From a phage, in the sequence record PZ583739.1: a stretch of DNA of 64,000 nucleotides, one strand, 5' to 3'. This document shows, piece after piece, positions 1-64,000 of the stretch (positions are counted from its first letter, which is position 1; the number at the start of each line of letters is the position of its first letter). The notes under the pieces are model-generated. The model was not told the origin of the DNA and did not search any database. It worked only from the letters and a program-made list of their open reading frames with translations. The position numbers and the translations under genes were made by a program.

Positions 1-384
1 ACTTCGTGACTTAACACCATCTAATGCAGCGCTACAGAAGTCCTGGAGCAGTGTCCAATACTGAATTGACGTATCAATCTTCAGTACGCTTGAATCTGCG
101 GCCATGACTGTTTTCAATTCTGACTTCTCGTACACATCCATGCATACTTCTTCCCCTGGGTCACCCCTTCCTGTATAATGGTCTAGTCGTTTTTTCAGTG
201 CAGTTTTCTTCTGAATCTCAAGACGCATTATTTCTTTCTTGCAGTTGGTATACAATCTCAACCATTTGCTATGCAACAAAACGTTGTTTTGTGTTTCATA
301 TTGAAGTTGTGTACCATCAATTTTTAAATCTGCATCTAACTCATCCTGAAAGACTTCTAACTTATATTCAATCTCTGTTTTCAT
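1..384 (-). CDS. uvsY: UvsY recombination mediator (partial; 3' end beyond window start)
   Basis: Minus-strand frame open from ATG at 382-384 to position 1; translation MKTEIEYKLEVFQDELDADLKIDGTQLQYETQNNVLLHSKWL... resembles T4 UvsY; adjacent to gene 25 as in T4. Confidence 0.8.
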   Translation of the reverse strand, partial: MKTEIEYKLEVFQDELDADLKIDGTQLQYETQNNVLLHSKWLRLYTNCKKEIMRLEIQKKTALKKRLDHYTGRGDPGEEVCMDVYEKSELKTVMAADSSVLKIDTSIQYWTLLQDFCSAALDGVKSRS

Positions 385-412
385 AATGTATCCAATGTAA
401 GGGTCTAGAACC

Positions 413-438
413 ATTATACAGCCATAAAATTAAAGCAT
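413..438 (-). promoter_or_regulatory. MotA-box middle promoter upstream of uvsY
   Basis: Minus strand reads aTGCTTTA, 12 nt spacer, TATAAT, about 30 nt upstream of the uvsY ATG. Confidence 0.5.
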
Positions 439-827
439 TAACCGTTTTGACTTAGCTGAATCCTGATTTGTTCGAGGGTATCAGGGTCATCAACAATGCT
501 GAACTGAACTGTTACGATAATGGAGTTATCATCATACATAGGGACAACTGCCACCTGTAGATTGCTTATCCTTGGTTCGAAGTTCCGCACCGCGGAGACG
601 ATGTTGCGTTTAATGGTATCTGTGATTAATGGAGTGATATTCTCGAAAAGCTGATTACTTATATCACATCCAAATTCAGGCATAAAAGGCCTTGACCCTT
701 TTCTTGTGGTGATTATTCCCAAAAGACTGTTCTTAACAGACCTTGCACCAGTTACTTTAGCAACGTCTTTATCCCAACTTGTAGATAAGTCGGGAGACAC
801 ATCGCTATACATTTTGTTTATATTCAT
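438..827 (-). CDS. 25: baseplate wedge subunit gp25
   Basis: 129 aa; MNINKMYSDV...LLGIITTRKGSRPFMPEFGCD... matches T4 gp25 (lysozyme-like GPW family) in sequence and length. Confidence 0.9.
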   Translation of the reverse strand: MNINKMYSDVSPDLSTSWDKDVAKVTGARSVKNSLLGIITTRKGSRPFMPEFGCDISNQLFENITPLITDTIKRNIVSAVRNFEPRISNLQVAVVPMYDDNSIIVTVQFSIVDDPDTLEQIRIQLSQNG

Positions 828-1451
828 TTACATAAACTTAAAGAATTCTTTAAGCCCCTTAATTACATGGACAGAATGTGCTCCGCACTCGCAAGAGATA
901 GGAATAGCCATTTGGACCTGTGGCTTGAGAAGTTCTTCTGTTAGTGCATTTATATCATCGAGGGTAATTGCATTGTACAGGTCCTCGATTTCAGCTTCAT
1001 TTAAGTCATCAACAACGATGCGCTCACCGCCTTCCGTGATAATATATTCGATACAACAAGCAATCATTTTTCCTTTATCACCATCTTCAAACAGTCCAGG
1101 ATAACGGAATTTAATTTTAAACGCCCCGAAATCACGAATAACTTCAGACTCATCCACGATGCTTGCGCGACTTATAGTCACAGGAATATCTTGTTCCTTT
1201 CCGCACTCACATACCCATGTATGCTCGACGTTAACAGCTCCGAGACTATTTGCCCAGAGATTAATAAGAAGCAGCTCGGCTTCCTGTTTGTTTAACCCTT
1301 TAGCATCAGTGCATTTATTAAGCAGTTCAATTATTGCAGGTTCCATACGCTTTTCTAATTTTGCCTGAAGCAAATCTTTGTATTCGCGCAAGGTAAAAGC
1401 CCTACAATTTATAGTTTTATTTTTAATTTGGACAATAAATTCATAAGTCAT
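828..1451 (-). CDS. 26: baseplate hub subunit gp26
   Basis: Track ORF 828..1484 starts at TTG; first ATG at 1449-1451 has SD AAGGAG and lies downstream of a late promoter; 207 aa fits T4 gp26 size and position. Confidence 0.75.
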   Translation of the reverse strand: MTYEFIVQIKNKTINCRAFTLREYKDLLQAKLEKRMEPAIIELLNKCTDAKGLNKQEAELLLINLWANSLGAVNVEHTWVCECGKEQDIPVTISRASIVDESEVIRDFGAFKIKFRYPGLFEDGDKGKMIACCIEYIITEGGERIVVDDLNEAEIEDLYNAITLDDINALTEELLKPQVQMAIPISCECGAHSVHVIKGLKEFFKFM

Positions 1452-1468
1452 AATTTGCTCCTTTACTG

Positions 1469-1476
1469 TATTTATA
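1469..1476 (-). promoter_or_regulatory. T4-type late promoter (TATAAATA) for gene 26
   Basis: Plus-strand tatttata at 1469-1476 is TATAAATA on the minus strand, just upstream of the gene 26 SD/ATG. Confidence 0.6.
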
Positions 1477-1480
1477 AATA
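1473..1480 (+). promoter_or_regulatory. T4-type late promoter (TATAAATA) for gene 51
   Basis: tataaata at 1473-1480, 25 nt upstream of the gene 51 ATG; overlaps the divergent gene 26 late promoter. Confidence 0.6.
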
Positions 1481-1504
1481 TCAATAAAGATAAAAGGGGA
1501 TTCT

Positions 1505-2257
1505 ATGGCCAATATCGTAAGATGTGAAATGCCAGACGGAGTTCATCGTTTCAAACCGTTTACAGTCGCTGATTACCGTGATTTACTGCTTGTGCGAAAC
1601 GACATGAACAACAAACCCGTCGAAGAACAAAAACAATTATTAGACGAACTGTTGGAAGATTATTTTGGAGAGTATCCAAAAGCATGGAGGCCTTACATAT
1701 TTCTGAAGGTATTCACTTCCTCTATCGGTAAGACAAAAGTCCCGGTAGCGTTTGAATGTCAAAAATGTAAAAAGACAAAGCAGACTTTGTTTAACCTGAA
1801 TCAGGGTCCATTAGTAAATCCAACGATGGAAACCGCCGGGATAAAAATACAATTTAAGTTCCCTGAAGTGGAATATAAAGATAAGTCAGAGCTTGTCTTG
1901 AATACCATCCAGACTGTCGAAGACTCGGAACAAAAATACAATTGGGAAGACCTTCCTGAAGAAACAAAGATGCAGGTTATCGATGCAATTGATATAGAGA
2001 GCCTCGAAGCACTCCTTAAGAAAATGCATTCGGTTTATATTCCATTTACATATGGCTGTTGTGAAAAGCACAAAACCGAATACACTGACCTGCTTGACGT
2101 CTTTAAGCTTATCCTTAACCCGGATGAAGTCTTTGTATTTTATCAAATTAACCACTTGCTGGTAAAGAATCAATATTCGCTGGATAGCATCATGCATATG
2201 ATTCCTATTGAACGAGGTATTGCTTTATCACTAGTTGAGAAGGACTTGAAAAAATGA
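1505..2257 (+). CDS. 51: baseplate hub assembly protein gp51
   Basis: 250 aa; size and position as T4 gp51; Cys-pair motifs; shares conserved blocks with gp26. Confidence 0.75.
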
Positions 2258-3423
2258 CAGTTAAATCTATGCAGCGCGAAGGCTTTCCTAATATCAGCAT
2301 CCGCCTTTACGAAGATTATGATGCATGGCTTGAGCACCGTTTTGTGGAACTAGCTGCTACCTTTACAACGTTAACCATGCGCGATTCCCTTTACGGAAGA
2401 AATGAAGGTCTCTTGCAATTCTATGATACGAAAAACCTACATACAAAAATGAATGGTGAACAGGTTATTCAGATTTCCGTTAAGAATGCCAACTCTGACC
2501 GAACCCAATCTAGAATATATGGAAGTAAACACTTTGCCGTTTCCGTGGATTCAAAGGGTGATAACATAATTACAATTCAGTTGGCTCCTATTCACGAAAT
2601 TGAAGACTTGAAATTTAGTCGTATGTTTTACCCGAGCGTACAGGAAACATTAGTCGAAATGGCCGGGGTAATTTATCAAGATAGACCATTACTTTCCCCA
2701 CCAATAAACGGCATAAACGTTTATGCTCCTAACGTTCCATGGTGTGATTCGATGCACCAATATATGGAATTCATAAGGGAAGTTGGCCTGTCGGTAGAAA
2801 CTGATAAATTTGTTTTTGTATGGGAAGATATTGATGGGATAAGTATCCAGGATTATGAATGGTTAACATCACAAGAGCCAATTAATTTTGTGGTGGGGGA
2901 ACCTCGATTGGTTGGGCAATTTGTACAAAACCTGACTACTCCTTTAGCCTTCGATTTTGAATGGTTAACAAAGGCAAACCAACACACAAGAAAACCATAC
3001 GAAAACGCAACTGTGTATGCGCATTCATTCCTTGATAAGAACGCAACCAGAATAACTTTTGGGGAAGGACAAAACAGTATTCTGGTATCTCGTTCCGGTG
3101 GCTATGCAGATTACACATACCGAAATGGTTTCGAGGAAGCACAACGATTGATAACTATGTCACAATACGACGGTTACGCGCATTGCAAAACATACGGGAA
3201 CTTTGAACTGACCCCGGGTGATAAGATAAATTTCTTTGACCCTAAGAACCAATTCAAATATGATTTTTACGTAGACGAAGTTATTCATGAAGTGAGTAAC
3301 AATACATCAATTACAAACCTCTATATGTTTACCAATGGTAAGCCTATCGAAGTTGAAGAACCACCGAAGGTTAAAAATGAACTTAAAACTGATTCTGCCG
3401 ACGAAGAAAATACAGCTGGGTGA
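2254..3423 (+). CDS. 27: baseplate hub subunit gp27
   Basis: 389 aa; length and position match T4 gp27; ATGA overlap with gene 51 stop. Confidence 0.85.
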
Positions 3424-3895
3424 TAAAGAGATTCATGTTCCTAAGCTTGGTCTCAAGCATCACAATCTGATTAAAAACGAACCTAACCCATACGCTGCAT
3501 TAAGAAAGATTATGCAATCGATATTCCCTAATCTTACAGCAGCCGAATCCGACTTTGTATCTTTACATCTCCTGGAATTCAATGGTAAGCTAAAAGACAA
3601 ACGCGAGATTAATGGATTTACATATAAGCTGGATGATGTTTATATCTGTCAGCGCCTTGAATTTTCTTATCAAGGGAAGACATTTAAATTCCGCTCCAAT
3701 AAACCGTATGAAGAATTCGGACCAGTTGACAATCTCCTGGAGACCCTTTATCTCGGGGAAGATGTTCCAGACTTTCTGGATATGCCTGCTTTTGTTGCTA
3801 AGTGGGCAGACGATATCACAAGCACATTAGCAATCCCGGGCCCGAATGGTCCTGTTAAGGGGTTACTGAAAATAATGGAACTCCTAAATGAATAA
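3377..3895 (+). CDS. 28: baseplate hub distal subunit gp28
   Basis: Track ORF starts at ATG 3335 with no SD; ATG at 3377 has SD GAAGG and gives 172 aa, close to T4 gp28 (177 aa); start uncertain. Confidence 0.7.
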
Positions 3896-5633
3896 GAACT
3901 CCGAACAAACAAGCTTCAGACGCGGTGGACCTAATAAAAAGCTTATCGAAGAATTAGCACCACAAAGGAGGGCGGAAGCCCTCTCTGCTGAACAGAATGA
4001 TGAATTATCGAATCTGAATACAACCCTTACAAATACTCAGGCTGCAACCGAACTTGTATCGGAAGCTATTGAGGATAAGGGTAATCAGATTATTGAGAAT
4101 ATCCAAACCAATAATGGAGTCCTCCAGGATATCAGTGCTGGGGTCGAACTGACGGCCGAAGCCACCGAGAAGACTCAACAAGGGATTAAAAACCTCACGG
4201 ATATTCTCTCGGATAAGCTCGACAAACTCAGTGCAATGATAAGCGGTAAAATAGGCGTCACGTCTCCTGTGGCTGGTTCTGAAAGCCTTAAACCTGTGGA
4301 AAATGCACTACCAGAGCCTGAAGAGAATAAGCCCACAGCGAGCGTTCCGGCGCTCATACCGCCAGAAGAACAAAAGCCCGACGCTGACTTCATTCCGGAA
4401 CCAGAACAGCCAAAAACCGATGCAGAAGGTAAAGAGACTAATACCTGGTCACTTGGTGATAAGCTTGATACCCTTTCGAAGATAACCGAAAAAGGATTTA
4501 AGGCATCGGTTTCTGTTGCTGACCGAATCTCCGGGATGCTGTTCAAATATACAATTACGGCAGCAGCCGAAGCAGCCAAGCTTATTGGTGGATTATTGTT
4601 GTTGGTATTCGGTATCGATGCGATACGAGTTTACTTCCAATATTTCATGAAGCAATTCGAAAAAGGATGGGCCGAATTTAATGATAAGTTCAAAGAATGG
4701 GGTCCGTTGCTCGAAGGGTTAATGACCTGGGCTAAGAACGCTGAAGCTATGTTCAGTGAAAGAAATTGGCTTGGACTGGCAGAAGCTATTATCCGTGGAA
4801 TGGTCAACTTAACGAAGAATATGGCTCAACTTCTTATGCTTGGTATTTCAAAATTAATCTCGGCTATTTTAAGTAAAATCCCTGGGATGGGTGATTTAGC
4901 AGATAATGTGGAAGCCTCAGCTTTGATGTCTTATCAGCAAAATACAGGGGCAACTCTGGATGATGAAGACCAAACCAAGATAGCAAAATATCATGACAAA
5001 CGTTCGGCCGAAGCAATGGAAGCTGCAGAGAAGATGAATAAGAAGTATAAGGATAAACCTGAACTAATTAATCAAGCCGAAAAATATGGTAACCTTACCA
5101 AGGAACAAGCTGACCAGCTTCGCGCGGGTGGGATTGACACAAGCTTCAGAGACCTTCCGGAAGAAGAACGTCTGGACTATTTCAAGAAGCGTGACAAAGC
5201 ACAGGCTGATATTATTCGTTTGACCCAAACTGCTGACAACCTAATGAAGCCAGACGCAACCGATAAAAAGAATGCGATGGAAATGAGAGCTAACATTGAA
5301 AAACAATTAGCTGACCCAGCTATGGCAAAAGGTGGAGCTCCGAAAGACCTGAATATGCGCACCCTGTTGGAAAAACTTGATAAGTCTCTCGAGAAGTTCA
5401 AAGACGAACCGAAAGTTAAACCGCCGGATGTTAAGACTTCTCCGGATGCACAACAAGCTGCGAAGGTTGACGAAGGTATGAAGGCCAAAGAAAATAAATA
5501 CAAGGATGCACCAGCTCAGGCACAAATTAACACGGTCAATAATATTCAGAAGACTTCCAGGACGCAATACAATATGCCTCCTCAAAGTTCAACCCCTGCC
5601 CCTGGCATGAGACAGGCCACGAGAATTAACTAA
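3888..5633 (+). CDS. 29: baseplate hub subunit / tail length determinant gp29
   Basis: 581 aa; coiled-coil and hydrophobic central segment; length and position match T4 gp29. Confidence 0.8.
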   Translation: MNKNSEQTSFRRGGPNKKLIEELAPQRRAEALSAEQNDELSNLNTTLTNTQAATELVSEAIEDKGNQIIENIQTNNGVLQDISAGVELTAEATEKTQQGIKNLTDILSDKLDKLSAMISGKIGVTSPVAGSESLKPVENALPEPEENKPTASVPALIPPEEQKPDADFIPEPEQPKTDAEGKETNTWSLGDKLDTLSKITEKGFKASVSVADRISGMLFKYTITAAAEAAKLIGGLLLLVFGIDAIRVYFQYFMKQFEKGWAEFNDKFKEWGPLLEGLMTWAKNAEAMFSERNWLGLAEAIIRGMVNLTKNMAQLLMLGISKLISAILSKIPGMGDLADNVEASALMSYQQNTGATLDDEDQTKIAKYHDKRSAEAMEAAEKMNKKYKDKPELINQAEKYGNLTKEQADQLRAGGIDTSFRDLPEEERLDYFKKRDKAQADIIRLTQTADNLMKPDATDKKNAMEMRANIEKQLADPAMAKGGAPKDLNMRTLLEKLDKSLEKFKDEPKVKPPDVKTSPDAQQAAKVDEGMKAKENKYKDAPAQAQINTVNNIQKTSRTQYNMPPQSSTPAPGMRQATRIN

Positions 5634-5641
5634 GGAATAAC

Positions 5642-6736
5642 ATGAAAGTAAAAGAACTCGATATTGATATTGCGGGTTTATTTAACGGAGGTTCTAAGAC
5701 CTCCGCTGGGCAGTCAAAAGCTGCCCAGACTCAAGCTACTATTGTGGCGCAATATCCAGCAGAACGAGCTTCCGGTAATGATTCTTCAGATGATATGCGA
5801 GTTAATGACCTTTATAAAAATGGTCTGTTATTCACGGCATACAATTTCAGTTCAAGAACATCTCCGGAATTACGCTCAGACAGGTCAAGCCAATTGACTT
5901 CATTAAAGAAAGTTTCCAATGGTGCTTCATTTAACCCGGTTAAAAGTTTAACATCTTTTGCTAAATCGAAATTAACCGGCGCTGGCTCAACCGGTAAAAG
6001 TTTTGATTCAAACGCTGTTGCAAATATCCTGTTGCCTCGTTCGAAGTCCGATGTAGAATCCGTATCGCATCGATTCAACGATGTTGGTGAGTCTCTTATT
6101 ACGAAAGGTGGTGGCTCAGCTACAGGTATTCTTAGTAACATCGCATCGACTGCAGTTTTCGGCGCACTCGAATCAGTTACAAACGGTGTAATGGCCGACC
6201 ATGGCGAACAGATTTACACAACCGCGCGAAGCATGTATGCTGGTCCCGATAACAGGACAAAAGTTTATACCTGGGAAATGACTCCACGTTCGGCCCAGGA
6301 CTTAATCCAGATAGTGAAGATATACGAGATTTTTAACTATTACTCCTATGGGGAAACCGGTAAAAGTTCGTTTGCTTCCGAGCTGAAAGATAAAATCGAT
6401 ACATGGTATAAATCCACCTTCAAAAAGGAAGCAATCGATAACTTTGACGGCAAGTTGCTCGGTGAAGAGATAACAAGCTTCCTAACGAACGTTCTGGTGG
6501 TCTCTAACCCTACTATCTGGTATATCCGCAACTTCGGTGATACAAGCTCGTACGATGGCCGTGGGGAGCTATTTGGGCCGTGCCAGATTCAGAGCATAAG
6601 ATTCGATAAATCCCCGGATGGTCATTTCGGTGGATTAGCTATTGCTCCTAACCTGCCATCGACTTTTGTACTTGAAATCACTTTCCGTGAAATCATTACG
6701 CTTAACCGTGGCTCATTATATGCGGAAGGTTTCTAA
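5642..6736 (+). CDS. 48: baseplate tail tube cap gp48
   Basis: 364 aa, same length as T4 gp48; syntenic. Confidence 0.8.
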   Translation: MKVKELDIDIAGLFNGGSKTSAGQSKAAQTQATIVAQYPAERASGNDSSDDMRVNDLYKNGLLFTAYNFSSRTSPELRSDRSSQLTSLKKVSNGASFNPVKSLTSFAKSKLTGAGSTGKSFDSNAVANILLPRSKSDVESVSHRFNDVGESLITKGGGSATGILSNIASTAVFGALESVTNGVMADHGEQIYTTARSMYAGPDNRTKVYTWEMTPRSAQDLIQIVKIYEIFNYYSYGETGKSSFASELKDKIDTWYKSTFKKEAIDNFDGKLLGEEITSFLTNVLVVSNPTIWYIRNFGDTSSYDGRGELFGPCQIQSIRFDKSPDGHFGGLAIAPNLPSTFVLEITFREIITLNRGSLYAEGF

Positions 6737-7695
6737 TGTTTACTTTACAAGAATTTCAAACACAAGCGATTAATATCGACTTACAAAGGAATAACCTTTT
6801 TAGTGTGGTCTTCGCGACCACACCTTCCTCCAAATCTCAGAATCTTCTGGACCAGTTTGGTGGCGCATTATTCAGCAACCTTCCTGTTAACTCAGATTGG
6901 TTCGGATTAACACAAGGTGACTTAACTCAAGGGATAACAACTCTTGTTACTGCCGGGACACAAAAGCTTATTCGCAAATCAGGGATAAGCAAATATCTTA
7001 TCGGGGCAATGAGTAACCGTGTTGTGCAATCATTATTGGGGGAATTTGAGGTTGGTACTTACCTGCTTGATTTCTTTAATATGGCATATCCAACGGCTGG
7101 TCTATTAGTTCACTCTGTTAAGCTTCCGGATAACACATTGAACTACGAAATGGACCTTAACCATAATGCACCAAATATCAAGATAACAGGGAGAGAATAT
7201 TCTCCATTGGTATTGAGCTTCAGAATGGATTCAGAGGCAGGGAACTTTAGAGCATTTAACGATTGGGTCAACTCTGTACAGGACCCAGTTACCCAGCTAA
7301 GGGCCTTGCCTGAAGACGTTGAAGCTGATATTCAGGTTAACCTTCATTCGCGTAACGGATTGCCGCATACGGTTGTTATGTTAACTGGTTGTGTTCCTGT
7401 AAGTGTATCAGCGCCTGAATTGAGTTATGAAGGGGATAATCAGATAGCTACATTTGATGTAACTTTTGCTTATCGCGTTATGTCAACTGGTGCGGTGGGA
7501 AGAGCTGCGGCATTGGAATGGTTGGAAGATAAGGTTATTAAGGGTGTATCTGGTATTAGTTCAGATAACAACTTGAACTCAGAAGTTGCCAAATTGAGCC
7601 GCTTGTCTGGTGCTCAATCTGGATTAACAAGTCTATACAATACGTTTACTGGTTCTGGGAGAACAGTCTCTGGTGGAAGTCAACGTATATTATAA
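6736..7695 (+). CDS. 54: baseplate tail tube initiator gp54
   Basis: 319 aa; T4 gp54 is about 320 aa; syntenic; followed by terminator. Confidence 0.8.
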   Translation: MFTLQEFQTQAINIDLQRNNLFSVVFATTPSSKSQNLLDQFGGALFSNLPVNSDWFGLTQGDLTQGITTLVTAGTQKLIRKSGISKYLIGAMSNRVVQSLLGEFEVGTYLLDFFNMAYPTAGLLVHSVKLPDNTLNYEMDLNHNAPNIKITGREYSPLVLSFRMDSEAGNFRAFNDWVNSVQDPVTQLRALPEDVEADIQVNLHSRNGLPHTVVMLTGCVPVSVSAPELSYEGDNQIATFDVTFAYRVMSTGAVGRAAALEWLEDKVIKGVSGISSDNNLNSEVAKLSRLSGAQSGLTSLYNTFTGSGRTVSGGSQRIL

Positions 7696-7702
7696 AAAGA
7701 AA

Positions 7703-7724
7703 GGGACCCGAAGGTCCCTTTTTT
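7703..7724. terminator. bidirectional rho-independent terminator
   Basis: gggacc-cgaa-ggtccc hairpin flanked by an A-run and a T-run, between convergent gene 54 (+) and the 7723..8013 ORF (-). Confidence 0.7.
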
Positions 7725-8013
7725 ATTTGCGGAATGAAATGAAACCTGCTGCAGTCATTACAACTTCTTTCTTAGCAAAGACTGTAATTGCAATTGGTGC
7801 TTCAGATTCAAGTTGCCCAGTTACTACACCATTAAAAATATTTTCTGTTTGTTCAGAATTTACAAAGTTTTCAACAGGGCGAAGGTCAAACTTCTTATCT
7901 TCGCCAAACACGCGCCGCAGTTCATTACCCACCGCGCTGTCAAACTCTTCTGAAGCCGGGATAACATTCTCAACTACCAGTTCCTGACCATTAAAGCGAA
8001 AAGATGATTTCAT
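7723..8013 (-). CDS. hypothetical protein (alt.-1-like by position)
   Basis: Track ORF start ATG 8044-8046 lies inside the promoter -10 box; ATG at 8011-8013 has leader catgaggaaaacaaaATG; 96 aa. Confidence 0.5.
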   Translation of the reverse strand: MKSSFRFNGQELVVENVIPASEEFDSAVGNELRRVFGEDKKFDLRPVENFVNSEQTENIFNGVVTGQLESEAPIAITVFAKKEVVMTAAGFISFRK

Positions 8014-8044
8014 TTTGTTTTCCTCATGTGCAATTGATATGAAC

Positions 8045-8074
8045 ATTGTATCGCACTTCCTTGTGCCTGTAAAC
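8045..8074 (-). promoter_or_regulatory. early promoter, T4-type -35 GTTTAC / -10 TACAAT
   Basis: Minus strand GTTTAC, 18 nt, TACAAT, immediately after the alt stop codon. Confidence 0.5.
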
Positions 8075-8076
8075 CC

Positions 8077-10143
8077 CTACGAAAGGAATTTAGGAGGAAT
8101 AGCTTCCAAATTAATACAACTAGCAAGAATACCAAGCCCTTGATTGACTTTCTTCGTTACCCCAGAGGATGCAAACGATGCAAAGTCAACAGATTCTACT
8201 GGCTCTTCTGTTTCCTCGCCCTGATAAACGACAAGCTCACCAGTTTCCATCAACACATCACCATCATAGATAACTGCATTTTCAGCCAGCATTTCGGTAG
8301 TCTGGATATCAGCTTCCAACAGTTTGACGTTTGCGTTTCCTTTATACGATGCATCGGTAATCTTGGTAATCTTAACTACAGTCCCACGAGGAAGAATAAC
8401 TTCCTGCTCGGATGTGTTGTTAGATAATTGACCAGGAAGAATGACGTTAATTAAATCAGCTCCAGAGATTTTCCAACCGACATGCATCATTGCATTATCA
8501 GGATTTGCCCCAGGAATATTAGGAAGCACAATTTCCTCGTCACCCTGGAAAGTGGTTCCATCGCGATAATCCTGATGAACTGCAGCCATAGCAACGTTTG
8601 CAACCCAACCGCCAAAGATAATCGGTTTAAGGGATGTTGATACATAGTTACGGAAATAAAATAACTTCGACTGCTTAATTTTATTAAACGTAGGAACGTT
8701 TAGATATTGACCACGCCATAGAGTAATATCTGGAGGTAGTTTTTGACCAACCTCAAATGCCGAGTCCATCACTTTTATTTTATGTGCAACATCTTTAGCG
8801 CTATTAAGGAATTCAGCTTCTTCCTCGTAATAATTACCCATCAAATAATTGTTGATGTCAATATAGTTAACGCCACAATAGCCCATGATTGTTCCTTTTT
8901 GACTTACGGTAAAACGGGCTGCTTCATTGTAGCTACTAACGAAATTCAAGATACTTTCGGTGGAGTCGTCTGCAAAATCATTAACTGCCGCACGAATTCC
9001 CGCAGTATATTCTTTTTCCCAAAGCTCTGCTGCATATTCGGCTGCATTTAGATTTGGTGGAGCAGAAGCCATTTGTTTTTCGATAAATGCGGCTTTACGT
9101 AGATTAAGAACCTCAGCACATGACTCAGCAAAAATCTGCATCTGCTTCATACTGCCAACCGGAGCACGTTTAAGTTCACGGTGCATGCGATTAAAAATAG
9201 GGTCAGTATCTTCAATACGAATTTCTTCTTTCCACACCCCGTTAGAACGCATAGCATAATCTGCTGCTTTCATACGGAACATCGCATTAGCATCCGATGG
9301 TTTAATAATAGTTTGTAATTCTTTATAATTCTTTATTGGTTCAGCAGTTACCGGTTTGCTAAATTTAGCAGCTTCTGCATCAATTTCATCCCAACCTTCG
9401 GGAACTTCATCTCGAGGTGCATACTGGGCCTGTGCGATAGCTCTGCGACTGATTTTTGTTTTCTGTGCAACAGAAGCATCAGTCTTTTTGTTTGCTGCAT
9501 CAATCAGAATCTCGGCCGCGATTTCTTGGTTGGAAACCTGTGTACCTGTATCTTTATCAGTGAATACATCGCCAACTTTAGTTTCGACTTTTTGATATTT
9601 CGCAGGGACTGGTGGCATACCATCAACCGAAAGCAGGTCAACACCTTTTTTGTACATAATTACGTATGCGTTCTTTTTACCAAGGCCAGAAGCATTCGGA
9701 AGAACACGATAACGGCCACCAGTTTTCATCTGAATCAGTCGAGTCATAATACGAATAACAGCTTGCTCTTGTCCTTTCATCTTTTTGGATGGGAAACGGA
9801 ACAATACTACATCTGGTTTGCCTAGTTTAATGCTTTCCCAGACAGTAGTAAAAATCAGGTTAATCGCATCAATAGGTTTTTCACCTAAACCGCCTTTCAG
9901 AGGAACAGCATGACCGTGTGAAGTACCGGAGAGCAGGAATACCTCAGCAATCGCATCGCCACGTTTATATTGTTTAACAGTTTCTTTGCCCGTGAATTGC
10001 ATCAAACGAGCCATAAGAGAATCTGTACCAGGAACAGCGAAGTGCCACACCTGTGGTACTTTATATTTCGGGTTCATATCAATGACAGGGTAGTTCAGAC
10101 CTTCTGTATCGGTGTCAAAGAGTTCATTTAATTGTTCAGACAT
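8077..10143 (-). CDS. alt: Alt ADP-ribosyltransferase (virion-packaged)
   Basis: 688 aa vs T4 Alt 682 aa; position between gene 54 and gene 30 as in T4; preceded by late promoter. Confidence 0.8.
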   Translation of the reverse strand: MSEQLNELFDTDTEGLNYPVIDMNPKYKVPQVWHFAVPGTDSLMARLMQFTGKETVKQYKRGDAIAEVFLLSGTSHGHAVPLKGGLGEKPIDAINLIFTTVWESIKLGKPDVVLFRFPSKKMKGQEQAVIRIMTRLIQMKTGGRYRVLPNASGLGKKNAYVIMYKKGVDLLSVDGMPPVPAKYQKVETKVGDVFTDKDTGTQVSNQEIAAEILIDAANKKTDASVAQKTKISRRAIAQAQYAPRDEVPEGWDEIDAEAAKFSKPVTAEPIKNYKELQTIIKPSDANAMFRMKAADYAMRSNGVWKEEIRIEDTDPIFNRMHRELKRAPVGSMKQMQIFAESCAEVLNLRKAAFIEKQMASAPPNLNAAEYAAELWEKEYTAGIRAAVNDFADDSTESILNFVSSYNEAARFTVSQKGTIMGYCGVNYIDINNYLMGNYYEEEAEFLNSAKDVAHKIKVMDSAFEVGQKLPPDITLWRGQYLNVPTFNKIKQSKLFYFRNYVSTSLKPIIFGGWVANVAMAAVHQDYRDGTTFQGDEEIVLPNIPGANPDNAMMHVGWKISGADLINVILPGQLSNNTSEQEVILPRGTVVKITKITDASYKGNANVKLLEADIQTTEMLAENAVIYDGDVLMETGELVVYQGEETEEPVESVDFASFASSGVTKKVNQGLGILASCINLEAIPPKFLS

Positions 10144-10168
10144 AATAGGTTCCTTATAAAATATGATG

Positions 10169-10176
10169 TATTTATA
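10169..10176 (-). promoter_or_regulatory. T4-type late promoter (TATAAATA) for alt
   Basis: Minus strand TATAAATA about 25 nt upstream of the alt ATG. Confidence 0.6.
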
Positions 10177-10178
10177 CT

Positions 10179-10200
10179 AAAAAAGGGCCGAAGCCCTTTT
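10179..10200 (-). terminator. rho-independent terminator after gene 30
   Basis: gggc-cgaa-gccc hairpin with a flanking T-run on the minus strand, directly after the ligase stop. Confidence 0.6.
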
Positions 10201-10201
10201 G

Positions 10202-11734
10202 TTATTTTAACCCGGTCTTTGACCAGTCGCCAAATACATCTTCGAATGTGTCTGCATGGTCTTTATCGAAACGGAACCCTTTGATAATCGGCAGGAACAA
10301 TGCAACCGTATTATCTTTACGAGTCTCGGAAGTCAACCAACCATTACATTCACAGTCAGCAATCATTCCAACCAATTCACCTTTACGGGCTTTAACCATC
10401 AAGGCTTCACGGTCCATTTCATGACGCTCATCAATCGGAATAGAAACCCATTTTTTGGTTTTCTTATCTTTAACTTGAGTTGTGTCTTTAAAACCAGAAC
10501 CACAGTTATTTGTAATCTTACCGCAAGAAGAACGAAGCACAACACCGCCAATCTTATTCGGGTCTTTATCGTGCTCGTAATATCCAATGATTTCCATTGC
10601 AATGTCAATTACTTCTTTGAACTTGTACAAGTTCTTTGAGCGCTTGTTTTCCCAAATCGATGCCATGTTCTTAAGGATAATACCTTCAAGACCTTCATCC
10701 ACATATTTCTTATAGATAACCTTCGCTTCATCGAGATTGTTAACAACATGGTTTTCAATCAGAATCATGCGGTCGAAACCATGCAGCACCACGTTATCTG
10801 CAATCATCTTTTCCAGAACAGCAAAACGCACATCGTATTTCAACGGATTGAGAATCTTAACATCAGAATAGACTTCAATCAGTGGAACATAATCCCAAAC
10901 CTGGAATTTCATACAAGCAGCTTCTGTTGCAGAAATAGTTCCTTTCAATGATTTGTTTGCCAGACCATTTGAAAAGGTTCTTGATTCCGCAGTTTCTTGT
11001 GCAGGGGCAATCTCATCTGTATCGTCAAAAAGGAAGCCCAAACCATCATTCTGGGAAGCTATTTTCTGTTCATGATATACTAACTCGCCGTCAATCAAAA
11101 CGCCCTCAGGATGTCTCTCACGCGCTTCACGGGTAGCTTCAATCAATTCCTTTTTAAGAAGGTCAAGCTTGAGGTATTCGTTGCCAGCTCGGGATAACAA
11201 TCGAACATCATCCAACTCATCACCACGAACTTCTGCGAAACACCGAGCGCCGTCGGCTTTCAATTGCGCAAAGGCCGGGAACTTAATGTTCTTGGCAATA
11301 CCGGCTTCATCATAGGAAGAAGCGAGCATCTGCGGTTGTTCAGGAATTAAACCTTTCCAAACCTTATTTGCAATTGATACGGATGCCCCGCATTCCAGGT
11401 CACGCATCATCACACGGCGAAGAACTTCAACATCTGCTTTTTTACCATCAGCAATATAGCCAGATAATTCCTCGATTGCAGCATTACCTGTTAATTTACG
11501 AGAGGCTAATGTAAATTCGATAAAGTCAAGCATATCATCGATATTCAACATGCCAAAGCTTTGAGACGTTGTCCCAGGTTTTGGCCATTTCTTGATATAG
11601 AACTGGATGCCTTTGGAATATGTCAAACGATACACACGTTTGAGGGTTTCATTGTCAGAATACGATTCCAGAATAGCTTGTTTCTCTTTAGTGGAATCGG
11701 TTGCAGCAATTTCATTTAAAATATCTAAAATCAT
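10202..11734 (-). CDS. 30: ATP-dependent DNA ligase gp30
   Basis: Track start is GTG at 11740; ATG at 11732-11734 with SD AAGAGGTGA gives MILDILNEIA...; ligase KADGAR adenylation motif; about 510 aa. Confidence 0.9.
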   Translation of the reverse strand: MILDILNEIAATDSTKEKQAILESYSDNETLKRVYRLTYSKGIQFYIKKWPKPGTTSQSFGMLNIDDMLDFIEFTLASRKLTGNAAIEELSGYIADGKKADVEVLRRVMMRDLECGASVSIANKVWKGLIPEQPQMLASSYDEAGIAKNIKFPAFAQLKADGARCFAEVRGDELDDVRLLSRAGNEYLKLDLLKKELIEATREARERHPEGVLIDGELVYHEQKIASQNDGLGFLFDDTDEIAPAQETAESRTFSNGLANKSLKGTISATEAACMKFQVWDYVPLIEVYSDVKILNPLKYDVRFAVLEKMIADNVVLHGFDRMILIENHVVNNLDEAKVIYKKYVDEGLEGIILKNMASIWENKRSKNLYKFKEVIDIAMEIIGYYEHDKDPNKIGGVVLRSSCGKITNNCGSGFKDTTQVKDKKTKKWVSIPIDERHEMDREALMVKARKGELVGMIADCECNGWLTSETRKDNTVALFLPIIKGFRFDKDHADTFEDVFGDWSKTGLK

Positions 11735-11743
11735 AATCACCTC

Positions 11744-12022
11744 TTAGTCGTTGGCTCTATTATATGCCACATCTTCCAAAAGCAAATCCAGACGTTTGTG
11801 ATAAGTGAACACAAATTTAGTCGCCCCATCTGGTTTCATTTTAGTCATGAAGTGAACATAGATAAATCCTTGCTCAACACATTCCCGCCAGATTGGGTTA
11901 TCCTTGACCGGATTAATATCAAACGAGTAATTATGATTCACATGACGAATAAACTGGTTAACATGACCGTAATCCATCGTGGTGACTGGACCACGGTCTG
12001 AAATAGTATGAACGACAAACAT
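11744..12022 (-). CDS. hypothetical protein (30.1-like)
   Basis: Track ORF starts at TTG; first ATG at 12020-12022 with SD AGGGGG; ATGA overlap with upstream stop; 92 aa. Confidence 0.45.
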   Translation of the reverse strand: MFVVHTISDRGPVTTMDYGHVNQFIRHVNHNYSFDINPVKDNPIWRECVEQGFIYVHFMTKMKPDGATKFVFTYHKRLDLLLEDVAYNRAND

Positions 12023-12846
12023 CAATTGCCCCCTTGTCCGCCGGTCGGTTGATTGTACCAATATTCAATACCAGTACCCACGCGTGGGCCATATTGATAT
12101 GGATATGCTGGATTATAACCAGGAGTCCACGGTTGTCCAGGCTGCCAGCCCTGCTGCATTTGTTGCTGAAGACGGCGAGTTTCACGAAACAGCTCTTCCA
12201 GTTTACGGAGTTCATCTGGGGTGAATTCTGGTTTGACTGGTTCATCTTTGTGTTTCAGTTTAAGCTGTCCGGCTACATCGTCCCAATTAAAAACTTTGGA
12301 AGCTGTTTTAGGAATAGCATCACGTTCGCCGCGGGCCATCCAATAAACCGGGACTTCAAGAATTTCACTCGCATGGTCGCAATGGTGTGCAAGGTCATCA
12401 ATATAACAAATGACATTATATTTGTCTTTTGCCTTCTGAAATAACTCCTCTTTAGAGGCTGTATGGCCGCACATCATCACTTCTTTAAATGCGCCAGGGA
12501 ACAAAGCGTTCAGGTTGAATTGACGATTCAGACGGGCATCAATGGAATCACCCAGAGCCGTAACAGCCACAAAATCATATTGCTCTTTGAGGTTATTAAT
12601 AACCCTTAACGCATCCGTGTAAGGAGACAAATAGCGAATAAAATCTGAACAGTTATATTTCTCAATCAACTGTGCTCCCAACTCTTCATCACAATTGAAC
12701 AGTTTACCAGGGGTCACAAATTTTTCATCCTGAATCATTTTAAGGATATGTTCCAGGGGTAAATTATATTTTTGAGCGAAATAAGGCAAGCCTGACTGCC
12801 ATGACAAACATACGCCATCAATATCTGTTAAAATAACGGGTTTCAT
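12022..12846 (-). CDS. HAD-superfamily phosphatase-like protein with Q/P/G/Y-rich C-terminal tail (30.2-like)
   Basis: 274 aa; N-terminal ILTDIDGV (HAD motif I DxDG); last about 50 aa are low complexity QQQMQQGWQPGQPWTPGYNPAYPYQYGP...GGQGGN. Confidence 0.55.
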   Translation of the reverse strand: MKPVILTDIDGVCLSWQSGLPYFAQKYNLPLEHILKMIQDEKFVTPGKLFNCDEELGAQLIEKYNCSDFIRYLSPYTDALRVINNLKEQYDFVAVTALGDSIDARLNRQFNLNALFPGAFKEVMMCGHTASKEELFQKAKDKYNVICYIDDLAHHCDHASEILEVPVYWMARGERDAIPKTASKVFNWDDVAGQLKLKHKDEPVKPEFTPDELRKLEELFRETRRLQQQMQQGWQPGQPWTPGYNPAYPYQYGPRVGTGIEYWYNQPTGGQGGN

Positions 12847-13301
12847 AATGCATCTCTCAATTGGTTAAGTATGTCAATAAATTCTTGTTCAGTCAATATT
12901 GTATCATGAACAGTAAGGTGGCTCGCCATCGAATGCTTTAAAACTTTGCCCTTTGTAGCTTGTAATGCGTCGCGGAATCCTTTGTTTTGGAGCGCTGCTT
13001 CAAAATAAGCATTTGTATACAACTCTTTCCATGATGCAGAGTATCTTGAAAAGGGAATTCCAAGCCAGAAAAGCGTCCCACGGTCCGCAGCTCTTGCATA
13101 AGCTCTTCCACTTTGCTGGGCGGCCAATCCGGACATCCCAAATATACGTTTTTGTTGTTCATTATTTCTCACCTTGCACCCTTGTAGGAAGCATTCAAGA
13201 CCCCCAAACTGGATACCCTCCATAACAAAAGGCCATTTAGCAAAGTTACTTAATGCACATGATGGCCACGGAAAATTACTTCTGATTTCTAACTCAGACA
13301 T
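12843..13301 (-). CDS. NADAR/YbiA-like protein (30.3-like)
   Basis: First ATG at 13299-13301 (track start is GTG); FPWPSCALSNFAKWPFVMEGIQFGGLECFLQGCK resembles NADAR family signature by eye; 152 aa. Confidence 0.5.
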   Translation of the reverse strand: MSELEIRSNFPWPSCALSNFAKWPFVMEGIQFGGLECFLQGCKVRNNEQQKRIFGMSGLAAQQSGRAYARAADRGTLFWLGIPFSRYSASWKELYTNAYFEAALQNKGFRDALQATKGKVLKHSMASHLTVHDTILTEQEFIDILNQLRDAL

Positions 13302-13506
13302 CTTTGACACTGATAATATCTACATCAGCCCAATGACCATAACCAGGTAGACGGTCTTTAATAGATAATCCACCGTCAGATTTCAGCATTTTAATTGTTT
13401 TAGTATATGGTTCAATATTTCGGGCCCATGGGCTCACGTCTGTTACACGATAAGTAACTTCAACCATTTCTGTGCCCAAAATTTTCTGAATCAGTTTCTT
13501 AAACAT
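13294..13506 (-). CDS. hypothetical protein
   Basis: 70 aa ORF packed in the minus-strand early gene run with short overlaps to its neighbours. Confidence 0.45.
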   Translation of the reverse strand: MFKKLIQKILGTEMVEVTYRVTDVSPWARNIEPYTKTIKMLKSDGGLSIKDRLPGYGHWADVDIISVKDV

Positions 13507-13507
13507 A

Positions 13508-13702
13508 TTATCCTCGCTTTAAGCATTTGATTACAGACAACTCACCACCCATGCGAACGTCTTCAGTTCCATCAACCCACAAGACTGCATATGCTTCTTT
13601 AATTCGGGTATTGCCTAATTTAAACGCAGGCAGGACCTTTGAAATCATTCCAGGAATACCCACACCTTTTAACTGAACTGTTTGTGATAAGAATAGTTGC
13701 AT
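13508..13702 (-). CDS. hypothetical protein
   Basis: 64 aa ORF, tightly packed in the same operon. Confidence 0.4.
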   Translation of the reverse strand: MQLFLSQTVQLKGVGIPGMISKVLPAFKLGNTRIKEAYAVLWVDGTEDVRMGGELSVIKCLKRG

Positions 13703-13989
13703 TAGAACCTCGTCAGGAAACCGCGTGATTTAACATTACCGCCATTAATATCAGATGAATTAATTTCCCGCGCCGCAATTGGGTCAATATCAATGTCGCG
13801 TCTAAGCTTGGTGATTGCCAGAGTATCACGTCCATTAACAGTCCTGAATTCAACTGGGCAAACTACATCAACATAGTTCTTAATGGAATCGCGTGTTGGT
13901 TCACACCCAGCAGGAACATTAGGGCCTTTTTTAGAGAAAACAACTTCACAGAAATTTTTACGTGTATCAAAGTAAGTAGTCATAAACAT
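13702..13989 (-). CDS. hypothetical protein
   Basis: 95 aa ORF, tightly packed in the same operon. Confidence 0.4.
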   Translation of the reverse strand: MFMTTYFDTRKNFCEVVFSKKGPNVPAGCEPTRDSIKNYVDVVCPVEFRTVNGRDTLAITKLRRDIDIDPIAAREINSSDINGGNVKSRGFLTRF

Positions 13990-14030
13990 AGTATTTTCCT
14001 CAAGGGGCTTTCGCCCCCCCCCATTTAAGA

Positions 14031-14396
14031 TTAGATATCAAATTCATTAAGAACTACATCAAAGATTGCTTCCAGGTGTTCAGGTTTTGCTTTGTTGCTC
14101 AGGATGTGACGAATCCAAGTTTTAACCAGAAGCTTGCGATTAACACCATTCCAGCAAGGATGAGTCCCTAAATCACGTTCACGGAAATCATCATCTAAAG
14201 CAATTTTAAAAGTTGAACCAGTCATAGTGATTGAAAGAGTGATACCATTTTCAAATCGCATATAAACGTAGTTAGGAGTCATATACTGTTCAATTTCGCA
14301 CACTGAACCATTTTTATGTTTCCATAAGCAAATAAATTCAGAAGAACCTGGGATGCAGTTAGAAACATATTTGCGTTCAAAGTTGATGTAGTTCAT
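14031..14396 (-). CDS. hypothetical protein
   Basis: 121 aa ORF preceded by a promoter/hairpin element at 14400-14460. Confidence 0.5.
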   Translation of the reverse strand: MNYINFERKYVSNCIPGSSEFICLWKHKNGSVCEIEQYMTPNYVYMRFENGITLSITMTGSTFKIALDDDFRERDLGTHPCWNGVNRKLLVKTWIRHILSNKAKPEHLEAIFDVVLNEFDI

Positions 14397-14467
14397 TTTA
14401 TTCTCCAGTTGTTTTCATTTGTTGGTACAGGTCTATAATATCATAACCTGTACCAAAGTAAACTGTT

Positions 14468-14836
14468 TTATGCGACTTTAATCCAATTATCTAAATTTAA
14501 TTCACCCTTAGCTTTCATTTTTTCAATCAAATCATCAGCAGTAGTGCGACCATTTTGATACCATGTAACATCTTCAGAATAACCAGTTTCTTCATCTTCA
14601 TAGGTCTTACAACGAATCTTACCAAGAATCAAAGTTTTCAGTTCGTAGGTATCACCAGTAAAAAAGTTTGTTACCATAATTTTCCAAGAGAAGTCATCAG
14701 AAGGACCTTCTGGAGTCATACAAGAAACGAATTCAAATTGTTCTTTATACAAGTGCCATTGCATTTCTTTAGTTTCAATGGCTTTGTAACCGTCGTGGTC
14801 TTTACCTTTGATGTATGAGTTAAGATTGATTTTCAT
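14468..14836 (-). CDS. hypothetical protein
   Basis: 122 aa; ATG preceded by the conserved leader ...actggagaataaaATG shared with three other loci. Confidence 0.5.
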   Translation of the reverse strand: MKINLNSYIKGKDHDGYKAIETKEMQWHLYKEQFEFVSCMTPEGPSDDFSWKIMVTNFFTGDTYELKTLILGKIRCKTYEDEETGYSEDVTWYQNGRTTADDLIEKMKAKGELNLDNWIKVA

Positions 14837-14877
14837 TTTATTCTCCAGTGTTTTATTGTGTAACTCAGTATGGAATC

Positions 14878-14907
14878 ATTATGCACTGGTCAAACCCTGT
14901 TGTAAAC
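14878..14907 (-). promoter_or_regulatory. early promoter (GTTTAC / CATAAT) with conserved leader
   Basis: Minus strand GTTTAC, 18 nt, CATAAT, followed by the leader gattccatactgagttacacaat...ggagaataaaATG. Confidence 0.5.
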
Positions 14908-14918
14908 CCCTTTATGGA

Positions 14919-14948
14919 AAATAAAAAAGGGACTCCGAAGAGTCCCTG
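14919..14948 (-). terminator. rho-independent terminator
   Basis: gggactc-ttcg-gagtccc hairpin plus T-run on the minus strand after the small ORF 14952..15113. Confidence 0.6.
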
Positions 14949-14951
14949 AAC

Positions 14952-15113
14952 TTATGCTTTCGGCTTACCAAAGCAAGCTGCATCGGCACGCAATACCGCA
15001 CGAGCACGAGCCTGAAGTTTATCAGTTACCTGATTGATTCGCTGGTTGGACGCACGCTTGTAACCAGCGCGTTTGGAGGAGCCATCAACAACTTTAACTT
15101 CTTTCTTAGCCAT
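14952..15113 (-). CDS. small basic protein (53 aa), not in the ORF track
   Basis: ATG at 15111-15113; translation MAKKEVKVVDGSSKRAGYKRASNQRINQVTDKLQARARAVLRADAACFGKPKA; followed by terminator. Confidence 0.4.
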   Translation of the reverse strand: MAKKEVKVVDGSSKRAGYKRASNQRINQVTDKLQARARAVLRADAACFGKPKA

Positions 15114-15144
15114 ATTAAATTCTCTTTAAAATAGAATGCAGGAC

Positions 15145-15435
15145 TTATTGACATTGCCTGCGCAAGCCCTCAAGGGGGAACATAGGTTTTGTATATTTAA
15201 CGACAGGATAACCATAAACCTCGTCATCATACCAACCACGACTTAGACAGATAACCTTTTTCTGACGCGTGATAGTACAAAATACATTCAAGAGGTACAC
15301 CACAAAATTATCGGGGTCTAAAACTATAATGATTCGCAAACCATTAATCAGATAATTCGGTGGCTCCTCGGATGATATTAAAGACAATATACAAGCAGGT
15401 ATCATATTATAGTGGAGGTACCTGCCAACATCCAC
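15145..15435 (-). CDS. questionable ORF
   Basis: 96 aa ORF in a region that may be largely regulatory; no clear SD; composition not convincing. Confidence 0.2.
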   Translation of the reverse strand: MDVGRYLHYNMIPACILSLISSEEPPNYLINGLRIIIVLDPDNFVVYLLNVFCTITRQKKVICLSRGWYDDEVYGYPVVKYTKPMFPLEGLRRQCQ

Positions 15436-15442
15436 CTAAAGC

Positions 15443-15697
15443 TTACTTCAGGGTTACGACAAAATGGCGAACAGCTTTACGGGCAGCAGATGCCAGTGGC
15501 TTAGCAAATTTCAGTTCATCTTTTGCTTCGAGCACTGCGCGAAGGTCGGTTTGAACCGGGTTAAGATGTTTGAAATACTGCAGAATTTCCAGTGCTTCGG
15601 CTTCAACATCAATAGATGCGCCGTAGTTTTCGTGACCGTTATTCCATGCAGTGCGTTGCAGTTCAAGAGCGTGTTGTAATTGTTTGTTTAAAGACAT
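15443..15697 (-). CDS. rIII: rIII lysis-inhibition accessory protein
   Basis: Track ORF starts at TTG; first ATG at 15695-15697 gives an 84 aa protein (T4 RIII is 82 aa); position between the 30.x genes and gene 31 as in T4. Confidence 0.55.
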   Translation of the reverse strand: MSLNKQLQHALELQRTAWNNGHENYGASIDVEAEALEILQYFKHLNPVQTDLRAVLEAKDELKFAKPLASAARKAVRHFVVTLK

Positions 15698-15851
15698 TTT
15701 AGAAGCCTCAATATGAGGTGAATATTTGGTGGACACGTTCTTCTGAATTTCACTTCCTTTCGGCAAGTCTCTCAGTTGTAGTCCACCGTTTAGGATTAGC
15801 TAACCCCATACACCAGCAAAGCTCTGTATGACATCAACCAATCCATATTAT

Positions 15852-15859
15852 TATTTATA
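15852..15859 (-). promoter_or_regulatory. T4-type late promoter (TATAAATA) upstream of rIII
   Basis: Minus strand TATAAATA about 155 nt upstream of the rIII ATG. Confidence 0.45.
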
Positions 15860-15868
15860 ACGCTAATT

Positions 15869-16216
15869 TTACTTATAAAGACAAGGAACAGCTTTATAAT
15901 GACAGGTCACAAATTTCTGCTTAACTTCTTTAGCCTGCTTAAGTCCCAGAGCAACCAGAGGATGTGGAACGTTTGCAATCTTGCCAACCGGAAGAGGAGT
16001 CAAATCACCCACTTCACAGAAACCTTCAGGAACATCCGGACCAATCGAAAATACTTCACACATCTCTGGGATTTCACCCTGATGGAGTTTTCCGATAACG
16101 ATACCTGATGCCGTAGTTTCTTCATCACCAGCTTGCTTTGGCTCAGAAACCAAAATAATATATTCACCTACTGCTTTAATTGGTAATTCCATATTTAATC
16201 CATGTTGTTTGGTCAT
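15869..16216 (-). CDS. 31: co-chaperonin gp31 (GroES-like)
   Basis: [16 protein letters not shown]...[14 protein letters not shown] matches T4 gp31; alternative ATG at 16190-16192 may be the true start. Confidence 0.8.
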
Positions 16217-16222
16217 GTATTA

Positions 16223-16247
16223 ATAATAACACGCACCGTTTGAAGCA
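16223..16247 (-). promoter_or_regulatory. MotA-box middle promoter for gene 31
   Basis: Minus strand aaTGCTTCA, 12 nt, TATTAT, just upstream of the gene 31 start. Confidence 0.45.
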
Positions 16248-16547
16248 TTAAAGGACAAGCAGAGTCTCGGTCTGTAGCCCATTCACGGAAATCAATTTAT
16301 TGAAACAGAATGAACGCCATTCATTAAGCTTGGTATCAAATACCCGGATATAGCTAACTGGTTCTTTATTGGCTTCTGGTCCAGGGGCCTGGATTTCTTT
16401 ATACGGTAGCAGGTCCAGGTCGCGAGTACAAGTCATACGACGGATGCTACCATCTGCTTTTTCAAACAGAACTTCGTGAAAACCAACAGACAAAATAGTC
16501 TTGACTTTTTCACGGAGACGAATTGTTTCTTGTTCAGTTAAAATCAT
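16248..16547 (-). CDS. hypothetical protein
   Basis: 99 aa ORF between gene 31 and cd. Confidence 0.45.
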   Translation of the reverse strand: MILTEQETIRLREKVKTILSVGFHEVLFEKADGSIRRMTCTRDLDLLPYKEIQAPGPEANKEPVSYIRVFDTKLNEWRSFCFNKLISVNGLQTETLLVL

Positions 16548-16549
16548 AA

Positions 16550-16783
16550 TTATTCCAGAATAGTTTTGATAGTGGTTGCATTACGCTCTTTTAGAGCTCT
16601 TAATAGGCTATGGCAATTATCAAGAATAGGCACCGTTTTATATTTCATTTCGGGGCGAACCCACTCGGATTTATAGTACGATTTCCAACGAGAGAAAAAG
16701 TATTTTTTATATTCTACTGAATAGGCTACCAGGTTTTCACCTTTTGAGTTCAGACCTGAAAACTTAACTAGACGAAATTTCAT
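16550..16783 (-). CDS. hypothetical protein
   Basis: 77 aa ORF, 2 nt after the neighbouring gene. Confidence 0.45.
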   Translation of the reverse strand: MKFRLVKFSGLNSKGENLVAYSVEYKKYFFSRWKSYYKSEWVRPEMKYKTVPILDNCHSLLRALKERNATTIKTILE

Positions 16784-17364
16784 TATTCACCACAAAATTC
16801 GTTAATGTTTTCCCAGTTCAATTTGTCTAGACTACGCTTAGGCACATTGAACACCTCAATTCCCGCGTTCTTCAGGATATCATCCCAACCAGGAATATTC
16901 TTATCATACGTTTCACAGTAAACCAATTTCTTGATTCCTGATTGAGAAATTGCCTTTGCACAATCAGGACAAGGAGAAAGCGTCACATACATAGTAGCGC
17001 CTTCAATTGACGAACCCATTCTGGCTGCGAACAGAATCGCATTAAGCTCAGCATGAATTTCGTTGTTCTTTGACCATGCAGAATGTTCTTCGCGATGAGC
17101 TTTCGCCAATACAAAACGGTCAACCTGACTGAATCTCACGCATTCTGGCTTATGACCAGGGATGAGAACAGGTTTAGGTTTATTCAGTAACCAACCTTGC
17201 TCTTCCGCATGCTCGCAACAGTTAACCCCACCTGCAGGGGAACCATTATACCCTGTAGAAATAATGCGGCCATTCTTTTCAATAACAGCTCCCACTTTCC
17301 AGGAGCAACATTTGGATTCTTGAGATACAAGGTATGCGATTTGCAGAACAGTAGTTGGTTTCAT
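16783..17364 (-). CDS. cd: dCMP deaminase
   Basis: 193 aa (same as T4 Cd); zinc-binding CCEHAE and PCPDC motifs of the cytidine/dCMP deaminase family. Confidence 0.9.
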   Translation of the reverse strand: MKPTTVLQIAYLVSQESKCCSWKVGAVIEKNGRIISTGYNGSPAGGVNCCEHAEEQGWLLNKPKPVLIPGHKPECVRFSQVDRFVLAKAHREEHSAWSKNNEIHAELNAILFAARMGSSIEGATMYVTLSPCPDCAKAISQSGIKKLVYCETYDKNIPGWDDILKNAGIEVFNVPKRSLDKLNWENINEFCGE

Positions 17365-17700
17365 TTACATCACCACGAGATAATTGGTTTTAATAGTTTC
17401 AACACGATATAATTCATGTCGCAATTTAGTAATGCTCTTAACATGTGTTGTAATTATACTATCACCGTCGCTGAAGCGTTTTTTCTTATCGCCAAAAATC
17501 ACCCCAAACATTCGCTCACCAATTTCTACAGGAGCTTCTGTGATAACAACCGCATCATAATTACTTGGGTGAATACTTTTAAACAGAGCATCATTCACAA
17601 GCGTTACTTTGATAAATGCAGCTGTCTCCGGGTCCAACTTACGATGGTCACCCAAATCATTTTTAAGTGCTTCCTGAAAAATATCCATTAAATTCATCAT
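17365..17700 (-). CDS. hypothetical protein
   Basis: 111 aa ORF contiguous with cd. Confidence 0.45.
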   Translation of the reverse strand: MMNLMDIFQEALKNDLGDHRKLDPETAAFIKVTLVNDALFKSIHPSNYDAVVITEAPVEIGERMFGVIFGDKKKRFSDGDSIITTHVKSITKLRHELYRVETIKTNYLVVM

Positions 17701-17942
17701 TGAATATACACTCGCTGCGCTTCAACCAGACCGTCAGAACCCAATTTCAGTTGGGTCAACTGGTCACCACCTTTTAGAGTAATTTTCGGATTAATGACAA
17801 TCATAAAACTGCGTGCAGATTCCTGAATAACTTGCAAAGTCGCAGCAGGGAATCGCTGTGATACGCGGTTAATCATCTCTTGAGCAAATGCCTTCACTTT
17901 TTCGTGGAACTCTTCAACAGTAATTGGGGTTTCGCTAAGCAT
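17697..17942 (-). CDS. hypothetical protein
   Basis: 81 aa ORF with 4-nt overlap to its neighbour. Confidence 0.45.
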   Translation of the reverse strand: MLSETPITVEEFHEKVKAFAQEMINRVSQRFPAATLQVIQESARSFMIVINPKITLKGGDQLTQLKLGSDGLVEAQRVYIQ

Positions 17943-18484
17943 CAGATTGTCTCCTGTTTTACTTGTTTAACGATAGAAGCTTTTGTGATATCGCCTTTGA
18001 TAATATAGCAATCTTCAACAGTACCACGGTTTAACAGACGCTCTGCTTCGCCTTCCGCATATTCTTTTGACACATGACGAGAGTTAATCTCAATCTTGCC
18101 ATTTTTAACCACAAGCAATTTCCAAACTGATGCAAGTTTTACTGGCACAGGTTCAACTTCTGGCTTAACACCAACTTCTGCCTGGATGAAATAATCAAAT
18201 TCATCAGACAATGGACCAGCAGAAACAAACATTGCCCCATGATGCCTGTTCTGTGTGCCAGATATTTTTGGCAAATCCACAAAATCATTTTCATCAATCA
18301 AACGAATCTCACAAACTTTTTTACCGCCGCTGATGTCATCGGATAAAATCTTAACTTCAAACGGAGTCATACCGATGTATCCAGCAATTTGGTAATTGGC
18401 TGCCCAGCCTCCGGCAATAAACTGTTTTTTGGCATTTTCAGATACAAATTTGTAAAACTTACCTTCTTCAAAGAAATCGCTCAT
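17942..18484 (-). CDS. hypothetical protein
   Basis: 180 aa; ATG preceded by leader catgaggaaaacaaaATG and an early promoter. Confidence 0.5.
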   Translation of the reverse strand: MSDFFEEGKFYKFVSENAKKQFIAGGWAANYQIAGYIGMTPFEVKILSDDISGGKKVCEIRLIDENDFVDLPKISGTQNRHHGAMFVSAGPLSDEFDYFIQAEVGVKPEVEPVPVKLASVWKLLVVKNGKIEINSRHVSKEYAEGEAERLLNRGTVEDCYIIKGDITKASIVKQVKQETI

Positions 18485-18513
18485 TTTGTTTTCCTCATGT
18501 GTTGATGAAATTC

Positions 18514-18542
18514 ATTATACACCATCCATGGTGAAAGTAAAC
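18514..18542 (-). promoter_or_regulatory. early promoter (GTTTAC / TATAAT)
   Basis: Minus strand GTTTAC, 17 nt, TATAAT, then leader ...catgaggaaaacaaaATG. Confidence 0.6.
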
Positions 18543-18544
18543 AC

Positions 18545-18823
18545 TTAAATTGCTTCGACAACTACCGTTTGTTTCTGGAAGTCCATTTTGCATGAAATAG
18601 CCAAAATATGGTTATCAATTTTAAATGGAACAATTGCAAATGCTGCACCAGGCGTGAGTTGAACAGTGATTGCATCAACTGCATCCGGGAACATGATTTC
18701 CAGAATAGCAGACAAACGACCGTGCACTTTTAGTTCAGTCGACACGTCGACGCTTTCGTATAGATAATCAGATACAATCTGACTAAAAAGTACTTTAACA
18801 ATTTCAGAATATGTAGGAAACAT
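18545..18823 (-). CDS. hypothetical protein
   Basis: 92 aa ORF. Confidence 0.45.
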   Translation of the reverse strand: MFPTYSEIVKVLFSQIVSDYLYESVDVSTELKVHGRLSAILEIMFPDAVDAITVQLTPGAAFAIVPFKIDNHILAISCKMDFQKQTVVVEAI

Positions 18824-18894
18824 TTCTTTTCTCGCTTAGTTATTGGGGTATCCAAAGGACCTAGACCCCATTATATCATAAAATTTTTAAAGCG

Positions 18895-19110
18895 TTAATG
18901 GACGGTATGCACCTTGACATTAACGATAAATCGGTCAATGACTTCAGTCAGCGGAACGAATTCAACATAATATTCGCCCTTGTACCGTTCGTTGATGTCA
19001 TTACGCAGTGCAGCCAGGTTATTGATAAGAGCAGGAGACATATTCTGACCTACCAGTTTCTGAAGCTCTTTATAAGCTTCTTCTTCAACTTCATGGTGTT
19101 TGTTATACAT
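18895..19110 (-). CDS. hypothetical protein
   Basis: Track ORF 18895..19179 overlaps its neighbour by 77 nt; internal ATG at 19108-19110 with SD GGAAG gives 71 aa; start uncertain. Confidence 0.35.
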   Translation of the reverse strand: MYNKHHEVEEEAYKELQKLVGQNMSPALINNLAALRNDINERYKGEYYVEFVPLTEVIDRFIVNVKVHTVH

Positions 19111-19300
19111 AATGTTCTTCCAAGAAGGCCAAGAGTTCTGGAGCGGATTTAAAGATACCGCCATCGACCTTGTCTTCATCTTTATAGTCCATTACATCCA
19201 GGCCAATACGTCCATCAGTTAAAGGCCATACACTGAAAAAGTATTCGTAACGTTTTTCAATCTCTTCGATTGTACGAAAAATCTTTTCGATATTATTCAT
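19103..19300 (-). CDS. hypothetical protein
   Basis: 65 aa ORF. Confidence 0.4.
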   Translation of the reverse strand: MNNIEKIFRTIEEIEKRYEYFFSVWPLTDGRIGLDVMDYKDEDKVDGGIFKSAPELLAFLEEHYV

Positions 19301-19492
19301 AGGTTTTCCATGGTAATTGGATTCGAGTTTGTTTTACAGTAAGCTCGACCTCGGGATTCAATTTTTTCAATCGGAGACATTCTTCCCAGGCGTCTGATTC
19401 GTTACTGAACGTATAGAAACGGCCGTCAATAACTACAATCTTTTTCTGATTGGTAATATTAACAATGGCCCAGGTATCGCAATAATAGCCCA

Positions 19493-19493
<1 letters not shown>
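19293..19493 (-). CDS. hypothetical protein
   Basis: 66 aa ORF immediately upstream of pseT. Confidence 0.4.
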
Positions 19494-20715
<1,222 letters not shown>

Positions 20716-20743
20716 AATAATTTCCCCAATTTTATAATCCGTA

Positions 20744-20777
20744 GGAGCATTATACTCTGCTCCCATGAGTTTGTACA
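20744..20777 (-). promoter_or_regulatory. early promoter embedded in stem-loop (PeSL-like)
   Basis: Minus strand TGTACA, 17 nt, TATAAT; inverted repeat ggagca/tgctcc brackets the -10 box. Confidence 0.5.
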
Positions 20778-20881
20778 CTACTTTCCAAAAAGACCTTGAA
20801 CACATAAAGTGGCCGCAATTCCAAAACAAAAACAGAATGCACCAAATCTAACAATATCCCAACCAAGGCTACAGTTCTCTA

Positions 20882-21172
20882 TCATTTACAACGTTCCTCT
20901 TTTAGTTCAGAACGATAATAACATAACATACCTTTTTGGTCATGTACATATCTTTTTACATCATTCATCCAAATCCGGAATTCTTGCGATGCTTCAAAAG
21001 GCATACCAACCCAGGCTTGACCCTCAATTACCTTAACTTCCCATTGCTGTTTGTAATCAGCCAATGCAACAGGCCAATTGGGATGAACTTGGATTGTGGG
21101 CTCCACAACGGGCTTCTGGGCACATGAAACGAGTCCAATAGCCAAACATACTGCCATGATAGATTTCATCAT
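20882..21172 (-). CDS. o-spanin (outer-membrane lipoprotein spanin subunit; pseT.2-like)
   Basis: 96 aa; signal peptide with lipobox LVSC; 4-nt overlap with the upstream i-spanin gene. Confidence 0.7.
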   Translation of the reverse strand: MMKSIMAVCLAIGLVSCAQKPVVEPTIQVHPNWPVALADYKQQWEVKVIEGQAWVGMPFEASQEFRIWMNDVKRYVHDQKGMLCYYRSELKEERCK

Positions 21173-21522
21173 TTGGTGAGCTCCTGGAAGTCCCGGGCGA
21201 ACTTATCAAAAGACTGATTAATCTGTTTTTCAACTAATTTAGGCTTCGCTACCACAACCTTAGTACGTTTTGCATCTGCACGGAGTTTATCATTTTCCTT
21301 CTGCAGAAGTTCAACATATTCCTGCCGCTCCTGGTCAAGGAGATTAATTTGATTAATTTGGTCTTTTACTGATTGCAGATTTTTCGCGTTATCTTCTGCA
21401 ACTTTGGTGACCGCAGCCACCTCTGTCTTGAGATTATCTACTTTTGCTTTTAGATAGAAACCACTACCAGCAGTTACTACCAGGGCGAGCATAAGCCCTG
21501 CAGTGAGATTACTTATTTGCAT
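21169..21522 (-). CDS. i-spanin (inner-membrane spanin subunit; pseT.3-like)
   Basis: 117 aa; N-terminal transmembrane segment LTAGLMLALVVTAGSGFYL followed by a long coiled-coil-like region. Confidence 0.7.
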   Translation of the reverse strand: MQISNLTAGLMLALVVTAGSGFYLKAKVDNLKTEVAAVTKVAEDNAKNLQSVKDQINQINLLDQERQEYVELLQKENDKLRADAKRTKVVVAKPKLVEKQINQSFDKFARDFQELTK

Positions 21523-22016
21523 AACTTGATGATTACCTCAACAATATCATCCTGGGATAAACCATTCAGGAGGATGTGATTTGTACTGTCAGACGCTGAA
21601 ATGCGGAACTGATTACCAACTTCATCCGCCATATCATCCTGGGTTAACACTGGGTGTTTAATTCCCAGGCGGTGTTGAAGTGTCAGGGGTTCAACCACAA
21701 CATAACAAACACATCCATTGATATGTACATTAGGTTGGGTCTGGTTAATGAACACTTCTGCATCATATTTAACCAAATGGTTCTTTAAGAATTCAACCAT
21801 TTCAGGAACAGATTCATGCAGTGCTTCTTTCCGCTCTTCTGATTTTTTATCGCGATATTCTTTTTGTTTCGCCTTCAACTTTTTGTTAGAGGCGAGTTTT
21901 TTCCGCAGGTCAGTCATAAGACCAATTTTCTTGGTCCCTTTATAGACATAAATTCCGTCATGACGGTCACCATATTCATTGACAATCATTTCATTTGAAA
22001 TCAGTTGCATATCCAT
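21513..22016 (-). CDS. alc: Alc-like protein (assignment by position and size only)
   Basis: ATG at 22014-22016 gives 167 aa (T4 Alc is 167 aa); lies between rnlA and the spanins as T4 alc does. Confidence 0.4.
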   Translation of the reverse strand: MDMQLISNEMIVNEYGDRHDGIYVYKGTKKIGLMTDLRKKLASNKKLKAKQKEYRDKKSEERKEALHESVPEMVEFLKNHLVKYDAEVFINQTQPNVHINGCVCYVVVEPLTLQHRLGIKHPVLTQDDMADEVGNQFRISASDSTNHILLNGLSQDDIVEVIIKLCK

Positions 22017-22029
22017 AATATTTTCCTCA

Positions 22030-22263
22030 TTAGTAGCGGTTATAACCCCGGGGACCAAAAGAGTTGGCACCCAGGCGCTCATCTTTCTTTTTGGCTCTTG
22101 CTCTAAACCCGGAATCACCTGTTTGAGCTTTCAGTTCTTTTAACAATTTGGCCTTTAGGTCAGTAATGAAACCAATCCGGCGGTCTCCCTTATAGACATA
22201 GATTCCATCATTTCTGTCACCATATGCCTTTGTAACTCTGTCATTTGTAATTAAGTTTAACAT
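22030..22263 (-). CDS. short paralog of the Alc-like N-terminus
   Basis: 77 aa; MLNLITNDRVTKAYGDRNDGIYVYKGDRRIGFITDLKAKL parallels MDMQLISNEMIVNEYGDRHDGIYVYKGTKKIGLMTDLRKKL of the downstream gene. Confidence 0.45.
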   Translation of the reverse strand: MLNLITNDRVTKAYGDRNDGIYVYKGDRRIGFITDLKAKLLKELKAQTGDSGFRARAKKKDERLGANSFGPRGYNRY

Positions 22264-22294
22264 GTTTTGGTCCTCATCAGTAGTTGATGGAACC

Positions 22295-22332
22295 ATTATG
22301 TATAGAAAGAAGGGGCTTGTACACCCCTTTTT
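22295..22332 (-). promoter_or_regulatory. terminator hairpin overlapping early promoter (PeSL-like)
   Basis: Minus strand gggg-tgtacaag-cccc hairpin with T-run after the rnlA stop; TGTACA, 17 nt, CATAAT, then leader caactactgatgaggaccaaaacATG. Confidence 0.5.
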
Positions 22333-22333
22333 A

Positions 22334-23470
22334 TTATTCAGGAAGGATTACTTCCGCCTGGTAGTCTAACGGAATGTAAAGTTTATGATTTTTAAGGAAA
22401 ACTTTATTGATTTGAGCAATCGTTTGTTCAGTTTCCTGTGGGCGTTGATAGGTGTTCATTAATACGGAGAACAATCCCGGATATGGTTTACATAACTCTT
22501 GACCTTTAATCGCAAACTCGCGACGGTCTTTTCCTGCTAACTGTTTTTGTGCATCAAGCAACAGTCCAAGAGTGTTGGACAGATAATCCAGATGTGTTGC
22601 AGTAAAGGCAGTAACTTTTTCACGAGCATAAGTATCGCCAGTAAACATGGCAATAACATCATCCGCGCCGCCAGCAACAACAACTTCAAACAGTCGCTCA
22701 TTATTATTAATGGAGTCTTTAGTATGATGCAGAGCACAATACCATTCTGTTTTCATCTTGAACTTCTGACCGTTAGCCATCTCATAGACGAAGCCTTCAA
22801 TCTCTTTCATACCGCGAACATTCTCAATGGTTGCCGGGTCATATGCTTCAACCAGGAAAGGACGAAGCGCTGCATCTTTGAACAGCTCCTGATAAGGAAT
22901 ATATTCACCAGTTTCATTATGACGAACGTTCAGTAAAATCAGGTCACGTTCCTGGTAAGGCAAAACAATGCGGTTGGTCGGTGCAACATATTCCATGTTG
23001 CATGTATAACCAGCTTCAGTGATTTCAGTCACACGAGCCCTGAATGCACTGCGATGTTCTTGTTTAAACACCTGCAAGGATTCAGCTGCTTGGGAGCTTT
23101 TGATTGACCCTTTGGATTTAAAGGCGATATTGGTCTGGTCCATATAAGTGGAAACCAAACTACCATCAGCTTTTGCAGTAACCAGGACAACTTCATCAAG
23201 GTTAAGGTCCATGGTCATTGGATTCTCACCCAGATTAAAGAATTTTTCCATAGGACGAGCAGCAATGCGAACTGGACCATTGTCATCCATTTCAAACATA
23301 ATGCCACGGCACTCCAGCGCATCATCAAGGAGCCAATCACTATAGGAAGCATAGTTATAGCTAAAGATGCGGAACTTAGTTTCAAATGGAGAAACAAAAT
23401 CCGTATAGAAAAACTTACCTTTATCAGATTCGGCGCAAAGCTTCATTAAGTTATCATATAATTCAATCAT
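22334..23470 (-). CDS. rnlA: RNA ligase 1
   Basis: 378 aa; FRIFSYNYASYSDWLLDDALECRGIMFEMD and KADGSL (adenylation lysine motif) match T4 Rnl1 (gp63). Confidence 0.9.
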   Translation of the reverse strand: MIELYDNLMKLCAESDKGKFFYTDFVSPFETKFRIFSYNYASYSDWLLDDALECRGIMFEMDDNGPVRIAARPMEKFFNLGENPMTMDLNLDEVVLVTAKADGSLVSTYMDQTNIAFKSKGSIKSSQAAESLQVFKQEHRSAFRARVTEITEAGYTCNMEYVAPTNRIVLPYQERDLILLNVRHNETGEYIPYQELFKDAALRPFLVEAYDPATIENVRGMKEIEGFVYEMANGQKFKMKTEWYCALHHTKDSINNNERLFEVVVAGGADDVIAMFTGDTYAREKVTAFTATHLDYLSNTLGLLLDAQKQLAGKDRREFAIKGQELCKPYPGLFSVLMNTYQRPQETEQTIAQINKVFLKNHKLYIPLDYQAEVILPE

Positions 23471-23877
23471 TTCTTCACCTTATGTTGGTAATTCCACGGG
23501 GGATTAAAAAGCTTGATGAACATCGGCTCTTCCAGTGACATAGTTTCGACTGACATTGTGCCAAGTTCATTGGTCATTGACAGATTGAAACACTGTCGAG
23601 CATAGAATACCACCTTTTTACCTTCTTGTAAAGCTTCGTGTATCATCCGGGATTTGTTTGAATCGCTCGTCTGGTCGATTCGGTTAATTGCAGTCCGGTA
23701 ATAGTTGATACGCTTCTTAAGGTTGTTCGTCTTACCAATATACACTAGTTCATCATCAACTGAAATAGCATAGATAACATTTTTCTTGTTCGCGAGAGTA
23801 AGGGTAGGGATTGTACCATTGACTAACTCCAACTCCGCGTATTTTATAAAACTATATTCGTCAGCGATTTGTTTCAT
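23467..23877 (-). CDS. denA: endonuclease II (GIY-YIG)
   Basis: Track start is TTG; ATG at 23875-23877 gives 136 aa as in T4 EndoII; GIY-YIG-type motif VIYAISVDDELVYIGKTNNLKKRINYY. Confidence 0.75.
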   Translation of the reverse strand: MKQIADEYSFIKYAELELVNGTIPTLTLANKKNVIYAISVDDELVYIGKTNNLKKRINYYRTAINRIDQTSDSNKSRMIHEALQEGKKVVFYARQCFNLSMTNELGTMSVETMSLEEPMFIKLFNPPWNYQHKVKK

Positions 23878-23881
23878 AGAC

Positions 23882-23900
23882 AAAAAGGGCCGGAGCCCTT
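23882..23900 (-). terminator. rho-independent terminator after nrdB
   Basis: gggc-tccg-gccc hairpin followed by TTTTTG on the minus strand, between nrdB and denA. Confidence 0.55.
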
Positions 23901-23903
23901 TCC

Positions 23904-25082
23904 TTATAGATATTTACGGAAACCAGCAAGAACGTTCTCATCGACGTCATTGTCAATCTGGGCTACCAGGTAAGCAGACAACTCAACTTCTTGTGGTGCT
24001 GATTGCACATTATCAGAGTTCAGATATTCGCGAATCCATGGAATCGGGTGCTTAGTAGATTCTAACACGATTTCACACGGGAGACCGCATTGCTTCATAC
24101 GAGAAACTGTAAGGTAATCGATGAACCGGTTAAGAATCTCGACGCTCAGACCAGGGAGTCCACCATCTTTAAACAGATGCACGGCCCATTCTTTTTCCTG
24201 GCGATTAACTTCCATGAAAATGGAAGCGGCTTCTGCTTCACATTCGTGCGCGATTTTAACCCATTCGTCACCGTCAACACCAGTCTGCAGCTGACGAAGA
24301 ATATATTGGGTCCCCTTAAGGTGGAGCTGTTCATCACGGGCGATGAACTTCATTATCTTCGCATTGCCTTCCATGATTTCCATGTTCTTATGGAAGTTGA
24401 AAGTACATGCGAAAGATACATAAAAACGAATAGCTTCCAGGGCGTTAATAACATGCAGGCAGAGATAAAGAGACTTCATCAATGCTCGTTTGGCGATAGC
24501 TTCTTGTTTGATAGCTCGTTCCAAACGTTCGTCCGCTTCGGGAGTTTCTTTGGCCAGTTCAACAAAAGCAATCTGATTTTGCCATTGACGAGTTTTATTC
24601 AGAACATCATCATAGTAATGACCAATGGATTCTGCGCGCTTCATGATTGCATCATCTAACAGGATTTCGTCGAATACCTTCGCCGGGTCCGTATAGAGAT
24701 TTCGCATGATGTGCGTATAAGAACGAGAGTGAATTGTCTCGCTGAATGTCCAGGTCTGAATCCATGTATCAAGACTTGGGTCAGAAACTAATGCGGCTAA
24801 TGCTGCAGCTGGAGCGCGACCCTGAATACTATCCAGAAGTGATTGGTATTTCAGGTTGTTGGTAAAAAGTTTTTGTTGATGGTCAGGAAGCTTATTAAAT
24901 TGAGCTCCGTCCATCATCAGGTTTACTTCCTCTGGACGCCAGAAGAATGATAATTGCTTTTCTGTTAATTCTTCGAAAACTTTATGGCGCTGGATATCAT
25001 AACGGGCGATGCCCAATCCTGAGCCAAAAAACATAGGCTCGGCTAAAACATCCACTGGAGTGGTATTAAAAACTGTACTCAT
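23904..25082 (-). CDS. nrdB: ribonucleotide reductase small subunit (aerobic, class Ia)
   Basis: 392 aa uninterrupted ORF with diiron-ligand EExxH-type blocks; syntenic with T4 nrdB. Confidence 0.9.
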   Translation of the reverse strand: MSTVFNTTPVDVLAEPMFFGSGLGIARYDIQRHKVFEELTEKQLSFFWRPEEVNLMMDGAQFNKLPDHQQKLFTNNLKYQSLLDSIQGRAPAAALAALVSDPSLDTWIQTWTFSETIHSRSYTHIMRNLYTDPAKVFDEILLDDAIMKRAESIGHYYDDVLNKTRQWQNQIAFVELAKETPEADERLERAIKQEAIAKRALMKSLYLCLHVINALEAIRFYVSFACTFNFHKNMEIMEGNAKIMKFIARDEQLHLKGTQYILRQLQTGVDGDEWVKIAHECEAEAASIFMEVNRQEKEWAVHLFKDGGLPGLSVEILNRFIDYLTVSRMKQCGLPCEIVLESTKHPIPWIREYLNSDNVQSAPQEVELSAYLVAQIDNDVDENVLAGFRKYL

Positions 25083-25120
25083 TTTATTTCCTCAATAGCT
25101 CATCCATGAGCATAATTATA

Positions 25121-27376
25121 TCAAAGTTTACAGGCGGAGCAGTCTTCTGCTTTAGGAGCTTCGATTTCGTAATCGTCTGTTCCGGAACCATCTCTAGTGT
25201 TATGATAATAAAGGTTTTTCCCACCAAAATACCAGAAGTACATCAAGTCGTCAAGCATAACTGACATCGGAACTTTTCCTTTCGGATAATTCTGCGGGTC
25301 ATAATACGTATTTGCCGATGCTGACTGACAAATCCATTTCAACATAATCGCGACTTGGGTCAGATAAGGTTTGTTACCCTGCTTAGCCAGTACCCATGCG
25401 TAATCGTACAATCCTTTATTGTGTTCGATATTCGGAACAACCTGGTTAAAGGAACCTTCTTTACTTTCCTTGATACTTACTGGACCGCGCGGAGGTTCGA
25501 TACCGTTTGTACTGTTGGAAACTTGGGAAGATGACTCACAAGGCATAAGTGCTGATAATGTGCTATTACGGATGCCATGTTCAACCAGGTCTTCCCGCAA
25601 CTGCGCCCAGTCACAAACGTAGTTTGGAGCTGCGATTTGGTCAATCTTTTTATTGTACCAGTCGATAGGTAATTCGCCTCGAGCCCAACGAGTGTCTGAA
25701 TAATATTCGCAAGGTCCTTTTTCTTTGGCGAGCTTGATTGATGCTCGGATAAGGCCATATTGTAATCTCTCGAACAGTTCATGCGTTAAATCGTTTGCAT
25801 CAGCGTAGGAAGCGAAATTGCTTGCCAACCATGCAGCATAGTTAGTAACCCCAACACCCAGGTTGCGGCGTTTTTTGGCTTTCAGAGCTTCTTTAACCGG
25901 ATAACCCTGGTAGTCCAACAGGTTATCAAGAGCACGAACCTGAACTTCAGCCAGCTCGTTAATCTTATCTTGGTCCTGCCAGTCAAAACTATCCAAAACA
26001 AATGCAGACAATGTGCACAATCCGATTTCAGCATCTTCGCTGTTCACATCAGTAGTCGGGATTGCAATTTCGCAGCAAAGGTTTGATTGACGAATCGGAG
26101 CCTTGTCGCGGATGAACGGAGTGTAGTCATTCACGTTATCGACGAACTGTGGATAAACCCTGGCCGTACCGGAACGTTCGGTCATGAATAATTCAAATAC
26201 ATCTTTTGCTTTGATGCGCTTCTTACGAACCGTCGGGTCTTTTTCTAAGGCTTCATATAACTCGCGGAATTTATCCGGGTTATCAAAATATGAATAATAC
26301 AATTCACCGCCAGCTTCGTGTGGACTAAACAGAGTGATGTAATCATTCTTAGCCAGTCGTTCCATCATCAGGTTATTCAGCTGGACGCCATAGTCCATAT
26401 GTCTGATGCGGTTTTCTTCAACGCCCTTGTTGTTCTTCAGAACGAGTAAATTTTCAACTTCCAAATGCCAAATAGGATAATAAGCAGTAGCAGCGCCGCC
26501 ACGGATTCCACCTTGTGAACATGATTTAACAGCCGTTTGGAAATGTTTCCAGAACGGAATAACACCAGTATGCTTGACTTCGCCCATACCGATTTTCGAA
26601 CCTTCAGCACGAATCATGCCAACGTTGATACCGATACCCGCACGCTTACTGATATATTCGATGATTGAATTAGCAGTCTTATTAATTGACTTCAGGGAGT
26701 CAGCCGCTTCGATAACCACACAGGAACTGAACTGCCTGGTAGGTGTTCTGGCGCCCGCCATGATAGGTGTGGGCAACGAAACCTGTCGGGTGGATACTGC
26801 ATCATAAAAACGGCAAACGTGCTTCAGGCGGTCCGTTGGTTCATCCTGGTGCAGTGCCATGCCGATAGCCATGATAGCGAATTGTGGAGTCTCGTAGATT
26901 TTACCAGTGGTTTTATCTTTAACCAGGTATTTCTCTTTAAGTTGCATCGCGCCTGCATAAGTCAGGTCAAAATCACGTTCATGCTTGATACGAGATTCCA
27001 GGTAAGTAATCTCTTCGGCGGAGTAGCTTGACAACAGCTCCGGGTCGTATTTACCTTCATTAACACAATAAGAAATCTGGTCAATAAAAGAACGCGGCTC
27101 AAATTGTCCATAAACATCTTTACGCAGAGCAAACATCGTAGCTTTGGCTGCAACATATTGGTAATCTGGTTCTTCAACCGAGATAAGCCCAGCAGACACT
27201 TTGATGATAACCGTCTGAATATCGCGAGTAGTCATACCATCGCGCAGATGTGGTTTGATTGTTTCATATAATTCGTATGGGTCGATATTGGTTCCTTCAC
27301 ATGACCAAGAAAGAACTTTAATAATTTTCTGGCCATCAAAATCTTGGGATACACCACTACTTTTTTGTACTTGCAT
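25121..27376 (-). CDS. nrdA: ribonucleotide reductase large subunit (aerobic, class Ia)
   Basis: 751 aa; conserved NLCCEI/GLCTLSA-type active-site blocks; T4 NrdA is 754 aa. Confidence 0.95.
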   Translation of the reverse strand: MQVQKSSGVSQDFDGQKIIKVLSWSCEGTNIDPYELYETIKPHLRDGMTTRDIQTVIIKVSAGLISVEEPDYQYVAAKATMFALRKDVYGQFEPRSFIDQISYCVNEGKYDPELLSSYSAEEITYLESRIKHERDFDLTYAGAMQLKEKYLVKDKTTGKIYETPQFAIMAIGMALHQDEPTDRLKHVCRFYDAVSTRQVSLPTPIMAGARTPTRQFSSCVVIEAADSLKSINKTANSIIEYISKRAGIGINVGMIRAEGSKIGMGEVKHTGVIPFWKHFQTAVKSCSQGGIRGGAATAYYPIWHLEVENLLVLKNNKGVEENRIRHMDYGVQLNNLMMERLAKNDYITLFSPHEAGGELYYSYFDNPDKFRELYEALEKDPTVRKKRIKAKDVFELFMTERSGTARVYPQFVDNVNDYTPFIRDKAPIRQSNLCCEIAIPTTDVNSEDAEIGLCTLSAFVLDSFDWQDQDKINELAEVQVRALDNLLDYQGYPVKEALKAKKRRNLGVGVTNYAAWLASNFASYADANDLTHELFERLQYGLIRASIKLAKEKGPCEYYSDTRWARGELPIDWYNKKIDQIAAPNYVCDWAQLREDLVEHGIRNSTLSALMPCESSSQVSNSTNGIEPPRGPVSIKESKEGSFNQVVPNIEHNKGLYDYAWVLAKQGNKPYLTQVAIMLKWICQSASANTYYDPQNYPKGKVPMSVMLDDLMYFWYFGGKNLYYHNTRDGSGTDDYEIEAPKAEDCSACKL

Positions 27377-27409
27377 GTTTTCCTCTATAGTTCAAAAGGG
27401 TTGGGAACC

Positions 27410-27655
27410 TTAAATTGTCTCTGGTAGTTCCGAAGTCATTTCATCATTATATTCTTCTTCTGACTGGACAGTGATGTCAAAATATGACTGGACATCACCG
27501 GCTGAATCATGACAGTAGACACGTTCATGTCGTTTGGCCAGAAATTTGATTCCGTCAATAGTGATATAAGAATTTGGCGCAGGTAAATCCTGTTCGGTAA
27601 ATTGTGGCATTTCAAAAATGACTTCGCCTGACTGGCGTTTAAATCGTAAATTCAT
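27410..27655 (-). CDS. hypothetical protein
   Basis: 81 aa ORF between td and nrdA. Confidence 0.45.
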   Translation of the reverse strand: MNLRFKRQSGEVIFEMPQFTEQDLPAPNSYITIDGIKFLAKRHERVYCHDSAGDVQSYFDITVQSEEEYNDEMTSELPETI

Positions 27656-27714
27656 AATTTCCTCTCATTAAATTTTAAATAATTATATCACAGTGCCCTG
27701 AAGCGGAATCGTAT

Positions 27715-28014
27715 TTATGTACCCAAATCCTCGAGCGAAAAGGTGTCTTTGAAAAGTTTGTTAACGACCAGAGCGATAACGTCGCCATGACATGACTTCG
27801 GTTTGCATGTGCAGGCTAATCGCATTCCACGAAGGGTTTCAAGGTGTTCTCTTTTGATTTCACCCGATTTAATCTTTGCTATGAAATATTCTTTAAAGTT
27901 CTTTATGTTTTCTTCTCGGGTACCATCTTTATATGGGTTTCCCCACATGGTACCCCGTTGAATATTCACATCAAAGTCGGATTGATATTTGTTAACAACC
28001 CGACAGGCTTTCAT
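27715..28014 (-). CDS. hypothetical protein with Cys-rich motif
   Basis: 99 aa; conserved-looking WGNPY and CTCKPKSCHGD motifs; family not confirmed. Confidence 0.45.
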   Translation of the reverse strand: MKACRVVNKYQSDFDVNIQRGTMWGNPYKDGTREENIKNFKEYFIAKIKSGEIKREHLETLRGMRLACTCKPKSCHGDVIALVVNKLFKDTFSLEDLGT

Positions 28015-28075
28015 AATAGGAAGTTAAGCCCGACCATTACGGCCAGAAATAAAATACCGACAATTTGAATTTTCA

Positions 28076-28272
28076 TTAGACCTCGACAATAAACCAGATA
28101 GACCGATTGAAATCATCATATTCATACGATTTAATTACACGCATAACATAAAGTTCTTTACCCTGGACAAAAATCGTTGTTTTCTCTTTAGGCAGTTCAT
28201 CGAGACTTATGTTCATTTTTTCAAACAGCACCTCATTGGCGCCGTATCTATTGTTTACTATACGAATATTCA

Positions 28273-28273
<1 letters not shown>
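28076..28273 (-). CDS. hypothetical protein
   Basis: 65 aa ORF abutting td. Confidence 0.4.
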
Positions 28274-30049
<1,776 letters not shown>

Positions 30050-30059
30050 TATATTTTCC

Positions 30060-30299
30060 TCACGCTTTCTTAGCGACTTTCCAGTCAGCTTTAAATTGGT
30101 CAACATCAGAGTGGTGAATCCAGAAACCAGATGAGCTACCATCTTCATAAAGAGGACAACCATCACACTCATCTTTCCAACCCATCGCACATAAAGTTTC
30201 TTCAGCTTTTTCCAGGGCTTCTGGATTGTTACCCTGGATTGTAAAGTACCATTTGCCTTTAACTTCTGAATCTTTGATGCTCTCACGTTGTAATTTCAT
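30060..30299 (-). CDS. hypothetical protein
   Basis: 79 aa; ATG preceded by conserved leader ...actggagaataaaATG. Confidence 0.5.
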   Translation of the reverse strand: MKLQRESIKDSEVKGKWYFTIQGNNPEALEKAEETLCAMGWKDECDGCPLYEDGSSSGFWIHHSDVDQFKADWKVAKKA

Positions 30300-30340
30300 T
30301 TTATTCTCCAGTGTTTTAGTTGTTAACTCAGTATGGGACC

Positions 30341-30369
30341 ATTATGTCATAGCCCCATTTGGTTGTACA
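30341..30369 (-). promoter_or_regulatory. early promoter (TGTACA / CATAAT) with conserved leader
   Basis: Minus strand TGTACA, 17 nt, CATAAT, then leader ggtcccatactgagttaacaac...ggagaataaaATG. Confidence 0.5.
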
Positions 30370-30376
30370 CTACTTT

Positions 30377-30643
30377 TTAAATTTTATCAAGCCATTTGCC
30401 AAGTTTAATCATTTCCTTGGTGGCTTTTTCCATACTTCTGAACTTAACTAATAAAGGATGAGTATCAACCCCCATAACAAGATTGGTTGCAAGACTGTGT
30501 TCACCAACAAGCCATAATGAGTATGTTTGAACATCCAGACCATAATTTCTGTCTTTATGAACTCGTACACCCATTACTTCAAATTGATCGCTTGCTTTTT
30601 CTACTGCATCCAGGAAATCATCTTTAGTCATGTTAGACCCCAA
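30377..30643 (-). CDS. hypothetical protein
   Basis: 88 aa ORF. Confidence 0.45.
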   Translation of the reverse strand: MGSNMTKDDFLDAVEKASDQFEVMGVRVHKDRNYGLDVQTYSLWLVGEHSLATNLVMGVDTHPLLVKFRSMEKATKEMIKLGKWLDKI

Positions 30644-31007
30644 AAGTTGCTTTAATCAGCGCAATGACTTCTGCGGCATTTTTGTGATTGACTTGCACAT
30701 GAATGGTTTGGGTATCAACATCAGGAGCATCGCCATCAACTTCCAGGAAGTGACGGAATTCCCATTCAGCGAGTTCAAAGTACTCATCAGGCCCACCCAT
30801 ACTATTCAGGATAGTGCCATCTTTCATTTCAACTTTTTCAACAAAATAATCACCTTCAATATAACTCATATCCAGGACTTTGAAGGAATTGCCGTGTTGT
30901 TCCATCAACTTGACCATGCATGAATTATAATTATCATCAGCAATGGCAGAAGTGATGAATTGTTTTTTAGCAGCAGGGTCCAATACGTAAAATTTACCGG
31001 TTTCCAT
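30633..31007 (-). CDS. hypothetical protein (paralog of 31356..31718)
   Basis: 124 aa; shares DEYFELAEWEF / DDYFELSEEEF and start motifs with the 120 aa protein at 31356..31718. Confidence 0.5.
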   Translation of the reverse strand: METGKFYVLDPAAKKQFITSAIADDNYNSCMVKLMEQHGNSFKVLDMSYIEGDYFVEKVEMKDGTILNSMGGPDEYFELAEWEFRHFLEVDGDAPDVDTQTIHVQVNHKNAAEVIALIKATFGV

Positions 31008-31065
31008 TTTAATTTCCTCATTTTTGTTGAGGGAACATGATAATATGTTCCCATTGGTTTGTATA

Positions 31066-31293
31066 CTACGCTTGAATTAAGCCCATATAAAATTCAGCGT
31101 CTTCAGCATGCATACCGTCACAATACTCATCAGCCATAAAGCGAGTAAGGTCTTCAAGAGGACCTTGAACTTCAATTTGAATACTAAAGAATTGCGTATC
31201 TTTAATGTAAGTCATACTCAAAGAAGGATAGCGATTACGGATAACTTCGTAAGTGTATTCAAAATCAACGATATCAATATTAACCTTAGCCAT
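31066..31293 (-). CDS. hypothetical protein
   Basis: 75 aa ORF preceded by the promoter-hairpin at 31322-31352. Confidence 0.45.
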
Positions 31294-31321
31294 TTTATTT
31301 TCCTCATGTAGTTGATAGGTC

Positions 31322-31352
31322 TATAATAACATAATCATAGACCCGTTGTAAA
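31322..31352 (-). promoter_or_regulatory. early promoter (GTTTAC) with stem-loop over the -10 region
   Basis: Minus strand GTTTAC, then hairpin ggtctat...atagacc containing a TATTAT-like -10, then leader ...catgaggaaaataaaATG. Confidence 0.45.
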
Positions 31353-31355
31353 CTG

Positions 31356-31718
31356 CTATTTGAAAGCTTTTTGTAGAAGTTCAATGATTTGGTCGACGTT
31401 ATTAGCATCTACAACACAATTAATAGAAACCGCCCCCGAAGGTGTTTTCGTATAATTGGAGTATTCACGGAAGCAATAAAACTCTTCTTCACTAAGTTCA
31501 AAATAATCATCACCCATGCCATCATCATTATAGATTGCACCATTAGCACAAATGATTTCGGTTACATAATCATAGCCGTCTGCACTTGATATTGATTTAA
31601 CTTCAAACCAACCGCCATTTTCTTGGATGATGTCGACCATACTAGCATTCGATGAACTAATATCAATGAAAGATTTAATACGATGTGGATTGAACTCATA
31701 TTTTTTGCCGATTTCCAT
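31356..31718 (-). CDS. hypothetical protein (paralog of 30633..31007)
   Basis: 120 aa; SD GAGGAAA; paralogous to 30633..31007. Confidence 0.5.
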   Translation of the reverse strand: MEIGKKYEFNPHRIKSFIDISSSNASMVDIIQENGGWFEVKSISSADGYDYVTEIICANGAIYNDDGMGDDYFELSEEEFYCFREYSNYTKTPSGAVSINCVVDANNVDQIIELLQKAFK

Positions 31719-31756
31719 TTTTATTTCCTCAGTTGTTATCAGTAGTTGATGGAATC

Positions 31757-31785
31757 ATTATGCCTTAGCTCAAAGGACTTGTACA
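31757..31785 (-). promoter_or_regulatory. early promoter (TGTACA / CATAAT)
   Basis: Minus strand aaaaagtagTGTACA, 17 nt, CATAATgattcc, then leader caactactgataacaactgaggaaataaaATG. Confidence 0.5.
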
Positions 31786-31800
31786 CTACTTTTTGAAAAT

Positions 31801-31824
31801 AAAAAAGGGACCCGAAGGTCCCCT
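31801..31824 (-). terminator. rho-independent terminator after gene 32
   Basis: gggacc-ttcg-ggtccc hairpin followed by a T-run on the minus strand. Confidence 0.65.
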
Positions 31825-31828
31825 TATA

Positions 31829-32740
31829 TTAAAGGCCAGCCAGAAGGTCGTCAAGACCATCATCAGAAGGCTCTGGAGTGCTTGGAGCGGTCGCAGTGCG
31901 TTCAGACTTAGCAGGTTTGCTGGAAGTGAAGTCTTCCATATCTTTATCAAAATCGTCCAGGTCAGCGCCCAGTTTATCGGCTTGCGCAGCAGCTTTAGAA
32001 GCAGCACCACCGAGAGCAGCTGTACCCATTACTTTAGAGAATTTCTTCTGATTCTCTTCAAGGGATTTAAATGTCAGCAATTCATTCAGGTCAGACATTT
32101 CGTCCCAAAGTTTTTTCTGGAATGCTTCATCATTGATACCAGCGATTTCAGACTGGTTCATGAATTTGGAATCATCGTAATTTTTATAACCGGAAACCAT
32201 TTTAGATTTCAGTACGAAGTTCGCACCTTCAAACGGACAAGTTACATCAATAGCTGTTTCGCCCATGTCAACATCAACTTCAACCATCTGGTTGATTTTG
32301 TCCATGATTTTCTTGCCGAAGCGATATTTGAATACTTGACCTTCGTTAGACGGAACTGCAGGGTCTTTAATGACCAGGATGTTAGCCCAGTAAGAAGTAT
32401 TACGCTTCAGTTTACGATATTCGGATTCGTTTGTATTGTACAGGTCATTCTTATTCATGTACGCACACACAGGGCAGTTTTCATAATCACCGTGAGTAGA
32501 AGTACAGTTTTCAATATACCATTGACCAGCATTTTTAAAGCCGTGGTTAACGAGCTTGATGAATGGAGATGGATTTTCTTCATTCTTAGAAGGTAGGAAA
32601 CGAATAACCGCAGAGCCGACGCCATCAGTATCTTTCAGTTTCCATTCTTTTTTATCGTCAGAAGAGAAACCAGCACCACCTTTCAGAGCGTTAAGGGAAG
32701 CAGCCAGGTCAGCAGGGTTTTTACGTTTAAACATAGACAT
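31829..32740 (-). CDS. 32: single-stranded DNA-binding protein gp32
   Basis: MFKRK...[13 protein letters not shown]...VIRFLPSK...CPVC zinc motif...acidic C-terminus; matches T4 gp32; true start may be the second ATG at 32732-32734. Confidence 0.9.
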
Positions 32741-32800
32741 ATGATTTTCCTTAGATTATTTGATTTTTAGCAGTTGTTTTGATTACGTATTAATTATACT

Positions 32801-33469
32801 TCAAAGTGATTGAAGCGTTATTTGACAGTTTTTAACGGTCTCGATGAACAATTTACGAGCTTCAAGAGAATCTATATTTAAGATTTTCTTATAGGCATTT
32901 AGTTTGGTTGAATACTTTTCCCAAACCAAGTCGTTAGTCTGTTCATCATGTTTATTTATAATACCTAAAAATGAATCAAGCAAACAAAACGTTTCAAATG
33001 AGATAACATTCGATTGGAGAAGTTTGAAAATATAACTTGTATTCACTTTAGTATTATACTCGAAAATCTCTTGGAGCGATTTGACTTCGACTTTCTTACT
33101 GAAGTAATAGATGTTCTTTATATCATCTTCGTATACTTGTCTAATTCTTTTAAGTCGGCCAATGTATTCTCTATAAAATATCAGAGCATCGGCATCACTT
33201 ATATCGCCTATCCATGCATCCTGGTTTGCAACCAGGTTTGACATGAATATTAACGTTAATTCTTTAAGAGTGTACTTATCGCTAAGCTTTTCGAAAAAAT
33301 ACTTATCGCGACGTTTTTGATAAGCACTATCGGAGATTCGCATGGTCCAGTTATATTTGATAATATCATAACGACCCGAAAAATGCTGTTTGATGGATAA
33401 GTACAGTTGGTATACTGATTTACCATTTATATATCGGTTGTTATTTGGAGGCATGCGAATCGTAATCAT
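32801..33469 (-). CDS. 59: helicase loader gp59
   Basis: 222 aa; YQKRRDKYFF, LVANQDAWIGDISDADAL, EIFEYN blocks match T4 gp59. Confidence 0.85.
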   Translation of the reverse strand: MITIRMPPNNNRYINGKSVYQLYLSIKQHFSGRYDIIKYNWTMRISDSAYQKRRDKYFFEKLSDKYTLKELTLIFMSNLVANQDAWIGDISDADALIFYREYIGRLKRIRQVYEDDIKNIYYFSKKVEVKSLQEIFEYNTKVNTSYIFKLLQSNVISFETFCLLDSFLGIINKHDEQTNDLVWEKYSTKLNAYKKILNIDSLEARKLFIETVKNCQITLQSL

Positions 33470-33759
33470 AACAAAAAGTCCAGCGTATTAGTTTTCTGTG
33501 TACGAGACATACTAGGACGAAGCAAGTTATCATCATATGCTTCATTCATAATCTTATCGACGATTCCCGCAGGGATATATCGCGCAAAATTACCTTCAGG
33601 AATTCCACGTTCTTCCAACCAGGCAGTCGCAGCTTCCAGATAAGACATTTCAGTTGACTCGACCATGGCTTCAATATCAAGCCCGTTTTGCTGCTTACTA
33701 ATCGCCCCGGAAGGCGATTCAGTTTTCTGTGTATCAAAATTAACTAAAGAGGACATCAT
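33466..33759 (-). CDS. 33: late transcription co-activator gp33
   Basis: Track ORF starts at TTG; ATG at 33757-33759 with SD GGAG gives about 97 aa ending ...DNLLRPSMSRTQKTNTLDFLL; start uncertain. Confidence 0.55.
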   Translation of the reverse strand: MMSSLVNFDTQKTESPSGAISKQQNGLDIEAMVESTEMSYLEAATAWLEERGIPEGNFARYIPAGIVDKIMNEAYDDNLLRPSMSRTQKTNTLDFLL

Positions 33760-34009
33760 AGAGCTCCACAGCTTCGGTTTTTTCATCTTCAAAACGCTCA
33801 CGAGTGCCTTTATGATACAGGCCGAGCTGTGTATTGAACATCTTACCGTCAACGCCTAATTCGGTTTTTGCCTTGTCTTTAAGGTCTTTAATTTCGTCTG
33901 CATATGCTTCCATTTTTAATTTGGTATCGGAAGCAGCTTTAATCAGCTTGGCCAGTTCAGCACCATGAGTATCAGGACAAAATTCAACTTTCACTTTTTT
34001 CTCTTTCAT
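33740..34009 (-). CDS. dsbA: dsDNA-binding late transcription protein DsbA
   Basis: 89 aa, same size and position as T4 DsbA. Confidence 0.6.
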   Translation of the reverse strand: MKEKKVKVEFCPDTHGAELAKLIKAASDTKLKMEAYADEIKDLKDKAKTELGVDGKMFNTQLGLYHKGTRERFEDEKTEAVELYDVLFS

Positions 34010-34017
34010 AATATACC

Positions 34018-34962
34018 TTAATAAAATTCAGCAATGTTTGCAGTTAGTTTAGACAAACCAGACTTAACAAAGTAAGGATAAACTTTACTTTTGGCTGGGA
34101 TAACGTAATTATTATATCGTTCTAAGATTGAAGCGGATATTTCCGTTGGGATAAAGTCCATATCAATCAACAATTGGTTTTCACAGAATCTATTATATTG
34201 CTCTTCTGTTAAAAGCGTTTTCAGCACGTCATGGTCGTAATAGTTGAGAGCAATTTGTTCAAGCTCGGCTGCACGGGTTGGTGGAGTACGTTCACCTTCT
34301 TCATGAGTATAATAAAAATCACCACGAACCTTGATGCTTGACACGTTATCTTTTTTGTCACCTTTAACAACCTTTGTCACGCAATCCATAAGGGCATCGC
34401 CTGATTTAGTTTTGACATATTTTTTCTGCATCGGGGACCATTGTTTCACCCCAGGGAATTTATGCAACTGTGTAAAGTCACCATCCGAAGAAACAATCAT
34501 AACCGGATGTCCTAGACTAGTGAGCAACTTCGTTAATACTGCAATATGGTCATCAGCCTCGACTTTATCCATATTCATCACGATGTAAGGCATGTATTTT
34601 TCCATTTCATCGATGATGATGTGCATGGCAGCATGTAGACCTTCCCAATCGAATTGAGACTCTTCACGAGCCTTTGCACGGTTTTTCTTATAATAATAAG
34701 ATTTAGTCCGGCGCCAATAGCCATTCTTCGAGTTATCAACACAAATAATTGGAATTGTATAACCAAGCTTTTTGAACTGTACGATATTTTTTCGGATAGA
34801 GTTCAGAACCAAGTGTCTGGTCATTGCAGTTGTTACTTTCGGAAAGCCTGCGTCTTTGCCGAATTCCTGAAAGGCTGCAGCCATGATGAGCTGACTAAAA
34901 TCGAGTAACTGAAAACCTTCTTTTTGACGGTCTTCTTCAGGGAGTAAAAAATCTAAATTCAT
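34018..34962 (-). CDS. rnh: RNase H (FEN-1 family 5'-3' exonuclease)
   Basis: 314 aa; blocks CVDNSKNGYWRR, YYKKNRAKAREES, VEADDHIAVL, SSDGDFTQL match T4 RNase H. Confidence 0.9.
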   Translation of the reverse strand: MNLDFLLPEEDRQKEGFQLLDFSQLIMAAAFQEFGKDAGFPKVTTAMTRHLVLNSIRKNIVQFKKLGYTIPIICVDNSKNGYWRRTKSYYYKKNRAKAREESQFDWEGLHAAMHIIIDEMEKYMPYIVMNMDKVEADDHIAVLTKLLTSLGHPVMIVSSDGDFTQLHKFPGVKQWSPMQKKYVKTKSGDALMDCVTKVVKGDKKDNVSSIKVRGDFYYTHEEGERTPPTRAAELEQIALNYYDHDVLKTLLTEEQYNRFCENQLLIDMDFIPTEISASILERYNNYVIPAKSKVYPYFVKSGLSKLTANIAEFY

Positions 34963-35019
34963 ATGAACCTCTGTTCAATTAGTTGACTCGATTATATTAG
35001 CATAAAATTTTTAAAGCAA

Positions 35020-35027
35020 TATAAATA
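35020..35027 (+). promoter_or_regulatory. T4-type late promoter (TATAAATA) for gene 34
   Basis: tataaata 31 nt upstream of the gene 34 ATG. Confidence 0.6.
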
Positions 35028-35057
35028 CACATATACCAATCAATAAGGATAAAGCAC

Positions 35058-38000
35058 ATGGCCGATATTTTAAAACCAGCATTCAGAGCAACATCCGGTC
35101 TCGATGCTGCTGGTGAGAAAGTCATTAATGTCGCAAAAGCTGATTACTCAGTTTTATCAGACGGCGTTAACGTAGGTTTCTTTATAGAAGAAAACACAAT
35201 TCAACAATATGATGCGACGCGCGGATACAAAAAGAACTTTGCGGTTATTAATGATAACCGTATTTGGGTTGCTCAACGTGATATTCCGGCACCAGCTGGA
35301 GCATTTACCCCTCAGTATTGGTTAGCAACTCGTACTGACCCTAAATGGGAAACTGTTGCATCTCCAACTCGTCAGCTTAGCTCCGGGGAATTTATCGCAG
35401 TCGACTCAGCTGCAAGCTTTACCACATTTACATTGCCTCCGAACCCGACTGATGGTGATACCATCGTTATTAAAGATATCGGCGGTAATACCGGTTATAA
35501 TGAAATTAAAGTTCAATCGAGCAATGTGCCTGGTCAAGGTAACCAAAAGATTGTTCGCTTTGGTAATCAGTATCCGGAAATTTTAATTACCAAACCATTC
35601 TCTTATAACATGCTTATCTTTTCAAACCGCTTATGGCAATTTTGGGAAGCTGGCAACGAAGAACGTGGCATCAGAATAGAACCATCGACAGGTCGTTTCC
35701 ATGCACAAGCTGGCGACTTTATTATGCGTCGTTATACAACTGGTGCACCGATTACTTTCATTCTTCCTAAGTATGCAAACCAGGGTGATATTGTCAAATC
35801 TGTTGATATCGATGGCATGGGACCAACGTTCCACCTGATGGTTGAAACCTTTGACACCAGTTCCAGTCTTGGGAAAGCTGGCCAGCATCAAATGGAATTC
35901 CGTACCACAGGTGATGGTTTCTTCGTTTATGATGCTGCCGAAAAACTCTGGCATGTTTGGGACGGTGATTTTAAAACTCGTCTTCGCGTTATTCGCGACA
36001 GCGTTAAACTTTTACCAAACGAAAGTGTCATTGTATTTGGCGAAGATAACTCAACTCCGGCAACGATTAATATCGATTTGCCAACTAATGTTTTGCAAGG
36101 CGATATTGTTAAGATTGCGCTGAACTATCTCCGTAAATCGCAGACTGTTAATATAAGAGCTGCTGTTGGCGATAAGATTGCAACTGACATTAAATTGCTG
36201 CAATTCCCTAAACGTTCCGAGTATCCACCAGATACAACTTGGGTGATGGTTGATTCATTGACCTTTAATGGCAACATCAGTTATACTCCGGTTATTGAAT
36301 TATCATATGCAGAAGATGCAGTGTCTGGAACAAGTTATTGGGTTGTCGCTCAGAACGTCCCGACTGTCGAACGAGTTGACTCATTAAATGATTCCACGCG
36401 TACACGTCTTGGTGTTATTGCTCTGGCAAACCAGACTCAGGCAAACGTTGACCATGAAAATAACCCAGAAAAAGAACTCGCAATTACCCCTCAGACTTTA
36501 GCCAACCGTGTTGCTAAAGAGAACCAACGAGGCATTGCCAGAATCGCAACGACTGCTCAAGTAAATCAGAACAGTGATTTTGCATTTGTTGATGATGTAA
36601 TTATTTCTCCGAAAAAACTCAATGAACGTACGGCAACAGAAACGAGACGCGGGCTCGCAGAACTCGCCACACAGCAAGAAACCGATGCGGGTGTAGATGA
36701 TACCACAATTATAACTCCAAAGAAACTGCAAGCTCGCCAGGGCTCAGAATCGCTATCCGGTATTGTAACTTACGTTTCAACGACTGGTGCAACTCCTGCT
36801 GCTTCGCGTGAATTAAATGGTACAAACGTTTATAATAAAAATACGGTTAATCTGGTTGTTTCTCCGAAAGCTCTTGACCAGTACAAAGCTACTTACACCC
36901 AACAAGGTGCGGTTATTCTTGCGGTTGAAAGTGAAGTAATTGCTGGTACTTCTCAATCTGGATGGGCAAACGCAGTCGTTACTCCAGAAATGTTGCATCG
37001 CAAAACTGCTCTTGATTCCCGTATCGGTTTAATCGAGATTGCAACTCAAGTAGAAACAGATGCAGGAACCGATTATACCAGAGCTGTGACTCCTAAAACG
37101 TTAAATGACCGTAAAGCATCAGAAACGTTAACCGGCATAGCCGAGATTGCTACGCAATCAGAATTTGATACTGGAACTGATGATACTCGTATCTCAACTC
37201 CATTAAAAATTAAAAATAGATTTAATAATACTGCTCGTACTTCTGTTAATGCATTAAGTGGTTTAGTAGAAACAGGGACGCTCTGGGACCATTATAGCCT
37301 GAATATTCTTGAAGCAAATGAGACTCAGCGTGGTACGGCAAGATTAGCAACTCAGGGTGAAGTCAATACCGGCACTGACGATAAAACAATCGTTACCCCG
37401 CTTAAATTGATGTCGAAAAAAGCCACTGAAAATGCCGAAGGTATTGTTCGCATCGCGACAAACGCAGAAGCAACAGCAGGTACATCAAAAGTCTTGGCCA
37501 TCAGTCCGTCAGCGCTGAAATATATTGCACAAACGGAAACAACCTGGGAAGCATCTGAAACCCTACGTGGATTTGTTCGTTTATCTTCTGGTACAGCTAC
37601 TTCGGCCGCAACTACAACGACTGGTGCAGGATTTACATATGCAAATGGCGTGTATACTCCGGACCCAAGTAAACTGGTTAGCTACGCAAAATCTGGATAT
37701 GCAGTTTCACCTTACGAATTAAACCGCGTATTGCAAAACTTCCTACCGATAAATGCGATGGCTGTTAATGCTGAAAAACTGGATAACCTTGATTCGACCC
37801 AGTTTATTCGTCGTGATATTGCTCAGACTGTTGAAGGTGTGTTAACTCTTACCAAACAGACAAATATATCTGCTCCGGTTGTATCGACGAGCACTGCAGT
37901 GTTTACTGATGTAACGGCTGGCACTTCGACGTTCGGAACTGTGAACGTTGTTAACGGAACTAACAAGTGGAAAATCACCGCTCCTTCCACCGGAACGACA

Positions 38001-39014
38001 ATGACTATTGGCGATACGACTAACGTATTGACATTAAACACCGCCTCGGGTAATGCTGCTGTACTGAACAACCTTAGCGCCGGAAATGATGTTCAAGCCA
38101 AAAATAATTACGTTCTAAATGGTCGTACTATCGCAACCACAACGGGTGAAGCTTCTGGTGCAACTCTGGCTCTGGGTGATAACTCGCAGAATTTAGTGCT
38201 TAAAACTCTTGATGCTGGTAATATCATAGCAAATGGTGGCGGTGCATTTAAAGTCCTGACCGAGAAAAACGCTGTTGAGATTGTAGATAGAAACTTTGTT
38301 AACCAAGGCGGTGATACAATGTCTGGTGTGCTCCATGTGAATGCTCCGGTCCGTGTATTCGGTACGAAACCAAGTCTTATCGCACAAGCTCCGACTGCAG
38401 ATACTGTTGGCTTCTGGTCTGTCGATATCAATGATGAACCGACTTATAGTCAGTTCCCTGGTTATTGGACAATGAAGTTAAAACGTCAGGTAAACATTGA
38501 TACAGTTCAAACTAAACCTGCTGGGGTAACTGATGAAGTTTGGAATGCTTCTGGTTGGTTAACTGAAAATGGAACTTTCGCCTCGCCTGTTATTCGTTAT
38601 CGTAATGACGATGGTACACTCGGTGATGAAGTATTAGGTAGCTCTGGCCAAAAACTGCGCGGAACCTGGTTTGACTATTCGGTTCGTGATAAGGAAGTTA
38701 AATACCCTGGTACGTTAACTCAGTTTGGTAATACATTGGATTCATGTTATCAGGATTGGGTGTGTTATCCAACTGGATTGAACGGTGGTACTATTCGTTA
38801 TACTCGTACATGGCAGAAAAATAAATCTGCATGGACGACTTTTGCAATGGTTTACACCGCGGATAACCCTCCGTCTGCAGAGGATGTTGGTGCATTACCG
38901 GCCGACAACACAACAATGGGGAACTTAACCATTCTCGATTGGTTGCGTATCGGTAACGTGCGCATCATCCCAGACCCGACCACTAAATCCGTTAAGTTTG
39001 AATGGGTTGAATAA
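35058..39014 (+). CDS. 34: long tail fibre proximal subunit gp34
   Basis: 1318 aa (T4 gp34 is 1289 aa); repetitive fibre sequence; first gene of the 34-35-36-37-38 operon. Confidence 0.85.
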   Translation: MADILKPAFRATSGLDAAGEKVINVAKADYSVLSDGVNVGFFIEENTIQQYDATRGYKKNFAVINDNRIWVAQRDIPAPAGAFTPQYWLATRTDPKWETVASPTRQLSSGEFIAVDSAASFTTFTLPPNPTDGDTIVIKDIGGNTGYNEIKVQSSNVPGQGNQKIVRFGNQYPEILITKPFSYNMLIFSNRLWQFWEAGNEERGIRIEPSTGRFHAQAGDFIMRRYTTGAPITFILPKYANQGDIVKSVDIDGMGPTFHLMVETFDTSSSLGKAGQHQMEFRTTGDGFFVYDAAEKLWHVWDGDFKTRLRVIRDSVKLLPNESVIVFGEDNSTPATINIDLPTNVLQGDIVKIALNYLRKSQTVNIRAAVGDKIATDIKLLQFPKRSEYPPDTTWVMVDSLTFNGNISYTPVIELSYAEDAVSGTSYWVVAQNVPTVERVDSLNDSTRTRLGVIALANQTQANVDHENNPEKELAITPQTLANRVAKENQRGIARIATTAQVNQNSDFAFVDDVIISPKKLNERTATETRRGLAELATQQETDAGVDDTTIITPKKLQARQGSESLSGIVTYVSTTGATPAASRELNGTNVYNKNTVNLVVSPKALDQYKATYTQQGAVILAVESEVIAGTSQSGWANAVVTPEMLHRKTALDSRIGLIEIATQVETDAGTDYTRAVTPKTLNDRKASETLTGIAEIATQSEFDTGTDDTRISTPLKIKNRFNNTARTSVNALSGLVETGTLWDHYSLNILEANETQRGTARLATQGEVNTGTDDKTIVTPLKLMSKKATENAEGIVRIATNAEATAGTSKVLAISPSALKYIAQTETTWEASETLRGFVRLSSGTATSAATTTTGAGFTYANGVYTPDPSKLVSYAKSGYAVSPYELNRVLQNFLPINAMAVNAEKLDNLDSTQFIRRDIAQTVEGVLTLTKQTNISAPVVSTSTAVFTDVTAGTSTFGTVNVVNGTNKWKITAPSTGTTMTIGDTTNVLTLNTASGNAAVLNNLSAGNDVQAKNNYVLNGRTIATTTGEASGATLALGDNSQNLVLKTLDAGNIIANGGGAFKVLTEKNAVEIVDRNFVNQGGDTMSGVLHVNAPVRVFGTKPSLIAQAPTADTVGFWSVDINDEPTYSQFPGYWTMKLKRQVNIDTVQTKPAGVTDEVWNASGWLTENGTFASPVIRYRNDDGTLGDEVLGSSGQKLRGTWFDYSVRDKEVKYPGTLTQFGNTLDSCYQDWVCYPTGLNGGTIRYTRTWQKNKSAWTTFAMVYTADNPPSAEDVGALPADNTTMGNLTILDWLRIGNVRIIPDPTTKSVKFEWVE

Positions 39015-39022
39015 GAGGTAAT

Positions 39023-40153
39023 ATGGAAAAATTTATGGCAGAGTTTGGACAAGGATACGTCCAAACGCCAGTTATATCAGAAAATAATGCCGTTAAATTT
39101 AAAATGAGTATAGCAGGGAGCTGTACTCTTTCCACGGTGAAATCGTATATCAAATTTCAGGATGAACAAATCGGACCAACTACTTTTGGCAATGGTTTGA
39201 CTCTATTAGAAATTGATACAACTACGAATAAAATTGTTAACACGAAAAACTATTCATTGACCAGCACACATGATGTAATCAGTCAGGCATTAATCACCTT
39301 TGTGGAATCTGTTCCAGCTGGAAGATTGATTGCTTTTATTTCTTCTGGGAAACTAAATGCCTCGCAAACATTAATTGACTGGCTTCGTAAATGTGGCTCA
39401 AGAGCATTCCCCGAGAAATGGCTGATTGATAAAGTTGATACATCGTACTCGGCTTTTTACATAACCGGCCGGAACGTAATTGTTTCGGAGCATGTTAAGT
39501 ATAATGACGGGAAGTTAGTTGAGGATGTTTCGACTCCGCTTGAAGTCGTTTATGATACCTTTAGTGATATAGGAGCAACAGGCTATCCTGTGCGCATAAC
39601 GGAAGACGAGAGCACGTATTCATCAACAGGTGATGGAACATCAACCTCAATTAGAAGGTTCCCCACAGAGGACCTGGTGACTCCTATGAGCACATATAAC
39701 CTTTTACCTTTGGATGTGCTTTACCTGAAGTTTCAGATGTCATTTGACGCTGAACTGAAAGCCGCCGGGACTGTAAGGACTTCGGTTCGATTCTTTAAAA
39801 GTCCTAGCACTTCTCCGATATCAAATACAAACATCGATATTGCAGCAAACGTTCCAGCTGGTGCATGGGTAAGTTTCGAAAGATATGTTGAGATTCCAGC
39901 GGGAGCCGATGGCTTTACAGTAGTAACATCAAGGACTGTAGCTGTGGGAACTGGGTCAATACGTAATATTGTTATTGGTGAGATAACCAGAGGTGACTCG
40001 GCATTCAAACCAGCTGAATTTGGTGTCAACGGCATAAGGATGTCATATGCAAACGATGCAACAAATACAGGCAATACAATTGTAACATTACCAGATGCAC
40101 AAGCTCCGAGAGCCGGCAAGATATACGCAGCCGAACTACGAGAAAAACAATAG
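39023..40153 (+). CDS. 35: long tail fibre hinge connector gp35
   Basis: 376 aa (T4 gp35 is 372 aa); syntenic. Confidence 0.75.
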   Translation: MEKFMAEFGQGYVQTPVISENNAVKFKMSIAGSCTLSTVKSYIKFQDEQIGPTTFGNGLTLLEIDTTTNKIVNTKNYSLTSTHDVISQALITFVESVPAGRLIAFISSGKLNASQTLIDWLRKCGSRAFPEKWLIDKVDTSYSAFYITGRNVIVSEHVKYNDGKLVEDVSTPLEVVYDTFSDIGATGYPVRITEDESTYSSTGDGTSTSIRRFPTEDLVTPMSTYNLLPLDVLYLKFQMSFDAELKAAGTVRTSVRFFKSPSTSPISNTNIDIAANVPAGAWVSFERYVEIPAGADGFTVVTSRTVAVGTGSIRNIVIGEITRGDSAFKPAEFGVNGIRMSYANDATNTGNTIVTLPDAQAPRAGKIYAAELREKQ

Positions 40154-40174
40154 GACTCTTCGGAGTCCTTTTTT
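40153..40174 (+). terminator. rho-independent terminator (partial) after gene 35
   Basis: ggactc-ttcg-gagtcc hairpin followed by TTTTTT. Confidence 0.6.
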
Positions 40175-40177
40175 CGT

Positions 40178-40185
40178 TATAAATA
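40178..40185 (+). promoter_or_regulatory. T4-type late promoter (TATAAATA) for gene 36
   Basis: tataaata 36 nt upstream of the gene 36 ATG. Confidence 0.6.
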
Positions 40186-40220
40186 CAAAATATCATATGC
40201 CGGTTGAAGAGGACTTATAA

Positions 40221-40868
40221 ATGGCAGATTTAAAACTAGGCTCAACAGCCGGAGGTTCGGTCCTCTGGCACCAGGGTAATTTCCCATTAACACCAGTCAG
40301 TAATGACTTATATTTCAAAACTTATAAAATTTATTCCGAATATAACAAGCCACAAGCAGTCGATAACGATTTCGTTTCTAAAGCTCTTGGTGGTAATTAT
40401 AAAGCAAACGTATATTTTGAACAAGGCCTGACATTTAATGATTCAAATGGTTACGGGATTAAGTTGGGGGCGAGAACGGGCGGTGCACCATTTACAGCAT
40501 CTTTCCGTATTAAAGGGCCGTTTGGATTTGAGACTGAAACGGGAACACCATTCGTTATTTTTGACCCTGACACTACGACAGGAGCAAAACGTCTTACTGT
40601 TATGGGTGATACGTTAGCTCGACAGATTTATGATGAAACAGGACGTGTATTTTCTCCAGGGAATACTCCGTCAAAAGCTCAAGTTGGTCTTAGTAATGTA
40701 ACTAACCAGCAACAGGTGGAACTAAATAATAGTACATTGCAAACAATGACAGGTAACTTGTCAGCACCTAATTTCTTCTCTAGGAACCCAGCATCAGACC
40801 CGGCTCACGTGCCCCGTTTTGACCAAATCGTTCTTAAAGACTCCGTACAAGATTTTGGATATTATTAA
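40221..40868 (+). CDS. 36: long tail fibre distal connector gp36
   Basis: 215 aa (T4 gp36 is 221 aa); syntenic. Confidence 0.75.
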   Translation: MADLKLGSTAGGSVLWHQGNFPLTPVSNDLYFKTYKIYSEYNKPQAVDNDFVSKALGGNYKANVYFEQGLTFNDSNGYGIKLGARTGGAPFTASFRIKGPFGFETETGTPFVIFDPDTTTGAKRLTVMGDTLARQIYDETGRVFSPGNTPSKAQVGLSNVTNQQQVELNNSTLQTMTGNLSAPNFFSRNPASDPAHVPRFDQIVLKDSVQDFGYY

Positions 40869-40876
40869 GAGGCATT

Positions 40877-43800
40877 ATGGCTACTTTAAAACAAATACAA
40901 TTTAAAAGAAGTAAGGTTGCCGGCGTTCGCCCGGCGCCAACAGTTCTTGCCGAAGGTGAACTGGCTATCAACTTGAAAGACCGCTTACTTTTTACTAAAG
41001 ATGACACCGGCGCCATCATTGACCTTGGCTTTGCTAAAGGCGGTAATATTGATGGTAACGTTATTCATAACGGTAACTACACCCAAACCGGTGCCTATAC
41101 TATAGCCGGAGCTATTTCACAAACGTCTGGACATTTTACTACTACTGGTAATATAATAGCAACCGGTGATGTCACAGCAAAAGCCCGTTTAATGACAGAT
41201 AATGGTGAAGTTCTTGTACGAGGTACAGGAACCACTCATGTTCGATTCCAGGATTTGGCTGATGCTCGAGAAAGAGGTATAATTTATTCTCAAAACCGTA
41301 CTGGGGATACCAAGCAAATCTTGAACGTTCGTGTTCAGGATTACACTAATTCAACATCTAATATTTTTGCATTCAACGGCGATGGTTTATTTTATGCTCC
41401 GTCTATTTCCAGCGGAACATCGGTGAAATCTCCAGTAATTTATACTAATACCGTTGATACTGGTAATAAATCAGCTCTTGATTATGATATATCTTCATTA
41501 GCAAATAATAATCCTGCAAGTTCAAGCGCAACAGCTATTAACTATCTTAGAATAAGTAGACACGCTGTCGATGGAATTAGGTATCGTGAACTTAATAATG
41601 TAAATGGTATTTCATGGCATTCTATTTCTACAGCCGGAACAGCTAAGTATCTTTGGTCATTTAATGCAGATGGCGATGTCAAAACATCAAATTCTCTTTC
41701 CGTTGGCCTACCTGGGGATAGCTCAGGATACTCAACATTAGGTCCGTCTGCTATCGCACTTGGTGACAATAACACAGGTTTGAAATGGAAACAAGACGGT
41801 CAGTTCCATACAATTAATAATGGAGCTTATACTTTACTTACATCTCCAACTGAAGTTACAAGCCTTAAACAGTTAGTTGCGGGTTATTCAACCAACGGTT
41901 CTGATTTAATTCTTCCTACAACTCAAAACTATCCATTAGTTATTGTTAATACTACTAATGATAAAAACGGCTTCGGCGACGGTCAAACTCTTTTAGGTTA
42001 CCACCAAAGCGGCAAATATCACCATTATTTTCGTGGCAAAGGTGTAACAAACGTTAACACCGATGGTGGGTTGTTGGTTACTCCTGGCAACGTTGAAGTC
42101 CGTGGTGGTTCGGTTAATATTGATGGTCTCAGTAATGCTTCGACAGTGCTTTTTAAAGGAAATACAACAGGAAGTAGTTCAGTTGATAATATAGAGCTCA
42201 AAGTTTGGGGTGACACTTTTAATACAGTAGATGGTTCTCGTAAAAACGTAGTGGAAATATCCGATGCTACTAGCTGGATGCACTATATTCAACGAACTAC
42301 AGCAGGTAAAGTCGAATCCTATTTAAATGGTACCATGAATGTAATTGAAGGATTGTCTGTCAATCAAGATACATCCTTAAAACGCAATCTGTATGTTTCC
42401 AATGAAATTAAAGTTCGCGCGGCGAGTGGTCTTCGTATTTGGAACGATAAGTACGGTGTTATTTTTCGAAATTCAGAAGACCAGCTGCATATTATCCCAA
42501 CCAATGTTAATGCCGGCGAAAGTGGCGGATTAGGTCCATTACGCCCATTAAGTATTATGTTAGACACGGGTCTGGTTAAAATCCCTAACTTAGAAGCAGA
42601 CCAGGTTTCTTTTAAGGGTAGCGGCGTATTAGAATTCCCTAATAGTAGCGGCGCATCTTATGCCAACCAGAACACGACTAAAGCTCCGTTGTATCAAGCA
42701 CTTGATGCTGCGACTCAAGCATTTTATCCTATTACTAAGCAGAAAAATATCGATTCGAATGTAACTGTTACGCAAGGTATGGACCGAGCTACGAGCGAAT
42801 ACCGAATTGTTGCCCAAGGTGATTTGCTTGGCGATGGCGTTACAACCGGATTAAAATACTGGCGCTTTACCAAAGAAGGTAACTTCATGGCCCAGAACCG
42901 CTTATATGCCGGTACAGCTTATATGAATACCGATGGTAATATTGCAGGTTCTATTTGGAAAAAGTATAGCGGTGCTACTAACCTTGACGCAGCGGTGAAT
43001 ACTCGTGTAGGTAAAGGCGGCGATACAATGACAGGTAAATTGGTCATTGATGCTCCAGGCGATCCTTTAGTATTAAAAACAACCGCAGGTAATAGCTCGC
43101 ATATCCGTTCTGATGTAAATGGTACCGGCAACTGGTATGTTGGTAAAGGTGGCGATGATAACGGAATAGCTCTTTACAGTTATGCTACCAACTCGGGTAT
43201 GTACATCACTAATGATGGGGCTTTCAACGTAGAACTTTCTGGTGCTGGCTTAGCAATGCAGATGAATTATTATCGCATGTATGTTAATGGCCGAGCATGG
43301 GTTAATACACAAGGTCATGGTTACGGAAACCAATGGCAAACAGAAGCTCCTTATTTCGTCGACTTTGGTGAATCTGTTCCTAAAGATAGCTATATGCCAA
43401 TTATCAAAGGAAAAAGCACTCTAATTACCGACGGATATTCTACTAAAGCAGACTTTGGTATTATTCGATTAGGTGGAGCTGCTACTTGGGGTTCTGCTGT
43501 TATTCGTGTGGGTTCTGCCGAAAGCGGCGATGCAAGCCATCCTAATGCAATATTTGTATTTCAGGCCAATGGTGATTTTGTTGCACCTGCCGGTTTACGA
43601 GCCAGAGCTAACCTAGGCGTGGGCACAATCCCGGTATGGGGCGGCGCATCCATTGCCATTGGGGACGATGACACCGGCTTAGTCCATGGTGGTGACGGTC
43701 GAATTAATATGTATGCTAACTCGCAACATATTGCAAGCTGGGGAGCCGGTTATCAGATTCATGAAGGTCTTTGGGATACCCATGGGGCTTTGTGGACTGA

Positions 43801-44221
43801 AACAGGAAAAGCTATTATTTCTTATGGGCATTTAGTCCAACAAAGTGATGCCTATTCTACATATGTCCGTGATGTGTATGTCCGTTCTGATATTCGTGTT
43901 AAAAAAGACCTTGTTAAATTTGAAAATGCTTCTCGGAAGCTTTCTAAAATTAACGGCTACACATATATGCAGAAACGTGGAACTGACGAAGAAGGTAATC
44001 AGAAATGGGAACCTAATGCTGGTTTAATTGCTCAAGAAGTTCAAGCTATTTTACCTGAATTGGTTGAAGGCGACCCTGATGGTGAAGCTTTACTTCGTTT
44101 GAACTATAACGGTGTAATTGGTTTAAATACAGCTGCAATCAATGAGCACACTGCAGAAATAGCAGAATTGAAATCAGAGATTGAAGAACTTAAAGCTTTA
44201 GTTAAATCATTGTTAAAATAA
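40877..44221 (+). CDS. 37: long tail fibre distal subunit gp37
   Basis: 1114 aa; Gly/Asn/Thr-rich fibre repeats; C-terminal SDIRVKKDL block suggests an autoproteolytic chaperone domain. Confidence 0.85.
43886..44218 (+). other. putative C-terminal intramolecular chaperone (autoproteolytic, S74-like) domain of gp37
   Basis: Last 111 aa begin with SDIRVKKDL (Ser at 43886) and end in a coiled-coil-like [22 protein letters not shown]; resembles the self-cleaving chaperone domains of endosialidases and T5 pb1. Confidence 0.5.
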
Positions 44222-44226
44222 TAAGA

Positions 44227-44240
44227 GGGGCTTCGGCCCC
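44227..44240 (+). other. GC hairpin with UUCG loop between genes 37 and 38
   Basis: ggggc-ttcg-gcccc with no T-run; overlaps the gene 38 SD region. Confidence 0.4.
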
Positions 44241-44252
44241 TTGGAGGTTTAT

Positions 44253-45035
44253 ATGGCAGTAGTAGGACCGTGGGTAGGGTGGTCTGCGAGGGTACAAACT
44301 GGGGACCCTTGGATGGGCGGCGCTGCCCAACGATTGAGAATGGGTATTCCGTTTTGGATGAGTAATATGGTAGGTCGGTCTGTTGAAATAATTCACACAC
44401 TTGGAGCCGACCATAACTTTAACGGGCAATGGTTTAGAGACCGTTGTTTTGAAGCCGGTGCTGCCCCTATTGTGTTTAATATCACAGGTGATTTAGTATC
44501 TTATACTAAAGATGTTCCGTTGTTCTTTATGTATGGCGATACCCCTAATGAATACGTTACTTTGAATATTCACGGCGGGGTCCATATGTGGGGCCGTGGT
44601 GGTAACGGTGGGACCCGTGTTTGGGTAGCGGGTACAAATGGTGGTGATGTAATTCAAAACGACATTGGTGGCAGACTCCGTATCTGGAACTATGGCGTTA
44701 TAGCTTCAGGGGGCGGCGGCGGTGCCGGATGTGCTTCAAATAACTCTTGGCTTGTGGCGGGTACAGCTGGTGGCGGTGGCGGTAGACCATATGGATTAGG
44801 TGGTACTAATGGCGCCGTAAACCCAGGCGGCAACGCTAGTTATACCGGACCAGGTGGCGGTGGTAGCTTTGGTGGACAGTGGGGTGGTGGTAATGGCGGC
44901 GACGCGGGTGGGGCTGGTGGCGGCGCTTACGGACGAAGCGTTACATACGGCTCACAAGGCGGAGCTGGACGAGCTGTATTCGGAAGTTCTCCTTCATGGG
45001 GCGCTACAGGCACTATCTACGGCTCCTGGCTATAG
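44253..45035 (+). CDS. 38: tail fibre adhesin gp38 (T2/S16-type, polyglycine-rich receptor-binding protein)
   Basis: Track start 44241 is TTG; ATG at 44253 with SD GGAGG gives MAVVGPWVG...; Gly-rich motifs ([24 protein letters not shown]) between variable segments; ends GSWL. Confidence 0.85.
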
Positions 45036-45046
45036 TACATAAGCGC

Positions 45047-45054
45047 TATAAATA
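45047..45054 (+). promoter_or_regulatory. T4-type late promoter (TATAAATA) for holin gene t
   Basis: tataaata 19 nt upstream of the t ATG, with SD AAGGAG between. Confidence 0.6.
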
Positions 45055-45072
45055 TCTTTAAAGGAGAAAAGT

Positions 45073-45726
45073 ATGGAACCAAAAGTAGGAATATCAATAC
45101 CCGACCTACTTTTTGGACTTCTTGATAGAATTTTTAAAGATAATGCGACCGGGAAAGTTGTTTTTTCCCGGGTACTAGTTATTGTTCTATTATTTTTAAT
45201 GGCGGTAATCTGGTATAAAGGTGATGCACTTTTAGATGCGTACAGGGATGCTTCATATGCCTCATACACAGAAATGATAAGGCAAGACCAGGACAACAGA
45301 TTTAAAATTGCAGCTATCGAGCAAATCCAGATAGTCCACTCGTCAAGTGGGGCAGACTTTACAGCAATATATTCTTTTAGACCAACTAACCTTAACTACT
45401 TTGTGGATATGGTGGGATACGAGGGGATATTGCCTGATACAGTCGACGAAAAAAATTTAGGTGGGTTTCCAATAGATAAAACTTCGGCGGAATATTTGGC
45501 GGGGGTTAATGGTAATTATTTTGAATCCAGTACGGAATCTGTATTCTTACCAACAAAGAAAAAAAGCAGCTTCTCATATATGTTCAGCTGCCCATTCTTT
45601 AATTTGGAAAACGTTTATGCAGGTACAGTCTCACTGTACTGGTATAAGCAAAAACCTAACCTTGGTTTTGATAGGCTTTCTGCTATGTGTGGACAAGCAG
45701 GTCGTACGCTTGGGCGTACACGTTAG
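45073..45726 (+). CDS. t: holin T (lysis inhibition-sensitive holin)
   Basis: 217 aa; LLFGLLDRIFKDNATGKV, single transmembrane segment, LPTKK...YMFSCPFFNLENVYAGT blocks match T4 holin T. Confidence 0.9.
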   Translation: MEPKVGISIPDLLFGLLDRIFKDNATGKVVFSRVLVIVLLFLMAVIWYKGDALLDAYRDASYASYTEMIRQDQDNRFKIAAIEQIQIVHSSSGADFTAIYSFRPTNLNYFVDMVGYEGILPDTVDEKNLGGFPIDKTSAEYLAGVNGNYFESSTESVFLPTKKKSSFSYMFSCPFFNLENVYAGTVSLYWYKQKPNLGFDRLSAMCGQAGRTLGRTR

Positions 45727-45998
45727 AATCCGGAGGTATACATCATAAGATAACGGTGTATATCTTCGAATCCTTCGTTAAATTGTTCAATGATTTGTTC
45801 AATTTCATCTTCAGATAAACTTTTAAACAACTTGTTAAACGATACATTGTTTAACTCATTCCCATTCTCATTTCTCAATCCCAACTCATTCAAAAACGCG
45901 ATAAACACATCACGCTTCATCGTAATATCTTCCCGGTCGGTTTTAATCAAAATTGAAGTTATAGTAACAATTTCAGAAACGATTTCAAATTTAGTCAT
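45723..45998 (-). CDS. asiA: anti-sigma70 factor AsiA
   Basis: 91 aa; EIVTITSILIK...FIAFLNELG...FNEGFEDIHRYLMMYT matches T4 AsiA (90 aa). Confidence 0.85.
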   Translation of the reverse strand: MTKFEIVSEIVTITSILIKTDREDITMKRDVFIAFLNELGLRNENGNELNNVSFNKLFKSLSEDEIEQIIEQFNEGFEDIHRYLMMYTSGF

Positions 45999-46047
45999 TT
46001 TAATTTACTCAAGTATTCAATAAGACATTCAATTATTCAGTAAGGGT

Positions 46048-46076
46048 ATTATACTATTATTCCTCTGGGTTGTACA
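46048..46076 (-). promoter_or_regulatory. early promoter (TGTACA / TATAAT) for asiA
   Basis: Minus strand TGTACA, 17 nt, TATAAT, about 45 nt upstream of the asiA ATG. Confidence 0.55.
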
Positions 46077-46221
46077 CATGATTTTCCATGTGTACAACAT
46101 ATTCCTGATACATCTGTTCAACTGGTTCCTGGAACTTAAAATCAGCTCCAAGGAATTCCTCAAAGCAAGCCAGCTCGCGTGTACGTTGACCGGTGATGGT
46201 GTTCTCTAAGTTATGACTCAT
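46057..46221 (-). CDS. small acidic ORF (54 aa), not in the ORF track
   Basis: ATG at 46219-46221; MSHNLENTITGQRTRELACFEEF...; overlaps the asiA promoter; speculative. Confidence 0.25.
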   Translation of the reverse strand: MSHNLENTITGQRTRELACFEEFLGADFKFQEPVEQMYQEYVVHMENHVYNPEE

Positions 46222-46310
46222 AATGATTCCCTTTGTGCTTCTGCTTACGTTTGGACTGCATTTTGGTTTTCTTCTTGTCCTTATGGACAGACGCCTTATT
46301 GAAATCGTGC

Positions 46311-46592
46311 TTAGCTACCAGATTGTTCATGCAATTTCCTTAATTGATATTCAAGAGAACTAATAATTTCTTTATTGGTTGCTATATACATATCACGCAG
46401 GAAAGGCTTCAATCCTACCATGCTTTCATGAAATGTCTTAGAACTAATATCCTTTATATATTCATGGTCTAAGGCTATCCATGCAGGTTGGTTAACATAA
46501 GTTCCCCAGTTGTCTTCCATCATAGTGTTCAGACGTTTGATATGATTGATATGGGTTTCGATTGCATCAATCTGGAGTTGTTTAAGGTTCAT
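46311..46592 (-). CDS. hypothetical protein (Arn position in T4)
   Basis: 93 aa ORF near asiA, where T4 carries arn (92 aa); sequence identity not verifiable by eye. Confidence 0.4.
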   Translation of the reverse strand: MNLKQLQIDAIETHINHIKRLNTMMEDNWGTYVNQPAWIALDHEYIKDISSKTFHESMVGLKPFLRDMYIATNKEIISSLEYQLRKLHEQSGS

Positions 46593-47080
46593 TAGTAAAG
46601 GTCCTCTGAATAAAGTTCTTTTTCGCTACCGCCACGTTCAATACGCACCTGATTTGCATAAGTCGCAATAATCATTGCTTCTTCGCGGGTCCAGTAATTG
46701 CTGTATTGGTCAATGAATCCTTGGTCGTCACCACAAACATGGTCCGACACAAGTTTATCACTTACCTGGTCAAGCACTTCTGCCATATCCTTGGAATAAT
46801 GTCTGGCACCAGGAATAACCAGAGTCCCACCATCTTTTAACTTAAAGCGGTTGGCTGCACATACAATCCGTCGCTGATATTTTTCATTATTGTTCCAATG
46901 AGCAATCTGCCAACAGATTTCAGGAACTTCTTCTAAAACATCCTCTTCCGTATATTCGGTGTAGTCACCATAGGCCTGTAATTTAGCTGCTAGACTTTCT
47001 GGAGTTTCACGAGAAAGAGCTTTATCTAATAAAGCCATACGGTCTTTAAAGGATAATTCTTTACCTTTTAATGGATTCAT
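46592..47080 (-). CDS. hypothetical protein
   Basis: Track start is TTG; ATG at 47078-47080 in ATGA overlap with the upstream stop; 162 aa. Confidence 0.45.
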
Positions 47081-47409
47081 TTGAACCAACCTTTAACACG
47101 TTGCCACAGACTTTTCTGTTGAGCTTTATTAACACCAATTGAGCGAATAACTGGTTGTGATTCCTGGTATTCTTTATAGTCAGCTTTATATACTTCATAT
47201 GCTGCTGGAACAAAAGCACCAATCGCTGCCATGAAGTTCTTGCGGACGCCAAACGGTGCTGTCGCATCATCCTGACGATGAATAAGATACTGACCAGCTT
47301 TGACCTTGACAATAGTTCCAAGGTAAGCGCCATGATACCAAACATCCCAACCCTCTTGAGTAGGTTCCGCACAAGCACGCAATTCATTAACAATATTCAG
47401 CTTATTCAT
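47077..47409 (-). CDS. hypothetical protein
   Basis: 110 aa; SD GAGGAAAT; preferred over the overlapping frame 47061..47393. Confidence 0.45.
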
Positions 47410-47416
47410 AATTTCC

Positions 47417-48025
47417 TCACTTTAAGATGTTAATAACATGTTGAATGTTTTCAGTTGACATATGATTGTCAATGTAGGTATTCAATCCACCTACTTTAAC
47501 GCTAAATCCCACGTCTGTAAACTGTTTTACTATCTTTTGTTCAGTATTATACGCATGCACACGAATCTGACCATCACGACGTACATCAATCTGTTTTAAT
47601 GTCTTGATACGCTTGAACTTCACAATCAGATTGCTGCGGTCTTCTGAAATGCTCTTAAAGTCAATACCAATAGACAATAATTGCTCTTTGATATATTCTG
47701 CAGTCGCTTCCATTTCATCAGTCACACCGCGTTTTGTTCTTGTCTTCTTCACTTCCAGAAGGTCGGGATTATTTTCATTCGCCCACAATTCTGCTGCATC
47801 CAGAATAAGGTCAACACCTTTTTCTGTAACCATCAAACCATCACCGGAAGCTTCAACATAGTTGTTATTCAACAATGTCTGTACACTATCAATTGATGTG
47901 TTCTGCTGGTCTAAAACAACTTCTGGACTCACAAAGTTGTTTTTGTATACAAACACCAGAGCATTAACATCAGTCTCATGTAGAGCGTTCTGGGAGCATT
48001 TAACGATATAATTTAACTTGTTCAC
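47417..48025 (-). CDS. motA: middle transcription activator MotA
   Basis: 202 aa aligning with T4 MotA from the N-terminus; apparent GTG start at 48023-48025 with SD AAGGGA. Confidence 0.75.
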   Translation of the reverse strand: MNKLNYIVKCSQNALHETDVNALVFVYKNNFVSPEVVLDQQNTSIDSVQTLLNNNYVEASGDGLMVTEKGVDLILDAAELWANENNPDLLEVKKTRTKRGVTDEMEATAEYIKEQLLSIGIDFKSISEDRSNLIVKFKRIKTLKQIDVRRDGQIRVHAYNTEQKIVKQFTDVGFSVKVGGLNTYIDNHMSTENIQHVINILK

Positions 48026-48027
48026 AA

Positions 48028-48243
48028 TTATCCCTTAATAGATTTCATATAATTTGATGCATATGATTGTACCACAGTACGTTTCATATGGGAAGTAGAA
48101 ACAATCACATCAATCGCTTGTTTACGTTCTTCTTTAGAGTTTGCCAGTTTGAACATGTCAAAGTAGTAATAACAAGCTTCTTTATTAGATTTGAATTTAG
48201 CGTTAATGTATTCTTGACCTTCATTCTGTTGTGCAGTAAACAT
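48028..48243 (-). CDS. hypothetical protein
   Basis: Track start is TTG; ATG at 48241-48243 preceded by conserved leader ...ctttggagaataaaATG; 71 aa. Confidence 0.45.
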   Translation of the reverse strand: MFTAQQNEGQEYINAKFKSNKEACYYYFDMFKLANSKEERKQAIDVIVSTSHMKRTVVQSYASNYMKSIKG

Positions 48244-48292
48244 TTTATTCTCCAAAGTTTTTGTGATTCATTGTGTAACTCAGTATGGAATC

Positions 48293-48321
48293 ATTATGCA
48301 GCGGGTCAAGGGGATTGTACA
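48293..48321 (-). promoter_or_regulatory. early promoter (TGTACA / CATAAT) with conserved leader
   Basis: Minus strand aaaaagtagTGTACA, 17 nt, CATAATgattccatactgagttacacaatgaatcac...ggagaataaaATG. Confidence 0.5.
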
Positions 48322-48334
48322 CTACTTTTTTTAA

Positions 48335-48360
48335 AATAAAAAAGGACCCCGAAGGGTCCT
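48335..48360 (-). terminator. rho-independent terminator
   Basis: ggaccc-ttcg-gggtcc hairpin followed by TTTTTTATTTT on the minus strand; forms a terminator-promoter cassette with the adjacent promoter. Confidence 0.6.
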
Positions 48361-48457
48361 AGTCTTTATCTATCTTATTACCAATAAACATACCAACAAT
48401 CACACCTGCGATTGCCGCGAAAATACAAAGCAATGCAAACTCAACTCCAAAACTCAT
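48359..48457 (-). CDS. small hydrophobic peptide (32 aa), not in the ORF track
   Basis: MSFGVEFALLCIFAAIAGVIVGMFIGNKIDKD directly downstream of gene 52; speculative. Confidence 0.3.
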   Translation of the reverse strand: MSFGVEFALLCIFAAIAGVIVGMFIGNKIDKD

Positions 48458-49833
48458 AGAGCCTCCAAATCATTAAGGTATTCAGTTTTAACATCAGTTG
48501 TCTTCCAGTACTCATGCTCAGCTTTCTTAGCCTTTGCTTCGTCTGCAAGCTTCTTGGCTTCATCAGAGGTCATATGGTAGATGTTCATCGCCACTAACTT
48601 CTCTGCATAATCGCCATATATTTCACTCGCCTGGAGTTCCTCAATCAACTTCTTACGAGGTTTCCCCTGGATAATAACCTTACCATCAATCACTTCTTTA
48701 ATAAAGAAGACTTTCGCACGGGCCAGTTTAAATGCCGCTTCAGTTTCTTTAATCTTGCTGTCAATTCGCACTTGAACATAGGTCTTACGGACATCCACGA
48801 AATCGCGAATCAGGTCAAGCGTGTTGGTGTATTCAGCTAATTTGCCTTTGTGATTAAGCACAGTTAAGTTCTGGGAGAGTTTCTCAATCAGACCAAAGTC
48901 TTTCATGATTTTCTCATGATTCTCTTCTTCAGTGCCATCCAACTTGTATTCTTTGCGGAATTTAATCTTAAACCCAAAACCATGTTCACCGCAGTTATCT
49001 TTCCAGGTGATAAAACCTTTCTCTTCCAGCGGGTCAAGTATTTTACTTGTATATTTTTCCAGGTTCCATTGGACCGGGATTTCAGTAATTTCCATTTGAG
49101 TCCGGGAAGTCATTTTGTATGTGCCATGAAGCTCATACTTACCAGGCTCTTCCAGCTCAACAACTTCACCGCGGAATTCTGGATATTTTACTTTCGGAGC
49201 AACCGGCTCACGACCTTCCACGATAGCTTTAACAGCTTCCTTGACGTCCTGGAACGAATGAGGAAGTATATCAGTAGCGAAGCCAACAGCAATCCCAGAA
49301 GTGGCGTTAAGTAATACAGTAGGAATAACAGGAAGATAAAAAGCAGGAGGCTTATGTTCTTCATCAGGATGGACCGGAGCATATTCTGTATCCTTAAACA
49401 AGTTATAAAAGTTCTTTGAAACCCTTGCGAATACATAACGAGCTGATGATGCTTCTGGCACCATTCTGGAACCAAAGTTGCCTTGTCCATCAAACATGGG
49501 GTATTCATTTTTATATGTTGCGACCAGACCAGAAGTTGCTTCTTCCGCTGATGCTTCGCCATGGTGATAACCATAATCAGCTACGCCACCTGCGATGGAT
49601 GCAACCTTATGGAATTTATTCTTATCACCACGAGCCAGGTCTAATGCTCTCGCCATAACAAATCTGTGAACTGGTTTAAAACCATCAATCATGTTTGGGA
49701 TGGCACGACCTTCCACAGTGTAGATAGCATATGACAATGCTTCCACATCAATAATGTCTTTTAGACTGCGTGGGTTAAGGGTCCCCACGGAATCACTGAA
49801 CTGTTTGGACATCATACTTAAAACGTCAGACAT
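48454..49833 (-). CDS. 52: DNA topoisomerase II medium subunit gp52
   Basis: 459 aa; GyrA-like N-terminal region (GFKPVHRFVMARALD...ASIAGGVADYGYHHGEAS); position after motA as in T4. Confidence 0.9.
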   Translation of the reverse strand: MSDVLSMMSKQFSDSVGTLNPRSLKDIIDVEALSYAIYTVEGRAIPNMIDGFKPVHRFVMARALDLARGDKNKFHKVASIAGGVADYGYHHGEASAEEATSGLVATYKNEYPMFDGQGNFGSRMVPEASSARYVFARVSKNFYNLFKDTEYAPVHPDEEHKPPAFYLPVIPTVLLNATSGIAVGFATDILPHSFQDVKEAVKAIVEGREPVAPKVKYPEFRGEVVELEEPGKYELHGTYKMTSRTQMEITEIPVQWNLEKYTSKILDPLEEKGFITWKDNCGEHGFGFKIKFRKEYKLDGTEEENHEKIMKDFGLIEKLSQNLTVLNHKGKLAEYTNTLDLIRDFVDVRKTYVQVRIDSKIKETEAAFKLARAKVFFIKEVIDGKVIIQGKPRKKLIEELQASEIYGDYAEKLVAMNIYHMTSDEAKKLADEAKAKKAEHEYWKTTDVKTEYLNDLEAL

Positions 49834-49841
49834 ATATCACC

Positions 49842-49982
49842 TTACCAGATTAACGAATGTACTGCCATTATAGCATCAGAAATAAAAAGCACAACCTGCA
49901 CTAATGCAAATACAACTCCATAATACAGCGCTACCAATAAGGCAGCAAGGGCTAACGAGTAGCCCAGGATTTTCTTAATCAT
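49842..49982 (-). CDS. small hydrophobic peptide (46 aa), not in the ORF track
   Basis: MIKKILGYSLALAALLVALYYGVVFALVQVVLFISDAIMAVHSLIW; ATGA overlap with the upstream stop; speculative. Confidence 0.3.
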   Translation of the reverse strand: MIKKILGYSLALAALLVALYYGVVFALVQVVLFISDAIMAVHSLIW

Positions 49983-50143
49983 TTATTAATAGCCGATTCA
50001 AGAAATTTAACTAAGGCATCCAGTACAAACCATGTGCAAATAAATCCTGCAAAAAGAGTACTTGGGACCCATACACCTGTAGCAAAAAGAGTCACAGCAA
50101 CGATAACAGCTACGAGCCAGATAAAAGTAAAAACTGATTGCAT
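49979..50143 (-). CDS. ac: small membrane protein (Ac-like by position)
   Basis: Track start is TTG; ATG at 50141-50143 with SD GAGGAAAAC gives 54 aa with two hydrophobic segments; T4 Ac is 51 aa at this position. Confidence 0.4.
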   Translation of the reverse strand: MQSVFTFIWLVAVIVAVTLFATGVWVPSTLFAGFICTWFVLDALVKFLESAINK

Positions 50144-50150
50144 GTTTTCC

Positions 50151-50231
50151 TCAGGGGCGTCCAAAGACGCCAGTTAATTTCAGATTATGACGATGCCATT
50201 GCATCACGTGCTCATTATGGAAATTACTCAT
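50151..50231 (-). CDS. stp: Stp peptide (suppressor of three-prime phosphatase; anticodon-nuclease activating peptide)
   Basis: 26-codon [29 protein letters not shown]; T4 Stp is 26 aa with a very similar sequence; lies between ndd and ac as in T4. Confidence 0.7.
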
Positions 50232-50232
50232 A

Positions 50233-50682
50233 TTAATAGCTCTGCAGAATGAATTTAAAGTTATCAGCAAGCATGCGATTCATTTCTGAAAGGGTCTGAC
50301 AATCAGAATTATGTGAGCGAGTGAACGCCATCGCAATTTGACCTTTACCGTAACCAGTTGTCAGAGGTTTCATTTTAGAAACTGGGACAAACAGGACTTC
50401 ATAGATAACCCCATTGTTCGCCATTGTGCGAGACAGTTGAGAACGCTGTTTGCGGATGTGACTTAATACAGTGTCAAACCCTTGTTGTGAACGTTGGTTA
50501 CCAACATAAAAACGTGCGGCAACAATACGTGATTCACCTTCACCTTTAACCACGAAATAAAAACCTGGTTGAGTGATAGCTTCTTTAGTTGGACGCCCTG
50601 CAACATAATTGCCATTATGGATGTAAGCAACAGTGGTAGCGCCAGCATTCAGTACGTCACGACGGGTCATGTAAGTAGTCAT
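50233..50682 (-). CDS. ndd: nucleoid disruption protein Ndd
   Basis: 149 aa; [37 protein letters not shown]...[20 protein letters not shown]...[15 protein letters not shown] matches T4 Ndd. Confidence 0.8.
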
Positions 50683-50720
50683 ATTAATTTCCTCAGTAAG
50701 TTAAAGTTTTGTGCTCCAGT

Positions 50721-50755
50721 GGGGTCATTATACTCTGACCCCATGAGTTTGTACA
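50721..50755 (-). promoter_or_regulatory. early promoter embedded in stem-loop (PeSL-like), near-identical copy of 62473..62507
   Basis: Minus strand TGTACA, 17 nt, TATAAT; ggggtca/tgacccc inverted repeat brackets the -10; about 45 bp nearly identical to 62465-62510. Confidence 0.55.
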
Positions 50756-51100
50756 CTATTTTTGAAGTTGTTCTAAAATAAATCCGCTGGTGTAAAGGCT
50801 TGCATTATACAGGCGGTCAAGAGATAACGAATCCAATCCATAAGCTTCACGAATTGCATTGATAACACTTTCATAACTTGTATAATAAACATCGCGATAA
50901 TCGCGGTCCATAGTCATGCGGAACTTAATAAATTTGTAGAAACCAGTTTCAGGGTCCTGATAGAATGCAAATTCTGCAGACATCAAATTTTTAAGGTTAA
51001 CAGCCTTTGTACCACCTGAATAACTTAAATCAAATGCTTCTGATACGCTAATCTGTTTAAAGAACATAATGTTGCGATTACCAAAAAATACTTTAGACAT
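50756..51100 (-). CDS. hypothetical protein
   Basis: Track ORF 50756..51124; ATG at 51098-51100 with SD GGAAAA gives 114 aa. Confidence 0.45.
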   Translation of the reverse strand: MSKVFFGNRNIMFFKQISVSEAFDLSYSGGTKAVNLKNLMSAEFAFYQDPETGFYKFIKFRMTMDRDYRDVYYTSYESVINAIREAYGLDSLSLDRLYNASLYTSGFILEQLQK

Positions 51101-51110
51101 AATATTTTCC

Positions 51111-51323
51111 TTATTCAGCGTCAACAGAAATAGCCATCAGTTCATCAACGGTAAGGCACTGTACACTAGGGCCTACACAAAAACGCTTAGTTGAATCATA
51201 AAGGTCCGTAGCATTAACAGGTTGTAATTCGGTCCCAACTTGCAAAGGAGAAATGCGAATCAGTTGTTGGCCATTATGTAATACAAAGCTCTCGCCGACT
51301 ACCACATCTTTAAAAAGTTTCAT
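51111..51323 (-). CDS. hypothetical protein
   Basis: 70 aa ORF. Confidence 0.4.
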   Translation of the reverse strand: MKLFKDVVVGESFVLHNGQQLIRISPLQVGTELQPVNATDLYDSTKRFCVGPSVQCLTVDELMAISVDAE

Positions 51324-51340
51324 AATGTTTTCCTCAGAAG

Positions 51341-51529
51341 TTAAAGAATTTCTTCAATTTGGATGTATTTGCTATAACCTTCCTCAATGAGGATATCACG
51401 AGCACAATCAGCACTGATATAAGCATTAAAGCTAAGGGTTGCAATCACTTTACCGTGCAGCTTTACTTTATAAATTCGATTACCCATAATATTTTCCTCA
51501 GAAGTTAAAGAATACACGTACATGGTCAA
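51341..51529 (-). CDS. hypothetical protein
   Basis: 62 aa ORF; start may be an internal ATG. Confidence 0.35.
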   Translation of the reverse strand: MTMYVYSLTSEENIMGNRIYKVKLHGKVIATLSFNAYISADCARDILIEEGYSKYIQIEEIL

Positions 51530-51822
51530 TCATAAAAACGATTGGGAAAATGCTCAATACCATTAACAACACAAACATGTTCCAAATGACTTTAAGTAAC
51601 TTTTTCATAATCATCTCCAGCAGTTGATAGGTTCATTATACTACAACCACCGGAGATGTACAACTCTTTTATGCAAGTTTCATTAATAATAAACTAAAAC
51701 AAACGCAAATTACTGGGATACACAACATCCAGATAAGACACCAGGTTTTGCTGCTCAAAATATCACCTCTTTTATTTCAATCAGACCCCTGTGCAATGCG
51801 GTGCGAAGGTCATAAAGAATAT

Positions 51823-52020
51823 CTATGCCATCAACATTATCCAGTTTTCCATCAATAAGCTTTTTAAATCACGCTTTGATGCAACTAGCGGGCGAAGAAA
51901 TTTACATTCAGAAAGAGACAATTCTGTAGTAATATCATCACCATCACCTGACGCATCATACATGGCAGCAACAACCATACCTGTAACTTTGTGCTTGGCG
52001 TAATATAATTTGATATCCAT
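51823..52020 (-). CDS. hypothetical protein
   Basis: ATG at 52018-52020 preceded by leader catgaggaaaacaaaATG (also seen at 8013 and 18484); 65 aa. Confidence 0.4.
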   Translation of the reverse strand: MDIKLYYAKHKVTGMVVAAMYDASGDGDDITTELSLSECKFLRPLVASKRDLKSLLMENWIMLMA

Positions 52021-52030
52021 TTTGTTTTCC

Positions 52031-52186
52031 TCATGCATAACGATTGTATGTATTTTTGCGACACGCGTAAAATTGACGCTCAGTAACTGCAAAACTTTTT
52101 CCGCGCTGTTGCATTAATTTAAAAAATTCAGTAATATCGCCATTAACTTCAAGGTATAAAGTCATTGCATATTGAGCAGGTTTCAT
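52031..52186 (-). CDS. small ORF (51 aa), not in the ORF track
   Basis: ATG at 52184-52186 preceded by conserved leader ...actggagaataaaATG; MKPAQYAMTLYLEVNGD... Confidence 0.35.
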   Translation of the reverse strand: MKPAQYAMTLYLEVNGDITEFFKLMQQRGKSFAVTERQFYACRKNTYNRYA

Positions 52187-52211
52187 TTTATTCTCCAGTC
52201 TGTTTGGTAAC

Positions 52212-52254
52212 TCAGTATGGAATCATTATACAATAGACTCCATACTGATGTACA
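52212..52254 (-). promoter_or_regulatory. early promoter embedded in stem-loop (PeSL-like)
   Basis: Minus strand TGTACA, 18 nt, TATAAT; 10-bp inverted repeat tcagtatgga/tccatactga brackets the -10. Confidence 0.5.
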
Positions 52255-52265
52255 CTACTTTTTAA

Positions 52266-52541
52266 TTAATTGTGCATTTGTTCTTTAACTTCTTTATATG
52301 CGCCAACTGCATTCACGACCCCAGTAAAATCTGCAGTCCCACGATATAGATAGAAAGCAATTTCAGTCAGGTGGTATACTTCAAATTCTGAAAGATAAAT
52401 GATAACGTCATAATATGCAACTTGACCCTGGACTTCGTTGAATGCCACATCAAAAATTTCATGGGTTGGAAAATTGATGTTGTTGTTTTTGAGTGCTTGG
52501 ATAAGGATTTGTTTGATGTTGTGAGTAGTAACGTGTTCCAT
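52266..52541 (-). CDS. hypothetical protein
   Basis: Track ORF 52266..52646 overlaps its upstream neighbour; ATG with SD GAGGA gives 91 aa (MEHVTTHNIKQ...). Confidence 0.45.
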   Translation of the reverse strand: MEHVTTHNIKQILIQALKNNNINFPTHEIFDVAFNEVQGQVAYYDVIIYLSEFEVYHLTEIAFYLYRGTADFTGVVNAVGAYKEVKEQMHN

Positions 52542-52588
52542 GATAATGTCCTCATTTGTTGGTATGAGGACATTATTACACAGTTGGT

Positions 52589-53185
52589 TCAGCTTGTAAA
52601 CCGGTGATAGGGAAATTTTTCTTCTGAACAAGAACGGAGGTACCAACCATCCCCTTGTGACTTCTGCACAAGACCAGACTCAGGAACGAAAGCACCAGGT
52701 CCAGCAAGGAATTTTGGTTTAAATCTATAACCTTTGAGAGTCTCTTTTACATTAAACATAATCATAAGGTCAGCAAGCTTGTGTTGCATAAAAGGACCAA
52801 GATTGACCCCGTAACCATGCGGATAATCACCCTGGTGACCAGTATGCACGGATATCCATTTGGAACCAGACTGATGAGTCTTGACTTCGATTCTTACCCC
52901 TTCCTTCGAAACTACATCAAATGCAAAGGAATAAGGATTATCGTAATCTTCATCACCGCCACATAAAAAACCGGAGGTCCATTTAGCAATAGCTTGTTCA
53001 GCCATTGTGGCCACCATACATCTTTGCATGACTTGCTCACGGTCCTGACCTGGGTCTTTACGCAATGAATACCTAGCCGTGTCTACAATCTTTTGCAGGG
53101 ATTCAGGGGTTAAGTCTTCCTTTGTATAAAGAAAGGAGGGCATCTTTTTCAGATGCTCCCATGTTTTACTCTTCTGAATCATCAG
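52589..53185 (-). CDS. hypothetical protein (T4 denB position; identity unconfirmed)
   Basis: Track start is TTG at 53266; ATG at 53180-53182 (adopted end coordinate 53185 is approximate within a few nt) gives about 198 aa; lies between rIIB and the ndd-proximal genes. Confidence 0.35.
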   Translation of the reverse strand: MMIQKSKTWEHLKKMPSFLYTKEDLTPESLQKIVDTARYSLRKDPGQDREQVMQRCMVATMAEQAIAKWTSGFLCGGDEDYDNPYSFAFDVVSKEGVRIEVKTHQSGSKWISVHTGHQGDYPHGYGVNLGPFMQHKLADLMIMFNVKETLKGYRFKPKFLAGPGAFVPESGLVQKSQGDGWYLRSCSEEKFPYHRFTS

Positions 53186-53186
53186 C

Positions 53187-53507
53187 TCATCCTTTAAAAT
53201 ACATATCGGATTTTTCGACAATATCCAAAGAATTTTGCTCAGCTTGCTCTTGATAATCACTGCCAATATAAACTTTGTCTACATGAACGACGCCATAATA
53301 AATTCTGGCACTTTCGGCTAGAGTGGAATGGTCCAGACTACGAAGTTCTTCTTTCGTTGCAAGAATGATGTCTCTCGCATATAACCGGCCAGTTGACTTT
53401 GTAGAAGCATAATGGCAATCAACACAATAAACAATATCCGCAACATGATTACCATGCAACCGAATTTCGTTAATAGATTCATCACCAACGTTCATATAGT
53501 TAATCAT
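53187..53507 (-). CDS. hypothetical protein
   Basis: 106 aa ORF. Confidence 0.4.
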   Translation of the reverse strand: MINYMNVGDESINEIRLHGNHVADIVYCVDCHYASTKSTGRLYARDIILATKEELRSLDHSTLAESARIYYGVVHVDKVYIGSDYQEQAEQNSLDIVEKSDMYFKG

Positions 53508-53510
53508 AAT

Positions 53511-53708
53511 TTATTCACCAAAATAAGAGATACGAACTGCCAGTATATGAGCATAAGCGCCCATCGCGTCGAGTTGTGCAATCAAAAGACCTTGTTGACG
53601 GATGTCAAGAGTTTCAAAAACACCGCCCTTAATAAATTCTTCAAGAGCATTGATTTTCAAAACCAGCTGGTCGTATTCTTCAACTACACGTGCTTGGAAA
53701 CCTAACAT
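53511..53708 (-). CDS. hypothetical protein
   Basis: 65 aa ORF directly downstream of rIIB. Confidence 0.4.
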   Translation of the reverse strand: MLGFQARVVEEYDQLVLKINALEEFIKGGVFETLDIRQQGLLIAQLDAMGAYAHILAVRISYFGE

Positions 53709-53720
53709 AAAGCCTCATTA

Positions 53721-53734
53721 GGGGCCGAAGCCCC
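53721..53734 (-). other. GC hairpin with tetraloop between rIIB and the next gene
   Basis: ggggc-cgaa-gcccc (UUCG-type loop on the minus strand); no strong T-run, so may be an RNA stability or processing element rather than a terminator. Confidence 0.4.
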
Positions 53735-53741
53735 GATTAAT

Positions 53742-54713
53742 TTAAAATTGTTCAGTTACATCATCAAGGACCAGGTAACCACAGACCCTCATCTTACTAT
53801 CCCCATAATCCACCGGGATACTTACAACATCACGCGGGTGAACTTTACAGGATACGATGCGTCCATCACCATGACCAAAACCACTTCCGATATAGCCTTT
53901 AGAGCAAACATGCAACCCGGTTGAACAGGTCTGTTCGTCATTGTCATTCACACGAGAGCGCGGCATTTTAACATATTGACCAGGGCTGTTGTCGAATGTG
54001 TTTGAGTGACAATCTTTGTAAGTTGCACGAACCATTTTCCATGCGATGAAATGACCGTCTTCGGTGATTTCGATATCGTTTGCAACCAGGAAGTCAAACA
54101 AACGCTGTACAGCTTTCTCACTCGGATTCTCAAGGAGATTCTCAAGGAACGGCAGATAGAATTCAAAGTCTTCACCATTTTGCATTGAATCAATGATACG
54201 AGTAACCAGGCCAGAGCGCAGTTCAATTCCCTGATAGAACAAACTACCACCTTCAATACGCACATCACCTTTCACATATTTTTGTACTGCAGCTTTGATT
54301 GAGATAAACTCGATAGCATCTTCATAACGGAATTCAATCAATGCCTGAATAATATCATCAAAGTGTTTATGGTCTTTTGTTGCGTTCCAGACTGTACGGC
54401 CTTCAGTGATGGAAACGAATTTACTCGATGCGTTCCATACGATTTCCGGGCGGCTTCCACCGATTGTATCAGTAACCGGGACTTCAACCGTTACTGTCAC
54501 CGGAGCATTAATCGCCACGCCAACAGCTGCTTTCAGTGATGCAGAAATGGTTTTAGCTAATTTTGATTCTTTATCATTTTTCAAAACGCGGCGAATGGTG
54601 TCGACGGACACGGCAAAATATTCTGCCAATTCAGGCTGGGTATAATTGCCTGTTGAATACATCTGGACCACATCAGCTTGTTCGGCTTTAGACATACATT
54701 TGATATTAAACAT
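53742..54713 (-). CDS. rIIB: rIIB protein
   Basis: 323 aa; MFNIKCMSKAEQADVVQMYSTGNYTQPELAEYFAVSVDTIRRVLKN and the C-terminal half closely match T4 rIIB. Confidence 0.9.
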   Translation of the reverse strand: MFNIKCMSKAEQADVVQMYSTGNYTQPELAEYFAVSVDTIRRVLKNDKESKLAKTISASLKAAVGVAINAPVTVTVEVPVTDTIGGSRPEIVWNASSKFVSITEGRTVWNATKDHKHFDDIIQALIEFRYEDAIEFISIKAAVQKYVKGDVRIEGGSLFYQGIELRSGLVTRIIDSMQNGEDFEFYLPFLENLLENPSEKAVQRLFDFLVANDIEITEDGHFIAWKMVRATYKDCHSNTFDNSPGQYVKMPRSRVNDNDEQTCSTGLHVCSKGYIGSGFGHGDGRIVSCKVHPRDVVSIPVDYGDSKMRVCGYLVLDDVTEQF

Positions 54714-54714
54714 A

Positions 54715-56949
54715 TTATTCCTTATTGGCCGCTTCCACGGCCTTCATGATTTGAGCAACGTTCTGTACTTGTTCAGTTGACATAGCGTTACGGTTATATA
54801 AAAAGTGTGAAACAATCGGGTGATTCTTTTCAAATTCAAAAACCATTTTATCGCTTGTTACTGAAGCGTTTTTGGTCAGGTCGTAATAAATCTTATTACA
54901 AAGGACCAGTGTTTCCTGCATGGTTTTATCAACCGTTCCACTGTTATATGCGTTATAAGCAAAGAACTTATTGAACTGCATTAGTTCGGCATAGTCAGTA
55001 TTCACATCTTTCTGAACATCTTTTGCATAAAAATACTTGAACATAAAATTCAGTTCTGCATATTCAGACAGGATAGGAATATAATAACGCGAACGGCTTG
55101 AAGCGGCAATGTACTGGTCCACATCAACCGCATCAATCAATTCTACATAACGATTGACCGCAGCTTCAATCAGACAATCACACTGCGTCAGCTTGGTAAC
55201 CTTTTTCTGAAGCTGTGGACGAATAACACAGAATTCATTGATTTCCAACAGGTTTGCCAGTTTACACAATGTCTGGGTCCCGAAGGTCGTGGTGCCATAT
55301 TCCTGATTCAACGGGGAAATGCTACTGCGGTTAATGAATACAGCATAACCATCGATTTCCTCTGCATCAGCTGCACATGTAAATTCTTCAACAGACTGCC
55401 ATTTGCCATTAGTTTTAGTCCAACGAATCACCGATGGAGTCTTTGACTTAACACGCTCTTTCGGGTCCGCAACCGGAATCCAGTCTTTTACAAGGGCAGT
55501 CAGTTCAGACGTACGATAGATATTAACTGTATCGCCTTTAAATCGTTCCTGGAGTTGAACCATCAACCGTGTTTGAATTTCGCTGGTCGGGTCAACAAAC
55601 AGTAAACTACTACCCTGACGAGTCGGGACTTTACCAGATGCAATAAGCTTTTTGGCTTTTGCACTGGTATCATACAACATTGAACTGATACCGCGAATCA
55701 TCGCAATTCGCCCTTTAACATCATCAATAACAATGTTCAAGGTATCATTCTGAATACCAAACATGCTCGTCAGACTTGCTGTGTTCGAGTTTGAGCTTGA
55801 GTTGCGCAGACGTTTCAGACGAGTGTCACGATAGATATCATAAACAACCCCGGCATTAATAAGGTCTTTGTCCAGCTCGAACATTTCGTACATCTGGTTA
55901 AAGGTCAATTGTGATTTCGTAAATTTCGTTTCAGCATTACGAGCTTTCAGAAAATTACGAGCTTCATAATTCAGATTCTGCAATTCGCGATATGTATGGC
56001 GGAGACATTCTGATTCCTGCCATTTCTTACAATCGTCTTCCATGACTTTCTTATCAAGGGTTTCAATACGTTCAACGATATTTGCGACCGTACGTTTGTC
56101 CAGCGATAATGCTTCACGAGAAGGTGCGATATCCAGCGAACCCATCGGGAACTTAATAAAGACAACATCATTTTTGGCAGTCATCCAGGTTTTCTTTGTA
56201 TACCCGCCATCAATCGGATAAACAATTCCGCCATAAATTGCATAAAGTCCATAACGTTCTGGGCTGCTATAATCAATACGCTCTGGAGCATAATAATCAT
56301 CAAATTCCGGGAAATAATTAATTTCGCCTACGCCTTGTACTTCAGCCAGTCCAGCAAATGGGCGCATGATATATGCAATCTCGTGGCGGAACTTACCAAA
56401 ATCATTACTATCAACCGGGACAACAACTTCAATCCCTGTGCGGTCGCCAGGTTTCATTGGTTCGCTAAAGGTTGGCTTAATCTGTGGACCATCGCCGTCC
56501 ATATAAGCGACATAACCATTAACTTGACCATCATGATATGAAATCAGGCTAAACGTCTCTGTATAACTGAACGGAGATTTAGAACCCAGACCAAAGCCAC
56601 CAATAAAATCGTTGGATTCAGCCTTGGATGATGCAAAGAAACTGTTATACAGACCTGGGGTATTTTCATCACCACGAATCTGGAAATCACTCATACCTGG
56701 ACCAAAGTCACGACATACAAAACGTGGGTCCAGTTCGCCAGGAGCTTGAACAATGAATTTATCCTGACAGCCATTGAGCATATGAGCATCAATCATATTG
56801 GTAATCAGCTCACGAACAACCGCGCGCACCTTGTTTGTATAAAGGTCGCTGGTCAGAATCTTAAACACCTTTGGAGATGCCTGGATTGTGAATGCTGATG
56901 CTTTGGCACCATTACCAAGGATTGTTTCTTTTTCAGTTTCTAAAATCAT
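54715..56949 (-). CDS. rIIA: rIIA protein (GHKL-type ATPase fold)
   Basis: 744 aa; ETILGNGAKASAFTIQAS...RELITNMIDAH...FIGGFGLGSKSPF match T4 rIIA. Confidence 0.9.
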   Translation of the reverse strand: MILETEKETILGNGAKASAFTIQASPKVFKILTSDLYTNKVRAVVRELITNMIDAHMLNGCQDKFIVQAPGELDPRFVCRDFGPGMSDFQIRGDENTPGLYNSFFASSKAESNDFIGGFGLGSKSPFSYTETFSLISYHDGQVNGYVAYMDGDGPQIKPTFSEPMKPGDRTGIEVVVPVDSNDFGKFRHEIAYIMRPFAGLAEVQGVGEINYFPEFDDYYAPERIDYSSPERYGLYAIYGGIVYPIDGGYTKKTWMTAKNDVVFIKFPMGSLDIAPSREALSLDKRTVANIVERIETLDKKVMEDDCKKWQESECLRHTYRELQNLNYEARNFLKARNAETKFTKSQLTFNQMYEMFELDKDLINAGVVYDIYRDTRLKRLRNSSSNSNTASLTSMFGIQNDTLNIVIDDVKGRIAMIRGISSMLYDTSAKAKKLIASGKVPTRQGSSLLFVDPTSEIQTRLMVQLQERFKGDTVNIYRTSELTALVKDWIPVADPKERVKSKTPSVIRWTKTNGKWQSVEEFTCAADAEEIDGYAVFINRSSISPLNQEYGTTTFGTQTLCKLANLLEINEFCVIRPQLQKKVTKLTQCDCLIEAAVNRYVELIDAVDVDQYIAASSRSRYYIPILSEYAELNFMFKYFYAKDVQKDVNTDYAELMQFNKFFAYNAYNSGTVDKTMQETLVLCNKIYYDLTKNASVTSDKMVFEFEKNHPIVSHFLYNRNAMSTEQVQNVAQIMKAVEAANKE

Positions 56950-56956
56950 GTTTTTC

Positions 56957-57166
56957 TCACTTTATGTTACGTTTGATTAATTCTGCAACTTCAAGAAGTT
57001 CATCCTTTGTTGCGGTGTCTGAAGCTATTTTAATACGGATTTCTTTGAAGCGTTCTTTAAACTCTTCAGCTTCTCTTATATCAAAAAATCGTTGGATAAC
57101 ACGGTATTCTTTATGGATAGCCTTATCAAACAGTTCCATATTAACTTTGAAGTTCGTCATTTCCAA
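56957..57166 (-). CDS. hypothetical protein
   Basis: 69 aa ORF between gene 39 and rIIA. Confidence 0.4.
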   Translation of the reverse strand: MEMTNFKVNMELFDKAIHKEYRVIQRFFDIREAEEFKERFKEIRIKIASDTATKDELLEVAELIKRNIK

Positions 57167-57425
57167 TCTCCTGCAATATTTTTCTCATACTACGCATGGT
57201 AGCTTTATGTTCTTGGCCATGGTATATCAATGCAAGGAGTGCTTCAATTCGCTCCTCAGGGACCTTCTGGCCAGCCTTAATGCTCATGGCTGTTGTTCTT
57301 ACCGCTAACAAGTAACTTCGCTTCCTGTCGTTATCTGGGAGCCCCTGCACCTTCCTCAGGCCTGCTTCCATAATACACCGTGCGACATTTTGCAGATTAA
57401 CTAAACTTCCGTCAGACATAATCAT
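57141..57425 (-). CDS. hypothetical protein
   Basis: 94 aa ORF downstream of the early promoter at 57443-57471. Confidence 0.4.
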   Translation of the reverse strand: MIMSDGSLVNLQNVARCIMEAGLRKVQGLPDNDRKRSYLLAVRTTAMSIKAGQKVPEERIEALLALIYHGQEHKATMRSMRKILQEIGNDELQS

Positions 57426-57442
57426 ATTTTCACCTCAAAGAC

Positions 57443-57497
57443 ATATTAACACACTTTTTGTGGCTTGTACATAATAAAAAAGGACCCGAAGGTCCTT
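57443..57497 (-). promoter_or_regulatory. terminator hairpin followed by early promoter (PeSL-like cassette)
   Basis: Minus strand aggacc-ttcg-ggtcct hairpin plus TTTTTTATT, then TGTACA, 17 nt, TAATAT. Confidence 0.5.
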
Positions 57498-57501
57498 TTG
57501 G

Positions 57502-57654
57502 CTACTCAACTTTATAGACTTGCCCATATGCGGTATAGTATTCACCATCCCAGGTCTCGCACATAATGGTGACAAAGGATGCAAACAGAGGTTTAGTCTC
57601 GGCCCACAGATAACCGTATTCGCCATTTGACAACGTAACCCACCACTTTTTCAT
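57502..57654 (-). CDS. small ORF (50 aa), not in the ORF track
   Basis: ATG at 57652-57654 with SD AGGAGAAG; MKKWWVTLSNGEYGYLWAETKPLF...; preferred over the overlapping track ORF 57435..57626. Confidence 0.35.
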   Translation of the reverse strand: MKKWWVTLSNGEYGYLWAETKPLFASFVTIMCETWDGEYYTAYGQVYKVE

Positions 57655-57693
57655 GGACTTCTCCTATAAGACGGGAGAATATTCTCCCGTATC

Positions 57694-57701
57694 TATTTAT
57701 A
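57694..57701 (-). promoter_or_regulatory. T4-type late promoter motif (TATAAATA) overlapping the gene 39 stop
   Basis: Minus strand TATAAATA immediately upstream of a 20-bp palindrome and the small ORF at 57502..57654. Confidence 0.4.
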
Positions 57702-59529
57702 GCGTCGCATTCATCCAGTCTTTACGCTGCTGGGAATCTTTACCGAATAGCATTTCGAACAGTTCTTTCCAATTGTCGGGCAATTGAACAACTTCGAATA
57801 CTGGCTCGAGCAATACGCGTTTGTACTCTGAATCTTCCAGAGAACCAAGCCCCTTGATATATCGAATGGTATGCTTCGGAAGTTTATCCTTAGCTTCTTC
57901 GTAATCAGGAAGAGAATAGAACCATTCTTGTTTATCTTTGAGCTGTGCAATAATAACAGGAGTTTTCACAAAGCGAATTCGTCCTTCATGGAACAGCTCT
58001 GGCCAGTTACTGAAAAACGCCAATAACGATGGATAGATACTACCAACACCATCCACATCCGCATCTGTCATGATAGCAATGTTTCGGTAATTCATATTCT
58101 CGGCCGGTTGTCCAATCGTTAAACCAGTAATCGCACACACATCAAAGGCTTCAGCGTTCTTCATAACTTCAACAGCTTTCAGACCCCATGTGTTTTTAAA
58201 CTTACCACGTAACGGATAAGCACCTTGCAATTCACGGTCACGAACCTTGATAAACGGACCCGTTGCAGAATCTCCTTCGGTCAGGAATAGAGTCGTTTCC
58301 AGCTTATCATTACCCCATTCGTTGGCTTTGATATGCTTTTGTACCTTGGCCTTTGAAGCTTTCTTATTTGCTTTAGTCTCTGCTGCTTTCTCTGCAGCCA
58401 ATTTACGAGCCAATGCAGCTTCAATGATAGGCGTCAGAATAGCTTCTGATTTTAACAACGAACCAGCTAACTTTTTGCCATCAACCTGGATATGTGATTT
58501 AATTTCACCGGCAGGTGAAGTCAATCGCTCCTTAGTCTGGGAATCAAATCGCATGTTCTTCATATTGCGAATAAACATCAACAATGTAATACATTCTTTA
58601 ACGCGTGCTTTGGTTACTTCAATTTTATACTTGCGTTTAATCGCCGGGATTAACACATCACACATTTCATCCATAACACATTCAATATGGTGACCACCAT
58701 TTTTTGTATGGATTCCGTTAACATAAGTCACATGACGGAAACCATCGGGTGACCGACCAATTGCAATTGAGCAATTATCTTGTTCCTGAATAATGATTTC
58801 ATCATCGTATTGCTTGGCATATTTTTTAAAGTGACCTTGCACTTTTTTACCATTGAACTTGAATTCGATATCCGGATAAATGACTGCAAGAGTCTGGATT
58901 TGGTCAAGCATAATTTGGACATATGTTTCGTCAAAACCAGACGTTTCAAAATTCGAAAAATCCGGAATAAATTTAACTTTAGTTCCTTGCAACTTTGATG
59001 GTTTTGATTTCCATGAAATATTATCAAGTCCATTTGAACAATTAACGGTTAATTCATTTTTCCCATCTGATGTAGTGCCTGTGAACAATATTGAAAAAAT
59101 ATTGGTAAGACTGGACCCAACTCCGTTCATCCCAGTGGTAACACGATTTGCATCATCACTAAAGTTTCCACCCGAACGAACCTTGGTCCATGCAGCGACC
59201 GGCCCAGGAATTTCTTCGCCTTCTGGGGTTACAACAATCGCCTGTGGAATGCCTCGACCATTATCTTCAACGGTCACTTCGTTTGTTTTGATATCAATAT
59301 TCAATGAAATTTTGTTTGCAAATTTAAAATTGGTGCGAATAGCTTCATCAATAGAGTTATTTGCAATTTCTTCGATTAATTTAATTAAACCTGGAACGTA
59401 TTGAACCTTTTTATATTCACCAAACAGAAAAATTTCTTTGTCTTCATTGGTAACACTACCGATGTACATTGATGGGCGAGCTTTTACGTGAGCTACATCA
59501 GAAAGGATTTGAATTTCATTCTTAATCAT
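57697..59529 (-). CDS. 39: DNA topoisomerase II large subunit, fused gp39/gp60 form (GyrB-like ATPase)
   Basis: 610 aa continuous ORF; GHKL ATPase motifs (NSIDEA, EDNGRGIP) at the N-terminus; longer than T4 gp39 (516 aa), consistent with the gp60 part being fused. Confidence 0.9.
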   Translation of the reverse strand: MIKNEIQILSDVAHVKARPSMYIGSVTNEDKEIFLFGEYKKVQYVPGLIKLIEEIANNSIDEAIRTNFKFANKISLNIDIKTNEVTVEDNGRGIPQAIVVTPEGEEIPGPVAAWTKVRSGGNFSDDANRVTTGMNGVGSSLTNIFSILFTGTTSDGKNELTVNCSNGLDNISWKSKPSKLQGTKVKFIPDFSNFETSGFDETYVQIMLDQIQTLAVIYPDIEFKFNGKKVQGHFKKYAKQYDDEIIIQEQDNCSIAIGRSPDGFRHVTYVNGIHTKNGGHHIECVMDEMCDVLIPAIKRKYKIEVTKARVKECITLLMFIRNMKNMRFDSQTKERLTSPAGEIKSHIQVDGKKLAGSLLKSEAILTPIIEAALARKLAAEKAAETKANKKASKAKVQKHIKANEWGNDKLETTLFLTEGDSATGPFIKVRDRELQGAYPLRGKFKNTWGLKAVEVMKNAEAFDVCAITGLTIGQPAENMNYRNIAIMTDADVDGVGSIYPSLLAFFSNWPELFHEGRIRFVKTPVIIAQLKDKQEWFYSLPDYEEAKDKLPKHTIRYIKGLGSLEDSEYKRVLLEPVFEVVQLPDNWKELFEMLFGKDSQQRKDWMNATL

Positions 59530-60322
59530 TTTTGACCTCTAAATTTTTAGTATAACCTAAACATTTCCAACTGGACCATTTTACATCATCGGAATTGCAG
59601 CGTTTTCGTAATGTAGGATAACTAATACCAAGAACTTCGGCGGCTTCTTTTCGGGTTGTGAATATGACCCCATTTATAGAGTACGTTTTAGCCTCGGGAT
59701 TTTTATCACCAGAGAATAATTTTGATAATTTATCTTTGTGTTCAAGAGAAAGATGTTTGCCAAAGAAATGATGATTTTCGCCTGCTTTACGCAGGGAGAC
59801 ATTATAACCAAAATCATCGGGGTATGGCTTTCTTTTAACACCAGTTCCATATATTCTATTATATTCGGTTTTATCTAACAGTTTATTCCGTTTTTTAACG
59901 GCTTCGCCTTTAAGTAAATTAATTTCCGCTTTTCTTGGATGATTGGACATTGTGTCACCACCAAAATCCGCCAACGTTATATTATAACCGTTTTTGATAG
60001 AATTTAATTCAGTTATCCAGAAACTTTCTCTTTTCAAGAAATATTTTTTATTATAAACTTCTATATTTTCTATTAGTTTGCATACAAATGATTCTTTACC
60101 GTATTTGTCATATGCAAACTGTAAATGGCTGTTTATGCCAACACCTTTGGATAAATTCCGAAAATGCGTGGCAATTCTACGATGAAAATCATTTGAACTT
60201 CCTATATAATATTTTTGAGATATTAAATTATAAATTATATAAATCCCACTATTTCCACTCGATGGTGGAATATAATCAGGAAATTTATTTTTTATTATCC
60301 CGAATACTTCATTAATCATCAT
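59522..60322 (-). mobile_element. GIY-YIG homing endonuclease (Seg-like) gene
   Basis: 266 aa; GIYIIYNLISQKYYIGSS GIY-YIG motif; C-terminal helix-turn-helix-like segment EAAEVLGISYPTLRKR; overlaps the gene 39 start by 8 nt. Confidence 0.75.
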
Positions 60323-60344
60323 CTTTCCTCTTGTGTATGGAGGT

Positions 60345-60370
60345 ATTATAAGTCACATGTTTTAAAGCAA
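60345..60370 (-). promoter_or_regulatory. MotA-box middle promoter upstream of the homing endonuclease gene
   Basis: Minus strand TTGCTTTA, 12 nt, TATAAT, then SD AAGAGGAAAG and ATG. Confidence 0.45.
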
Positions 60371-60388
60371 AAAGGCCCGAAGGCCTTT
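60368..60388 (-). terminator. rho-independent terminator
   Basis: ggcc-ttcg-ggcc hairpin flanked by T-runs, directly after the stop of 60388..60786. Confidence 0.55.
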
Positions 60389-60786
60389 TATTTGAATCGA
60401 AGCTGCTCTAACATTTTAATAGCTTGTAGACGGCCGGCTTCAGTTTTAACCGTAATAATAACATCGCCGCCAGTAACAACGATATCCTCTTTTGATTCCT
60501 GTTCGGTTATTTCAGAATCACATTCCGGGACTTCTTCAAAATATTTAAATTCATCACCAAAAATAAGACCGGTTCCATTACGACTATGGAAAGAAAATCC
60601 AGTTCCATCGATAGTACTAAATTCCGTAACAACATTTGCTTCCATCTTAGTGACTGAAAACTCTTTGGTAGTAACCAAATCAATGATAGAGGTTCCCTGT
60701 TGGTTCAAAATGCTACCAGGCATACCAACATGTTTAAGGAAGCCATCTAAATCTTTAATGTGATAACTCTTTCCAATTTTAAACAT
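60388..60786 (-). CDS. hypothetical protein
   Basis: 132 aa ORF. Confidence 0.45.
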   Translation of the reverse strand: MFKIGKSYHIKDLDGFLKHVGMPGSILNQQGTSIIDLVTTKEFSVTKMEANVVTEFSTIDGTGFSFHSRNGTGLIFGDEFKYFEEVPECDSEITEQESKEDIVVTGGDVIITVKTEAGRLQAIKMLEQLRFK

Positions 60787-60793
60787 AATATCC

Positions 60794-61054
60794 TCATTCG
60801 AATCGGATGGTTGAATTCTTAAACAGCAATCCAGAACAAACAGTTCCTTTAACTTTCTTACCAGTTGGCCCTACGGCCGTAAAGCCTGTGTGTTGGAAAT
60901 CATCTTCAGAGCAACCCAACCAGTTATAACCGGTGATTTGGATTTGTTCATAGCCGTTTGCATCTAATACACGAATGGCATTATCTGCATCAGTACAACT
61001 AGCCAATGAAACCGCCAGTACCAGTGCTGCAATAGAACGATTAATGTATTTCAT
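60794..61054 (-). CDS. small lipoprotein
   Basis: 86 aa; signal peptide MKYINRSIAALVLAVSLASC with lipobox LASC; SD GAGGAT. Confidence 0.55.
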   Translation of the reverse strand: MKYINRSIAALVLAVSLASCTDADNAIRVLDANGYEQIQITGYNWLGCSEDDFQHTGFTAVGPTGKKVKGTVCSGLLFKNSTIRFE

Positions 61055-61060
61055 ATATCC

Positions 61061-61234
61061 TCACTTCAAAAGGTCGTAAAAACCGCCATTAACATGTTTA
61101 GGAGCCGAGACTAACCGAACAGCCAGCCGATGGCAATCAGGACAAACATCATTATCTCTTTCAGAGATTTTCTTGATTTTTTCGTATTCTTTCGCGCAGT
61201 CATTGGATTGACATTTGTAATCATAAAGTGGCAT
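61061..61234 (-). CDS. zinc-ribbon protein (FmdB-like CxxxxC...CxxC), not in the ORF track
   Basis: 57 aa; MPLYDYKCQSNDCAKEYEKIKKISERDNDVCPDCHRLAV...; N-terminal MPxYxYxC pattern typical of FmdB-type zinc ribbons. Confidence 0.45.
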   Translation of the reverse strand: MPLYDYKCQSNDCAKEYEKIKKISERDNDVCPDCHRLAVRLVSAPKHVNGGFYDLLK

Positions 61235-61235
61235 G

Positions 61236-61610
61236 TTATTCCTTAAAGTGTGCTTTCAACATCTGGTAAACGGTCCAGGCTTCAGAGTTATTAGAAATGG
61301 TGATTTTAGTCAAAGGGAATTCGCTTGGTTCAAATGCTTCATCAGCGTCTTCGCATTCATCTTCAGTATCGTCATCTTTTTCTTCTTCAAAGAAACGACG
61401 CTCATCTTCCTTTATGAATATTCTCTCTATTCCACCGGTCGAAAATTCTATCCGATATACATCACCACCTTCAATTCCGACTGGTCTAAATCCTTCACCA
61501 TTGATTATAGCATCAGCTATATTATCATTATCAGAGCATAACAAACGAAATCTGCTTTCAGCAACATTATCTTTAAAATAATACCATTTATCAGTTTCAA
61601 ATTTCAACAT
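61236..61610 (-). CDS. hypothetical protein with acidic C-terminal region
   Basis: Track ORF 61236..61733 overlaps its upstream neighbour; ATG at 61608-61610 with SD GGAAGGA gives 124 aa. Confidence 0.45.
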   Translation of the reverse strand: MLKFETDKWYYFKDNVAESRFRLLCSDNDNIADAIINGEGFRPVGIEGGDVYRIEFSTGGIERIFIKEDERRFFEEEKDDDTEDECEDADEAFEPSEFPLTKITISNNSEAWTVYQMLKAHFKE

Positions 61611-61827
61611 GATAAGTCTCCTTCCAAAAATCTGTGCCATCTTCTGATTCTTCGCGGAACAGCGCATAGCTAGGTAGTTCTGCATCTTTATCTGCGTACA
61701 CATAAATGATGTCAGTGGTACAAAGAAATTCATTGATGTTTTTCTTCACAATCACTTTATCACTTTCAGCAGTGTCCCAGAACTCTTCAGCAGTCAGGGA
61801 AGTGGTCACACAATTTTCATTAAACAT
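61597..61827 (-). CDS. hypothetical protein
   Basis: 76 aa ORF. Confidence 0.4.
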   Translation of the reverse strand: MFNENCVTTSLTAEEFWDTAESDKVIVKKNINEFLCTTDIIYVYADKDAELPSYALFREESEDGTDFWKETYHVEI

Positions 61828-61875
61828 AATATTCTCCTCATTGATAGGGTAATTTTACCCTATCATTTTTATAAT

Positions 61876-62436
61876 TTAGGCACGATGAATATCAGCATAC
61901 TCAACGATAAAGCTTTCAGGAACCACCTTAAAGGTTCCAAGGAACACGATGTTATAGAGCTTAACGCCTTCTTCAACCCACTGGTCTGTGATGTAACCAG
62001 ACATGCTAGTGGTTTCATAAGTACCAAAAGGTTCGTCAACATATTCAAACGGTTTAGGTGAAACAAAAAAGACACCTTTGCCCAATTTCCATTTAAAATC
62101 AACCCCAACATGAGACTGGTCAATGGTTTCAACGTCTTGAGCAATTACGCCACGGATATCATTGCTTTCGCACACATATCCATCATGGGATTCAACTTCT
62201 TCAACCACAGGGAGGTTGGCGGCAGTAATAGCAGTTGATTCCAGGAATTTAGCACGAACATAAGCGAATTGAGTTTCAGTCTGACCATTTTTGGGAATGA
62301 TACGCACCTTTACTTCATTATCAGGATGGTCAACAAAAATATCAGCACGAATACTGACAACCTCAACAAAACGTCCAGCGGCTCTTGAACGAGATTTTTT
62401 GGATACGCGAACGATTTCGCCAGCTTCAACTTTCAT
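61876..62436 (-). CDS. hypothetical protein (paralog of 62516..63268)
   Basis: 186 aa; C-terminal GYITDQWVEEGVKLYNIVFLGTFKVVPESFIVEY parallels GWVTDQWIEDGVELLNVVHAGEFTVVPRSMVVEI of the neighbouring gene. Confidence 0.5.
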   Translation of the reverse strand: MKVEAGEIVRVSKKSRSRAAGRFVEVVSIRADIFVDHPDNEVKVRIIPKNGQTETQFAYVRAKFLESTAITAANLPVVEEVESHDGYVCESNDIRGVIAQDVETIDQSHVGVDFKWKLGKGVFFVSPKPFEYVDEPFGTYETTSMSGYITDQWVEEGVKLYNIVFLGTFKVVPESFIVEYADIHRA

Positions 62437-62472
62437 AATTTTCTCTCTTGGTTAATAAGTTTATTCTCCAGT

Positions 62473-62507
62473 GGGGTCATTATACTCTGACCCCAAGAGT
62501 TTGTACA
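62473..62507 (-). promoter_or_regulatory. early promoter embedded in stem-loop (PeSL-like), near-identical copy of 50721..50755
   Basis: Minus strand TGTACA, 17 nt, TATAAT; ggggtca/tgacccc stem around the -10. Confidence 0.55.
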
Positions 62508-62515
62508 CTTTAAAT

Positions 62516-63268
62516 TTAATTAAAAATTTCAACAACCATGGAACGTGGTACAACAGTAAATTCACCAGCATGGACAACGTTCAGGAGTTCAACACCATCT
62601 TCAATCCACTGGTCTGTTACCCAACCACAAATGGAACTATTAAATGGGCGTTTGATTTGAACTGGTTTGCACAACAAGTCAATAGGGTCACCCAGCTCGC
62701 TAACTTCTTCCAGCAGTACAGATTCACGCGGATAAAGGATAGCTTCAAGATTGTCACCTGATTCATTGACTGCAGTAAATTCAAAGATGCTTTGGTGATT
62801 GTGGTACTTAACTGTTTTAACGGTAAATGGAGCAAATCCAAAAATACCTTTCAGTACCCGCCAACCAGCATTCAATGCATTAGTATTATCAAAATCACCA
62901 TATCCAACAAGTTGATAGGTTTTGTCAACTTTGATAGGAGTTTCTTCAACTTCTTTGAAGAGTTCAATCTCAGCTTCATAAACCGTAATTTTTTCTACTT
63001 CATTTGTATCAAGGCGACGTGCATGTAGAATATATGCTTTATCAAACCAGTTACTTTTTACAAAAGTTTCAACAATAAATTCACCTTCACCTAAAGCATC
63101 AGTCAGAGTATTATACCCAGAAACCATAGCTGCGTTTTGAATAATAGGTTCAATCAGTTGATAAGTTTTGTTAATTTCAATAGTCATATTTTGTTTCTCA
63201 AGTTTTAATGGTTTAATTGGGCGAACATACATACTTACAACATCAAAGTCAATAAATTCTGGTTTCAT
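62516..63268 (-). CDS. hypothetical protein with internal domain repeat (paralog of 61876..62436)
   Basis: 250 aa; two KTYQL-initiated repeats; C-terminal domain homologous to 61876..62436. Confidence 0.5.
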   Translation of the reverse strand: MKPEFIDFDVVSMYVRPIKPLKLEKQNMTIEINKTYQLIEPIIQNAAMVSGYNTLTDALGEGEFIVETFVKSNWFDKAYILHARRLDTNEVEKITVYEAEIELFKEVEETPIKVDKTYQLVGYGDFDNTNALNAGWRVLKGIFGFAPFTVKTVKYHNHQSIFEFTAVNESGDNLEAILYPRESVLLEEVSELGDPIDLLCKPVQIKRPFNSSICGWVTDQWIEDGVELLNVVHAGEFTVVPRSMVVEIFN

Positions 63269-63525
63269 TATGCAACCTTATTGAACATCGCCAGTTGATT
63301 AGGTTGTACAACCATAATTTCACGACGACCTTTTGCGTTTGACACGTTCAGGTAGATGCCTTTGTTCATGTCTGTTTCTTTATCATATACCGCAATTTTA
63401 TTGACAGTAAAGATTTTACCACGAATATTTGTAAATGCACATTCAAACGCTTTGGTCAGACCTGCTTCAGCAGCTTGAAGAGCAGACATTTCATATTGTT
63501 GGCCAATTTCAAAAGAAGTAATCAT
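63268..63525 (-). CDS. hypothetical protein
   Basis: Track start ATG at 63571-63573 lies between the promoter -35 and -10; ATG at 63523-63525 with SD GAGGATAAC gives 85 aa. Confidence 0.4.
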   Translation of the reverse strand: MITSFEIGQQYEMSALQAAEAGLTKAFECAFTNIRGKIFTVNKIAVYDKETDMNKGIYLNVSNAKGRREIMVVQPNQLAMFNKVA

Positions 63526-63556
63526 TTTGTTATCCTCATCAGTAGTTGATGAGATG

Positions 63557-63585
63557 ATTATGTCTCTTTCCATTGGCCTTGTACA
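63557..63585 (-). promoter_or_regulatory. early promoter (TGTACA / CATAAT)
   Basis: Minus strand aaaaagtagTGTACA, 17 nt, CATAATcatctcatcaactactgatgaggataacaaaATG. Confidence 0.5.
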
Positions 63586-63592
63586 CTACTTT

Positions 63593-64000
63593 TTATCGTT
63601 TTTTCGGTAAAGATAACGGGTCTGCATCTTCTTCGGAAGGAACTTCATCTAAACCAAGAGCATAGCGCTGGGCATACTTCAACATCAAAATATCTTTCGC
63701 GCAGTCATGTACCGAATCGTGCGCCACAAATCCATCTAAAGTCCCTTTCGGTAATGGGGTTTCACACATCTTACGGACGAGTGACAGGGCTTCGATGGCT
63801 GTCCTGATATCTCGCTGGTTCCAGAATACAACCGGCTCCAGGTCATAGGTATTCAATTCACGCTCAGGAATCCCCTCATTGCGCTGTAGGTCGCGGATAA
63901 GGTCAACAAATAACGGAAAGTCAAAAGACATTCCACGACACCACATAAGGCTTTCGTATTTGTTAATTCCATTACCATTCAGATAATCAATTGCCTGTTG
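63593..64000 (-). CDS. dexA: DEDDh 3'-5' exonuclease, DexA-like (partial; 5' end beyond window end)
   Basis: Minus-strand frame open to the window edge; C-terminal GFVAHDSVHDCAKDILML resembles the Exo III H-x4-D motif of DnaQ-like exonucleases; T4 dexA lies in this neighbourhood. Confidence 0.45.
   Translation of the reverse strand, partial: QQAIDYLNGNGINKYESLMWCRGMSFDFPLFVDLIRDLQRNEGIPERELNTYDLEPVVFWNQRDIRTAIEALSLVRKMCETPLPKGTLDGFVAHDSVHDCAKDILMLKYAQRYALGLDEVPSEEDADPLSLPKKR

Follow-up and report, generated by a model that had tools for sequence, protein, structure and literature searches.

Putative overlapping late promoters between genes 26 and 51, apparent ancient paralogs in the baseplate hub cluster of a T4-like phage

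Genes and signals around the 26/51 gap

The window analyzed here is the whole stretch of phage DNA of which part is presented above, 64,000 nucleotides (64 kb) in length. Its segment 400-3500 is identical (100%, over the full length, by megablast) to Escherichia phage vB_EcoM_RZ (MW598459 / NC_070780; RZ below), a T4-like phage classified in Straboviridae, Tevenvirinae, Gaprivervirus. The annotated order at the locus is uvsY-25-26 on the minus strand and 51-27-28-29-48-54 on the plus strand, which is the gene order of the classical T4 baseplate-hub cluster. The two sets of genes diverge from an intergenic gap between genes 26 and 51 that occupies positions 1452-1504, and its length of 53 bp, calculated from the annotated starts, agrees with that given in a preliminary description of this DNA. 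Gene 26 has its ATG start on the minus strand at 1451-1449, in agreement with the annotation of MW598459; a longer ORF of 218 aa with a TTG start was set aside as a purely mechanical ORF. Both gp26 and gp51 are counted among the chaperones of hub assembly in a review (PMC3004832). The features of the locus are as follows, in order of position.

Ending at 414, minus strand: uvsY, from the annotation
438-827, minus strand: gene 25, baseplate wedge, PF04965; second gene of the leftward unit, adjoining gene 26
828-1451, minus strand: gene 26, 207 aa, PF12322, baseplate hub protein or assembly chaperone
1463-1458, minus strand: ribosome-binding site of gene 26, AAGGAG, 6 nt ahead of the ATG
~1463, minus strand: predicted leftward late RNA start, placed 6 nt past the box; 12-nt leader
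1469-1476, minus strand: putative late promoter box TATAAATA of the leftward unit (gene 26, gene 25, possibly into uvsY)
1469-1480: 12-bp perfect palindrome TATTTATAAATA, consisting of both TATAAATA boxes overlapped by 4 bp
1473-1480, plus strand: putative late promoter box TATAAATA of the rightward unit (genes 51, 27, 28, 29, 48, and 54)
~1486, plus strand: predicted rightward late RNA start; 19-nt leader
1494-1500, plus strand: ribosome-binding site of gene 51, AAGGGGA, 4 nt ahead of the ATG
1505-2257, plus strand: gene 51, 250 aa, baseplate hub assembly catalyst, PF12322 plus an extra C-terminal helical domain
2254-3423, plus strand: gene 27, from the annotation
3377-3895, plus strand: gene 28, from the annotation
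3888-5633, plus strand: gene 29, from the annotation
5642-7695, plus strand: genes 48 and 54, from the annotation

Genes 27, 28, 29, 48, and 54 (2254-7695, plus strand) overlap or are closely packed and make up the remainder of the rightward baseplate hub unit; within this stretch, a search for further exact copies of TATAAATA beyond the gap returned none. In T4, the late promoter is a short motif, TATAAATA, located at positions -13 to -6 (PMC1524935), and genes 25, 26, 51, 27, 28, and 29 belong to the late class by both RNA and protein (PMC9697503 supplement). Both boxes in the gap match the T4 late-promoter consensus exactly and are sited upstream of late-gene orthologs, one on each strand and precisely at the two places where the preliminary description had put them; the string gtatttataaata is located at 1468-1480. 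The distance from box to ATG is 17 nt for gene 26 and 24 nt for gene 51. Because TATAAATA does not need a -35 partner, two boxes can fit on opposite strands with an overlap of 4 bp, and that overlap generates the palindrome TATTTATAAATA. Around the gap, a search for larger inverted repeats yielded only AT-rich, imperfect matches.

The predicted start sites were obtained by applying the -13 to -6 rule (PMC1524935) to the sequence, and the ribosome-binding sites of genes 26 and 51 both lie downstream of them. The predicted leftward start coincides with the first base of the gene 26 ribosome-binding site, which leaves an unusually short leader, and the true start in this direction may be a base or two away from 1463.

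Conservation of the two boxes and the alternatives to a promoter pair

The motif by itself is no proof of a promoter, since its enrichment across the window is weak. There are nine exact copies of TATAAATA in the window against 4.5 expected, and at least nine were found in 6 of 100 shuffles, a mild enrichment. Elsewhere in the window, exact copies occur just upstream of alt (10169, minus strand), just upstream of rIII (15852, minus strand), and inside gene 37, ~1.2 kb upstream of the next gene (45047, plus strand). The 12-mer TATTTATAAATA, by contrast with its 8-bp component, is rare: it occurs once in 64 kb, where 0.03 occurrences are expected, and the corresponding figure for the 42 positions of the gap is ~2e-5. 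Given this rarity, together with the conservation described below, we conclude from the sequence comparisons that chance is no explanation for the pair.

We compared the 26/51 region in 11 lineages of T4-like phages: RZ, T4, Yersinia fPS-90, Bp7 (Dhakavirus), EcS1 (Kagamiyamavirus), Serratia X20 (Winklervirus), Klebsiella PWKp18 (Marfavirus), Klebsiella KP01 (Jiaodavirus), Acinetobacter PhT2, Acinetobacter Ac42 (Twarogvirinae), and Yersinia phiR1-RT (Tegunavirus). The gap is 48-65 bp long in all 11, and TATTTATAAATA is present exactly in every lineage but Ac42 (10/11). Its position is not fixed; it slides within the gap, from 16 to 30 nt from the gene 26 ATG and from 16 to 24 nt from the gene 51 ATG. 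The bases that flank it diverge, and the only other conserved elements across these lineages are the two ribosome-binding sites, represented by a purine-rich block matching the gene 26 site in 11 of 11 and, for gene 51 in the other lineages, by AAGGAG or AGAGGA. In Ac42, the sequence at the canonical position is CATTTATAAATA, in which the palindrome is broken and the minus-strand box is reduced to a 7/8 match. A second, exact minus-strand box lies 6 bp to the right, however, which produces a "crossing" layout. This restoration of an exact minus-strand box shows that what is under selection is the presence of an exact TATAAATA on each strand rather than the palindrome itself.

The arrangement also occurs in IMG/VR. 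A scan of this collection for TATTTATAAATA with the conserved beginning of gene 51 located 10-30 bp downstream matched 79 loci. The downstream ORF was of the gp51 type in 45 contigs, of which 42 showed the full arrangement, with a gp26-type ORF diverging on the other side.

Genes 26 and 51 diverge from the 53-bp gap, and thus each needs its own promoter there. Taken with the exact consensus, the conservation of the pair, the annotation of such a pair in fPS-90 (see below), and the late class of the T4 orthologs, this argues for the divergent, back-to-back late promoters that the preliminary description had proposed. One could suppose instead that the palindrome is mainly a site for a dimeric DNA-binding protein, for example a DsbA operator, and that its resemblance to late promoters is secondary. 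Such a protein would suit a perfect 12-bp palindrome; DsbA is encoded in the window, and it binds, with low affinity, A/T-rich sites that overlap two late promoters (PMC2988020). Nevertheless, opposed TATAAATA boxes with a 4-bp overlap always give this palindrome, so that no further cause for the symmetry is needed. Moreover, the palindrome is broken in Ac42, yet one exact box per strand is kept, in another register, and the gap between T4 genes 4 and 53 contains two boxes without any palindrome. A promoter is needed by both genes, and the gap otherwise conserves ribosome-binding sites only. We therefore consider a primary role as a dimer site very unlikely.

It could also be that only one of the two promoters works and that the other box is a by-product of the AT-rich palindrome, its gene being transcribed from elsewhere. 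That 10 of the 11 lineages share exact copies of both boxes, and that Ac42 has regained an exact box on the minus strand, speaks against such a by-product, as does the late class in T4 of the genes on either side. The genes are divergent, which precludes read-through from one into the other. For gene 26, a source elsewhere could in principle be provided by a sigma-70-like match (10/12; 1528-1500, minus strand) that lies within the first part of gene 51 and faces gene 26. We rejected this candidate because such matches are at chance level in the region (5 versus 6.5 in shuffled sequence) and because neither T4 nor the other lineages retain its -10 hexamer. The chance that a single promoter serves here seems to us very small, much as for the dimer site. 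By far the most probable interpretation, in our judgment, is that the 53-bp gap holds two back-to-back T4-type late promoters, orthologous to those of T4 genes 26 and 51, and that the first genes of the two units are ancient paralogs. For vB_EcoM_RZ in particular, we infer promoter activity and the start sites from this orthology with T4.

Relationship between gp26 and gp51

The second part of this interpretation concerns the proteins encoded on the two sides of the gap. The preliminary description had listed motifs common to both, and these are indeed present: FTLREYKDLL and KIKFRYP in gp26, KIQFKFP in gp51, and paired-Cys blocks in both. It had attributed the likeness to an ancient duplication, and had named pairwise alignment and structure prediction as ways to examine it; every line of comparison (BLASTP, profile alignment with hhalign, reciprocal HMM searches, PF12322, and phrog_150) agrees with that proposal. 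Direct alignment by BLASTP is significant, with 24% identity over 181 residues and E = 1e-7. Both proteins match the Pfam model PF12322 (T4_baseplate; gathering threshold 24.5 bits) nearly end to end, gp26 with 193.8 bits over model positions 3-219 (4e-57) and gp51 with 199.1 bits over positions 1-219 (1e-58). Both also match PHROG 150 (phrog_150, baseplate hub) over their full length, and in a T4 record with PHROG annotation, genes 26 and 51 are both assigned phrog=150.

For profile comparisons, we assembled family alignments of 42 gp26-type and 47 gp51-type proteins, all 89 of which match PF12322. The two families align by hhalign with 99.0% probability (E = 3.8e-18) over 184 colinear columns, and HMMs of the two families find each other reciprocally at 1e-14 and 8e-14, whereas gp25, gp27, gp28, gp29, and gp48 score at noise level with the same HMMs. 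Structure prediction leads to a similar picture. The AlphaFold models, with pLDDT of 93.6 for gp26 and 92.9 for gp51, agree in predicted fold and share one order of elements, consisting of a beta-hairpin, three helices, a beta-sheet block, a helix, a strand, two helices, a beta-hairpin, and a helix. When the gp26 model was compared with viral models by Foldseek, it matched gp51-type proteins of ~250 aa with probability 1.0 and TM-scores of 0.65-0.72 (normalized by query length). The gp51 model has in addition three C-terminal helices at ~208-249, which gp26 is without; this extension (domain ~204-250) appears as PF28602 in precomputed domain lists, and residues 147-250 match phrog_634.

Similarity of this kind might in principle be convergent or reflect composition rather than gene duplication. 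We regard this as barely credible in view of the long colinear hhalign match, the reciprocal HMM matches against a background in which the five neighboring proteins remain at noise, the single Pfam model matched end to end by both proteins at ~1e-57, and the identical order of secondary structure with Foldseek probability of 1.0 to gp51-type models. The sequence and model comparisons thus support gp26 and gp51 as ancient paralogs of one family with the same predicted fold. The duplication appears to be old, because identity to RZ within each family is 44-69%, as against 24% between the gp26 and gp51 families, and because both types occur in Tevenvirinae and in Twarogvirinae. Judged by the names of the Foldseek matches, both types occur in Campylobacter phages as well.

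We also considered whether gp28 (PF11110) is a third paralog. Its N-terminal and FKFRxP-like motifs are similar by eye, and with three sequences hhalign gave P = 0.012, but the profile signal faded when more sequences were added (with 39 sequences, P = 0.062 versus gp26 and 0.069 versus gp51, probability <1%). In hmmsearch with the gp26 and gp51 profiles, gp28 scored at noise level, and a third paralog is unsupported.

The cysteines deserve separate mention. Four are invariant or nearly so in the gp26 family (C81, C83, C187, and C189) and four in the gp51 family (C85, C88, C185, and C186), and the two sets align with each other. In the gp26 model, they are located in the turns between strands 74-80 and 86-92 and between strands 178-186 and 192-198, and those of gp51 are at the matching turns. 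Two cysteine-bearing beta-hairpins are thereby placed ~100 residues apart, a layout resembling that of a zinc ribbon, and a few gp51 homologs give rubredoxin or zinc-ribbon matches, all sub-threshold. From the positions of the cysteines in the models and from these matches, it is probable that the four cysteines form a zinc site. A tail assembly chaperone (TAC) fold was also considered for gp26 and gp51 and is unsupported, as no significant similarity to known TACs was obtained in sequence or structure.

Proposed function and comparison with known systems

RNA polymerase bound by gp55 and gp33 recognizes T4 late promoters, and the sliding clamp gp45 activates them; late transcripts can run in either direction, and activation follows a clamp-polarity rule (PMC2988020). 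The window encodes gp33, annotated as late promoter transcription accessory protein, at 35477-35767. Genes 55 and 45, which a Tevenvirinae genome should contain, are located outside the window. By analogy with T4, each promoter here would consist of an 8-bp TATAAATA read by the host RNA polymerase together with the sigma factor gp55 and the co-activator gp33, and gp45 would activate both. The minus-strand box would give an mRNA with a short leader that covers gene 26, gene 25, and probably sequence beyond, and the plus-strand box would give the mRNA of genes 51-27-28-29-48-54. The baseplate genes of the central hub would thereby be expressed in concert in the late phase of infection. Only 23 bp separate the predicted starts and the melted regions would abut, so that probably only one polymerase could occupy the pair at a time on each DNA copy. 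If the general mechanism applies, the orientation of the incoming clamp would select the direction in which a given copy fires.

Two readings that go further than this are both unproven, and we consider them unlikely, albeit less so than the alternatives weighed above. In one, the pair would act as a switch that senses polarity, gp45 activating only the promoter that has the loading nick on its non-transcribed strand. If true, the balance between leftward (26-25) and rightward (51-27-28-29-48-54) transcripts would be governed by the nicked strand, and hence by the direction of replication through the locus. The other concerns the proteins. The short gp26 and the long gp51, the latter needed in catalytic amounts only, would be a zinc-binding pair of chaperones for the tape measure protein gp29, an analogue of lambda G and GT that was made by gene duplication in place of a frameshift.

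In general, the main value of recognizing the site lies in correct annotation; it would be the point from which the two late transcription units of the hub genes begin in a T4-like phage. It is also a clean example of how an 8-bp promoter permits two-way transcription out of ~50 bp. For the proteins, the models (pLDDT ~93), the four-cysteine site, and the C-terminal domain of gp51 provide starting points for studying the role of gp26 and gp51 in hub assembly.

Neither the promoter pair nor the paralogy is new. The former corresponds to the well-known late promoters of T4 genes 26 and 51 and is annotated in at least one public record, that of fPS-90, and the latter is already known from Pfam PF12322 and PHROG 150. 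Yersinia phage fPS-90 (NC_055723), a Tequatrovirus, has, between its gp26 and gp51 orthologs, two features with a 4-bp overlap, one per strand, each labeled "predicted late promoter"; as the label indicates, they were annotated by prediction and not by experiment. The closest comparison is with T4 itself, where the gene pair, TATTTATAAATA, the 4-bp overlap, and a gap of ~50 bp are the same as here (T4 loci L003 and L013). The distances from TATTTATAAATA to the ATGs of genes 26 and 51 differ (17 and 24 nt here versus 21 and 17 nt in T4), as do the flanking intergenic bases, and the coding sequence is ~70% identical. The T4 RefSeq record contains no promoter features. The T4 pair was reportedly mapped experimentally by Scarlato and colleagues in 1989, as overlapping promoters for divergent transcription of a base plate gene cluster, and Gruidl and colleagues are said to have described overlapping 26-25-uvsY transcription units in 1991.

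Similar relationships can be drawn for the proteins. PF12322 and PHROG 150 unite gp26 and gp51 over their full length, and the additional C-terminal domain is found in gp51 alone. Lambda G and GT offer a comparison by functional analogy only. They are a short and a long chaperone of the tape measure, and gp26 and gp51 are likewise two related proteins, with gp51 bearing the C-terminal extension; like G and GT, gp26 and gp51 are needed for assembly, are not clearly parts of the virion, and have the tape-measure gene (gene 29) nearby.

Finally, the gap between T4 genes 4 and 53 resembles the one described here in that its 47 bp, between divergent late morphogenesis genes, contain one exact TATAAATA box on each strand. 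Unlike here, its boxes are 7 bp apart and crossing, each downstream of the start directed by the other, and form no palindrome. The 26/51 gap of Ac42 has a similar crossing layout. The gene 4/53 pair is an example of a compact, two-way late promoter outside the gap between genes 26 and 51.

Sequence features in and around genes 26 and 51

Two features of the gene 26/51 neighborhood lie on the minus strand:

1500-1528, minus strand: sigma-70-like site (TTCACA, 17 nt, TAGAAT; 10/12 match), within the start of gene 51 and directed at gene 26
1104-1124, minus strand: candidate internal start in gene 26 of phage RZ, an ATT codon at residue 113 (KIKFRYP), matching the T4 gp26' start

The first is probably a chance resemblance rather than a promoter toward gene 26. 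Its -35 part owes its conservation solely to the coding sequence that contains it; conservation of the -10 part was sought in other phages and not found. The second has a counterpart in the T4 annotation, where gp26' (95 aa) is an internal in-frame product that likewise starts at ATT, residue 114 (IKFRYP...). Because RZ has both the ATT codon and a GGGG run ~9 nt 5' of it, the sequence suggests that this internal start may be conserved.

Three motifs in gp28, the product of a nearby gene (gene 28, 3377-3895), line up colinearly with their counterparts in gp26 and gp51: a strand-turn-helix at the N terminus, an acidic helix, and FKFRxP. The profile-profile P-values against gp26/gp51 are only 0.01-0.07.

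In the T4 record, the replication origin oriF lies in the uvsY promoter region (position 1322 of the T4 locus L013; T4 115321), ~1.1 kb to the left of the 26/51 promoter pair. Its position matters only for a speculation, namely that the direction of the fork could tip activation toward one late promoter or the other.

Matches to the late-promoter box, and mobile genes, elsewhere in the window

Exact TATAAATA boxes, the 8-bp late-promoter element of T4, also occur inside genes, and the annotation includes two homing endonuclease genes:

32953-32960, minus strand: exact box inside a hypothetical gene (32758-33120)
35020-35027, plus strand: exact box, antisense, inside gene 59
40178-40185, plus strand: exact box inside gene 34
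25620-26348, minus strand: homing endonuclease gene between nrdA and nrdB
34192-34830, minus strand: homing endonuclease gene between genes 32 and 59

Each of the three intragenic boxes could act as a late promoter, internal or antisense, or could be a chance match. The window search returned no exact box ahead of gene 34 (37069). The two homing endonuclease genes are insertions of mobile DNA, as is typical of T4-like genomes.

Related arrangements in other phages

In ~20 environmental viral contigs (IMG/VR), TATTTATAAATAAA(C/A).. stands 9-13 nt 5' of an unrelated ORF of ~380 aa starting MANI (loci L017, L025, L027, L030-L033, L040, L046, L050, L054, L065, L066, L070, L076, L078, L080, L083 and L092), where it may serve a different group of phages as a conserved promoter.

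A second divergent pair is found in T4 itself, in the gene 4/53 gap (NC_000866 77338-77384), where exact TATAAATA boxes 7 bp apart adopt a crossing layout, each downstream of the other's start. The layout of the 26/51 gap in the Acinetobacter phage Ac42 is similar to this one.

What the first reader, a model, noticed from the sequence alone, without database searches (positions are those of the whole stretch)
12022..12846. HAD-like phosphatase with a Q/P/G/Y/W-rich low-complexity C-terminal tail
The N-terminus carries the HAD motif I (ILTDIDGV) and a globular region of about 220 aa. The last about 50 residues (QQQMQQGWQPGQPWTPGYNPAYPYQYGPRVGTGIEYWYNQPTGGQGGN) are strongly biased, resembling prion-like or condensate-forming tails that are unusual on phage metabolic enzymes. 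This could be a localisation or interaction module; a sequencing artefact cannot be excluded from the sequence alone.
Basis: seen in the sequence. Interest (0 to 1): 0.5.

Follow-up and report, generated by a model that had tools for sequence, protein, structure and literature searches.

The report
T4 gp30.2 phosphatase with disordered tail
This is the VR7-type phage copy of the uncharacterised T4 gene 30.2, a HAD-type phosphatase whose odd Q/P/G/Y/W-rich tail is real, disordered and under purifying selection, and looks more like a flexible tether ending in a small docking motif than a prion-like domain.

Summary
The ORF at 12022..12846 (minus strand, 274 aa) is the orthologue of T4 gene 30.2, in conserved order 30.3(AdfN)-30.2-30.1-30(ligase). 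The window is a Gaprivervirus (VR7/TH54-like). Residues 1-200 form a confident HAD Rossmannoid fold with a C1 cap, and all four catalytic motifs are invariant or at least 90% conserved in 97 homologues. No Pfam or NCBIfam model detects the protein. Residues 210-232 form a helix and 233-274 are predicted disordered.

The tail is not an artefact. The same tail occurs in independent assemblies. Close relatives differ only by in-frame indels across the tail (only the last few codons before the stop shift), and tail dN/dS is 0.035 in VR7-like phages and 0.23 in T4-like phages.

The tail is a derived addition. Most of about 1200 family representatives are 190-215 aa and carry the core only. What is conserved across tails is Pro/Trp enrichment and positional boxes (W-TPG-Y/F-NP and G-x-G-IEY-[LW]-x-N-[QR]-PT). 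Q-richness is specific to the VR7 lineage.

The prion or condensate reading is therefore poorly supported. A disordered linker plus a short linear docking motif fits better. The partner and the substrate are unknown. This is a modestly interesting new variant of a known kind.

The parts
12022..12846 (-). Complete CDS of the gene 30.2 orthologue (274 aa plus TGA stop)
   Evidence: ORF listing. 99.3% identical to phage TH54, 97.4% to VR7 gp30.2 and 67% to T4 gp30.2 over residues 1-270. Matches phrog_420 at E=6.5e-79.
12247..12846 (-). HAD Rossmannoid core with a four-helix C1 cap (residues 1-200)
12811..12825 (-). HAD motif I, DIDGV (D8 nucleophile, D10 general acid/base)
   Evidence: D8 and D10 are invariant in 97 homologues. 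They follow strand 4-7 in the model.
12559..12561 (-). HAD motif II, Thr96
   Evidence: At least 90% conserved in the 97-sequence alignment and invariant in A4/A5. It lies at the end of strand 91-96.
12451..12453 (-). HAD motif III, Lys132
   Evidence: Invariant in 97 homologues.
12394..12399 (-). HAD motif IV, Asp150-Asp151 (Mg2+ ligands)
   Evidence: Invariant in 97 homologues. Lies at the end of strand 145-150.
12151..12219 (-). Amphipathic charged helix, residues 210-232 (PDELRKLEELFRETRRLQQQMQQ), forming the first part of the lineage-specific C-terminal extension
   Evidence: Predicted as a helix with pLDDT 90-94 using the deep alignment and 76-79 using the shallow one. A helix-prone charged segment sits at the same place in T4 and the Klebsiella-phage homologues, but its sequence is not conserved. 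dN/dS is 0.11-0.32.
12025..12150 (-). Disordered G/Q/P/Y/W-rich tail, residues 233-274
   Evidence: pLDDT is 70 falling to 43 in two independent AlphaFold2 runs. Composition. dN/dS is 0.035 within VR7-like phages.
12109..12129 (-). Conserved box 1, W240-T-P-G-Y-N-P246 (T4 has W-R-T-P-G-F-N-P)
   Evidence: W240 is at least 90% conserved in 24 motif-bearing homologues. The W(R)T(P/T)G(P) box recurs in three different T4-like tail types and in P0030.
12043..12078 (-). Conserved near-C-terminal box, G257-T-G-I-E-Y-W-Y-N-Q-P-T268
   Evidence: E261 is invariant, and G259, Y262, P267 and T268 are at least 90% conserved, in lineages with about 50% core identity. This is the only match to the motif in the six-frame translation of the window. 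37 of 51 tail-bearing representatives carry this box or a related one in the last 26 residues, against 0.4% of shuffled tails.
11744..12022 (-). Gene 30.1 (DUF3045). Its ATG shares one base with the 30.2 stop (TGATG).
   Evidence: Pfam PF11243 at E=4e-18. The sequence was read directly. A 30.1-like gene directly follows every disordered-tail 30.2 examined; the stop/start overlap itself was checked only in the window, T4 and L020.
12843..13310 (-). Gene 30.3 (AdfN, a NADAR anti-DarT1 factor). Its stop overlaps the 30.2 start (ATGA).
   Evidence: Pfam Phage_30_3 at E=8e-63. Function taken from PMC11825919.

Best explanation
The ORF is the Gaprivervirus (VR7/TH54-like) orthologue of bacteriophage T4 gene 30.2.

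Core: residues 1-200 are a divergent, almost phage-restricted HAD-superfamily enzyme with a C1 cap. It has a complete DxD/T/K/DD catalytic set. It is therefore most likely a Mg2+-dependent phosphomonoesterase acting on a small, probably nucleotide-like, substrate.

Extension: residues 201-274 are a lineage-specific C-terminal extension acquired within the T4-like phages. They consist of a short linker, an amphipathic helix (210-232), and a roughly 42-residue intrinsically disordered, Pro/Trp/Tyr/Gly-rich segment. That segment carries two conserved boxes, WTPGYNP and GTGIEYWYNQPT, just before the C-terminus.

Proposed mechanism: the extension works as a flexible tether ending in a short linear docking motif. 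The motif would bind a partner, either a phage or host protein or the enzyme itself in trans, and so localise or regulate the phosphatase. It does not act as a prion-like or phase-separating domain.

Shown here: identity, fold, catalytic residues, disorder prediction, purifying selection, derived origin, and motif conservation.

Inferred only: phosphatase activity, the substrate class, and the docking function. The partner is unknown.
For: Identity and synteny:
- tblastn finds 1439 phage records, including T4 gp30.2 and VR7 gp30.2.
- The neighbours are 30.3, 30.1 and ligase.

Fold:
- AlphaFold2 mean pLDDT is 87.8 and the core is above 93.
- The lowest-rmsd Foldseek hits are 5'(3')-deoxyribonucleotidases.

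Catalytic set:
- D8, D10, K132, D150 and D151 are invariant and T96 is at least 90% conserved in 97 homologues.

The tail is real and selected:
- The same tail is seen in independent assemblies.
- Across the tail only in-frame indels and NPY/HPY-unit slippage occur among 17 close relatives. The last few codons before the stop differ by small frame-shifting indels.
- Nei-Gojobori dN/dS for the tail is 0.035 in the VR7 group, 0.23 in the T4 group and 0.12 in a third group, against 0.025-0.054 for the core.

The tail is derived:
- 1219 family representatives score E<=1e-3, and most are 190-215 aa.
- The distant environmental homologues extracted are all core-only, 190-204 aa.

Disorder:
- pLDDT is below 50 for most of the tail in two runs with different alignments.

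Motifs rather than composition:
- E261 is invariant and W240, P249, G259, Y262, P267 and T268 are at least 90% conserved, while the linker varies in length and sequence.
- Tails are enriched in P (3.0x), W (3.6x), T (2.2x) and G (1.7x), but Q only 1.2x.
- 37 of 51 tails carry an IEY[LW], LRA[YST][YF] or xLL[NG] box in the last 26 residues, against 0.4% of shuffles.
- Other lineages carry quite different C-terminal add-ons at the same position, so this end is a site of module accretion. Examples are the roughly 110-aa extension of phiR1-RT and a 430-aa form that again has LRATF close to its C-terminus.
Against: - No partner was identified.
- A tail-only profile search of 5.8 billion proteins returned nothing at all, so the module was not seen on any other protein. 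That search was very insensitive.
- AlphaFold2 does not dock the motif anywhere, which also means no structural support for any binding mode.
- The IEY box is degenerate in some close T4 relatives (GDAGYFNRLT in L008, L009 and L094). 14 of 51 tails have none of the three boxes.
- Phosphatase activity is untested. No Pfam or NCBIfam HAD model reaches even E=0.1 on this protein.
- T4 30.2 knock-down gave no detectable fitness effect under laboratory conditions: 'Not fit', FC -0.34, P 0.82 (PMC11879866 supplement).
Confidence: 0.55

Rival explanations
1. Prion-like or condensate-forming low-complexity domain. Under this view, the G/Q/Y/P-rich tail drives self-association or phase separation of the enzyme through aromatic 'sticker' residues.
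For: The composition resembles FUS-type SYGQ low-complexity regions. There are 9 aromatic residues in 46, G+Q is 39%, and there are almost no charges. The segment is predicted disordered. Aromatic enrichment, especially of Trp, is shared by tails in other lineages.
Against: - The segment is only 42-48 residues long.
- It is 15% Pro and only 24% Q+N.
- Q-richness is confined to the VR7 lineage. T4 and the Klebsiella-phage tails are not Q-rich.
- The constraint is positional, with an invariant E261 and conserved boxes.
- dN/dS of 0.035 is stronger than a composition-only constraint would need.
Confidence: 0.1
2. Intramolecular or inter-subunit regulatory element. The helix and the C-terminal box fold back on the HAD cap or active site, or swap between subunits of a dimer. 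They would then gate substrate access or stabilise an oligomer rather than recruit a foreign partner.
For: Helix 210-232 is predicted with high confidence directly after the core. The structurally nearest enzymes, cdN/mdN-type nucleotidases, are dimers according to established knowledge. Core-only homologues exist, so the extension is an accessory regulator rather than part of catalysis.
Against: Neither AlphaFold2 run places residues 233-274 against the core, and pLDDT stays below 50. No coevolution analysis between tail and core was possible.
Confidence: 0.2
3. The tail has no function as a protein. The 3' end of 30.2 is kept open only to deliver ribosomes to the overlapping 30.1 start (TGATG), or because it holds a DNA or RNA signal such as the promoter-like site at 12139..12112.
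For: The 30.2 stop overlaps the 30.1 start. A match of 11 out of 12 to TGGACA-16-TATAAT lies inside the tail-coding DNA. Tails diverge quickly between lineages.
Against: dN/dS of 0.035-0.23 in the 30.2 frame shows selection on the amino-acid sequence. Protein motifs are conserved across lineages whose DNA is saturated with synonymous change (pS 0.85 between the window and T4). The -35 element is not conserved in VR7. Promoter-like sites are no more frequent here than in shuffled sequence.
Confidence: 0.05
4. Sequencing or assembly artefact. An indel shifts the frame, and the biased peptide is an out-of-frame translation.
For: None found. The extreme C-terminus (the last 2-6 residues after QPT) does vary by small indels between VR7-like genomes.
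Against: The same 274-aa protein occurs in a 99-member cluster, and in TH54, IMG/VR genomes and an ENA contig. T4 itself has the homologous tail. All 17 close relatives keep the frame. dN/dS is well below 1.
Confidence: 0.01

Closest known systems
Bacteriophage T4 gp30.2 (AAD42442.1; phrog_420), annotated 'conserved hypothetical protein'
   Same: Orthologue. It is 67% identical over residues 1-270 and sits in the same position between 30.3 and 30.1, with overlapping start and stop codons. It has the same architecture: HAD core, helix, then an aromatic/Pro-rich tail with WRTPGFNP and GGIEYLYNRPT boxes.
   Different: The T4 tail is N/Y/H/P-rich rather than Q/G-rich. It has extra NPY/HPY units and a longer C-terminal end (GDNIFQGAF). 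The helix sequences are unrelated (pN 0.68).
Cytosolic and mitochondrial 5'(3')-deoxyribonucleotidases (cdN/mdN, Pfam NT5C PF06941; PDB 2jao, 2i7d, 1q92) and the deoxyribonucleotidase-like protein 3bwv
Proteins built as 'disordered linker plus conserved C-terminal peptide', such as E. coli SSB (Gly/Gln/Pro-rich linker plus acidic tip) or FtsZ (variable linker plus conserved C-terminal peptide). This comparison rests on my own knowledge and was not tested here.
   Same: The architecture and evolutionary behaviour match. There is a fast-evolving, indel-prone, low-complexity linker, followed by a short conserved box near the C-terminus. The VR7-type linker (QQGWQPGQPW) even resembles the SSB linker in composition.
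   Different: There is no sequence homology. The terminal box here is aromatic and polar (GIEYWYNQPT), not acidic. No partner is known.

Membership tests
HAD (haloacid dehalogenase-like) superfamily phosphatases | Motif I, hhhDxDx(T/V), with a nucleophile Asp and an Asp at +2 that marks phosphatases rather than dehalogenases | tested here: met
   The sequence VILTDIDGV is present. D8 and D10 are invariant in 97 homologues.
HAD (haloacid dehalogenase-like) superfamily phosphatases | Motif II (Ser/Thr at the end of strand 2), motif III (Lys) and motif IV (acidic DD) | tested here: met
   T96 is at least 90% conserved, and K132, D150 and D151 are invariant. They lie at the ends of strands 91-96 and 145-150 in the model.
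HAD (haloacid dehalogenase-like) superfamily phosphatases | Rossmannoid alpha/beta core with a cap inserted after motif I (C1 type) | tested here: met
HAD (haloacid dehalogenase-like) superfamily phosphatases | Match to a curated HAD sequence model (Pfam Hydrolase/HAD_2, or NCBIfam) | tested here: not met
   There are no Pfam or NCBIfam hits even at E 0.1-1. Distant family members reach only sub-threshold Hydrolase, HAD_2 and NT5C scores. The family lies outside current models, so membership rests on fold and motifs.
HAD (haloacid dehalogenase-like) superfamily phosphatases | Mg2+-dependent phosphoryl transfer through an aspartyl-phosphate intermediate | not testable with these tools
   This needs an enzyme assay.
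5'(3')-deoxyribonucleotidase / NT5C family (PF06941) | Significant sequence match to the family model or to its members | tested here: not met
   There is no PF06941 hit. The best PDB sequence match is 2jao at E=0.32 for the single sequence and 0.24 for the profile.
5'(3')-deoxyribonucleotidase / NT5C family (PF06941) | A closer structural match than to other HAD subfamilies | tested here: inconclusive
5'(3')-deoxyribonucleotidase / NT5C family (PF06941) | dNMP substrate specificity and its cap residues | not tested
   No residue-level superposition or assay was possible.
T4 gp30.2 family (phrog_420) | Sequence match and conserved position between 30.3 and 30.1/30 | tested here: met
   phrog_420 at E=6.5e-79. 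67% identity to T4 gp30.2. Synteny confirmed.
Prion-like (Q/N-rich) domains | A long (about 60 aa or more) Q/N-rich region that is poor in Pro and charged residues. This criterion comes from my knowledge of PLAAC/PAPA-type definitions. | tested here: not met
   The biased stretch is 42-48 aa, with Q+N 24% and Pro 15%. Q enrichment is not conserved in homologous tails.
Intrinsically disordered tail carrying a short linear motif | Predicted disorder, with a short conserved box embedded in a linker of variable length and sequence | tested here: met
   pLDDT is below 50 in two runs. The boxes are conserved while the linkers vary.
Intrinsically disordered tail carrying a short linear motif | The motif binds a defined partner | not testable with these tools
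   Only monomer structure prediction was available. The tail-only profile search returned nothing.

The most novel reading that the evidence does not exclude
The tail may be a dedicated docking peptide that couples the 30.2 phosphatase to the product of the next gene, gp30.1 (DUF3045). The two would form a two-protein module beside the anti-DarT NADAR enzyme AdfN (30.3). Such a module could dispose of a phosphorylated product of ADP-ribose or nucleotide turnover during infection.

Points in favour:
- The 30.2 stop and the 30.1 start overlap.
- A 30.1-like gene follows every disordered-tail 30.2 examined (14 of 14 loci). It is missing from 8 of 11 tail-less loci.
- One metagenomic contig fuses a tail-less core directly to gp30.1.

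Caveats: the co-occurrence is confounded by phylogeny. The fusion differs from a normal relative by a single base in a T-run.
Probability: 0.12. Interest if true: 0.55.

Novelty: new variant of a known kind. Interest (0 to 1): 0.33.

Why it matters
Gene 30.2 has been in the T4 genome sequence for decades and is still annotated as 'conserved hypothetical'. I found no paper that discusses it.

This work gives it a testable biochemical identity. It appears to be a phage-restricted HAD phosphatase that current Pfam and NCBIfam models miss.

It also shows that about half of the closer homologues sampled (51 of 97, mostly phages of enterobacteria and their relatives) carry a selected, disordered C-terminal tether with conserved boxes. 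That offers a concrete handle, by tail deletion or E261/Y262 mutants, for finding what the enzyme associates with.

The gene sits next to AdfN, a recently discovered counter-defence gene. The practical significance is moderate: T4 30.2 is dispensable in laboratory knock-down screens, and nothing here points to a new kind of mechanism.

Tried and rejected
- Pfam and NCBIfam scans of the protein gave no hits.
- Sequence search of the PDB, with the single sequence and with a profile, gave only a marginal cdN hit.
- A profile of 15 tails (A2) searched against 5.8 billion proteins at E<=10 returned nothing. Whether the tail module occurs on other proteins is therefore unresolved. The method is insensitive for short, biased profiles.
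- A motif scan of the window's six-frame translation found no second copy of the IEY..QPT, LRAYY or YxLLN boxes.
- A second AlphaFold2 run, using only motif-bearing homologues, was meant to coax docking of the tail. The model was worse and the tail was still disordered.
- Tandem Repeats Finder found no DNA repeat in the tail-coding region.
- The scan of bacterial genomes gave one hit, a 178-kb phage-like contig, so no cellular source of the family was found.
- The metagenome scan gave only 9 loci.
- Pfam scans of the neighbours of two distant environmental homologues were uninformative.
- Literature searches for gp30.2, 30.2 and '32.4 kDa protein' found no functional study.
- The afdb50 fold library was unavailable.
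- A membrane-interface reading was considered and dropped. My hand calculation with recalled Wimley-White values gave roughly zero net interfacial free energy, so it is not reported as evidence.
- A similarity between the tail and the RNA polymerase II CTD, which is a substrate of FCP/SCP-type HAD phosphatases, was considered only as a curiosity and could not be tested.
Full report
**1. Observation**

The ORF listing shows an ATG-initiated ORF of 274 codons on the minus strand at 12022..12846. The finding gave these coordinates without a strand.

Residues 229-274 are 22% G, 17% Q, 15% P, 13% Y and 6.5% W. They contain a single R and a single E, and no K, D, L, F, S, H or C. Among 15,635 windows of 46 residues in the 92 long ORFs of this 64-kb window, this is the most G/Q/P/Y/W-rich. 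The fraction is 0.76 against a background of 0.19, and the binomial P is 1.6e-15 per window. The coding DNA is correspondingly GC-rich, 0.52 against about 0.38, and has no tandem DNA repeat.

**2. What the gene is**

The flanking ORFs identify the locus:
- ATP-dependent DNA ligase (10202..11740)
- DUF3045 (11744..12022)
- Phage_30_3 (12843..13310)

tblastn against GenBank phages finds 1439 records. Identity is 99.3% to Escherichia phage TH54, 97.4% to vB_EcoM_VR7 gp30.2, and 67% over residues 1-270 to T4 gp30.2. The T4 and VR7 records show the same order, 30.3-30.2-30.1-30-alt. So the window is a Gaprivervirus and the ORF is the orthologue of T4 gene 30.2.

The reading frames are tightly packed. 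The 30.3 stop overlaps the 30.2 start (ATGA), and the 30.2 stop overlaps the 30.1 start (TGATG).

PHROGs files the protein in phrog_420, 'unknown function'. I found no paper dealing with gp30.2. Its upstream neighbour 30.3 was recently shown to be AdfN, a NADAR enzyme that counters DarTG1 (PMC11825919). In a T4 CRISPRi-ART screen, 30.2 was annotated 'unknown function' and scored 'Not fit' (FC -0.34, P 0.82). Gene 30.1 scored 'Semi-fit' (PMC11879866 supplement).

**3. The core**

Neither Pfam nor NCBIfam detects anything in the protein. AlphaFold2 with a 97-sequence alignment nevertheless gives a confident model: mean pLDDT 87.8, with residues 1-200 at 93-98.

The four HAD motifs are present. 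D8 and D10 (motif I), K132 (motif III) and D150-D151 (motif IV) are invariant, and T96 (motif II) is at least 90% conserved, in 97 homologues. The Asp at +2 marks phosphatases rather than dehalogenases, according to established HAD knowledge.

Sequence links to the NT5C family are only marginal (E 0.24-0.32). Distant family members reach only sub-threshold Hydrolase, HAD_2 and NT5C scores.

An exhaustive profile search finds 1219 representatives at E<=1e-3. A scan of 185,579 bacterial and archaeal genomes finds one hit, on a 178-kb phage-like contig.

My conclusion is that this is a divergent, essentially phage-restricted HAD phosphatase family. A nucleotidase-like activity is the best guess, but it is not established.

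**4. The tail is real and selected**

The same 274-aa protein, with the same tail, appears in several independent sources:
- a 99-member 90%-identity cluster (P0001)
- phage TH54
- IMG/VR genomes
- an ENA metagenome contig (L091)

Five VR7-like sequences differ in the tail by in-frame changes: YGPRVGTG, YGQRVGTG or YGVGTG. They also differ in the last 2-6 residues, where small indels just before the stop shift the frame.

Twelve T4-like sequences differ by in-frame insertions of NPY/HPY-type units. One has NPYYTHPY duplicated. None is frameshifted across the tail.

Nei-Gojobori dN/dS, pooled over pairs:

| Group | Core | Helix | Tail |
|---|---|---|---|
| VR7-like | 0.028 | 0.11 | 0.035 |
| T4-like | 0.025 | 0.32 | 0.23 |
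| Third T4-like tail type | 0.054 | n/a (no nonsynonymous change) | 0.12 |

The tail is therefore translated in this frame and is under purifying selection at the protein level. This rules out an artefact, and also rules out a mere spacer for translational coupling to 30.1. The pooled pairs are not independent, so the numbers are indicative only.

**5. The tail is a derived, modular addition**

Of the 97 closest cluster representatives, 51 have an extension of at least 30 residues beyond residue 200, not counting three with atypical extensions (P0063, P0064, P0093). The rest end at about 200-220 aa. The distant environmental homologues (25-34% identity) whose ORFs I extracted are all 190-204 aa, and so are most of the 150 best representatives.

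Tail-bearing forms occur in phages of Escherichia, Klebsiella, Enterobacter, Citrobacter and Erwinia. Phages of Acinetobacter, Aeromonas, Vibrio, Shewanella, Pseudomonas and Serratia, among others, have the core only.

Other lineages carry different add-ons at the same point:
- a roughly 110-aa extension of ordinary composition in Yersinia phage phiR1-RT
- a Cys-rich end (P0093)
- a 430-aa form (P0119)

**6. What is conserved in the tail**

AlphaFold2 predicts a helix at 210-232 (pLDDT 90-94). From residue 233 the confidence falls from 70 to 43. A second run with only motif-bearing homologues again leaves the tail below 50.

Alignment of 24 homologues whose cores are 50-98% identical shows E261 invariant. 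W240, P249, G259, Y262, P267 and T268 are at least 90% conserved. These define two boxes: W-(R)-T-P-G-(Y/F)-N-P and G-x-G-I-E-Y-[LW]-x-N-[QR]-P-T. The spacer between the boxes varies in length.

Other lineages have an LRA[YST][YF] or xLL[NG] box at the equivalent near-terminal position. P0034 (NLEWYYNQPK) bridges the IEY and LRAYY types. In all, 37 of 51 tails carry one of the three boxes in the last 26 residues, against 0.4% of shuffled tails.

Compositionally, tails are enriched over the core in P (3.0x), W (3.6x), T (2.2x) and G (1.7x). Q is enriched only 1.2x. The Pro/Trp-rich character and the boxes are what evolution keeps.

**7. Mechanism**

The anatomy matches a familiar design, known for example from E. 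coli SSB and FtsZ (my own knowledge, not tested here). The features are:
- a folded enzyme
- a helix
- an indel-prone disordered linker
- a short conserved box a few residues from the C-terminus

In that design, a flexible tether presents a short linear motif to a partner. I therefore favour a docking or localisation function for the tail (confidence about 0.5), attached to a Mg2+-dependent phosphatase (confidence about 0.85 for the chemistry, low for the substrate). The overall confidence in the combined statement is 0.55.

The partner is unknown. A fold-back or dimer-swap role is a live rival (0.2). The prion or condensate reading is weak (0.1), for these reasons:
- the segment is short (42-48 aa)
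- it is 15% Pro
- Q-richness is not conserved
- the constraint is positional

**8. A lead on the partner**

A 30.1-like gene directly follows every disordered-tail 30.2 locus I examined (14 of 14). This includes L020, where the gene is a divergent 78-aa ORF that overlaps the 30.2 stop. The same gene is absent from 8 of 11 tail-less loci.

One Logan contig encodes a tail-less core fused in frame to gp30.1 (P0021). It differs from its normal relative L019 by a single base in a T-run, so it may be an error. The co-occurrence is confounded by phylogeny. I rate 'the tail docks gp30.1' at about 0.12.

**9. Verdict**

This is a new variant of a known kind: an HAD phosphatase with a lineage-specific tail that is disordered and carries conserved motifs, in a long-sequenced but unstudied T4 gene. 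Interest is moderate to low. The protein is dispensable in laboratory screens and no new principle is implied. The conserved boxes do give a simple experimental handle.

Noticed in passing
window 12112..12139 (minus strand): A strong sigma-70-like match (TGGACA, 16 nt, TATAAT; 11 of 12) lies inside the tail-coding DNA, about 90 nt upstream of the 30.1 start. The TATAAT comes from the Tyr-Asn codons of the conserved YNP box and is also present in VR7 and T4. The -35 element is not conserved in VR7 (AGGTCA). Overall, promoter-like sites in the region are no more frequent than in shuffles.
   Followed up: partly
window 12843..13310 (minus strand): The upstream gene is 30.3, also called AdfN. It is the NADAR enzyme recently shown to neutralise the DarTG1 defence system (PMC11825919). 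Its stop overlaps the 30.2 start (ATGA), so 30.3, 30.2 and 30.1 form a tightly coupled unit.
   Followed up: partly
window 44253..45035 (plus strand): This 260-aa ORF has an extreme Gly-rich low-complexity stretch ([46 protein letters not shown]...). It is the lowest-entropy 46-aa window of all 92 long ORFs. It lies directly after a 1114-aa ORF at 40877..44221.
   Followed up: no
L101 234..1142 (Logan contig SRR21148734_3542831), compared with L019 4530..4680: A 302-aa protein (P0021) fuses a tail-less 30.2 core in frame to gp30.1 (DUF3045). It differs from the unfused relative L019 by one base in a T-run, so it may be either a natural fusion or an assembly error.
   Followed up: partly
L001-L038 (loci of T4-like phages): A 30.1-like gene directly follows all 14 disordered-tail 30.2 genes examined; the stop/start overlap was checked only in the window, T4 and L020. 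It is absent from 8 of 11 tail-less loci (Acinetobacter-, Aeromonas- and Serratia-type phages). No phylogenetic correction was applied.
   Followed up: partly
L094 889..1752, and L008/L009 from 3001: Some T4-like relatives have expanded the aromatic-proline part of the tail by in-frame duplication (NPYYTHPYNPYYTHPY). In the same relatives the IEYLYNRPT box has degenerated to DAGYFNR(L/F)T. This shows repeat slippage and turnover of the motif within one genus.
   Followed up: partly
P0063/P0064 (L026, L036; Yersinia phage phiR1-RT type), P0119, P0170: Other family members carry unrelated add-ons. These include a roughly 110-aa C-terminal extension of ordinary composition, a 430-aa form with a long helical extension that has an LRATF box close to its C-terminus, and a 591-aa protein with a 380-aa N-terminal extension.
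   Followed up: no
L100 (Flagellimonas marina NZ_JBHSCL010000010.1, a 178-kb contig): This is the only hit for the family in 185,579 bacterial and archaeal genomes. It lies on a contig the size of a T4-like phage genome, within a Flagellimonas assembly. It is probably a co-assembled phage rather than a cellular gene.
   Followed up: no

Follow-up and report, generated by a model that had tools for sequence, protein, structure and literature searches.

The ORF at 12843..13301 on the minus strand of the phage record PZ583739.1 is an orthologue of gene 30.3 of phage T4. Its product, a minimal NADAR protein of 152 residues, would by analogy with its T4 counterpart be a guanine-ADP-ribose DNA glycohydrolase that serves as a counter-defence against DarTG1, a reading to which I assign a probability of about 0.85. 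T4 30.3 was renamed adfN (anti-DarT factor NADAR) by Johannesman et al. (Nat Commun 2025, PMC11825919), and I hereafter use the same name for the gene described here. In the proposed mechanism, the DarT1 toxin of the host would put ADP-ribose on guanines of replicating phage DNA, and AdfN would cut the ADP-ribose-guanine bond and so restore normal DNA. AdfN would then act as an 'orphan antitoxin' with which the phage could grow on DarTG1 hosts. Glu36 and Lys43 would bind and position ADP-ribose, His123 would supply the third residue of the active site, and full activity would require the C-terminal helix. A first-pass annotation of this DNA had seen in the ORF a NADAR-like gene and a candidate for reversal of ADP-ribosylation or for anti-defence. 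Its main interpretation is supported, but it amounts to established knowledge.

The window, i.e. the whole 64,000-nucleotide stretch of DNA that was analysed, comes from a T4-like phage (Straboviridae, Tevenvirinae). Its nearest records are those of Gaprivervirus phages, e.g. UPEC01 and PSD2001 (~96% DNA identity), T4 itself being less close. Gene order is as in T4, alt-30-30.1-30.2-30.3-30.4...30.8, with all genes on the minus strand (Table 1), and adfN occupies the orthologous position, flanked by 30.4 and 30.2, with the 30.x cluster upstream of it and the DNA ligase gene downstream. The phage does carry a gene for the Alt ADP-ribosyltransferase, as the first-pass annotation had stated, and the label 'early' that it gave to the region holds for T4, where transcript and proteome data put 30.3 RNA in the early class and detect the protein. 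There is no darT1 gene beside adfN, whose neighbours are 30.2, which encodes a putative HAD phosphatase, and 30.4. The other anti-DarT factor, AdfA (gp61.2), was not found within the window, as expected since 61.2 maps elsewhere in T4.

Table 1. Positions in the window of adfN, its landmarks and the surrounding genes
Feature	Position	Strand	Evidence
alt (ADP-ribosyltransferase)	8077..10143	-	PF03496, E=6.8e-22
gene 30 (DNA ligase)	10202-11740	-	gene order as in T4
gene 30.2 (predicted HAD-family phosphatase)	12022..12846	-	HAD motifs, fold match
ATGA overlap, adfN stop/gene 30.2 start	12843..12846	-	read from sequence; same in T4
adfN (orthologue of T4 gene 30.3)	12843..13301	-	ORF; PF08010 match; identity to T4; NADAR fold
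C-terminal helix, residues 138-151, intact	12849..12890	-	helix in model; end-to-end alignment with T4; lost in RB69
His123 codon, phage-NADAR signature residue	12933..12935	-	invariant in family alignment; 48/49 viral loci
nested ORF 30.3' (74 aa), other frame within adfN	12938..13162	-	PF11097 (DUF2883)
catalytic Lys43 codon (AAG)	13173..13175	-	50/50 conserved; YbiA alignment; K43A impairs T4 AdfN
codon 37, TGC (Cys), beside catalytic Glu36	13191..13193	-	Gly in every other homologue examined
catalytic Glu36 codon (GAA)	13194..13196	-	50/50 conserved; YbiA alignment; E36A impairs T4 AdfN
8-nt overlap, gene 30.4 end/adfN start	13294..13301	-	read from sequence; same in T4
gene 30.4 (70 aa), directly upstream of adfN	13294..13506	-	phrog_2042; 44% identical to T4 gp30.4

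The ORF runs from an ATG to a TGA and its product begins with MSELEIRSNFPWPSCALSNFAKWPFVMEGIQFGGLECFLQGCK. The coordinates and the length of 152 aa are exactly those of the first-pass annotation, which did not give the strand, and the two peptide strings that it quoted as NADAR-like are residues 10-25 and 29-43 of AdfN. If it started at an in-frame GTG that lies three codons further upstream, the protein would have 155 aa; the ATG was taken as the start because it agrees with the T4 annotation. The product matches the Pfam family PF08010 (Phage_30_3) over residues 12-150 (E=7.6e-63, 210.9 bits against a cutoff of 36), and a homologue is encoded in 1510 phage genome records. Comparison of adfN with the T4 gene revealed 97 nucleotide differences, distributed 25/11/61 over codon positions 1/2/3, the pattern expected when purifying selection acts on a protein. 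Judged from these comparisons, the ORF is clearly a real gene, far beyond what chance would produce. Searches with the single AdfN sequence found no match in the PDB or NCBIfam, and in PHROGs AdfN alone matched only a family of unknown function. Nearly all of the phage records examined call the 30.3 product a 'hypothetical protein'.

The relationship with T4 gp30.3 is close. The two proteins align without a gap over their full length with 128 identical residues out of 152 (84%; 93% similar), and they have in common the flanking genes, the start/stop overlaps, E36, K43, H123 and the C-terminal helix. They differ by 24 substitutions, among which are G37C, discussed below, and D28E. The ORF is thus an orthologue of an anti-defence enzyme that has already been characterised, biochemically and genetically, in 2023-2025 (PMC11125620; PMC11825919), and there is nothing new in its biology. 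In T4 and T2, adfN is necessary for growth on DarTG1 hosts, and it is sufficient when supplied to RB69 (PMC11825919). T4 AdfN does not bind DarT1. In vitro it strips ADP-ribose from DNA, and it is impaired by E36A, by K43A and by truncation of the C-terminus (PMC11825919). Of guanine-ADPr and thymine-ADPr, T4 gp30.3 hydrolyses only the former in vitro, and it does not rescue uninfected cells from DarT1 toxicity (PMC11125620). These properties were demonstrated on the T4 orthologue, and the same activity and the same counter-defence role would be expected, by analogy, of the allele in the window.

A genome-wide transposon screen of T4 in the presence of DarTG1 (HIDEN-SEQ, bioRxiv 10.1101/2025.11.20.689424; T4 values taken from the data sheet that matches the DarTG1 comparison) confirms this role of the T4 gene. 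Insertions in 30.3 had a log2FC of -7.25 (adjusted p 0), the values for alt, 61.2/adfA and 30.2 being -0.01, -0.34 and -0.12, respectively. On plain E. coli K-12, T4 30.3 is non-essential according to T4 transposon data. The proposal of the first-pass annotation that the product reverses guanine ADP-ribosylation by DarT and acts in counter-defence is thus what the T4 orthologue, 84% identical, does (PMC11825919; PMC11125620; HIDEN-SEQ). The gene shows this phage to possess an undamaged version of an enzymatic counter-defence to DarTG1 that was already known, and this would help to predict host range or suitability for therapy on DarTG1-positive E. coli.

Membership of the NADAR superfamily had to be established by a less direct route than a Pfam scan. 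According to citations in the 2023-2024 papers, earlier comparative genomics had already placed the 30.3 family in this superfamily. The first-pass annotation had proposed a profile search against the Pfam NADAR family (PF08719) as a check, the lack of a significant match being taken to count against its idea. A direct scan of AdfN with PF08719 gave no match at E<=10, and a scan of 11 family members gave a best value of E=0.047, in 2/11, which is not significant. Since AdfN is assigned to a Pfam family of its own, PF08010, a literal reading of that check would wrongly reject the NADAR idea. A profile built from an alignment of the same 11 family members did match E. coli YbiA, a NADAR protein of solved structure (PDB 2B3W), with E=9.5e-4. 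This match covers the motif quoted in the first-pass annotation, and in it E36 and K43 align with the Glu ('SEH') and the Lys ('AQK') of YbiA. Comparison of the family profile with YbiA by hhalign gave a probability of 89.9% (E=1.7e-6) over residues 17-130. Furthermore, the structural model of AdfN adopts a YbiA-like alpha+beta fold, the top structural match found by Foldseek being E. coli YbiA, and an E-x3-Q-x2-K motif with the catalytic Glu and Lys is present. Profile-profile comparison and the modelled fold thus support the assignment of AdfN to the NADAR superfamily, and the NADAR-like character noted in the first-pass annotation, with the catalytic Glu and Lys inside the motif that it quoted, is borne out. 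The YbiA-like result, obtained on this allele, independently repeats the structural argument published for T4. A lesson for practice is that the 30.3 family escapes the standard Pfam NADAR model, so that it still goes under 'hypothetical protein' in annotation pipelines.

Within the superfamily, two other groups were compared with AdfN. The first is DarG1, the DarT1-associated NADAR (BC4488 family; e.g. the G. lovleyi NADAR, PDB 8BAT). AdfN has no adjacent darT. DarG1 is a protein of 219 aa with an N-terminal extension that the 152-aa AdfN does not have, so that the core alone aligns, and its third catalytic residue is an Asp whereas AdfN has a His (His123). Because of these three features, the lack of a neighbouring darT, the lack of the N-terminal extension and the substitution of His for Asp, AdfN, while probably working like the DarG1 antitoxin, stands outside the DarG1 subfamily. 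The second group is represented by E. coli YbiA (PDB 2B3W) and the Phytophthora NADAR PnNADAR (PDB 8BAU), which belong to PF08719 and are ~20% identical to AdfN. The segment 'LVE...DxxWG' of these two proteins is missing from AdfN, which has 'VLKHSMASHL' and no DxxWG, and for want of this motif AdfN was not classed as YbiA-type. Within the superfamily, sequence comparison thus places AdfN in the phage gp30.3/AdfN branch. The same features bear on the idea that AdfN is a YbiA-type metabolic N-glycosidase acting on riboflavin-pathway intermediates. That YbiA is the top structural match speaks for it, but AdfN lacks the 'LVE...DxxWG' segment of YbiA and PnNADAR and has His123, and its T4 orthologue acts on DNA, so that such a role is hardly credible.

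The active site was examined using 50 independent homologues from viral contigs, 35-98% identical to AdfN. S18, N19, E36, Q40 and K43 are conserved in all 50. H123 is conserved in 48 of 49 viral loci, is invariant in the alignment of 11 family members and, in the AdfN model, directly follows the last beta-strand (120-122). According to the literature on NADARs, the third active-site residue is Glu in the YbiA type, Asp in the DarG1 type and His in the gp30.3 phage NADARs. In the hhalign alignment, H123 lies one column off the Glu of 'LVE' in YbiA, which places the equivalence of the two to within one residue. As for the C-terminal helix, it is intact here, whereas in the RB69 allele a frameshift leads to its loss and to sensitivity to DarTG1 (PMC11825919). 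Two IMG/VR loci (both with a match near 5001-5440) drew attention in this respect. Locus L041 has a Pro in the His123 column and its match stops at profile position 141, and the match of locus L058 stops at profile position 145. From their sequences, these two homologues may be natural loss-of-function alleles like that of RB69.

The one unusual feature of AdfN is its residue 37. The position next to Glu36 is occupied by Gly in each of the 50 viral loci and in every other aligned member and close relative (~70 other homologues), but by Cys here. The nearest relatives, from which AdfN shows just 2-3 differences, have GGC, GGT or GGA as codon 37, and the TGC found here is one G-to-T change away from GGC, at window position 13193. 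A collection of 15 billion proteins contains no copy of exactly this 152-aa sequence. A first possibility is that the gene is indeed an adfN orthologue but that G37C has weakened or inactivated this allele, i.e. that it is a decaying counter-defence gene like that of RB69. The invariance of Gly37 in the 50 viral loci and in all close relatives is in keeping with this idea, as is the existence of naturally decayed alleles (RB69, possibly L041 and L058). Against it, the ORF is otherwise intact and of full length, with only those 2-3 differences from its nearest relatives, and Cys37 could be a sequencing error. Moreover, the residue equivalent to 37 is Gln in PnNADAR and His in YbiA. Since both proteins are active, the fold and catalysis can both accommodate a side chain at this position, and G37C is probably tolerated. 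Decay of the allele is therefore unlikely, although the substitution could be a sequencing error or cause a mild loss of function. A further idea, that G37C is not neutral but retunes AdfN to another substrate or DarT1 variant, or frees it from a T-even helper, is to be regarded as quite unlikely.

Granting that AdfN is an active glycohydrolase, is DarTG1 its natural opponent? Its role might be broader or of another kind, directed at guanine ADP-ribosylation of RNA, at other guanine-specific ADP-ribosyltransferase toxins, or at soluble immune signals derived from ADP-ribose. The T4 NADAR also hydrolyses the G-ADPr made by an unrelated toxin, ScARP (PMC11125620), NADARs have been reported to remove G-ADPr from RNA, soluble ADPr derivatives were proposed as targets of phage NADARs in a 2022 survey (PMC9503650), and the family is found in >1500 genomes of phages that infect many host genera. 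By contrast, the sole in vivo phenotype known is against DarTG1, the gene being dispensable on E. coli K-12, and there is no report of an activity on soluble signals. A natural role of this wider kind thus keeps a small but real chance of being correct.

The first-pass annotation had also offered self-regulation as a function, which would have AdfN reverse the ADP-ribosylation that Alt, ModA and ModB, enzymes of the phage itself, carry out. The proximity of adfN and alt, seen here and in distant genera, and the early transcription of both genes would fit, but the two genes are linked as part of a gene order that is conserved round the DNA ligase gene. The T4 annotation describes Alt, ModA and ModB as RNA polymerase ADP-ribosylases, enzymes modifying a protein, whereas the NADAR activities described in the papers examined here all act on base-linked ADP-ribose (on G, and on C for some NADARs). 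In addition, T4 30.3 mutants have no fitness cost unless DarTG1 is present, and alt mutants are unaffected by DarTG1. This part of the first-pass proposal consequently falls away as very improbable.

T4 AdfN seems to need a further T-even factor (PMC11825919). Gene 30.2, which is translationally coupled to adfN, was therefore examined as a possible helper. In an alignment of 25 homologues, D8, D10, T96, K132, D150 and D151 of gp30.2 are invariant or nearly so and all four HAD motifs are conserved. The gp30.2 model (pLDDT 81.7) matches HAD hydrolases, most compactly 5'(3')-deoxyribonucleotidases, so that gp30.2 is predicted to be a phosphatase of the HAD superfamily. Its C-terminal tail (~residues 200-274), rich in Q, P, G and Y, is disordered, and is variable or absent in other genera. 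The gene is annotated as hypothetical almost everywhere and is non-essential in T4. Three observations led to the rejection of gp30.2 as a helper of AdfN or as its partner in a two-enzyme module: T4 insertions in 30.2 are unaffected by DarTG1 (log2FC -0.12, p 0.61), a 30.2 homologue is missing within 5 kb of the NADAR gene in ~27/36 distant viral loci, and a HAD gene next to the NADAR gene of phage phi-ST2, described below, resembles 30.2 in one motif only. Gene 30.2 overlaps 30.3 in all 13 close loci for which downstream sequence is available, and in 9 more distant loci the two are separated by 0.5-1.2 kb. The pairing of 30.2 with adfN is accordingly treated as inherited gene order and not as a functional module.

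Vibrio phage phi-ST2 (L006, 5007-5958) has a wholly different gene order round its NADAR gene (gp24, gp55 ... gp47, gp46), and the end of this gene is overlapped by a gene for a 5'(3')-deoxyribonucleotidase of the NT5C family, another HAD protein. The latter gene matches the 30.2 profile over the first HAD motif only (hhalign, 57%).

The gene on the other side, 30.4, behaved differently in the T4 screen: its insertions were mildly depleted under DarTG1 (log2FC -1.79, adjusted p 0.014). The simplest reading is polarity on adfN, given that the two genes overlap by 8 nt; alternatively, 30.4 could itself be the T-even helper of AdfN.

A nested ORF, 30.3', lies in another frame within adfN. It stays open both in T4 and in this phage, and it has a match in Pfam (PF11097). 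Changes at third positions of the 30.3 frame number 29 in the 225 nt inside the overlap with 30.3' and 32 in the 234 nt outside it; this comparison with T4 shows no constraint specific to 30.3'. Nor has a 30.3' protein been detected in T4 proteomics. In the light of these two results, 30.3' was rejected as a real gene and is treated as what is probably an annotation artefact.

Two further features of the neighbourhood deserve mention. A promoter scan performed no better than on shuffled sequence (20 found against 17.7 expected), and no argument was based on the promoter or terminator scans. Just upstream of gene 30.8 lie a strong terminator-like hairpin (8 bp stem, T-run) at 14928-14947 (-) and, after it, promoter-like hexamers at 14835-14906 (-); the transcription unit to which adfN belongs may begin there. 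Finally, the identity between the Alt proteins of this phage and of T4 is only ~36%, the values for genes 30, 30.2, 30.3, 30.6 and 30.7 being 67-90%, which indicates that Alt is diverging much faster than the flanking genes or has been exchanged.

Follow-up and report, generated by a model that had tools for sequence, protein, structure and literature searches.

The window, by which we mean the whole stretch of 64,000 nucleotides analysed here, comes from a T-even phage of the genus Gaprivervirus whose close relatives are VR20, SP18 and RZ; its identity to Gaprivervirus genomes is 95-98%. Its genes follow the order alt, 30, 30.x, rIII, 31, cd, pseT, alc, rnlA, nrd, td, frd, 32 ... t, asiA, motA, 52, ndd, denB, rII; the 44-64 kb region is only 42-91% covered in relatives. 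Upstream of gene 30.8 lies a cassette of predicted terminator, promoter, leader and Shine-Dalgarno (SD) sequence with ATG, and about 17 early-promoter cassettes are found in the window. All of them are on the early strand, ahead of genes coding for 51-186 aa, and they precede orthologues of the T4 early genes 30.8, 30.7, frd.1-3, alt.-3, asiA, ndd, motB and alc. The T4 30.8 and frd promoters occupy corresponding places. The cassettes and their parts are as follows; paired boxes are written as -35, spacer length, -10.

14834-14947, minus strand: A1, upstream of gene 30.8 (Pfam Phage_30_8); predicted UUCG terminator 14928-14947, T/A tract, -35 TTTACA 14901-14906, -10 CATAAT 14878-14883, block 2 14860-14883, RegB-type SD GGAGAATAAAA 14836-14846, ATG 14834-14836.
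30297-30381, minus strand: A2, upstream of frd.1 (DUF5417); -35 TGTACA 30364-30369, -10 CATAAT 30341-30346, RegB-type SD 30299-30309, ATG 30297-30299; hairpin arms 30348-30359 and 30333-30346, enclosing or overlapping the -10 (10-bp stem, z -2.4).
48241-48360, minus strand: A3, upstream of a 71-aa ORF that precedes motA; predicted UUCG terminator 48343-48360, -35 TGTACA 48316-48321, -10 CATAAT 48293-48298, block 2 48275-48298, RegB-type SD 48243-48253, ATG 48241-48243.
52184-52266, minus strand: A4, upstream of a 51-aa ORF, a gene-replacement hot spot; -35 TGTACA 52249-52254, -10 TATAAT 52225-52230, RegB-type SD 52186-52196, ATG 52184-52186; 13-bp hairpin with arms 52236-52248 and 52212-52224 and the -10 in its loop (dG -22 kcal/mol, z -4.8).
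22261-22335, minus strand: B1, upstream of a 77-aa N-terminal Alc fragment; hairpin AAGGGG/CCCCTT 22310-22329 around the -35 TGTACA 22318-22323, -10 CATAAT 22295-22300; leader containing ATCAACTACTGATGAGGA.
31716-31825, minus strand: B2, upstream of frd.2, with a type B leader; predicted UUCG terminator 31804-31825, -35 31780-31785, -10 31757-31762, ATG 31716-31718.
63523-63597, minus strand: B3, upstream of an 85-aa ORF, with a type B leader; -35 63580-63585, -10 63557-63562, ATG 63523-63525.
8011-8085, minus strand: C1, upstream of alt.-3; TTTACA-17-TACAAT, SD block CATGAGGAAAACAAAATG (the T4 alt.-3 orthologue carries catgaggaacacaaaATG).
18482-18553, minus strand: C2, upstream of a 180-aa ORF; TTTACT-16-TATAAT, type C SD block.
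52018-52083, minus strand: C3, upstream of a 65-aa ORF; promoter TTTACG-17-TACAAT at 52043-52071 with a weak profile score (nhmmer E=0.29), type C SD block.
20713-20789, minus strand: D1; TGTACA-17-TATAAT, arms 20759-20766 and 20741-20748 around the -10.
50680-50767, minus strand: D2, upstream of ndd; TGGGGTC/GACCCCA (50737-50743 and 50720-50726) around the -10.
62434-62519, minus strand: D3, upstream of a motB-like gene; hairpin 62489-62495 and 62472-62478 around the -10, RegB-like GGAGAATAAAC at 62459-62469 near the leader 5' end.
14394-14474, minus strand: P30.7, the gene 30.7 cassette; TTTACT-16-TATTAT, RegB-type SD 14396-14406, 11-bp hairpin 14446-14456 and 14422-14432 around the -10 (z -4.6).
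31291-31364, minus strand: cassette of the frd.3 homologue; TTTACA-18-TATTAT, leader agacctatcaactacatgaggaaaataaaATG.
45996-46088, minus strand: X1, upstream of asiA; TGTACA-17-TATAAT, with its own 49-nt leader.
51606-51674, minus strand: X2; TGTACA-16-TATAAT, short leader gaacctatcaactgctggag; the start codon is probably the second ATG, 51606-51608.

The sequence-only reading had described three leader types at ten intervals. Its motifs are present in 10/10 of these intervals, far above chance, and are read there as the reverse complement because the genes lie on the minus strand. The sequence CCATACTGAGTTA has four exact copies in the window (ends 14873, 30336, 48288 and 52220), and 0/100 shuffles reached at least 7 matches at two or fewer mismatches. 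Three exact copies each were found of ATCAACTACTGAT (22288, 31750, 63550) and CATGAGGAAAACAAAATG (8028, 18499, 52035); all three sequences occur on the minus strand only. The ribosome-site sequence GGAGAATAAAA has five exact copies, again on the minus strand, each being the SD at the start codon behind a cassette promoter (0.3 expected). The downstream genes are indeed unrelated, as blastp and Pfam revealed no mutual similarity of the encoded proteins.

The division into types had to be redrawn in part. The conserved type A leader does contain two conserved blocks, but it is not uniform: block 2, (C/T)ATAATGaTtCCATACTGAGTTAc, is followed by a variable linker and then by block 3, ACTGGAGAATAAAATG, for a total of 38-49 nt. 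The -10 box assigned to this type, CATAAT, is found in A1-A3, while A4 has TATAAT. Because CATAATGATTCCAT is common to types A and B, as is the upstream AAAAAGTAGTGTACA, the two count as sub-types within a single family. Type C cassettes share an 18-nt SD block and nothing further, with three different promoters ahead of it. The list of leader types was also incomplete: a class D exists (20754, 50732, 62484), and four more cassettes lie at 14435, 31323, 46053 and 51640.

A profile built from the sites found 14 strong cassettes and one weak cassette across the window, all on the early-gene strand, and no cassette on the other strand. A generic sigma-70 consensus scan was uninformative (65 vs 61, 60 vs 51 and 52 vs 45 in shuffles); as it is not enriched, such a scan is useless alone in AT-rich DNA, and only the extended lineage-specific profile discriminates. 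The 15-mer TCCATACTGAGTTAC has 7-8 copies in each of three complete Gaprivervirus genomes, where approximately 0.0003 would be expected by chance. In an exact scan of IMG/VR with this 15-mer, multiple matches per genome were found only in the Gaprivervirus phages VR20, VR25 and VR26; about 50 other contigs had one match each, which we judged to be chance. The type A cassette was detected at one place in Dhakavirus IME341, the frd.1 locus orthologous to that of A2, vs 8-13 places in most Gaprivervirus genomes. The sequences AAAAAGTAGTGTACA, GATTCCATACTGAG and ATCAACTACTGAT were not found in the orthologous 32 kb of T4, so the family cannot be equated with the T4 early promoter.

Each cassette separates two small early genes, and its parts follow a constant order: stem-loop, A-rich tract, -35, spacer, -10, conserved block, leader, SD-ATG. 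In the 17 cassettes the promoter reads T(G/T)TAC(A/T/G), a spacer of 16-18 nt, and (C/T)A(T/C)(A/T)AT, and is predicted to be of the sigma-70 type. TGn precedes the -10 at a few sites only (e.g. 30369, 14462, 31352), and most promoters are without it. An A/T-rich tract, AAAAAGTAG or TTTTTTATTTT, lies ahead of the -35 box, and the SD and ATG of the downstream gene form the cassette 3' end; both are defining features of the PeSL elements discussed below. The block downstream of the -10 covers the discriminator and the first ~14 predicted transcribed bases and differs by type: GATTCC-ATACTGAGTTAC in A, GATTCC-ATCAACTACTGA in B and GACCCC-ACTGGAG in D. The leaders that follow are short and A/C-rich, and are predicted to be unstructured.

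Conservation is concentrated in these blocks. Across orthologues, the share of variable columns is 2.7% for the discriminator/initial transcribed block, 1.2% for the -10 box and 2.2% for SD-ATG; the spacer, at 8.4%, and third codon positions, at 14.3%, vary more. From these alignments we conclude that the discriminator/initial block, the -10 box and SD-ATG are under purifying selection. In A1 and A3, which have no complementary arm, block 2 is just as conserved, so its conservation is not accounted for by the hairpin.

The stem-loops were not recognised in the sequence-only reading, nor was the early-promoter/terminator (PeSL) nature of the repeats. Predicted UUCG terminators, of the form C(UUCG)G with a T-run, lie upstream of the promoter in A1, A3 and B2; a hairpin covers the -35 in B1, and hairpins cover the -10 in A2, A4, D1-D3 and P30.7. 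C1, C2, B3 and X1 have no convincing stem. RNAfold gave stems of 8-13 bp with z -1.9 to -4.8 in A4, A2, D1-D3 and P30.7, and no -10-spanning stem in A1 and A3. As the hairpins over the -10 have no U-run, they are not canonical intrinsic terminators. Among 30 cassettes, the -10 hairpin was present in 0/7 of those with a UUCG terminator (or a -35 hairpin) vs 14/23 of the others; an upstream UUCG terminator and a -10 hairpin never occurred together in one cassette. In the same 30 cassettes, the spacer pairs better with its own downstream block than with those of others (mean duplex energy -8.8 vs -6.0 kcal/mol), and the observed value was reached by 0/10,000 permutations. The orthologous D3 locus has two fully compensatory pair changes, GGGGTC/GACCCC here vs GGGACC/GGTCCC in CJ20. 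An operator for a protein, formed by an inverted repeat at the -10, was considered and rejected, because the arms differ between cassettes yet remain complementary. The only common internal arm mismatch is G-T (8 G-T, 0 A-C); this would fit an RNA stem on the sense strand, though the numbers are small (~4 independent events) and the point is not firm.

We compared the cassettes with six relatives of the window phage. By hand count, 5 of ~16 indel loci have a junction inside a cassette (14923-14925, 31291, 51111, 52019-52023 and 52181-52184). Four of these deletion, insertion or replacement junctions are in the SD-ATG block, and one is in the A/T tract between terminator and -35. In SP18, gene 30.6A is inserted in A1 between the terminator and the -35, and frd.3 is missing with the junction at the ATG. 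VR7, SP18 and CJ20 are without both C3 and the 51-aa ORF, and CJ20 has a chimeric A/C-type SD. In VR26, the B2 promoter with the same spacer carries a type A leader and another gene, and at 60.7 kb in VR7 the promoter and spacer of A2 recur ahead of a different leader. The proposal that the shared leaders provide dispersed homology for recombination is well supported by these indel and replacement junctions, the chimeric SD and the leader swap, and the alignments support the view that cassettes serve as crossover points for gain, loss and swap of small genes.

Many indels between these genomes are unrelated to cassettes, such as homing endonuclease insertions and ORFs between overlapping genes.

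The closest known elements are the PeSLs, which were defined in RB49/phi1, where they act as promoters and terminators and where crossovers fall between the -10 and the ATG (Arbiol et al. 2010, PMC2839356); PeSLs are also found in T4/PST and nt-1/KVP40 (Comeau et al. 2014, PMC4122927). The cassettes resemble them in the order of their parts (an upstream stop codon within the A/T tract, sigma-70-type boxes, a stem-loop that precedes or overlaps the -35 or -10, and SD-ATG), in their many copies among small variable genes, and in the way close relatives differ by indels and replacements whose crossovers fall between -10 and ATG or in the A/T tract. They differ in the -35 box, which is mostly the palindrome TGTACA here vs TTGACA in RB49 and TTTACW in T4/PST, and in their stems, which are short and mixed as opposed to the polyG/polyC of known PeSLs. 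They also split into A, B, C and D by their transcribed part, with a perfect RegB box in type A only. For RB49/phi1, mini-circles and promoter and terminator activity are known by experiment; promoter and terminator activity of the Gaprivervirus cassettes is predicted from sequence. Neither PMC2839356 nor PMC4122927 describes PeSLs from Gaprivervirus, the one mention being of "PeSL-like sequences" close to gene 43 of JS98, and our literature search found no description of Gaprivervirus promoters.

T4 early promoters, with UP, -35, TGn and -10 and extra consensus beyond the hexamers (Hinton 2010, PMC2988021), are a second comparison. The cassettes share with them a GTTTAC-like -35, a TATAAT-like -10, an A-rich upstream tract, extra conserved positions, and a place ahead of the orthologous early genes 30.8, frd.1, alt.-3, asiA, ndd and motB. 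In T4, the 30.8 orthologue is preceded by terminator, promoter and TTACACAA...GGAGAATAAAATG in the same arrangement. The mostly missing TGn and the blocks missing from T4's 32 kb set the cassettes apart. A third comparison is with the T-even IP-locus repeats, which in the summary of Repoila et al. 1994 given in PMC2839356 are described only for internal-protein loci. As far as that summary goes, these repeats are alike in being built on early promoters and in having AT-rich stem-loops that flank interchangeable small genes, whereas in the window this design recurs in several of the early-gene regions that were examined. The VR7 ip genes have the same cassette type, with a hairpin GATGGGATA/TATCCCATC around the -10.

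Taken together, we consider it probable (about 0.8), on sequence features, comparison with relatives and work on other phages, that the repeats are early-gene regulatory cassettes of a Gaprivervirus T-even phage, equivalent to PeSL elements. Host RNA polymerase would fire the cassette promoters immediately after infection. The stem-loop would insulate each unit from upstream transcription, and the open leader would give efficient initiation. In type A, RegB with ribosomal protein S1 may cut inside the SD GGAGAAUAAAA minutes later, turning the gene off. As the same 15-25-nt blocks recur at many loci, they could act as portable homology. A crossover inside a cassette would then insert, delete or replace the downstream gene with its expression signals intact, and such crossovers would leave one promoter and leader ahead of unrelated genes.

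An alternative is that the leader is a dedicated cis-regulatory RNA that either folds into a structured element or serves a translational repressor such as RegA as its operator, and would thus be a translational switch shared by the type A genes. RegA operators are degenerate, A+U-rich and overlap the AUG (PMC3014915). The SD-ATG block AAUAAAAUGAAA is A+U-rich with 5' poly(A), overlaps the AUG and is unstructured like RegA sites, and blocks 2 and 3 are under purifying selection; the composition of SD-ATG in type A fits RegA operators, although the published operators are too degenerate for a sequence test. The RegA SELEX sequence AAAAUUGUUAUGUAA has no match in the type A SD-ATG block. When seven type A and B leaders were folded from the inferred start site, no structure above shuffles was predicted (z -0.2 to +2.0), and no Rfam family matched anywhere in the window at gathering thresholds. 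On this folding result, a leader of the riboswitch or attenuator kind was rejected. The division of the leader into two blocks, with a linker variable in length and sequence, also argues against a dedicated element. RegA control typically falls on replication genes, whereas the type A genes are immediate-early ORFs.

Block 3 matches another regulator. An 11-nt sequence equal to GGAGAATAAAA is reported to be the optimal target of T4 RegB/S1 and to be required for its efficient cleavage (Durand et al. 2006, PMC1702504), and it fits the RegB/S1 consensus GGAGRAYARAA (GGAG and an A-rich heptamer). As with known RegB/S1 sites, the 11-nt site is predicted to be single-stranded and doubles as the SD in front of early genes. 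In types B and C the corresponding sequence is GAGGAA, GAGGAU or GAGGAC, which by T4 data is predicted to be a poor RegB substrate. The regB gene is annotated in the relative VR7; in the phage studied here it would lie outside the window. Because the ribosome site of type A is an exact RegB/S1 consensus, it points to mRNA inactivation by RegB and not to a RegA-like repressor, and we consider a dedicated cis-regulatory RNA unlikely. The sequence-only reading had deduced common translational control from the shared leaders; we infer this for type A, whose copies have the RegB/S1 consensus at the ribosome site, and shared control of type A genes via RegB is plausible.

Block 2 (GATTCC-ATACTGAGTTAC) might instead be a DNA or nascent-RNA signal for RNA polymerase or a phage factor, for example a promoter-proximal pause via the -10-like CATACT, a site for a shut-off factor, or an Alt/Mod-dependent element. 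It is invariant in 7-8 copies per genome and across orthologues while the adjacent spacer drifts, it is conserved in A1 and A3 without a complementary arm, and an extra consensus beyond the hexamers is known from T4 early promoters (PMC2988021). However, types B, D and X have other sequences at that position, and the uniformity could stem from the recent spread of one source cassette, so that we regard such a signal as doubtful. We give equally little weight to a lineage-specific role of the invariant 20-nt block, which spans the discriminator and the first predicted transcribed bases and was detected at one place in the sister genus, as a sigma-dependent pause at CATACT, a site for a phage early factor, or an attachment point for integron-like cassette exchange. 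If an integron-like exchange system were at work, the -10 hairpins would act at the RNA level on read-through transcripts.

Somewhat less probable again is that recent duplication or gene conversion produced the repeats as functionless leftovers. The likeness of A1 and A3 extends to the terminator and to part of the spacer, and promoter and leader modules have visibly been reshuffled. However, the spacers of paralogues are unrelated while both flanking blocks are near-identical, which a contiguous copy or conversion tract would not give; compared across orthologues, changes are approximately 5-fold fewer than at synonymous sites; and the stems have compensatory changes. Similarity limited to generic Shine-Dalgarno and AT-rich DNA, the outcome that would have undone the sequence-only reading, is highly improbable and is refuted for types A, B and D by alignment, shuffles and exact counts: although type C has little beyond its 18-nt SD block and GGAGAATAAAATG also precedes the T4 genes 30.8 and frd.1, there are 24-nt near-identical blocks upstream of the SD, the observed counts were reached by no shuffle, and exact 15-mers number 7-8 per genome.

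PeSL-equivalent cassettes in Gaprivervirus leave the existing understanding of PeSLs unchanged; the element type has already been described. They provide a clean, well-resolved case of small accessory gene swapping in T4-like phages, in which expression signals double as recombination sites, so that an incoming gene would be ready for expression. Because the Gaprivervirus sub-types are recognisable, a chimeric SD or a leader swap directly marks a crossover point. A further consequence of the sub-types is the prediction that RegB would switch off type A genes only. For annotation, the cassettes may serve to mark true start codons and operon boundaries among unannotated small ORFs.

The conserved sequences quoted in the sequence-only reading were present, after reverse-complementing, at 10/10 of the intervals it had listed. 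The window holds four exact copies of CCATACTGAGTTA, three of ATCAACTACTGAT and three of CATGAGGAAAACAAAATG, on the minus strand throughout, and the observed count of the type A core was reached in 0/100 shuffles. The 15-mer TCCATACTGAGTTAC recurs in 7–8 copies per genome in three complete Gaprivervirus genomes (IMG/VR). As had been claimed, the downstream proteins are unrelated: gp30.8, DUF5417/Frd.1, two ORFans, an Alc N-terminal fragment, Frd.2 and others. The leader of the type A cassettes (A1–A4), 38–49 nt long, is conserved as two blocks, (C/T)ATAATGaTtCCATACTGAGTTAc and ACTGGAGAATAAAATG, while the linker between them varies in length; the -10 is CATAAT as described, except in A4, where it is TATAAT. 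Types A and B had been taken for separate leader types; since upstream AAAAAGTAGTGTACA and CATAATGATTCCAT are common to both, they are sub-types of one family. Type C leaders share an 18-nt SD block and nothing beyond it, behind three different promoters. That reading had missed three copies of a fourth class, D (TGTACAaactcatggggtcagagTATAATgaccccactggag), as well as four further cassettes. The family and its component parts are directly visible; the repeat feature is real and was rightly spotted, yet it is an instance of an already known kind of element.

A profile derived from the sites gave 14 strong matches and 1 weak match, on the early strand only, and two extra promoters (30.7 and the frd.3 homologue) came from a consensus scan and a RegB-box search. 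Each unit runs from an A-rich tract through a -35 T(G/T)TACA, a 16–18 nt spacer and a -10 (C/T)ATAAT to a discriminator starting with G and ending with CC, a probable start at A, the leader and the SD-ATG. In AT-rich DNA such as this, a generic sigma-70 scan was not enriched relative to shuffled sequence. The evidence is thus the position of the sites and the extended pattern specific to the lineage, hexamers being insufficient by themselves; from that evidence we infer promoter activity and start sites. The favoured -35 hexamer is the palindrome TGTACA (e.g. 52249-52254, 48316-48321, 30364-30369), nearly always preceded by AAAGTAG. It matches TTGACA at only 4/6 positions, and its T4 counterpart is GTTTAC; this weaker match is fixed in most of the cassette family.

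The cassettes resemble the promoter-early stem-loops (PeSLs) of RB49/phi1 in architecture, variable stem-loop placement, genomic setting and crossover positions (PMC2839356). Experiments on the RB49/phi1 elements demonstrated promoter strength, terminator activity and excised mini-circles (PMC2839356); the window cassettes are known from sequence. Subsequent reports added PeSLs of T4/PST and nt-1/KVP40 (PMC4122927), PeSL-like sequences were noted in JS98 (PMC2839356), and early-promoter repeats had been seen at T-even IP loci in 1994 (as summarised in PMC2839356). The ip genes of VR7 carry the same cassette type as the window. A consensus beyond the hexamers is known for T4 early promoters (PMC2988021), in contrast to which TGn is mostly absent from the window cassettes. 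This difference from the known systems is lineage-specific, as are the -35 palindrome and the division of the family into sub-types that can be recognised by their transcribed part. A literature search of incomplete coverage found no descriptions of these elements in Gaprivervirus.

The stem-loops take several positions. C(UUCG)G terminators with T-runs lie upstream of A1, A3 and B2, and in B1 the -35 box is inside a hairpin. The spacers of A2, A4, D1–D3 and the 30.7 promoter can pair with the discriminator plus the earliest transcribed bases, leaving the -10 box in a hairpin loop. These stems, of 8–13 bp with energies to -22 kcal/mol and z-scores to -4.8, have no U-run. Among 30 non-orthologous cassettes (window plus VR7 40–80 kb), spacers paired better with their own downstream blocks than with those of other cassettes, the observed mean being reached in 0/10,000 permutations. 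The -10 stems also covary: at the orthologous D3 locus, GGGGTC/GACCCC in the window versus GGGACC/GGTCCC in CJ20 represents two fully compensatory pair changes. The -10 hairpin was found in 0/7 cassettes with an upstream terminator versus 14/23 others (hypergeometric p ~0.006–0.03, our own calculation on a post hoc classification). Mismatches within stems comprised 8 G-T and 0 A-C (about four independent events), a hint that the stem forms as RNA when transcripts read through. The stems may have an insulating role.

Between the frd.3 and frd.2b homologues, at 31031-31052, a perfect hairpin GGGAACAT-attatc-ATGTTCCC surrounds a -10-like sequence, and no -35 box could be recognised; the arrangement resembles the degraded "half" cassettes described for PeSLs. 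A second dispersed repeat family in the window consists of C(UUCG)G tetraloop terminators that are nearly identical to one another (GGGACCTTCGGGTCCC and variants), some of them bidirectional.

C(UUCG)G terminators in the window
7700-7721
14928-14947
31804-31825
40152-40169
48343-48360
57478-57499

In paralogues, unrelated spacers separate nearly identical blocks, which is not the pattern expected of contiguous duplication or a conversion tract. Variation was scored in cassette orthologues from six genomes.

Variable columns by cassette part
-10 box: 1.2%
SD-ATG: 2.2%
Discriminator and initial transcribed block: 2.7%
-35 block: 4.5%
Leader middle: 7.7%
Spacer: 8.4%
Third codon positions: 14.3%

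Purifying selection acts on the block 3' of the -10, because 2.7% of its columns vary as against 8.4% in the spacer and 14.3% at third codon positions. This block is equally conserved in A1 and A3, both without a complementary arm; the hairpin is therefore at most part of the reason for conservation. The least explained feature of the cassette is that GATTCC-ATACTGAGTTAC is strictly conserved even in copies without a stem.

Folded from the proposed start, type A and B leaders did no better than shuffles (z -0.2 to +2.0) and had no Rfam match; by these models they are open and A/C-rich. In T4, efficient RegB/S1 cleavage needs an 11-nt sequence, consensus GGAGRAYARAA (Durand et al., PMC1702504), and the type A SD block GGAGAAUAAAA is this sequence. 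Its five exact window copies (~0.3 expected), all on the minus strand, each abut a start codon behind a cassette promoter, in the four type A units and gene 30.7, so that RegB-consensus SDs can be read directly from the cassettes. The relative VR7 has an annotated regB. Since GGAA motifs are very poorly cut by RegB in T4 (PMC1702504), poor cleavage is predicted for types B and C (GAGGAA/U/C). A RegA site may also lie at the type A SD-ATG, because RegA operators are degenerate, A+U-rich and AUG-overlapping (PMC3014915). Most simply, what the type A genes have in common would be a RegB-sensitive ribosome site, i.e. early shut-off by mRNA cleavage, with RegB predicted to cut at these sites. At 62459-62469 on the minus strand, about +5 of the D3 (motB-like gene) leader, GGAGAATAAAC is nearly a perfect RegB box; being ~25 nt upstream of the SD in use, it may serve for cleavage in the 5'-UTR instead of at an SD.

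Pieces of 4 kb and 20 kb from the window have 92–98% identity to Gaprivervirus VR20, SP18, RZ, MN01, CJ20 and VR7, and no identical record was found among the phage genomes compared with them. The best records per region reach 91–98% coverage and 95–98% identity, but the best record changes with the region and none matches throughout; judging from these comparisons, the source is a mosaic Gaprivervirus different from every phage genome compared. Gene order is T4-like: baseplate genes, alt, 30, 30.1-30.9, rIII, 31, cd, pseT, alc; then rnlA, denA, nrdB/A, td, frd, 32, 59, 33, rnh; then tail fibre 34-38, t, asiA, motA, 52, ndd, denB, rIIB/A, 39. All early genes and all cassette elements are on the minus strand. 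Several loci differ from relatives or are unusual in structure.

8077-10143, minus strand: alt, single here; a tandem pair (alta, altb) in SP18
10143-10150: site to which a 1.9-kb SP18 insertion maps
22030-22263, minus strand: 77-aa ORF, only the N-terminal third of Pfam ALC; with the downstream ORF, an apparently split alc, also shown in two (alcb and alca) by the SP18 annotation
27386-28264: ~880 bp with three small ORFs between nrdA and td, where SP18 has only 112 bp; cassette at neither junction
59522-60322, minus strand: 266-aa Seg-like homing endonuclease (GIY-YIG, NUMOD3, I-TevI-type DNA-binding) adjoining the large topoisomerase subunit gene; missing in MN01 and CJ20, replaced in RZ by another gene, annotated endonuclease VII

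Dispersed homology for recombination had been proposed, and pairwise comparison with six relatives, followed by alignments, indeed placed junctions inside cassettes. In SP18, an inserted gene 30.6A separates the A1 terminator from the -35, at 14923-14925. Neither the 51-aa ORF nor the C3 promoter is present in VR7, SP18 or CJ20; VR7 has the next gene fused to the A4 leader within AAAATG, and CJ20 has a chimeric SD whose first half, CTGGAG, is of type A and whose second half, AAACAAAATG, is of type C. Across genomes, four different genes stand behind the A4 cassette. The frd.3 homologue is missing from SP18, where the junction reads ...aaaataaaATGATGgaaact and would fit a crossover between the near-identical blocks GAGGAAAATAAAATG and GAGGAAATTAAAATG. 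MN01 and SP18 carry a D-type cassette at a site where the window has none, homology ending at the SD-ATG. The terminator, promoter and spacer that precede the type B leader and frd.2 in the window are followed in VR26 by a leader of type A and a different gene, with the shared GATTCCAT as the switch point. At VR7 60.7 kb, the A2 promoter together with its spacer stands before another leader. By hand count, cassettes are involved in roughly five of ~16 indel loci, yet make up <3% of the window; many other indels, e.g. homing endonuclease insertions, are unrelated to cassettes.

Dhakavirus IME341 gave a single type A detection, at the frd.1 locus; this copy is complete and has the hairpin and RegB box found in the window. 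Since it was detected only there, the type A module may have spread within the Gaprivervirus lineage, and homologous crossover would be the mechanism by which genes are exchanged at the cassettes.
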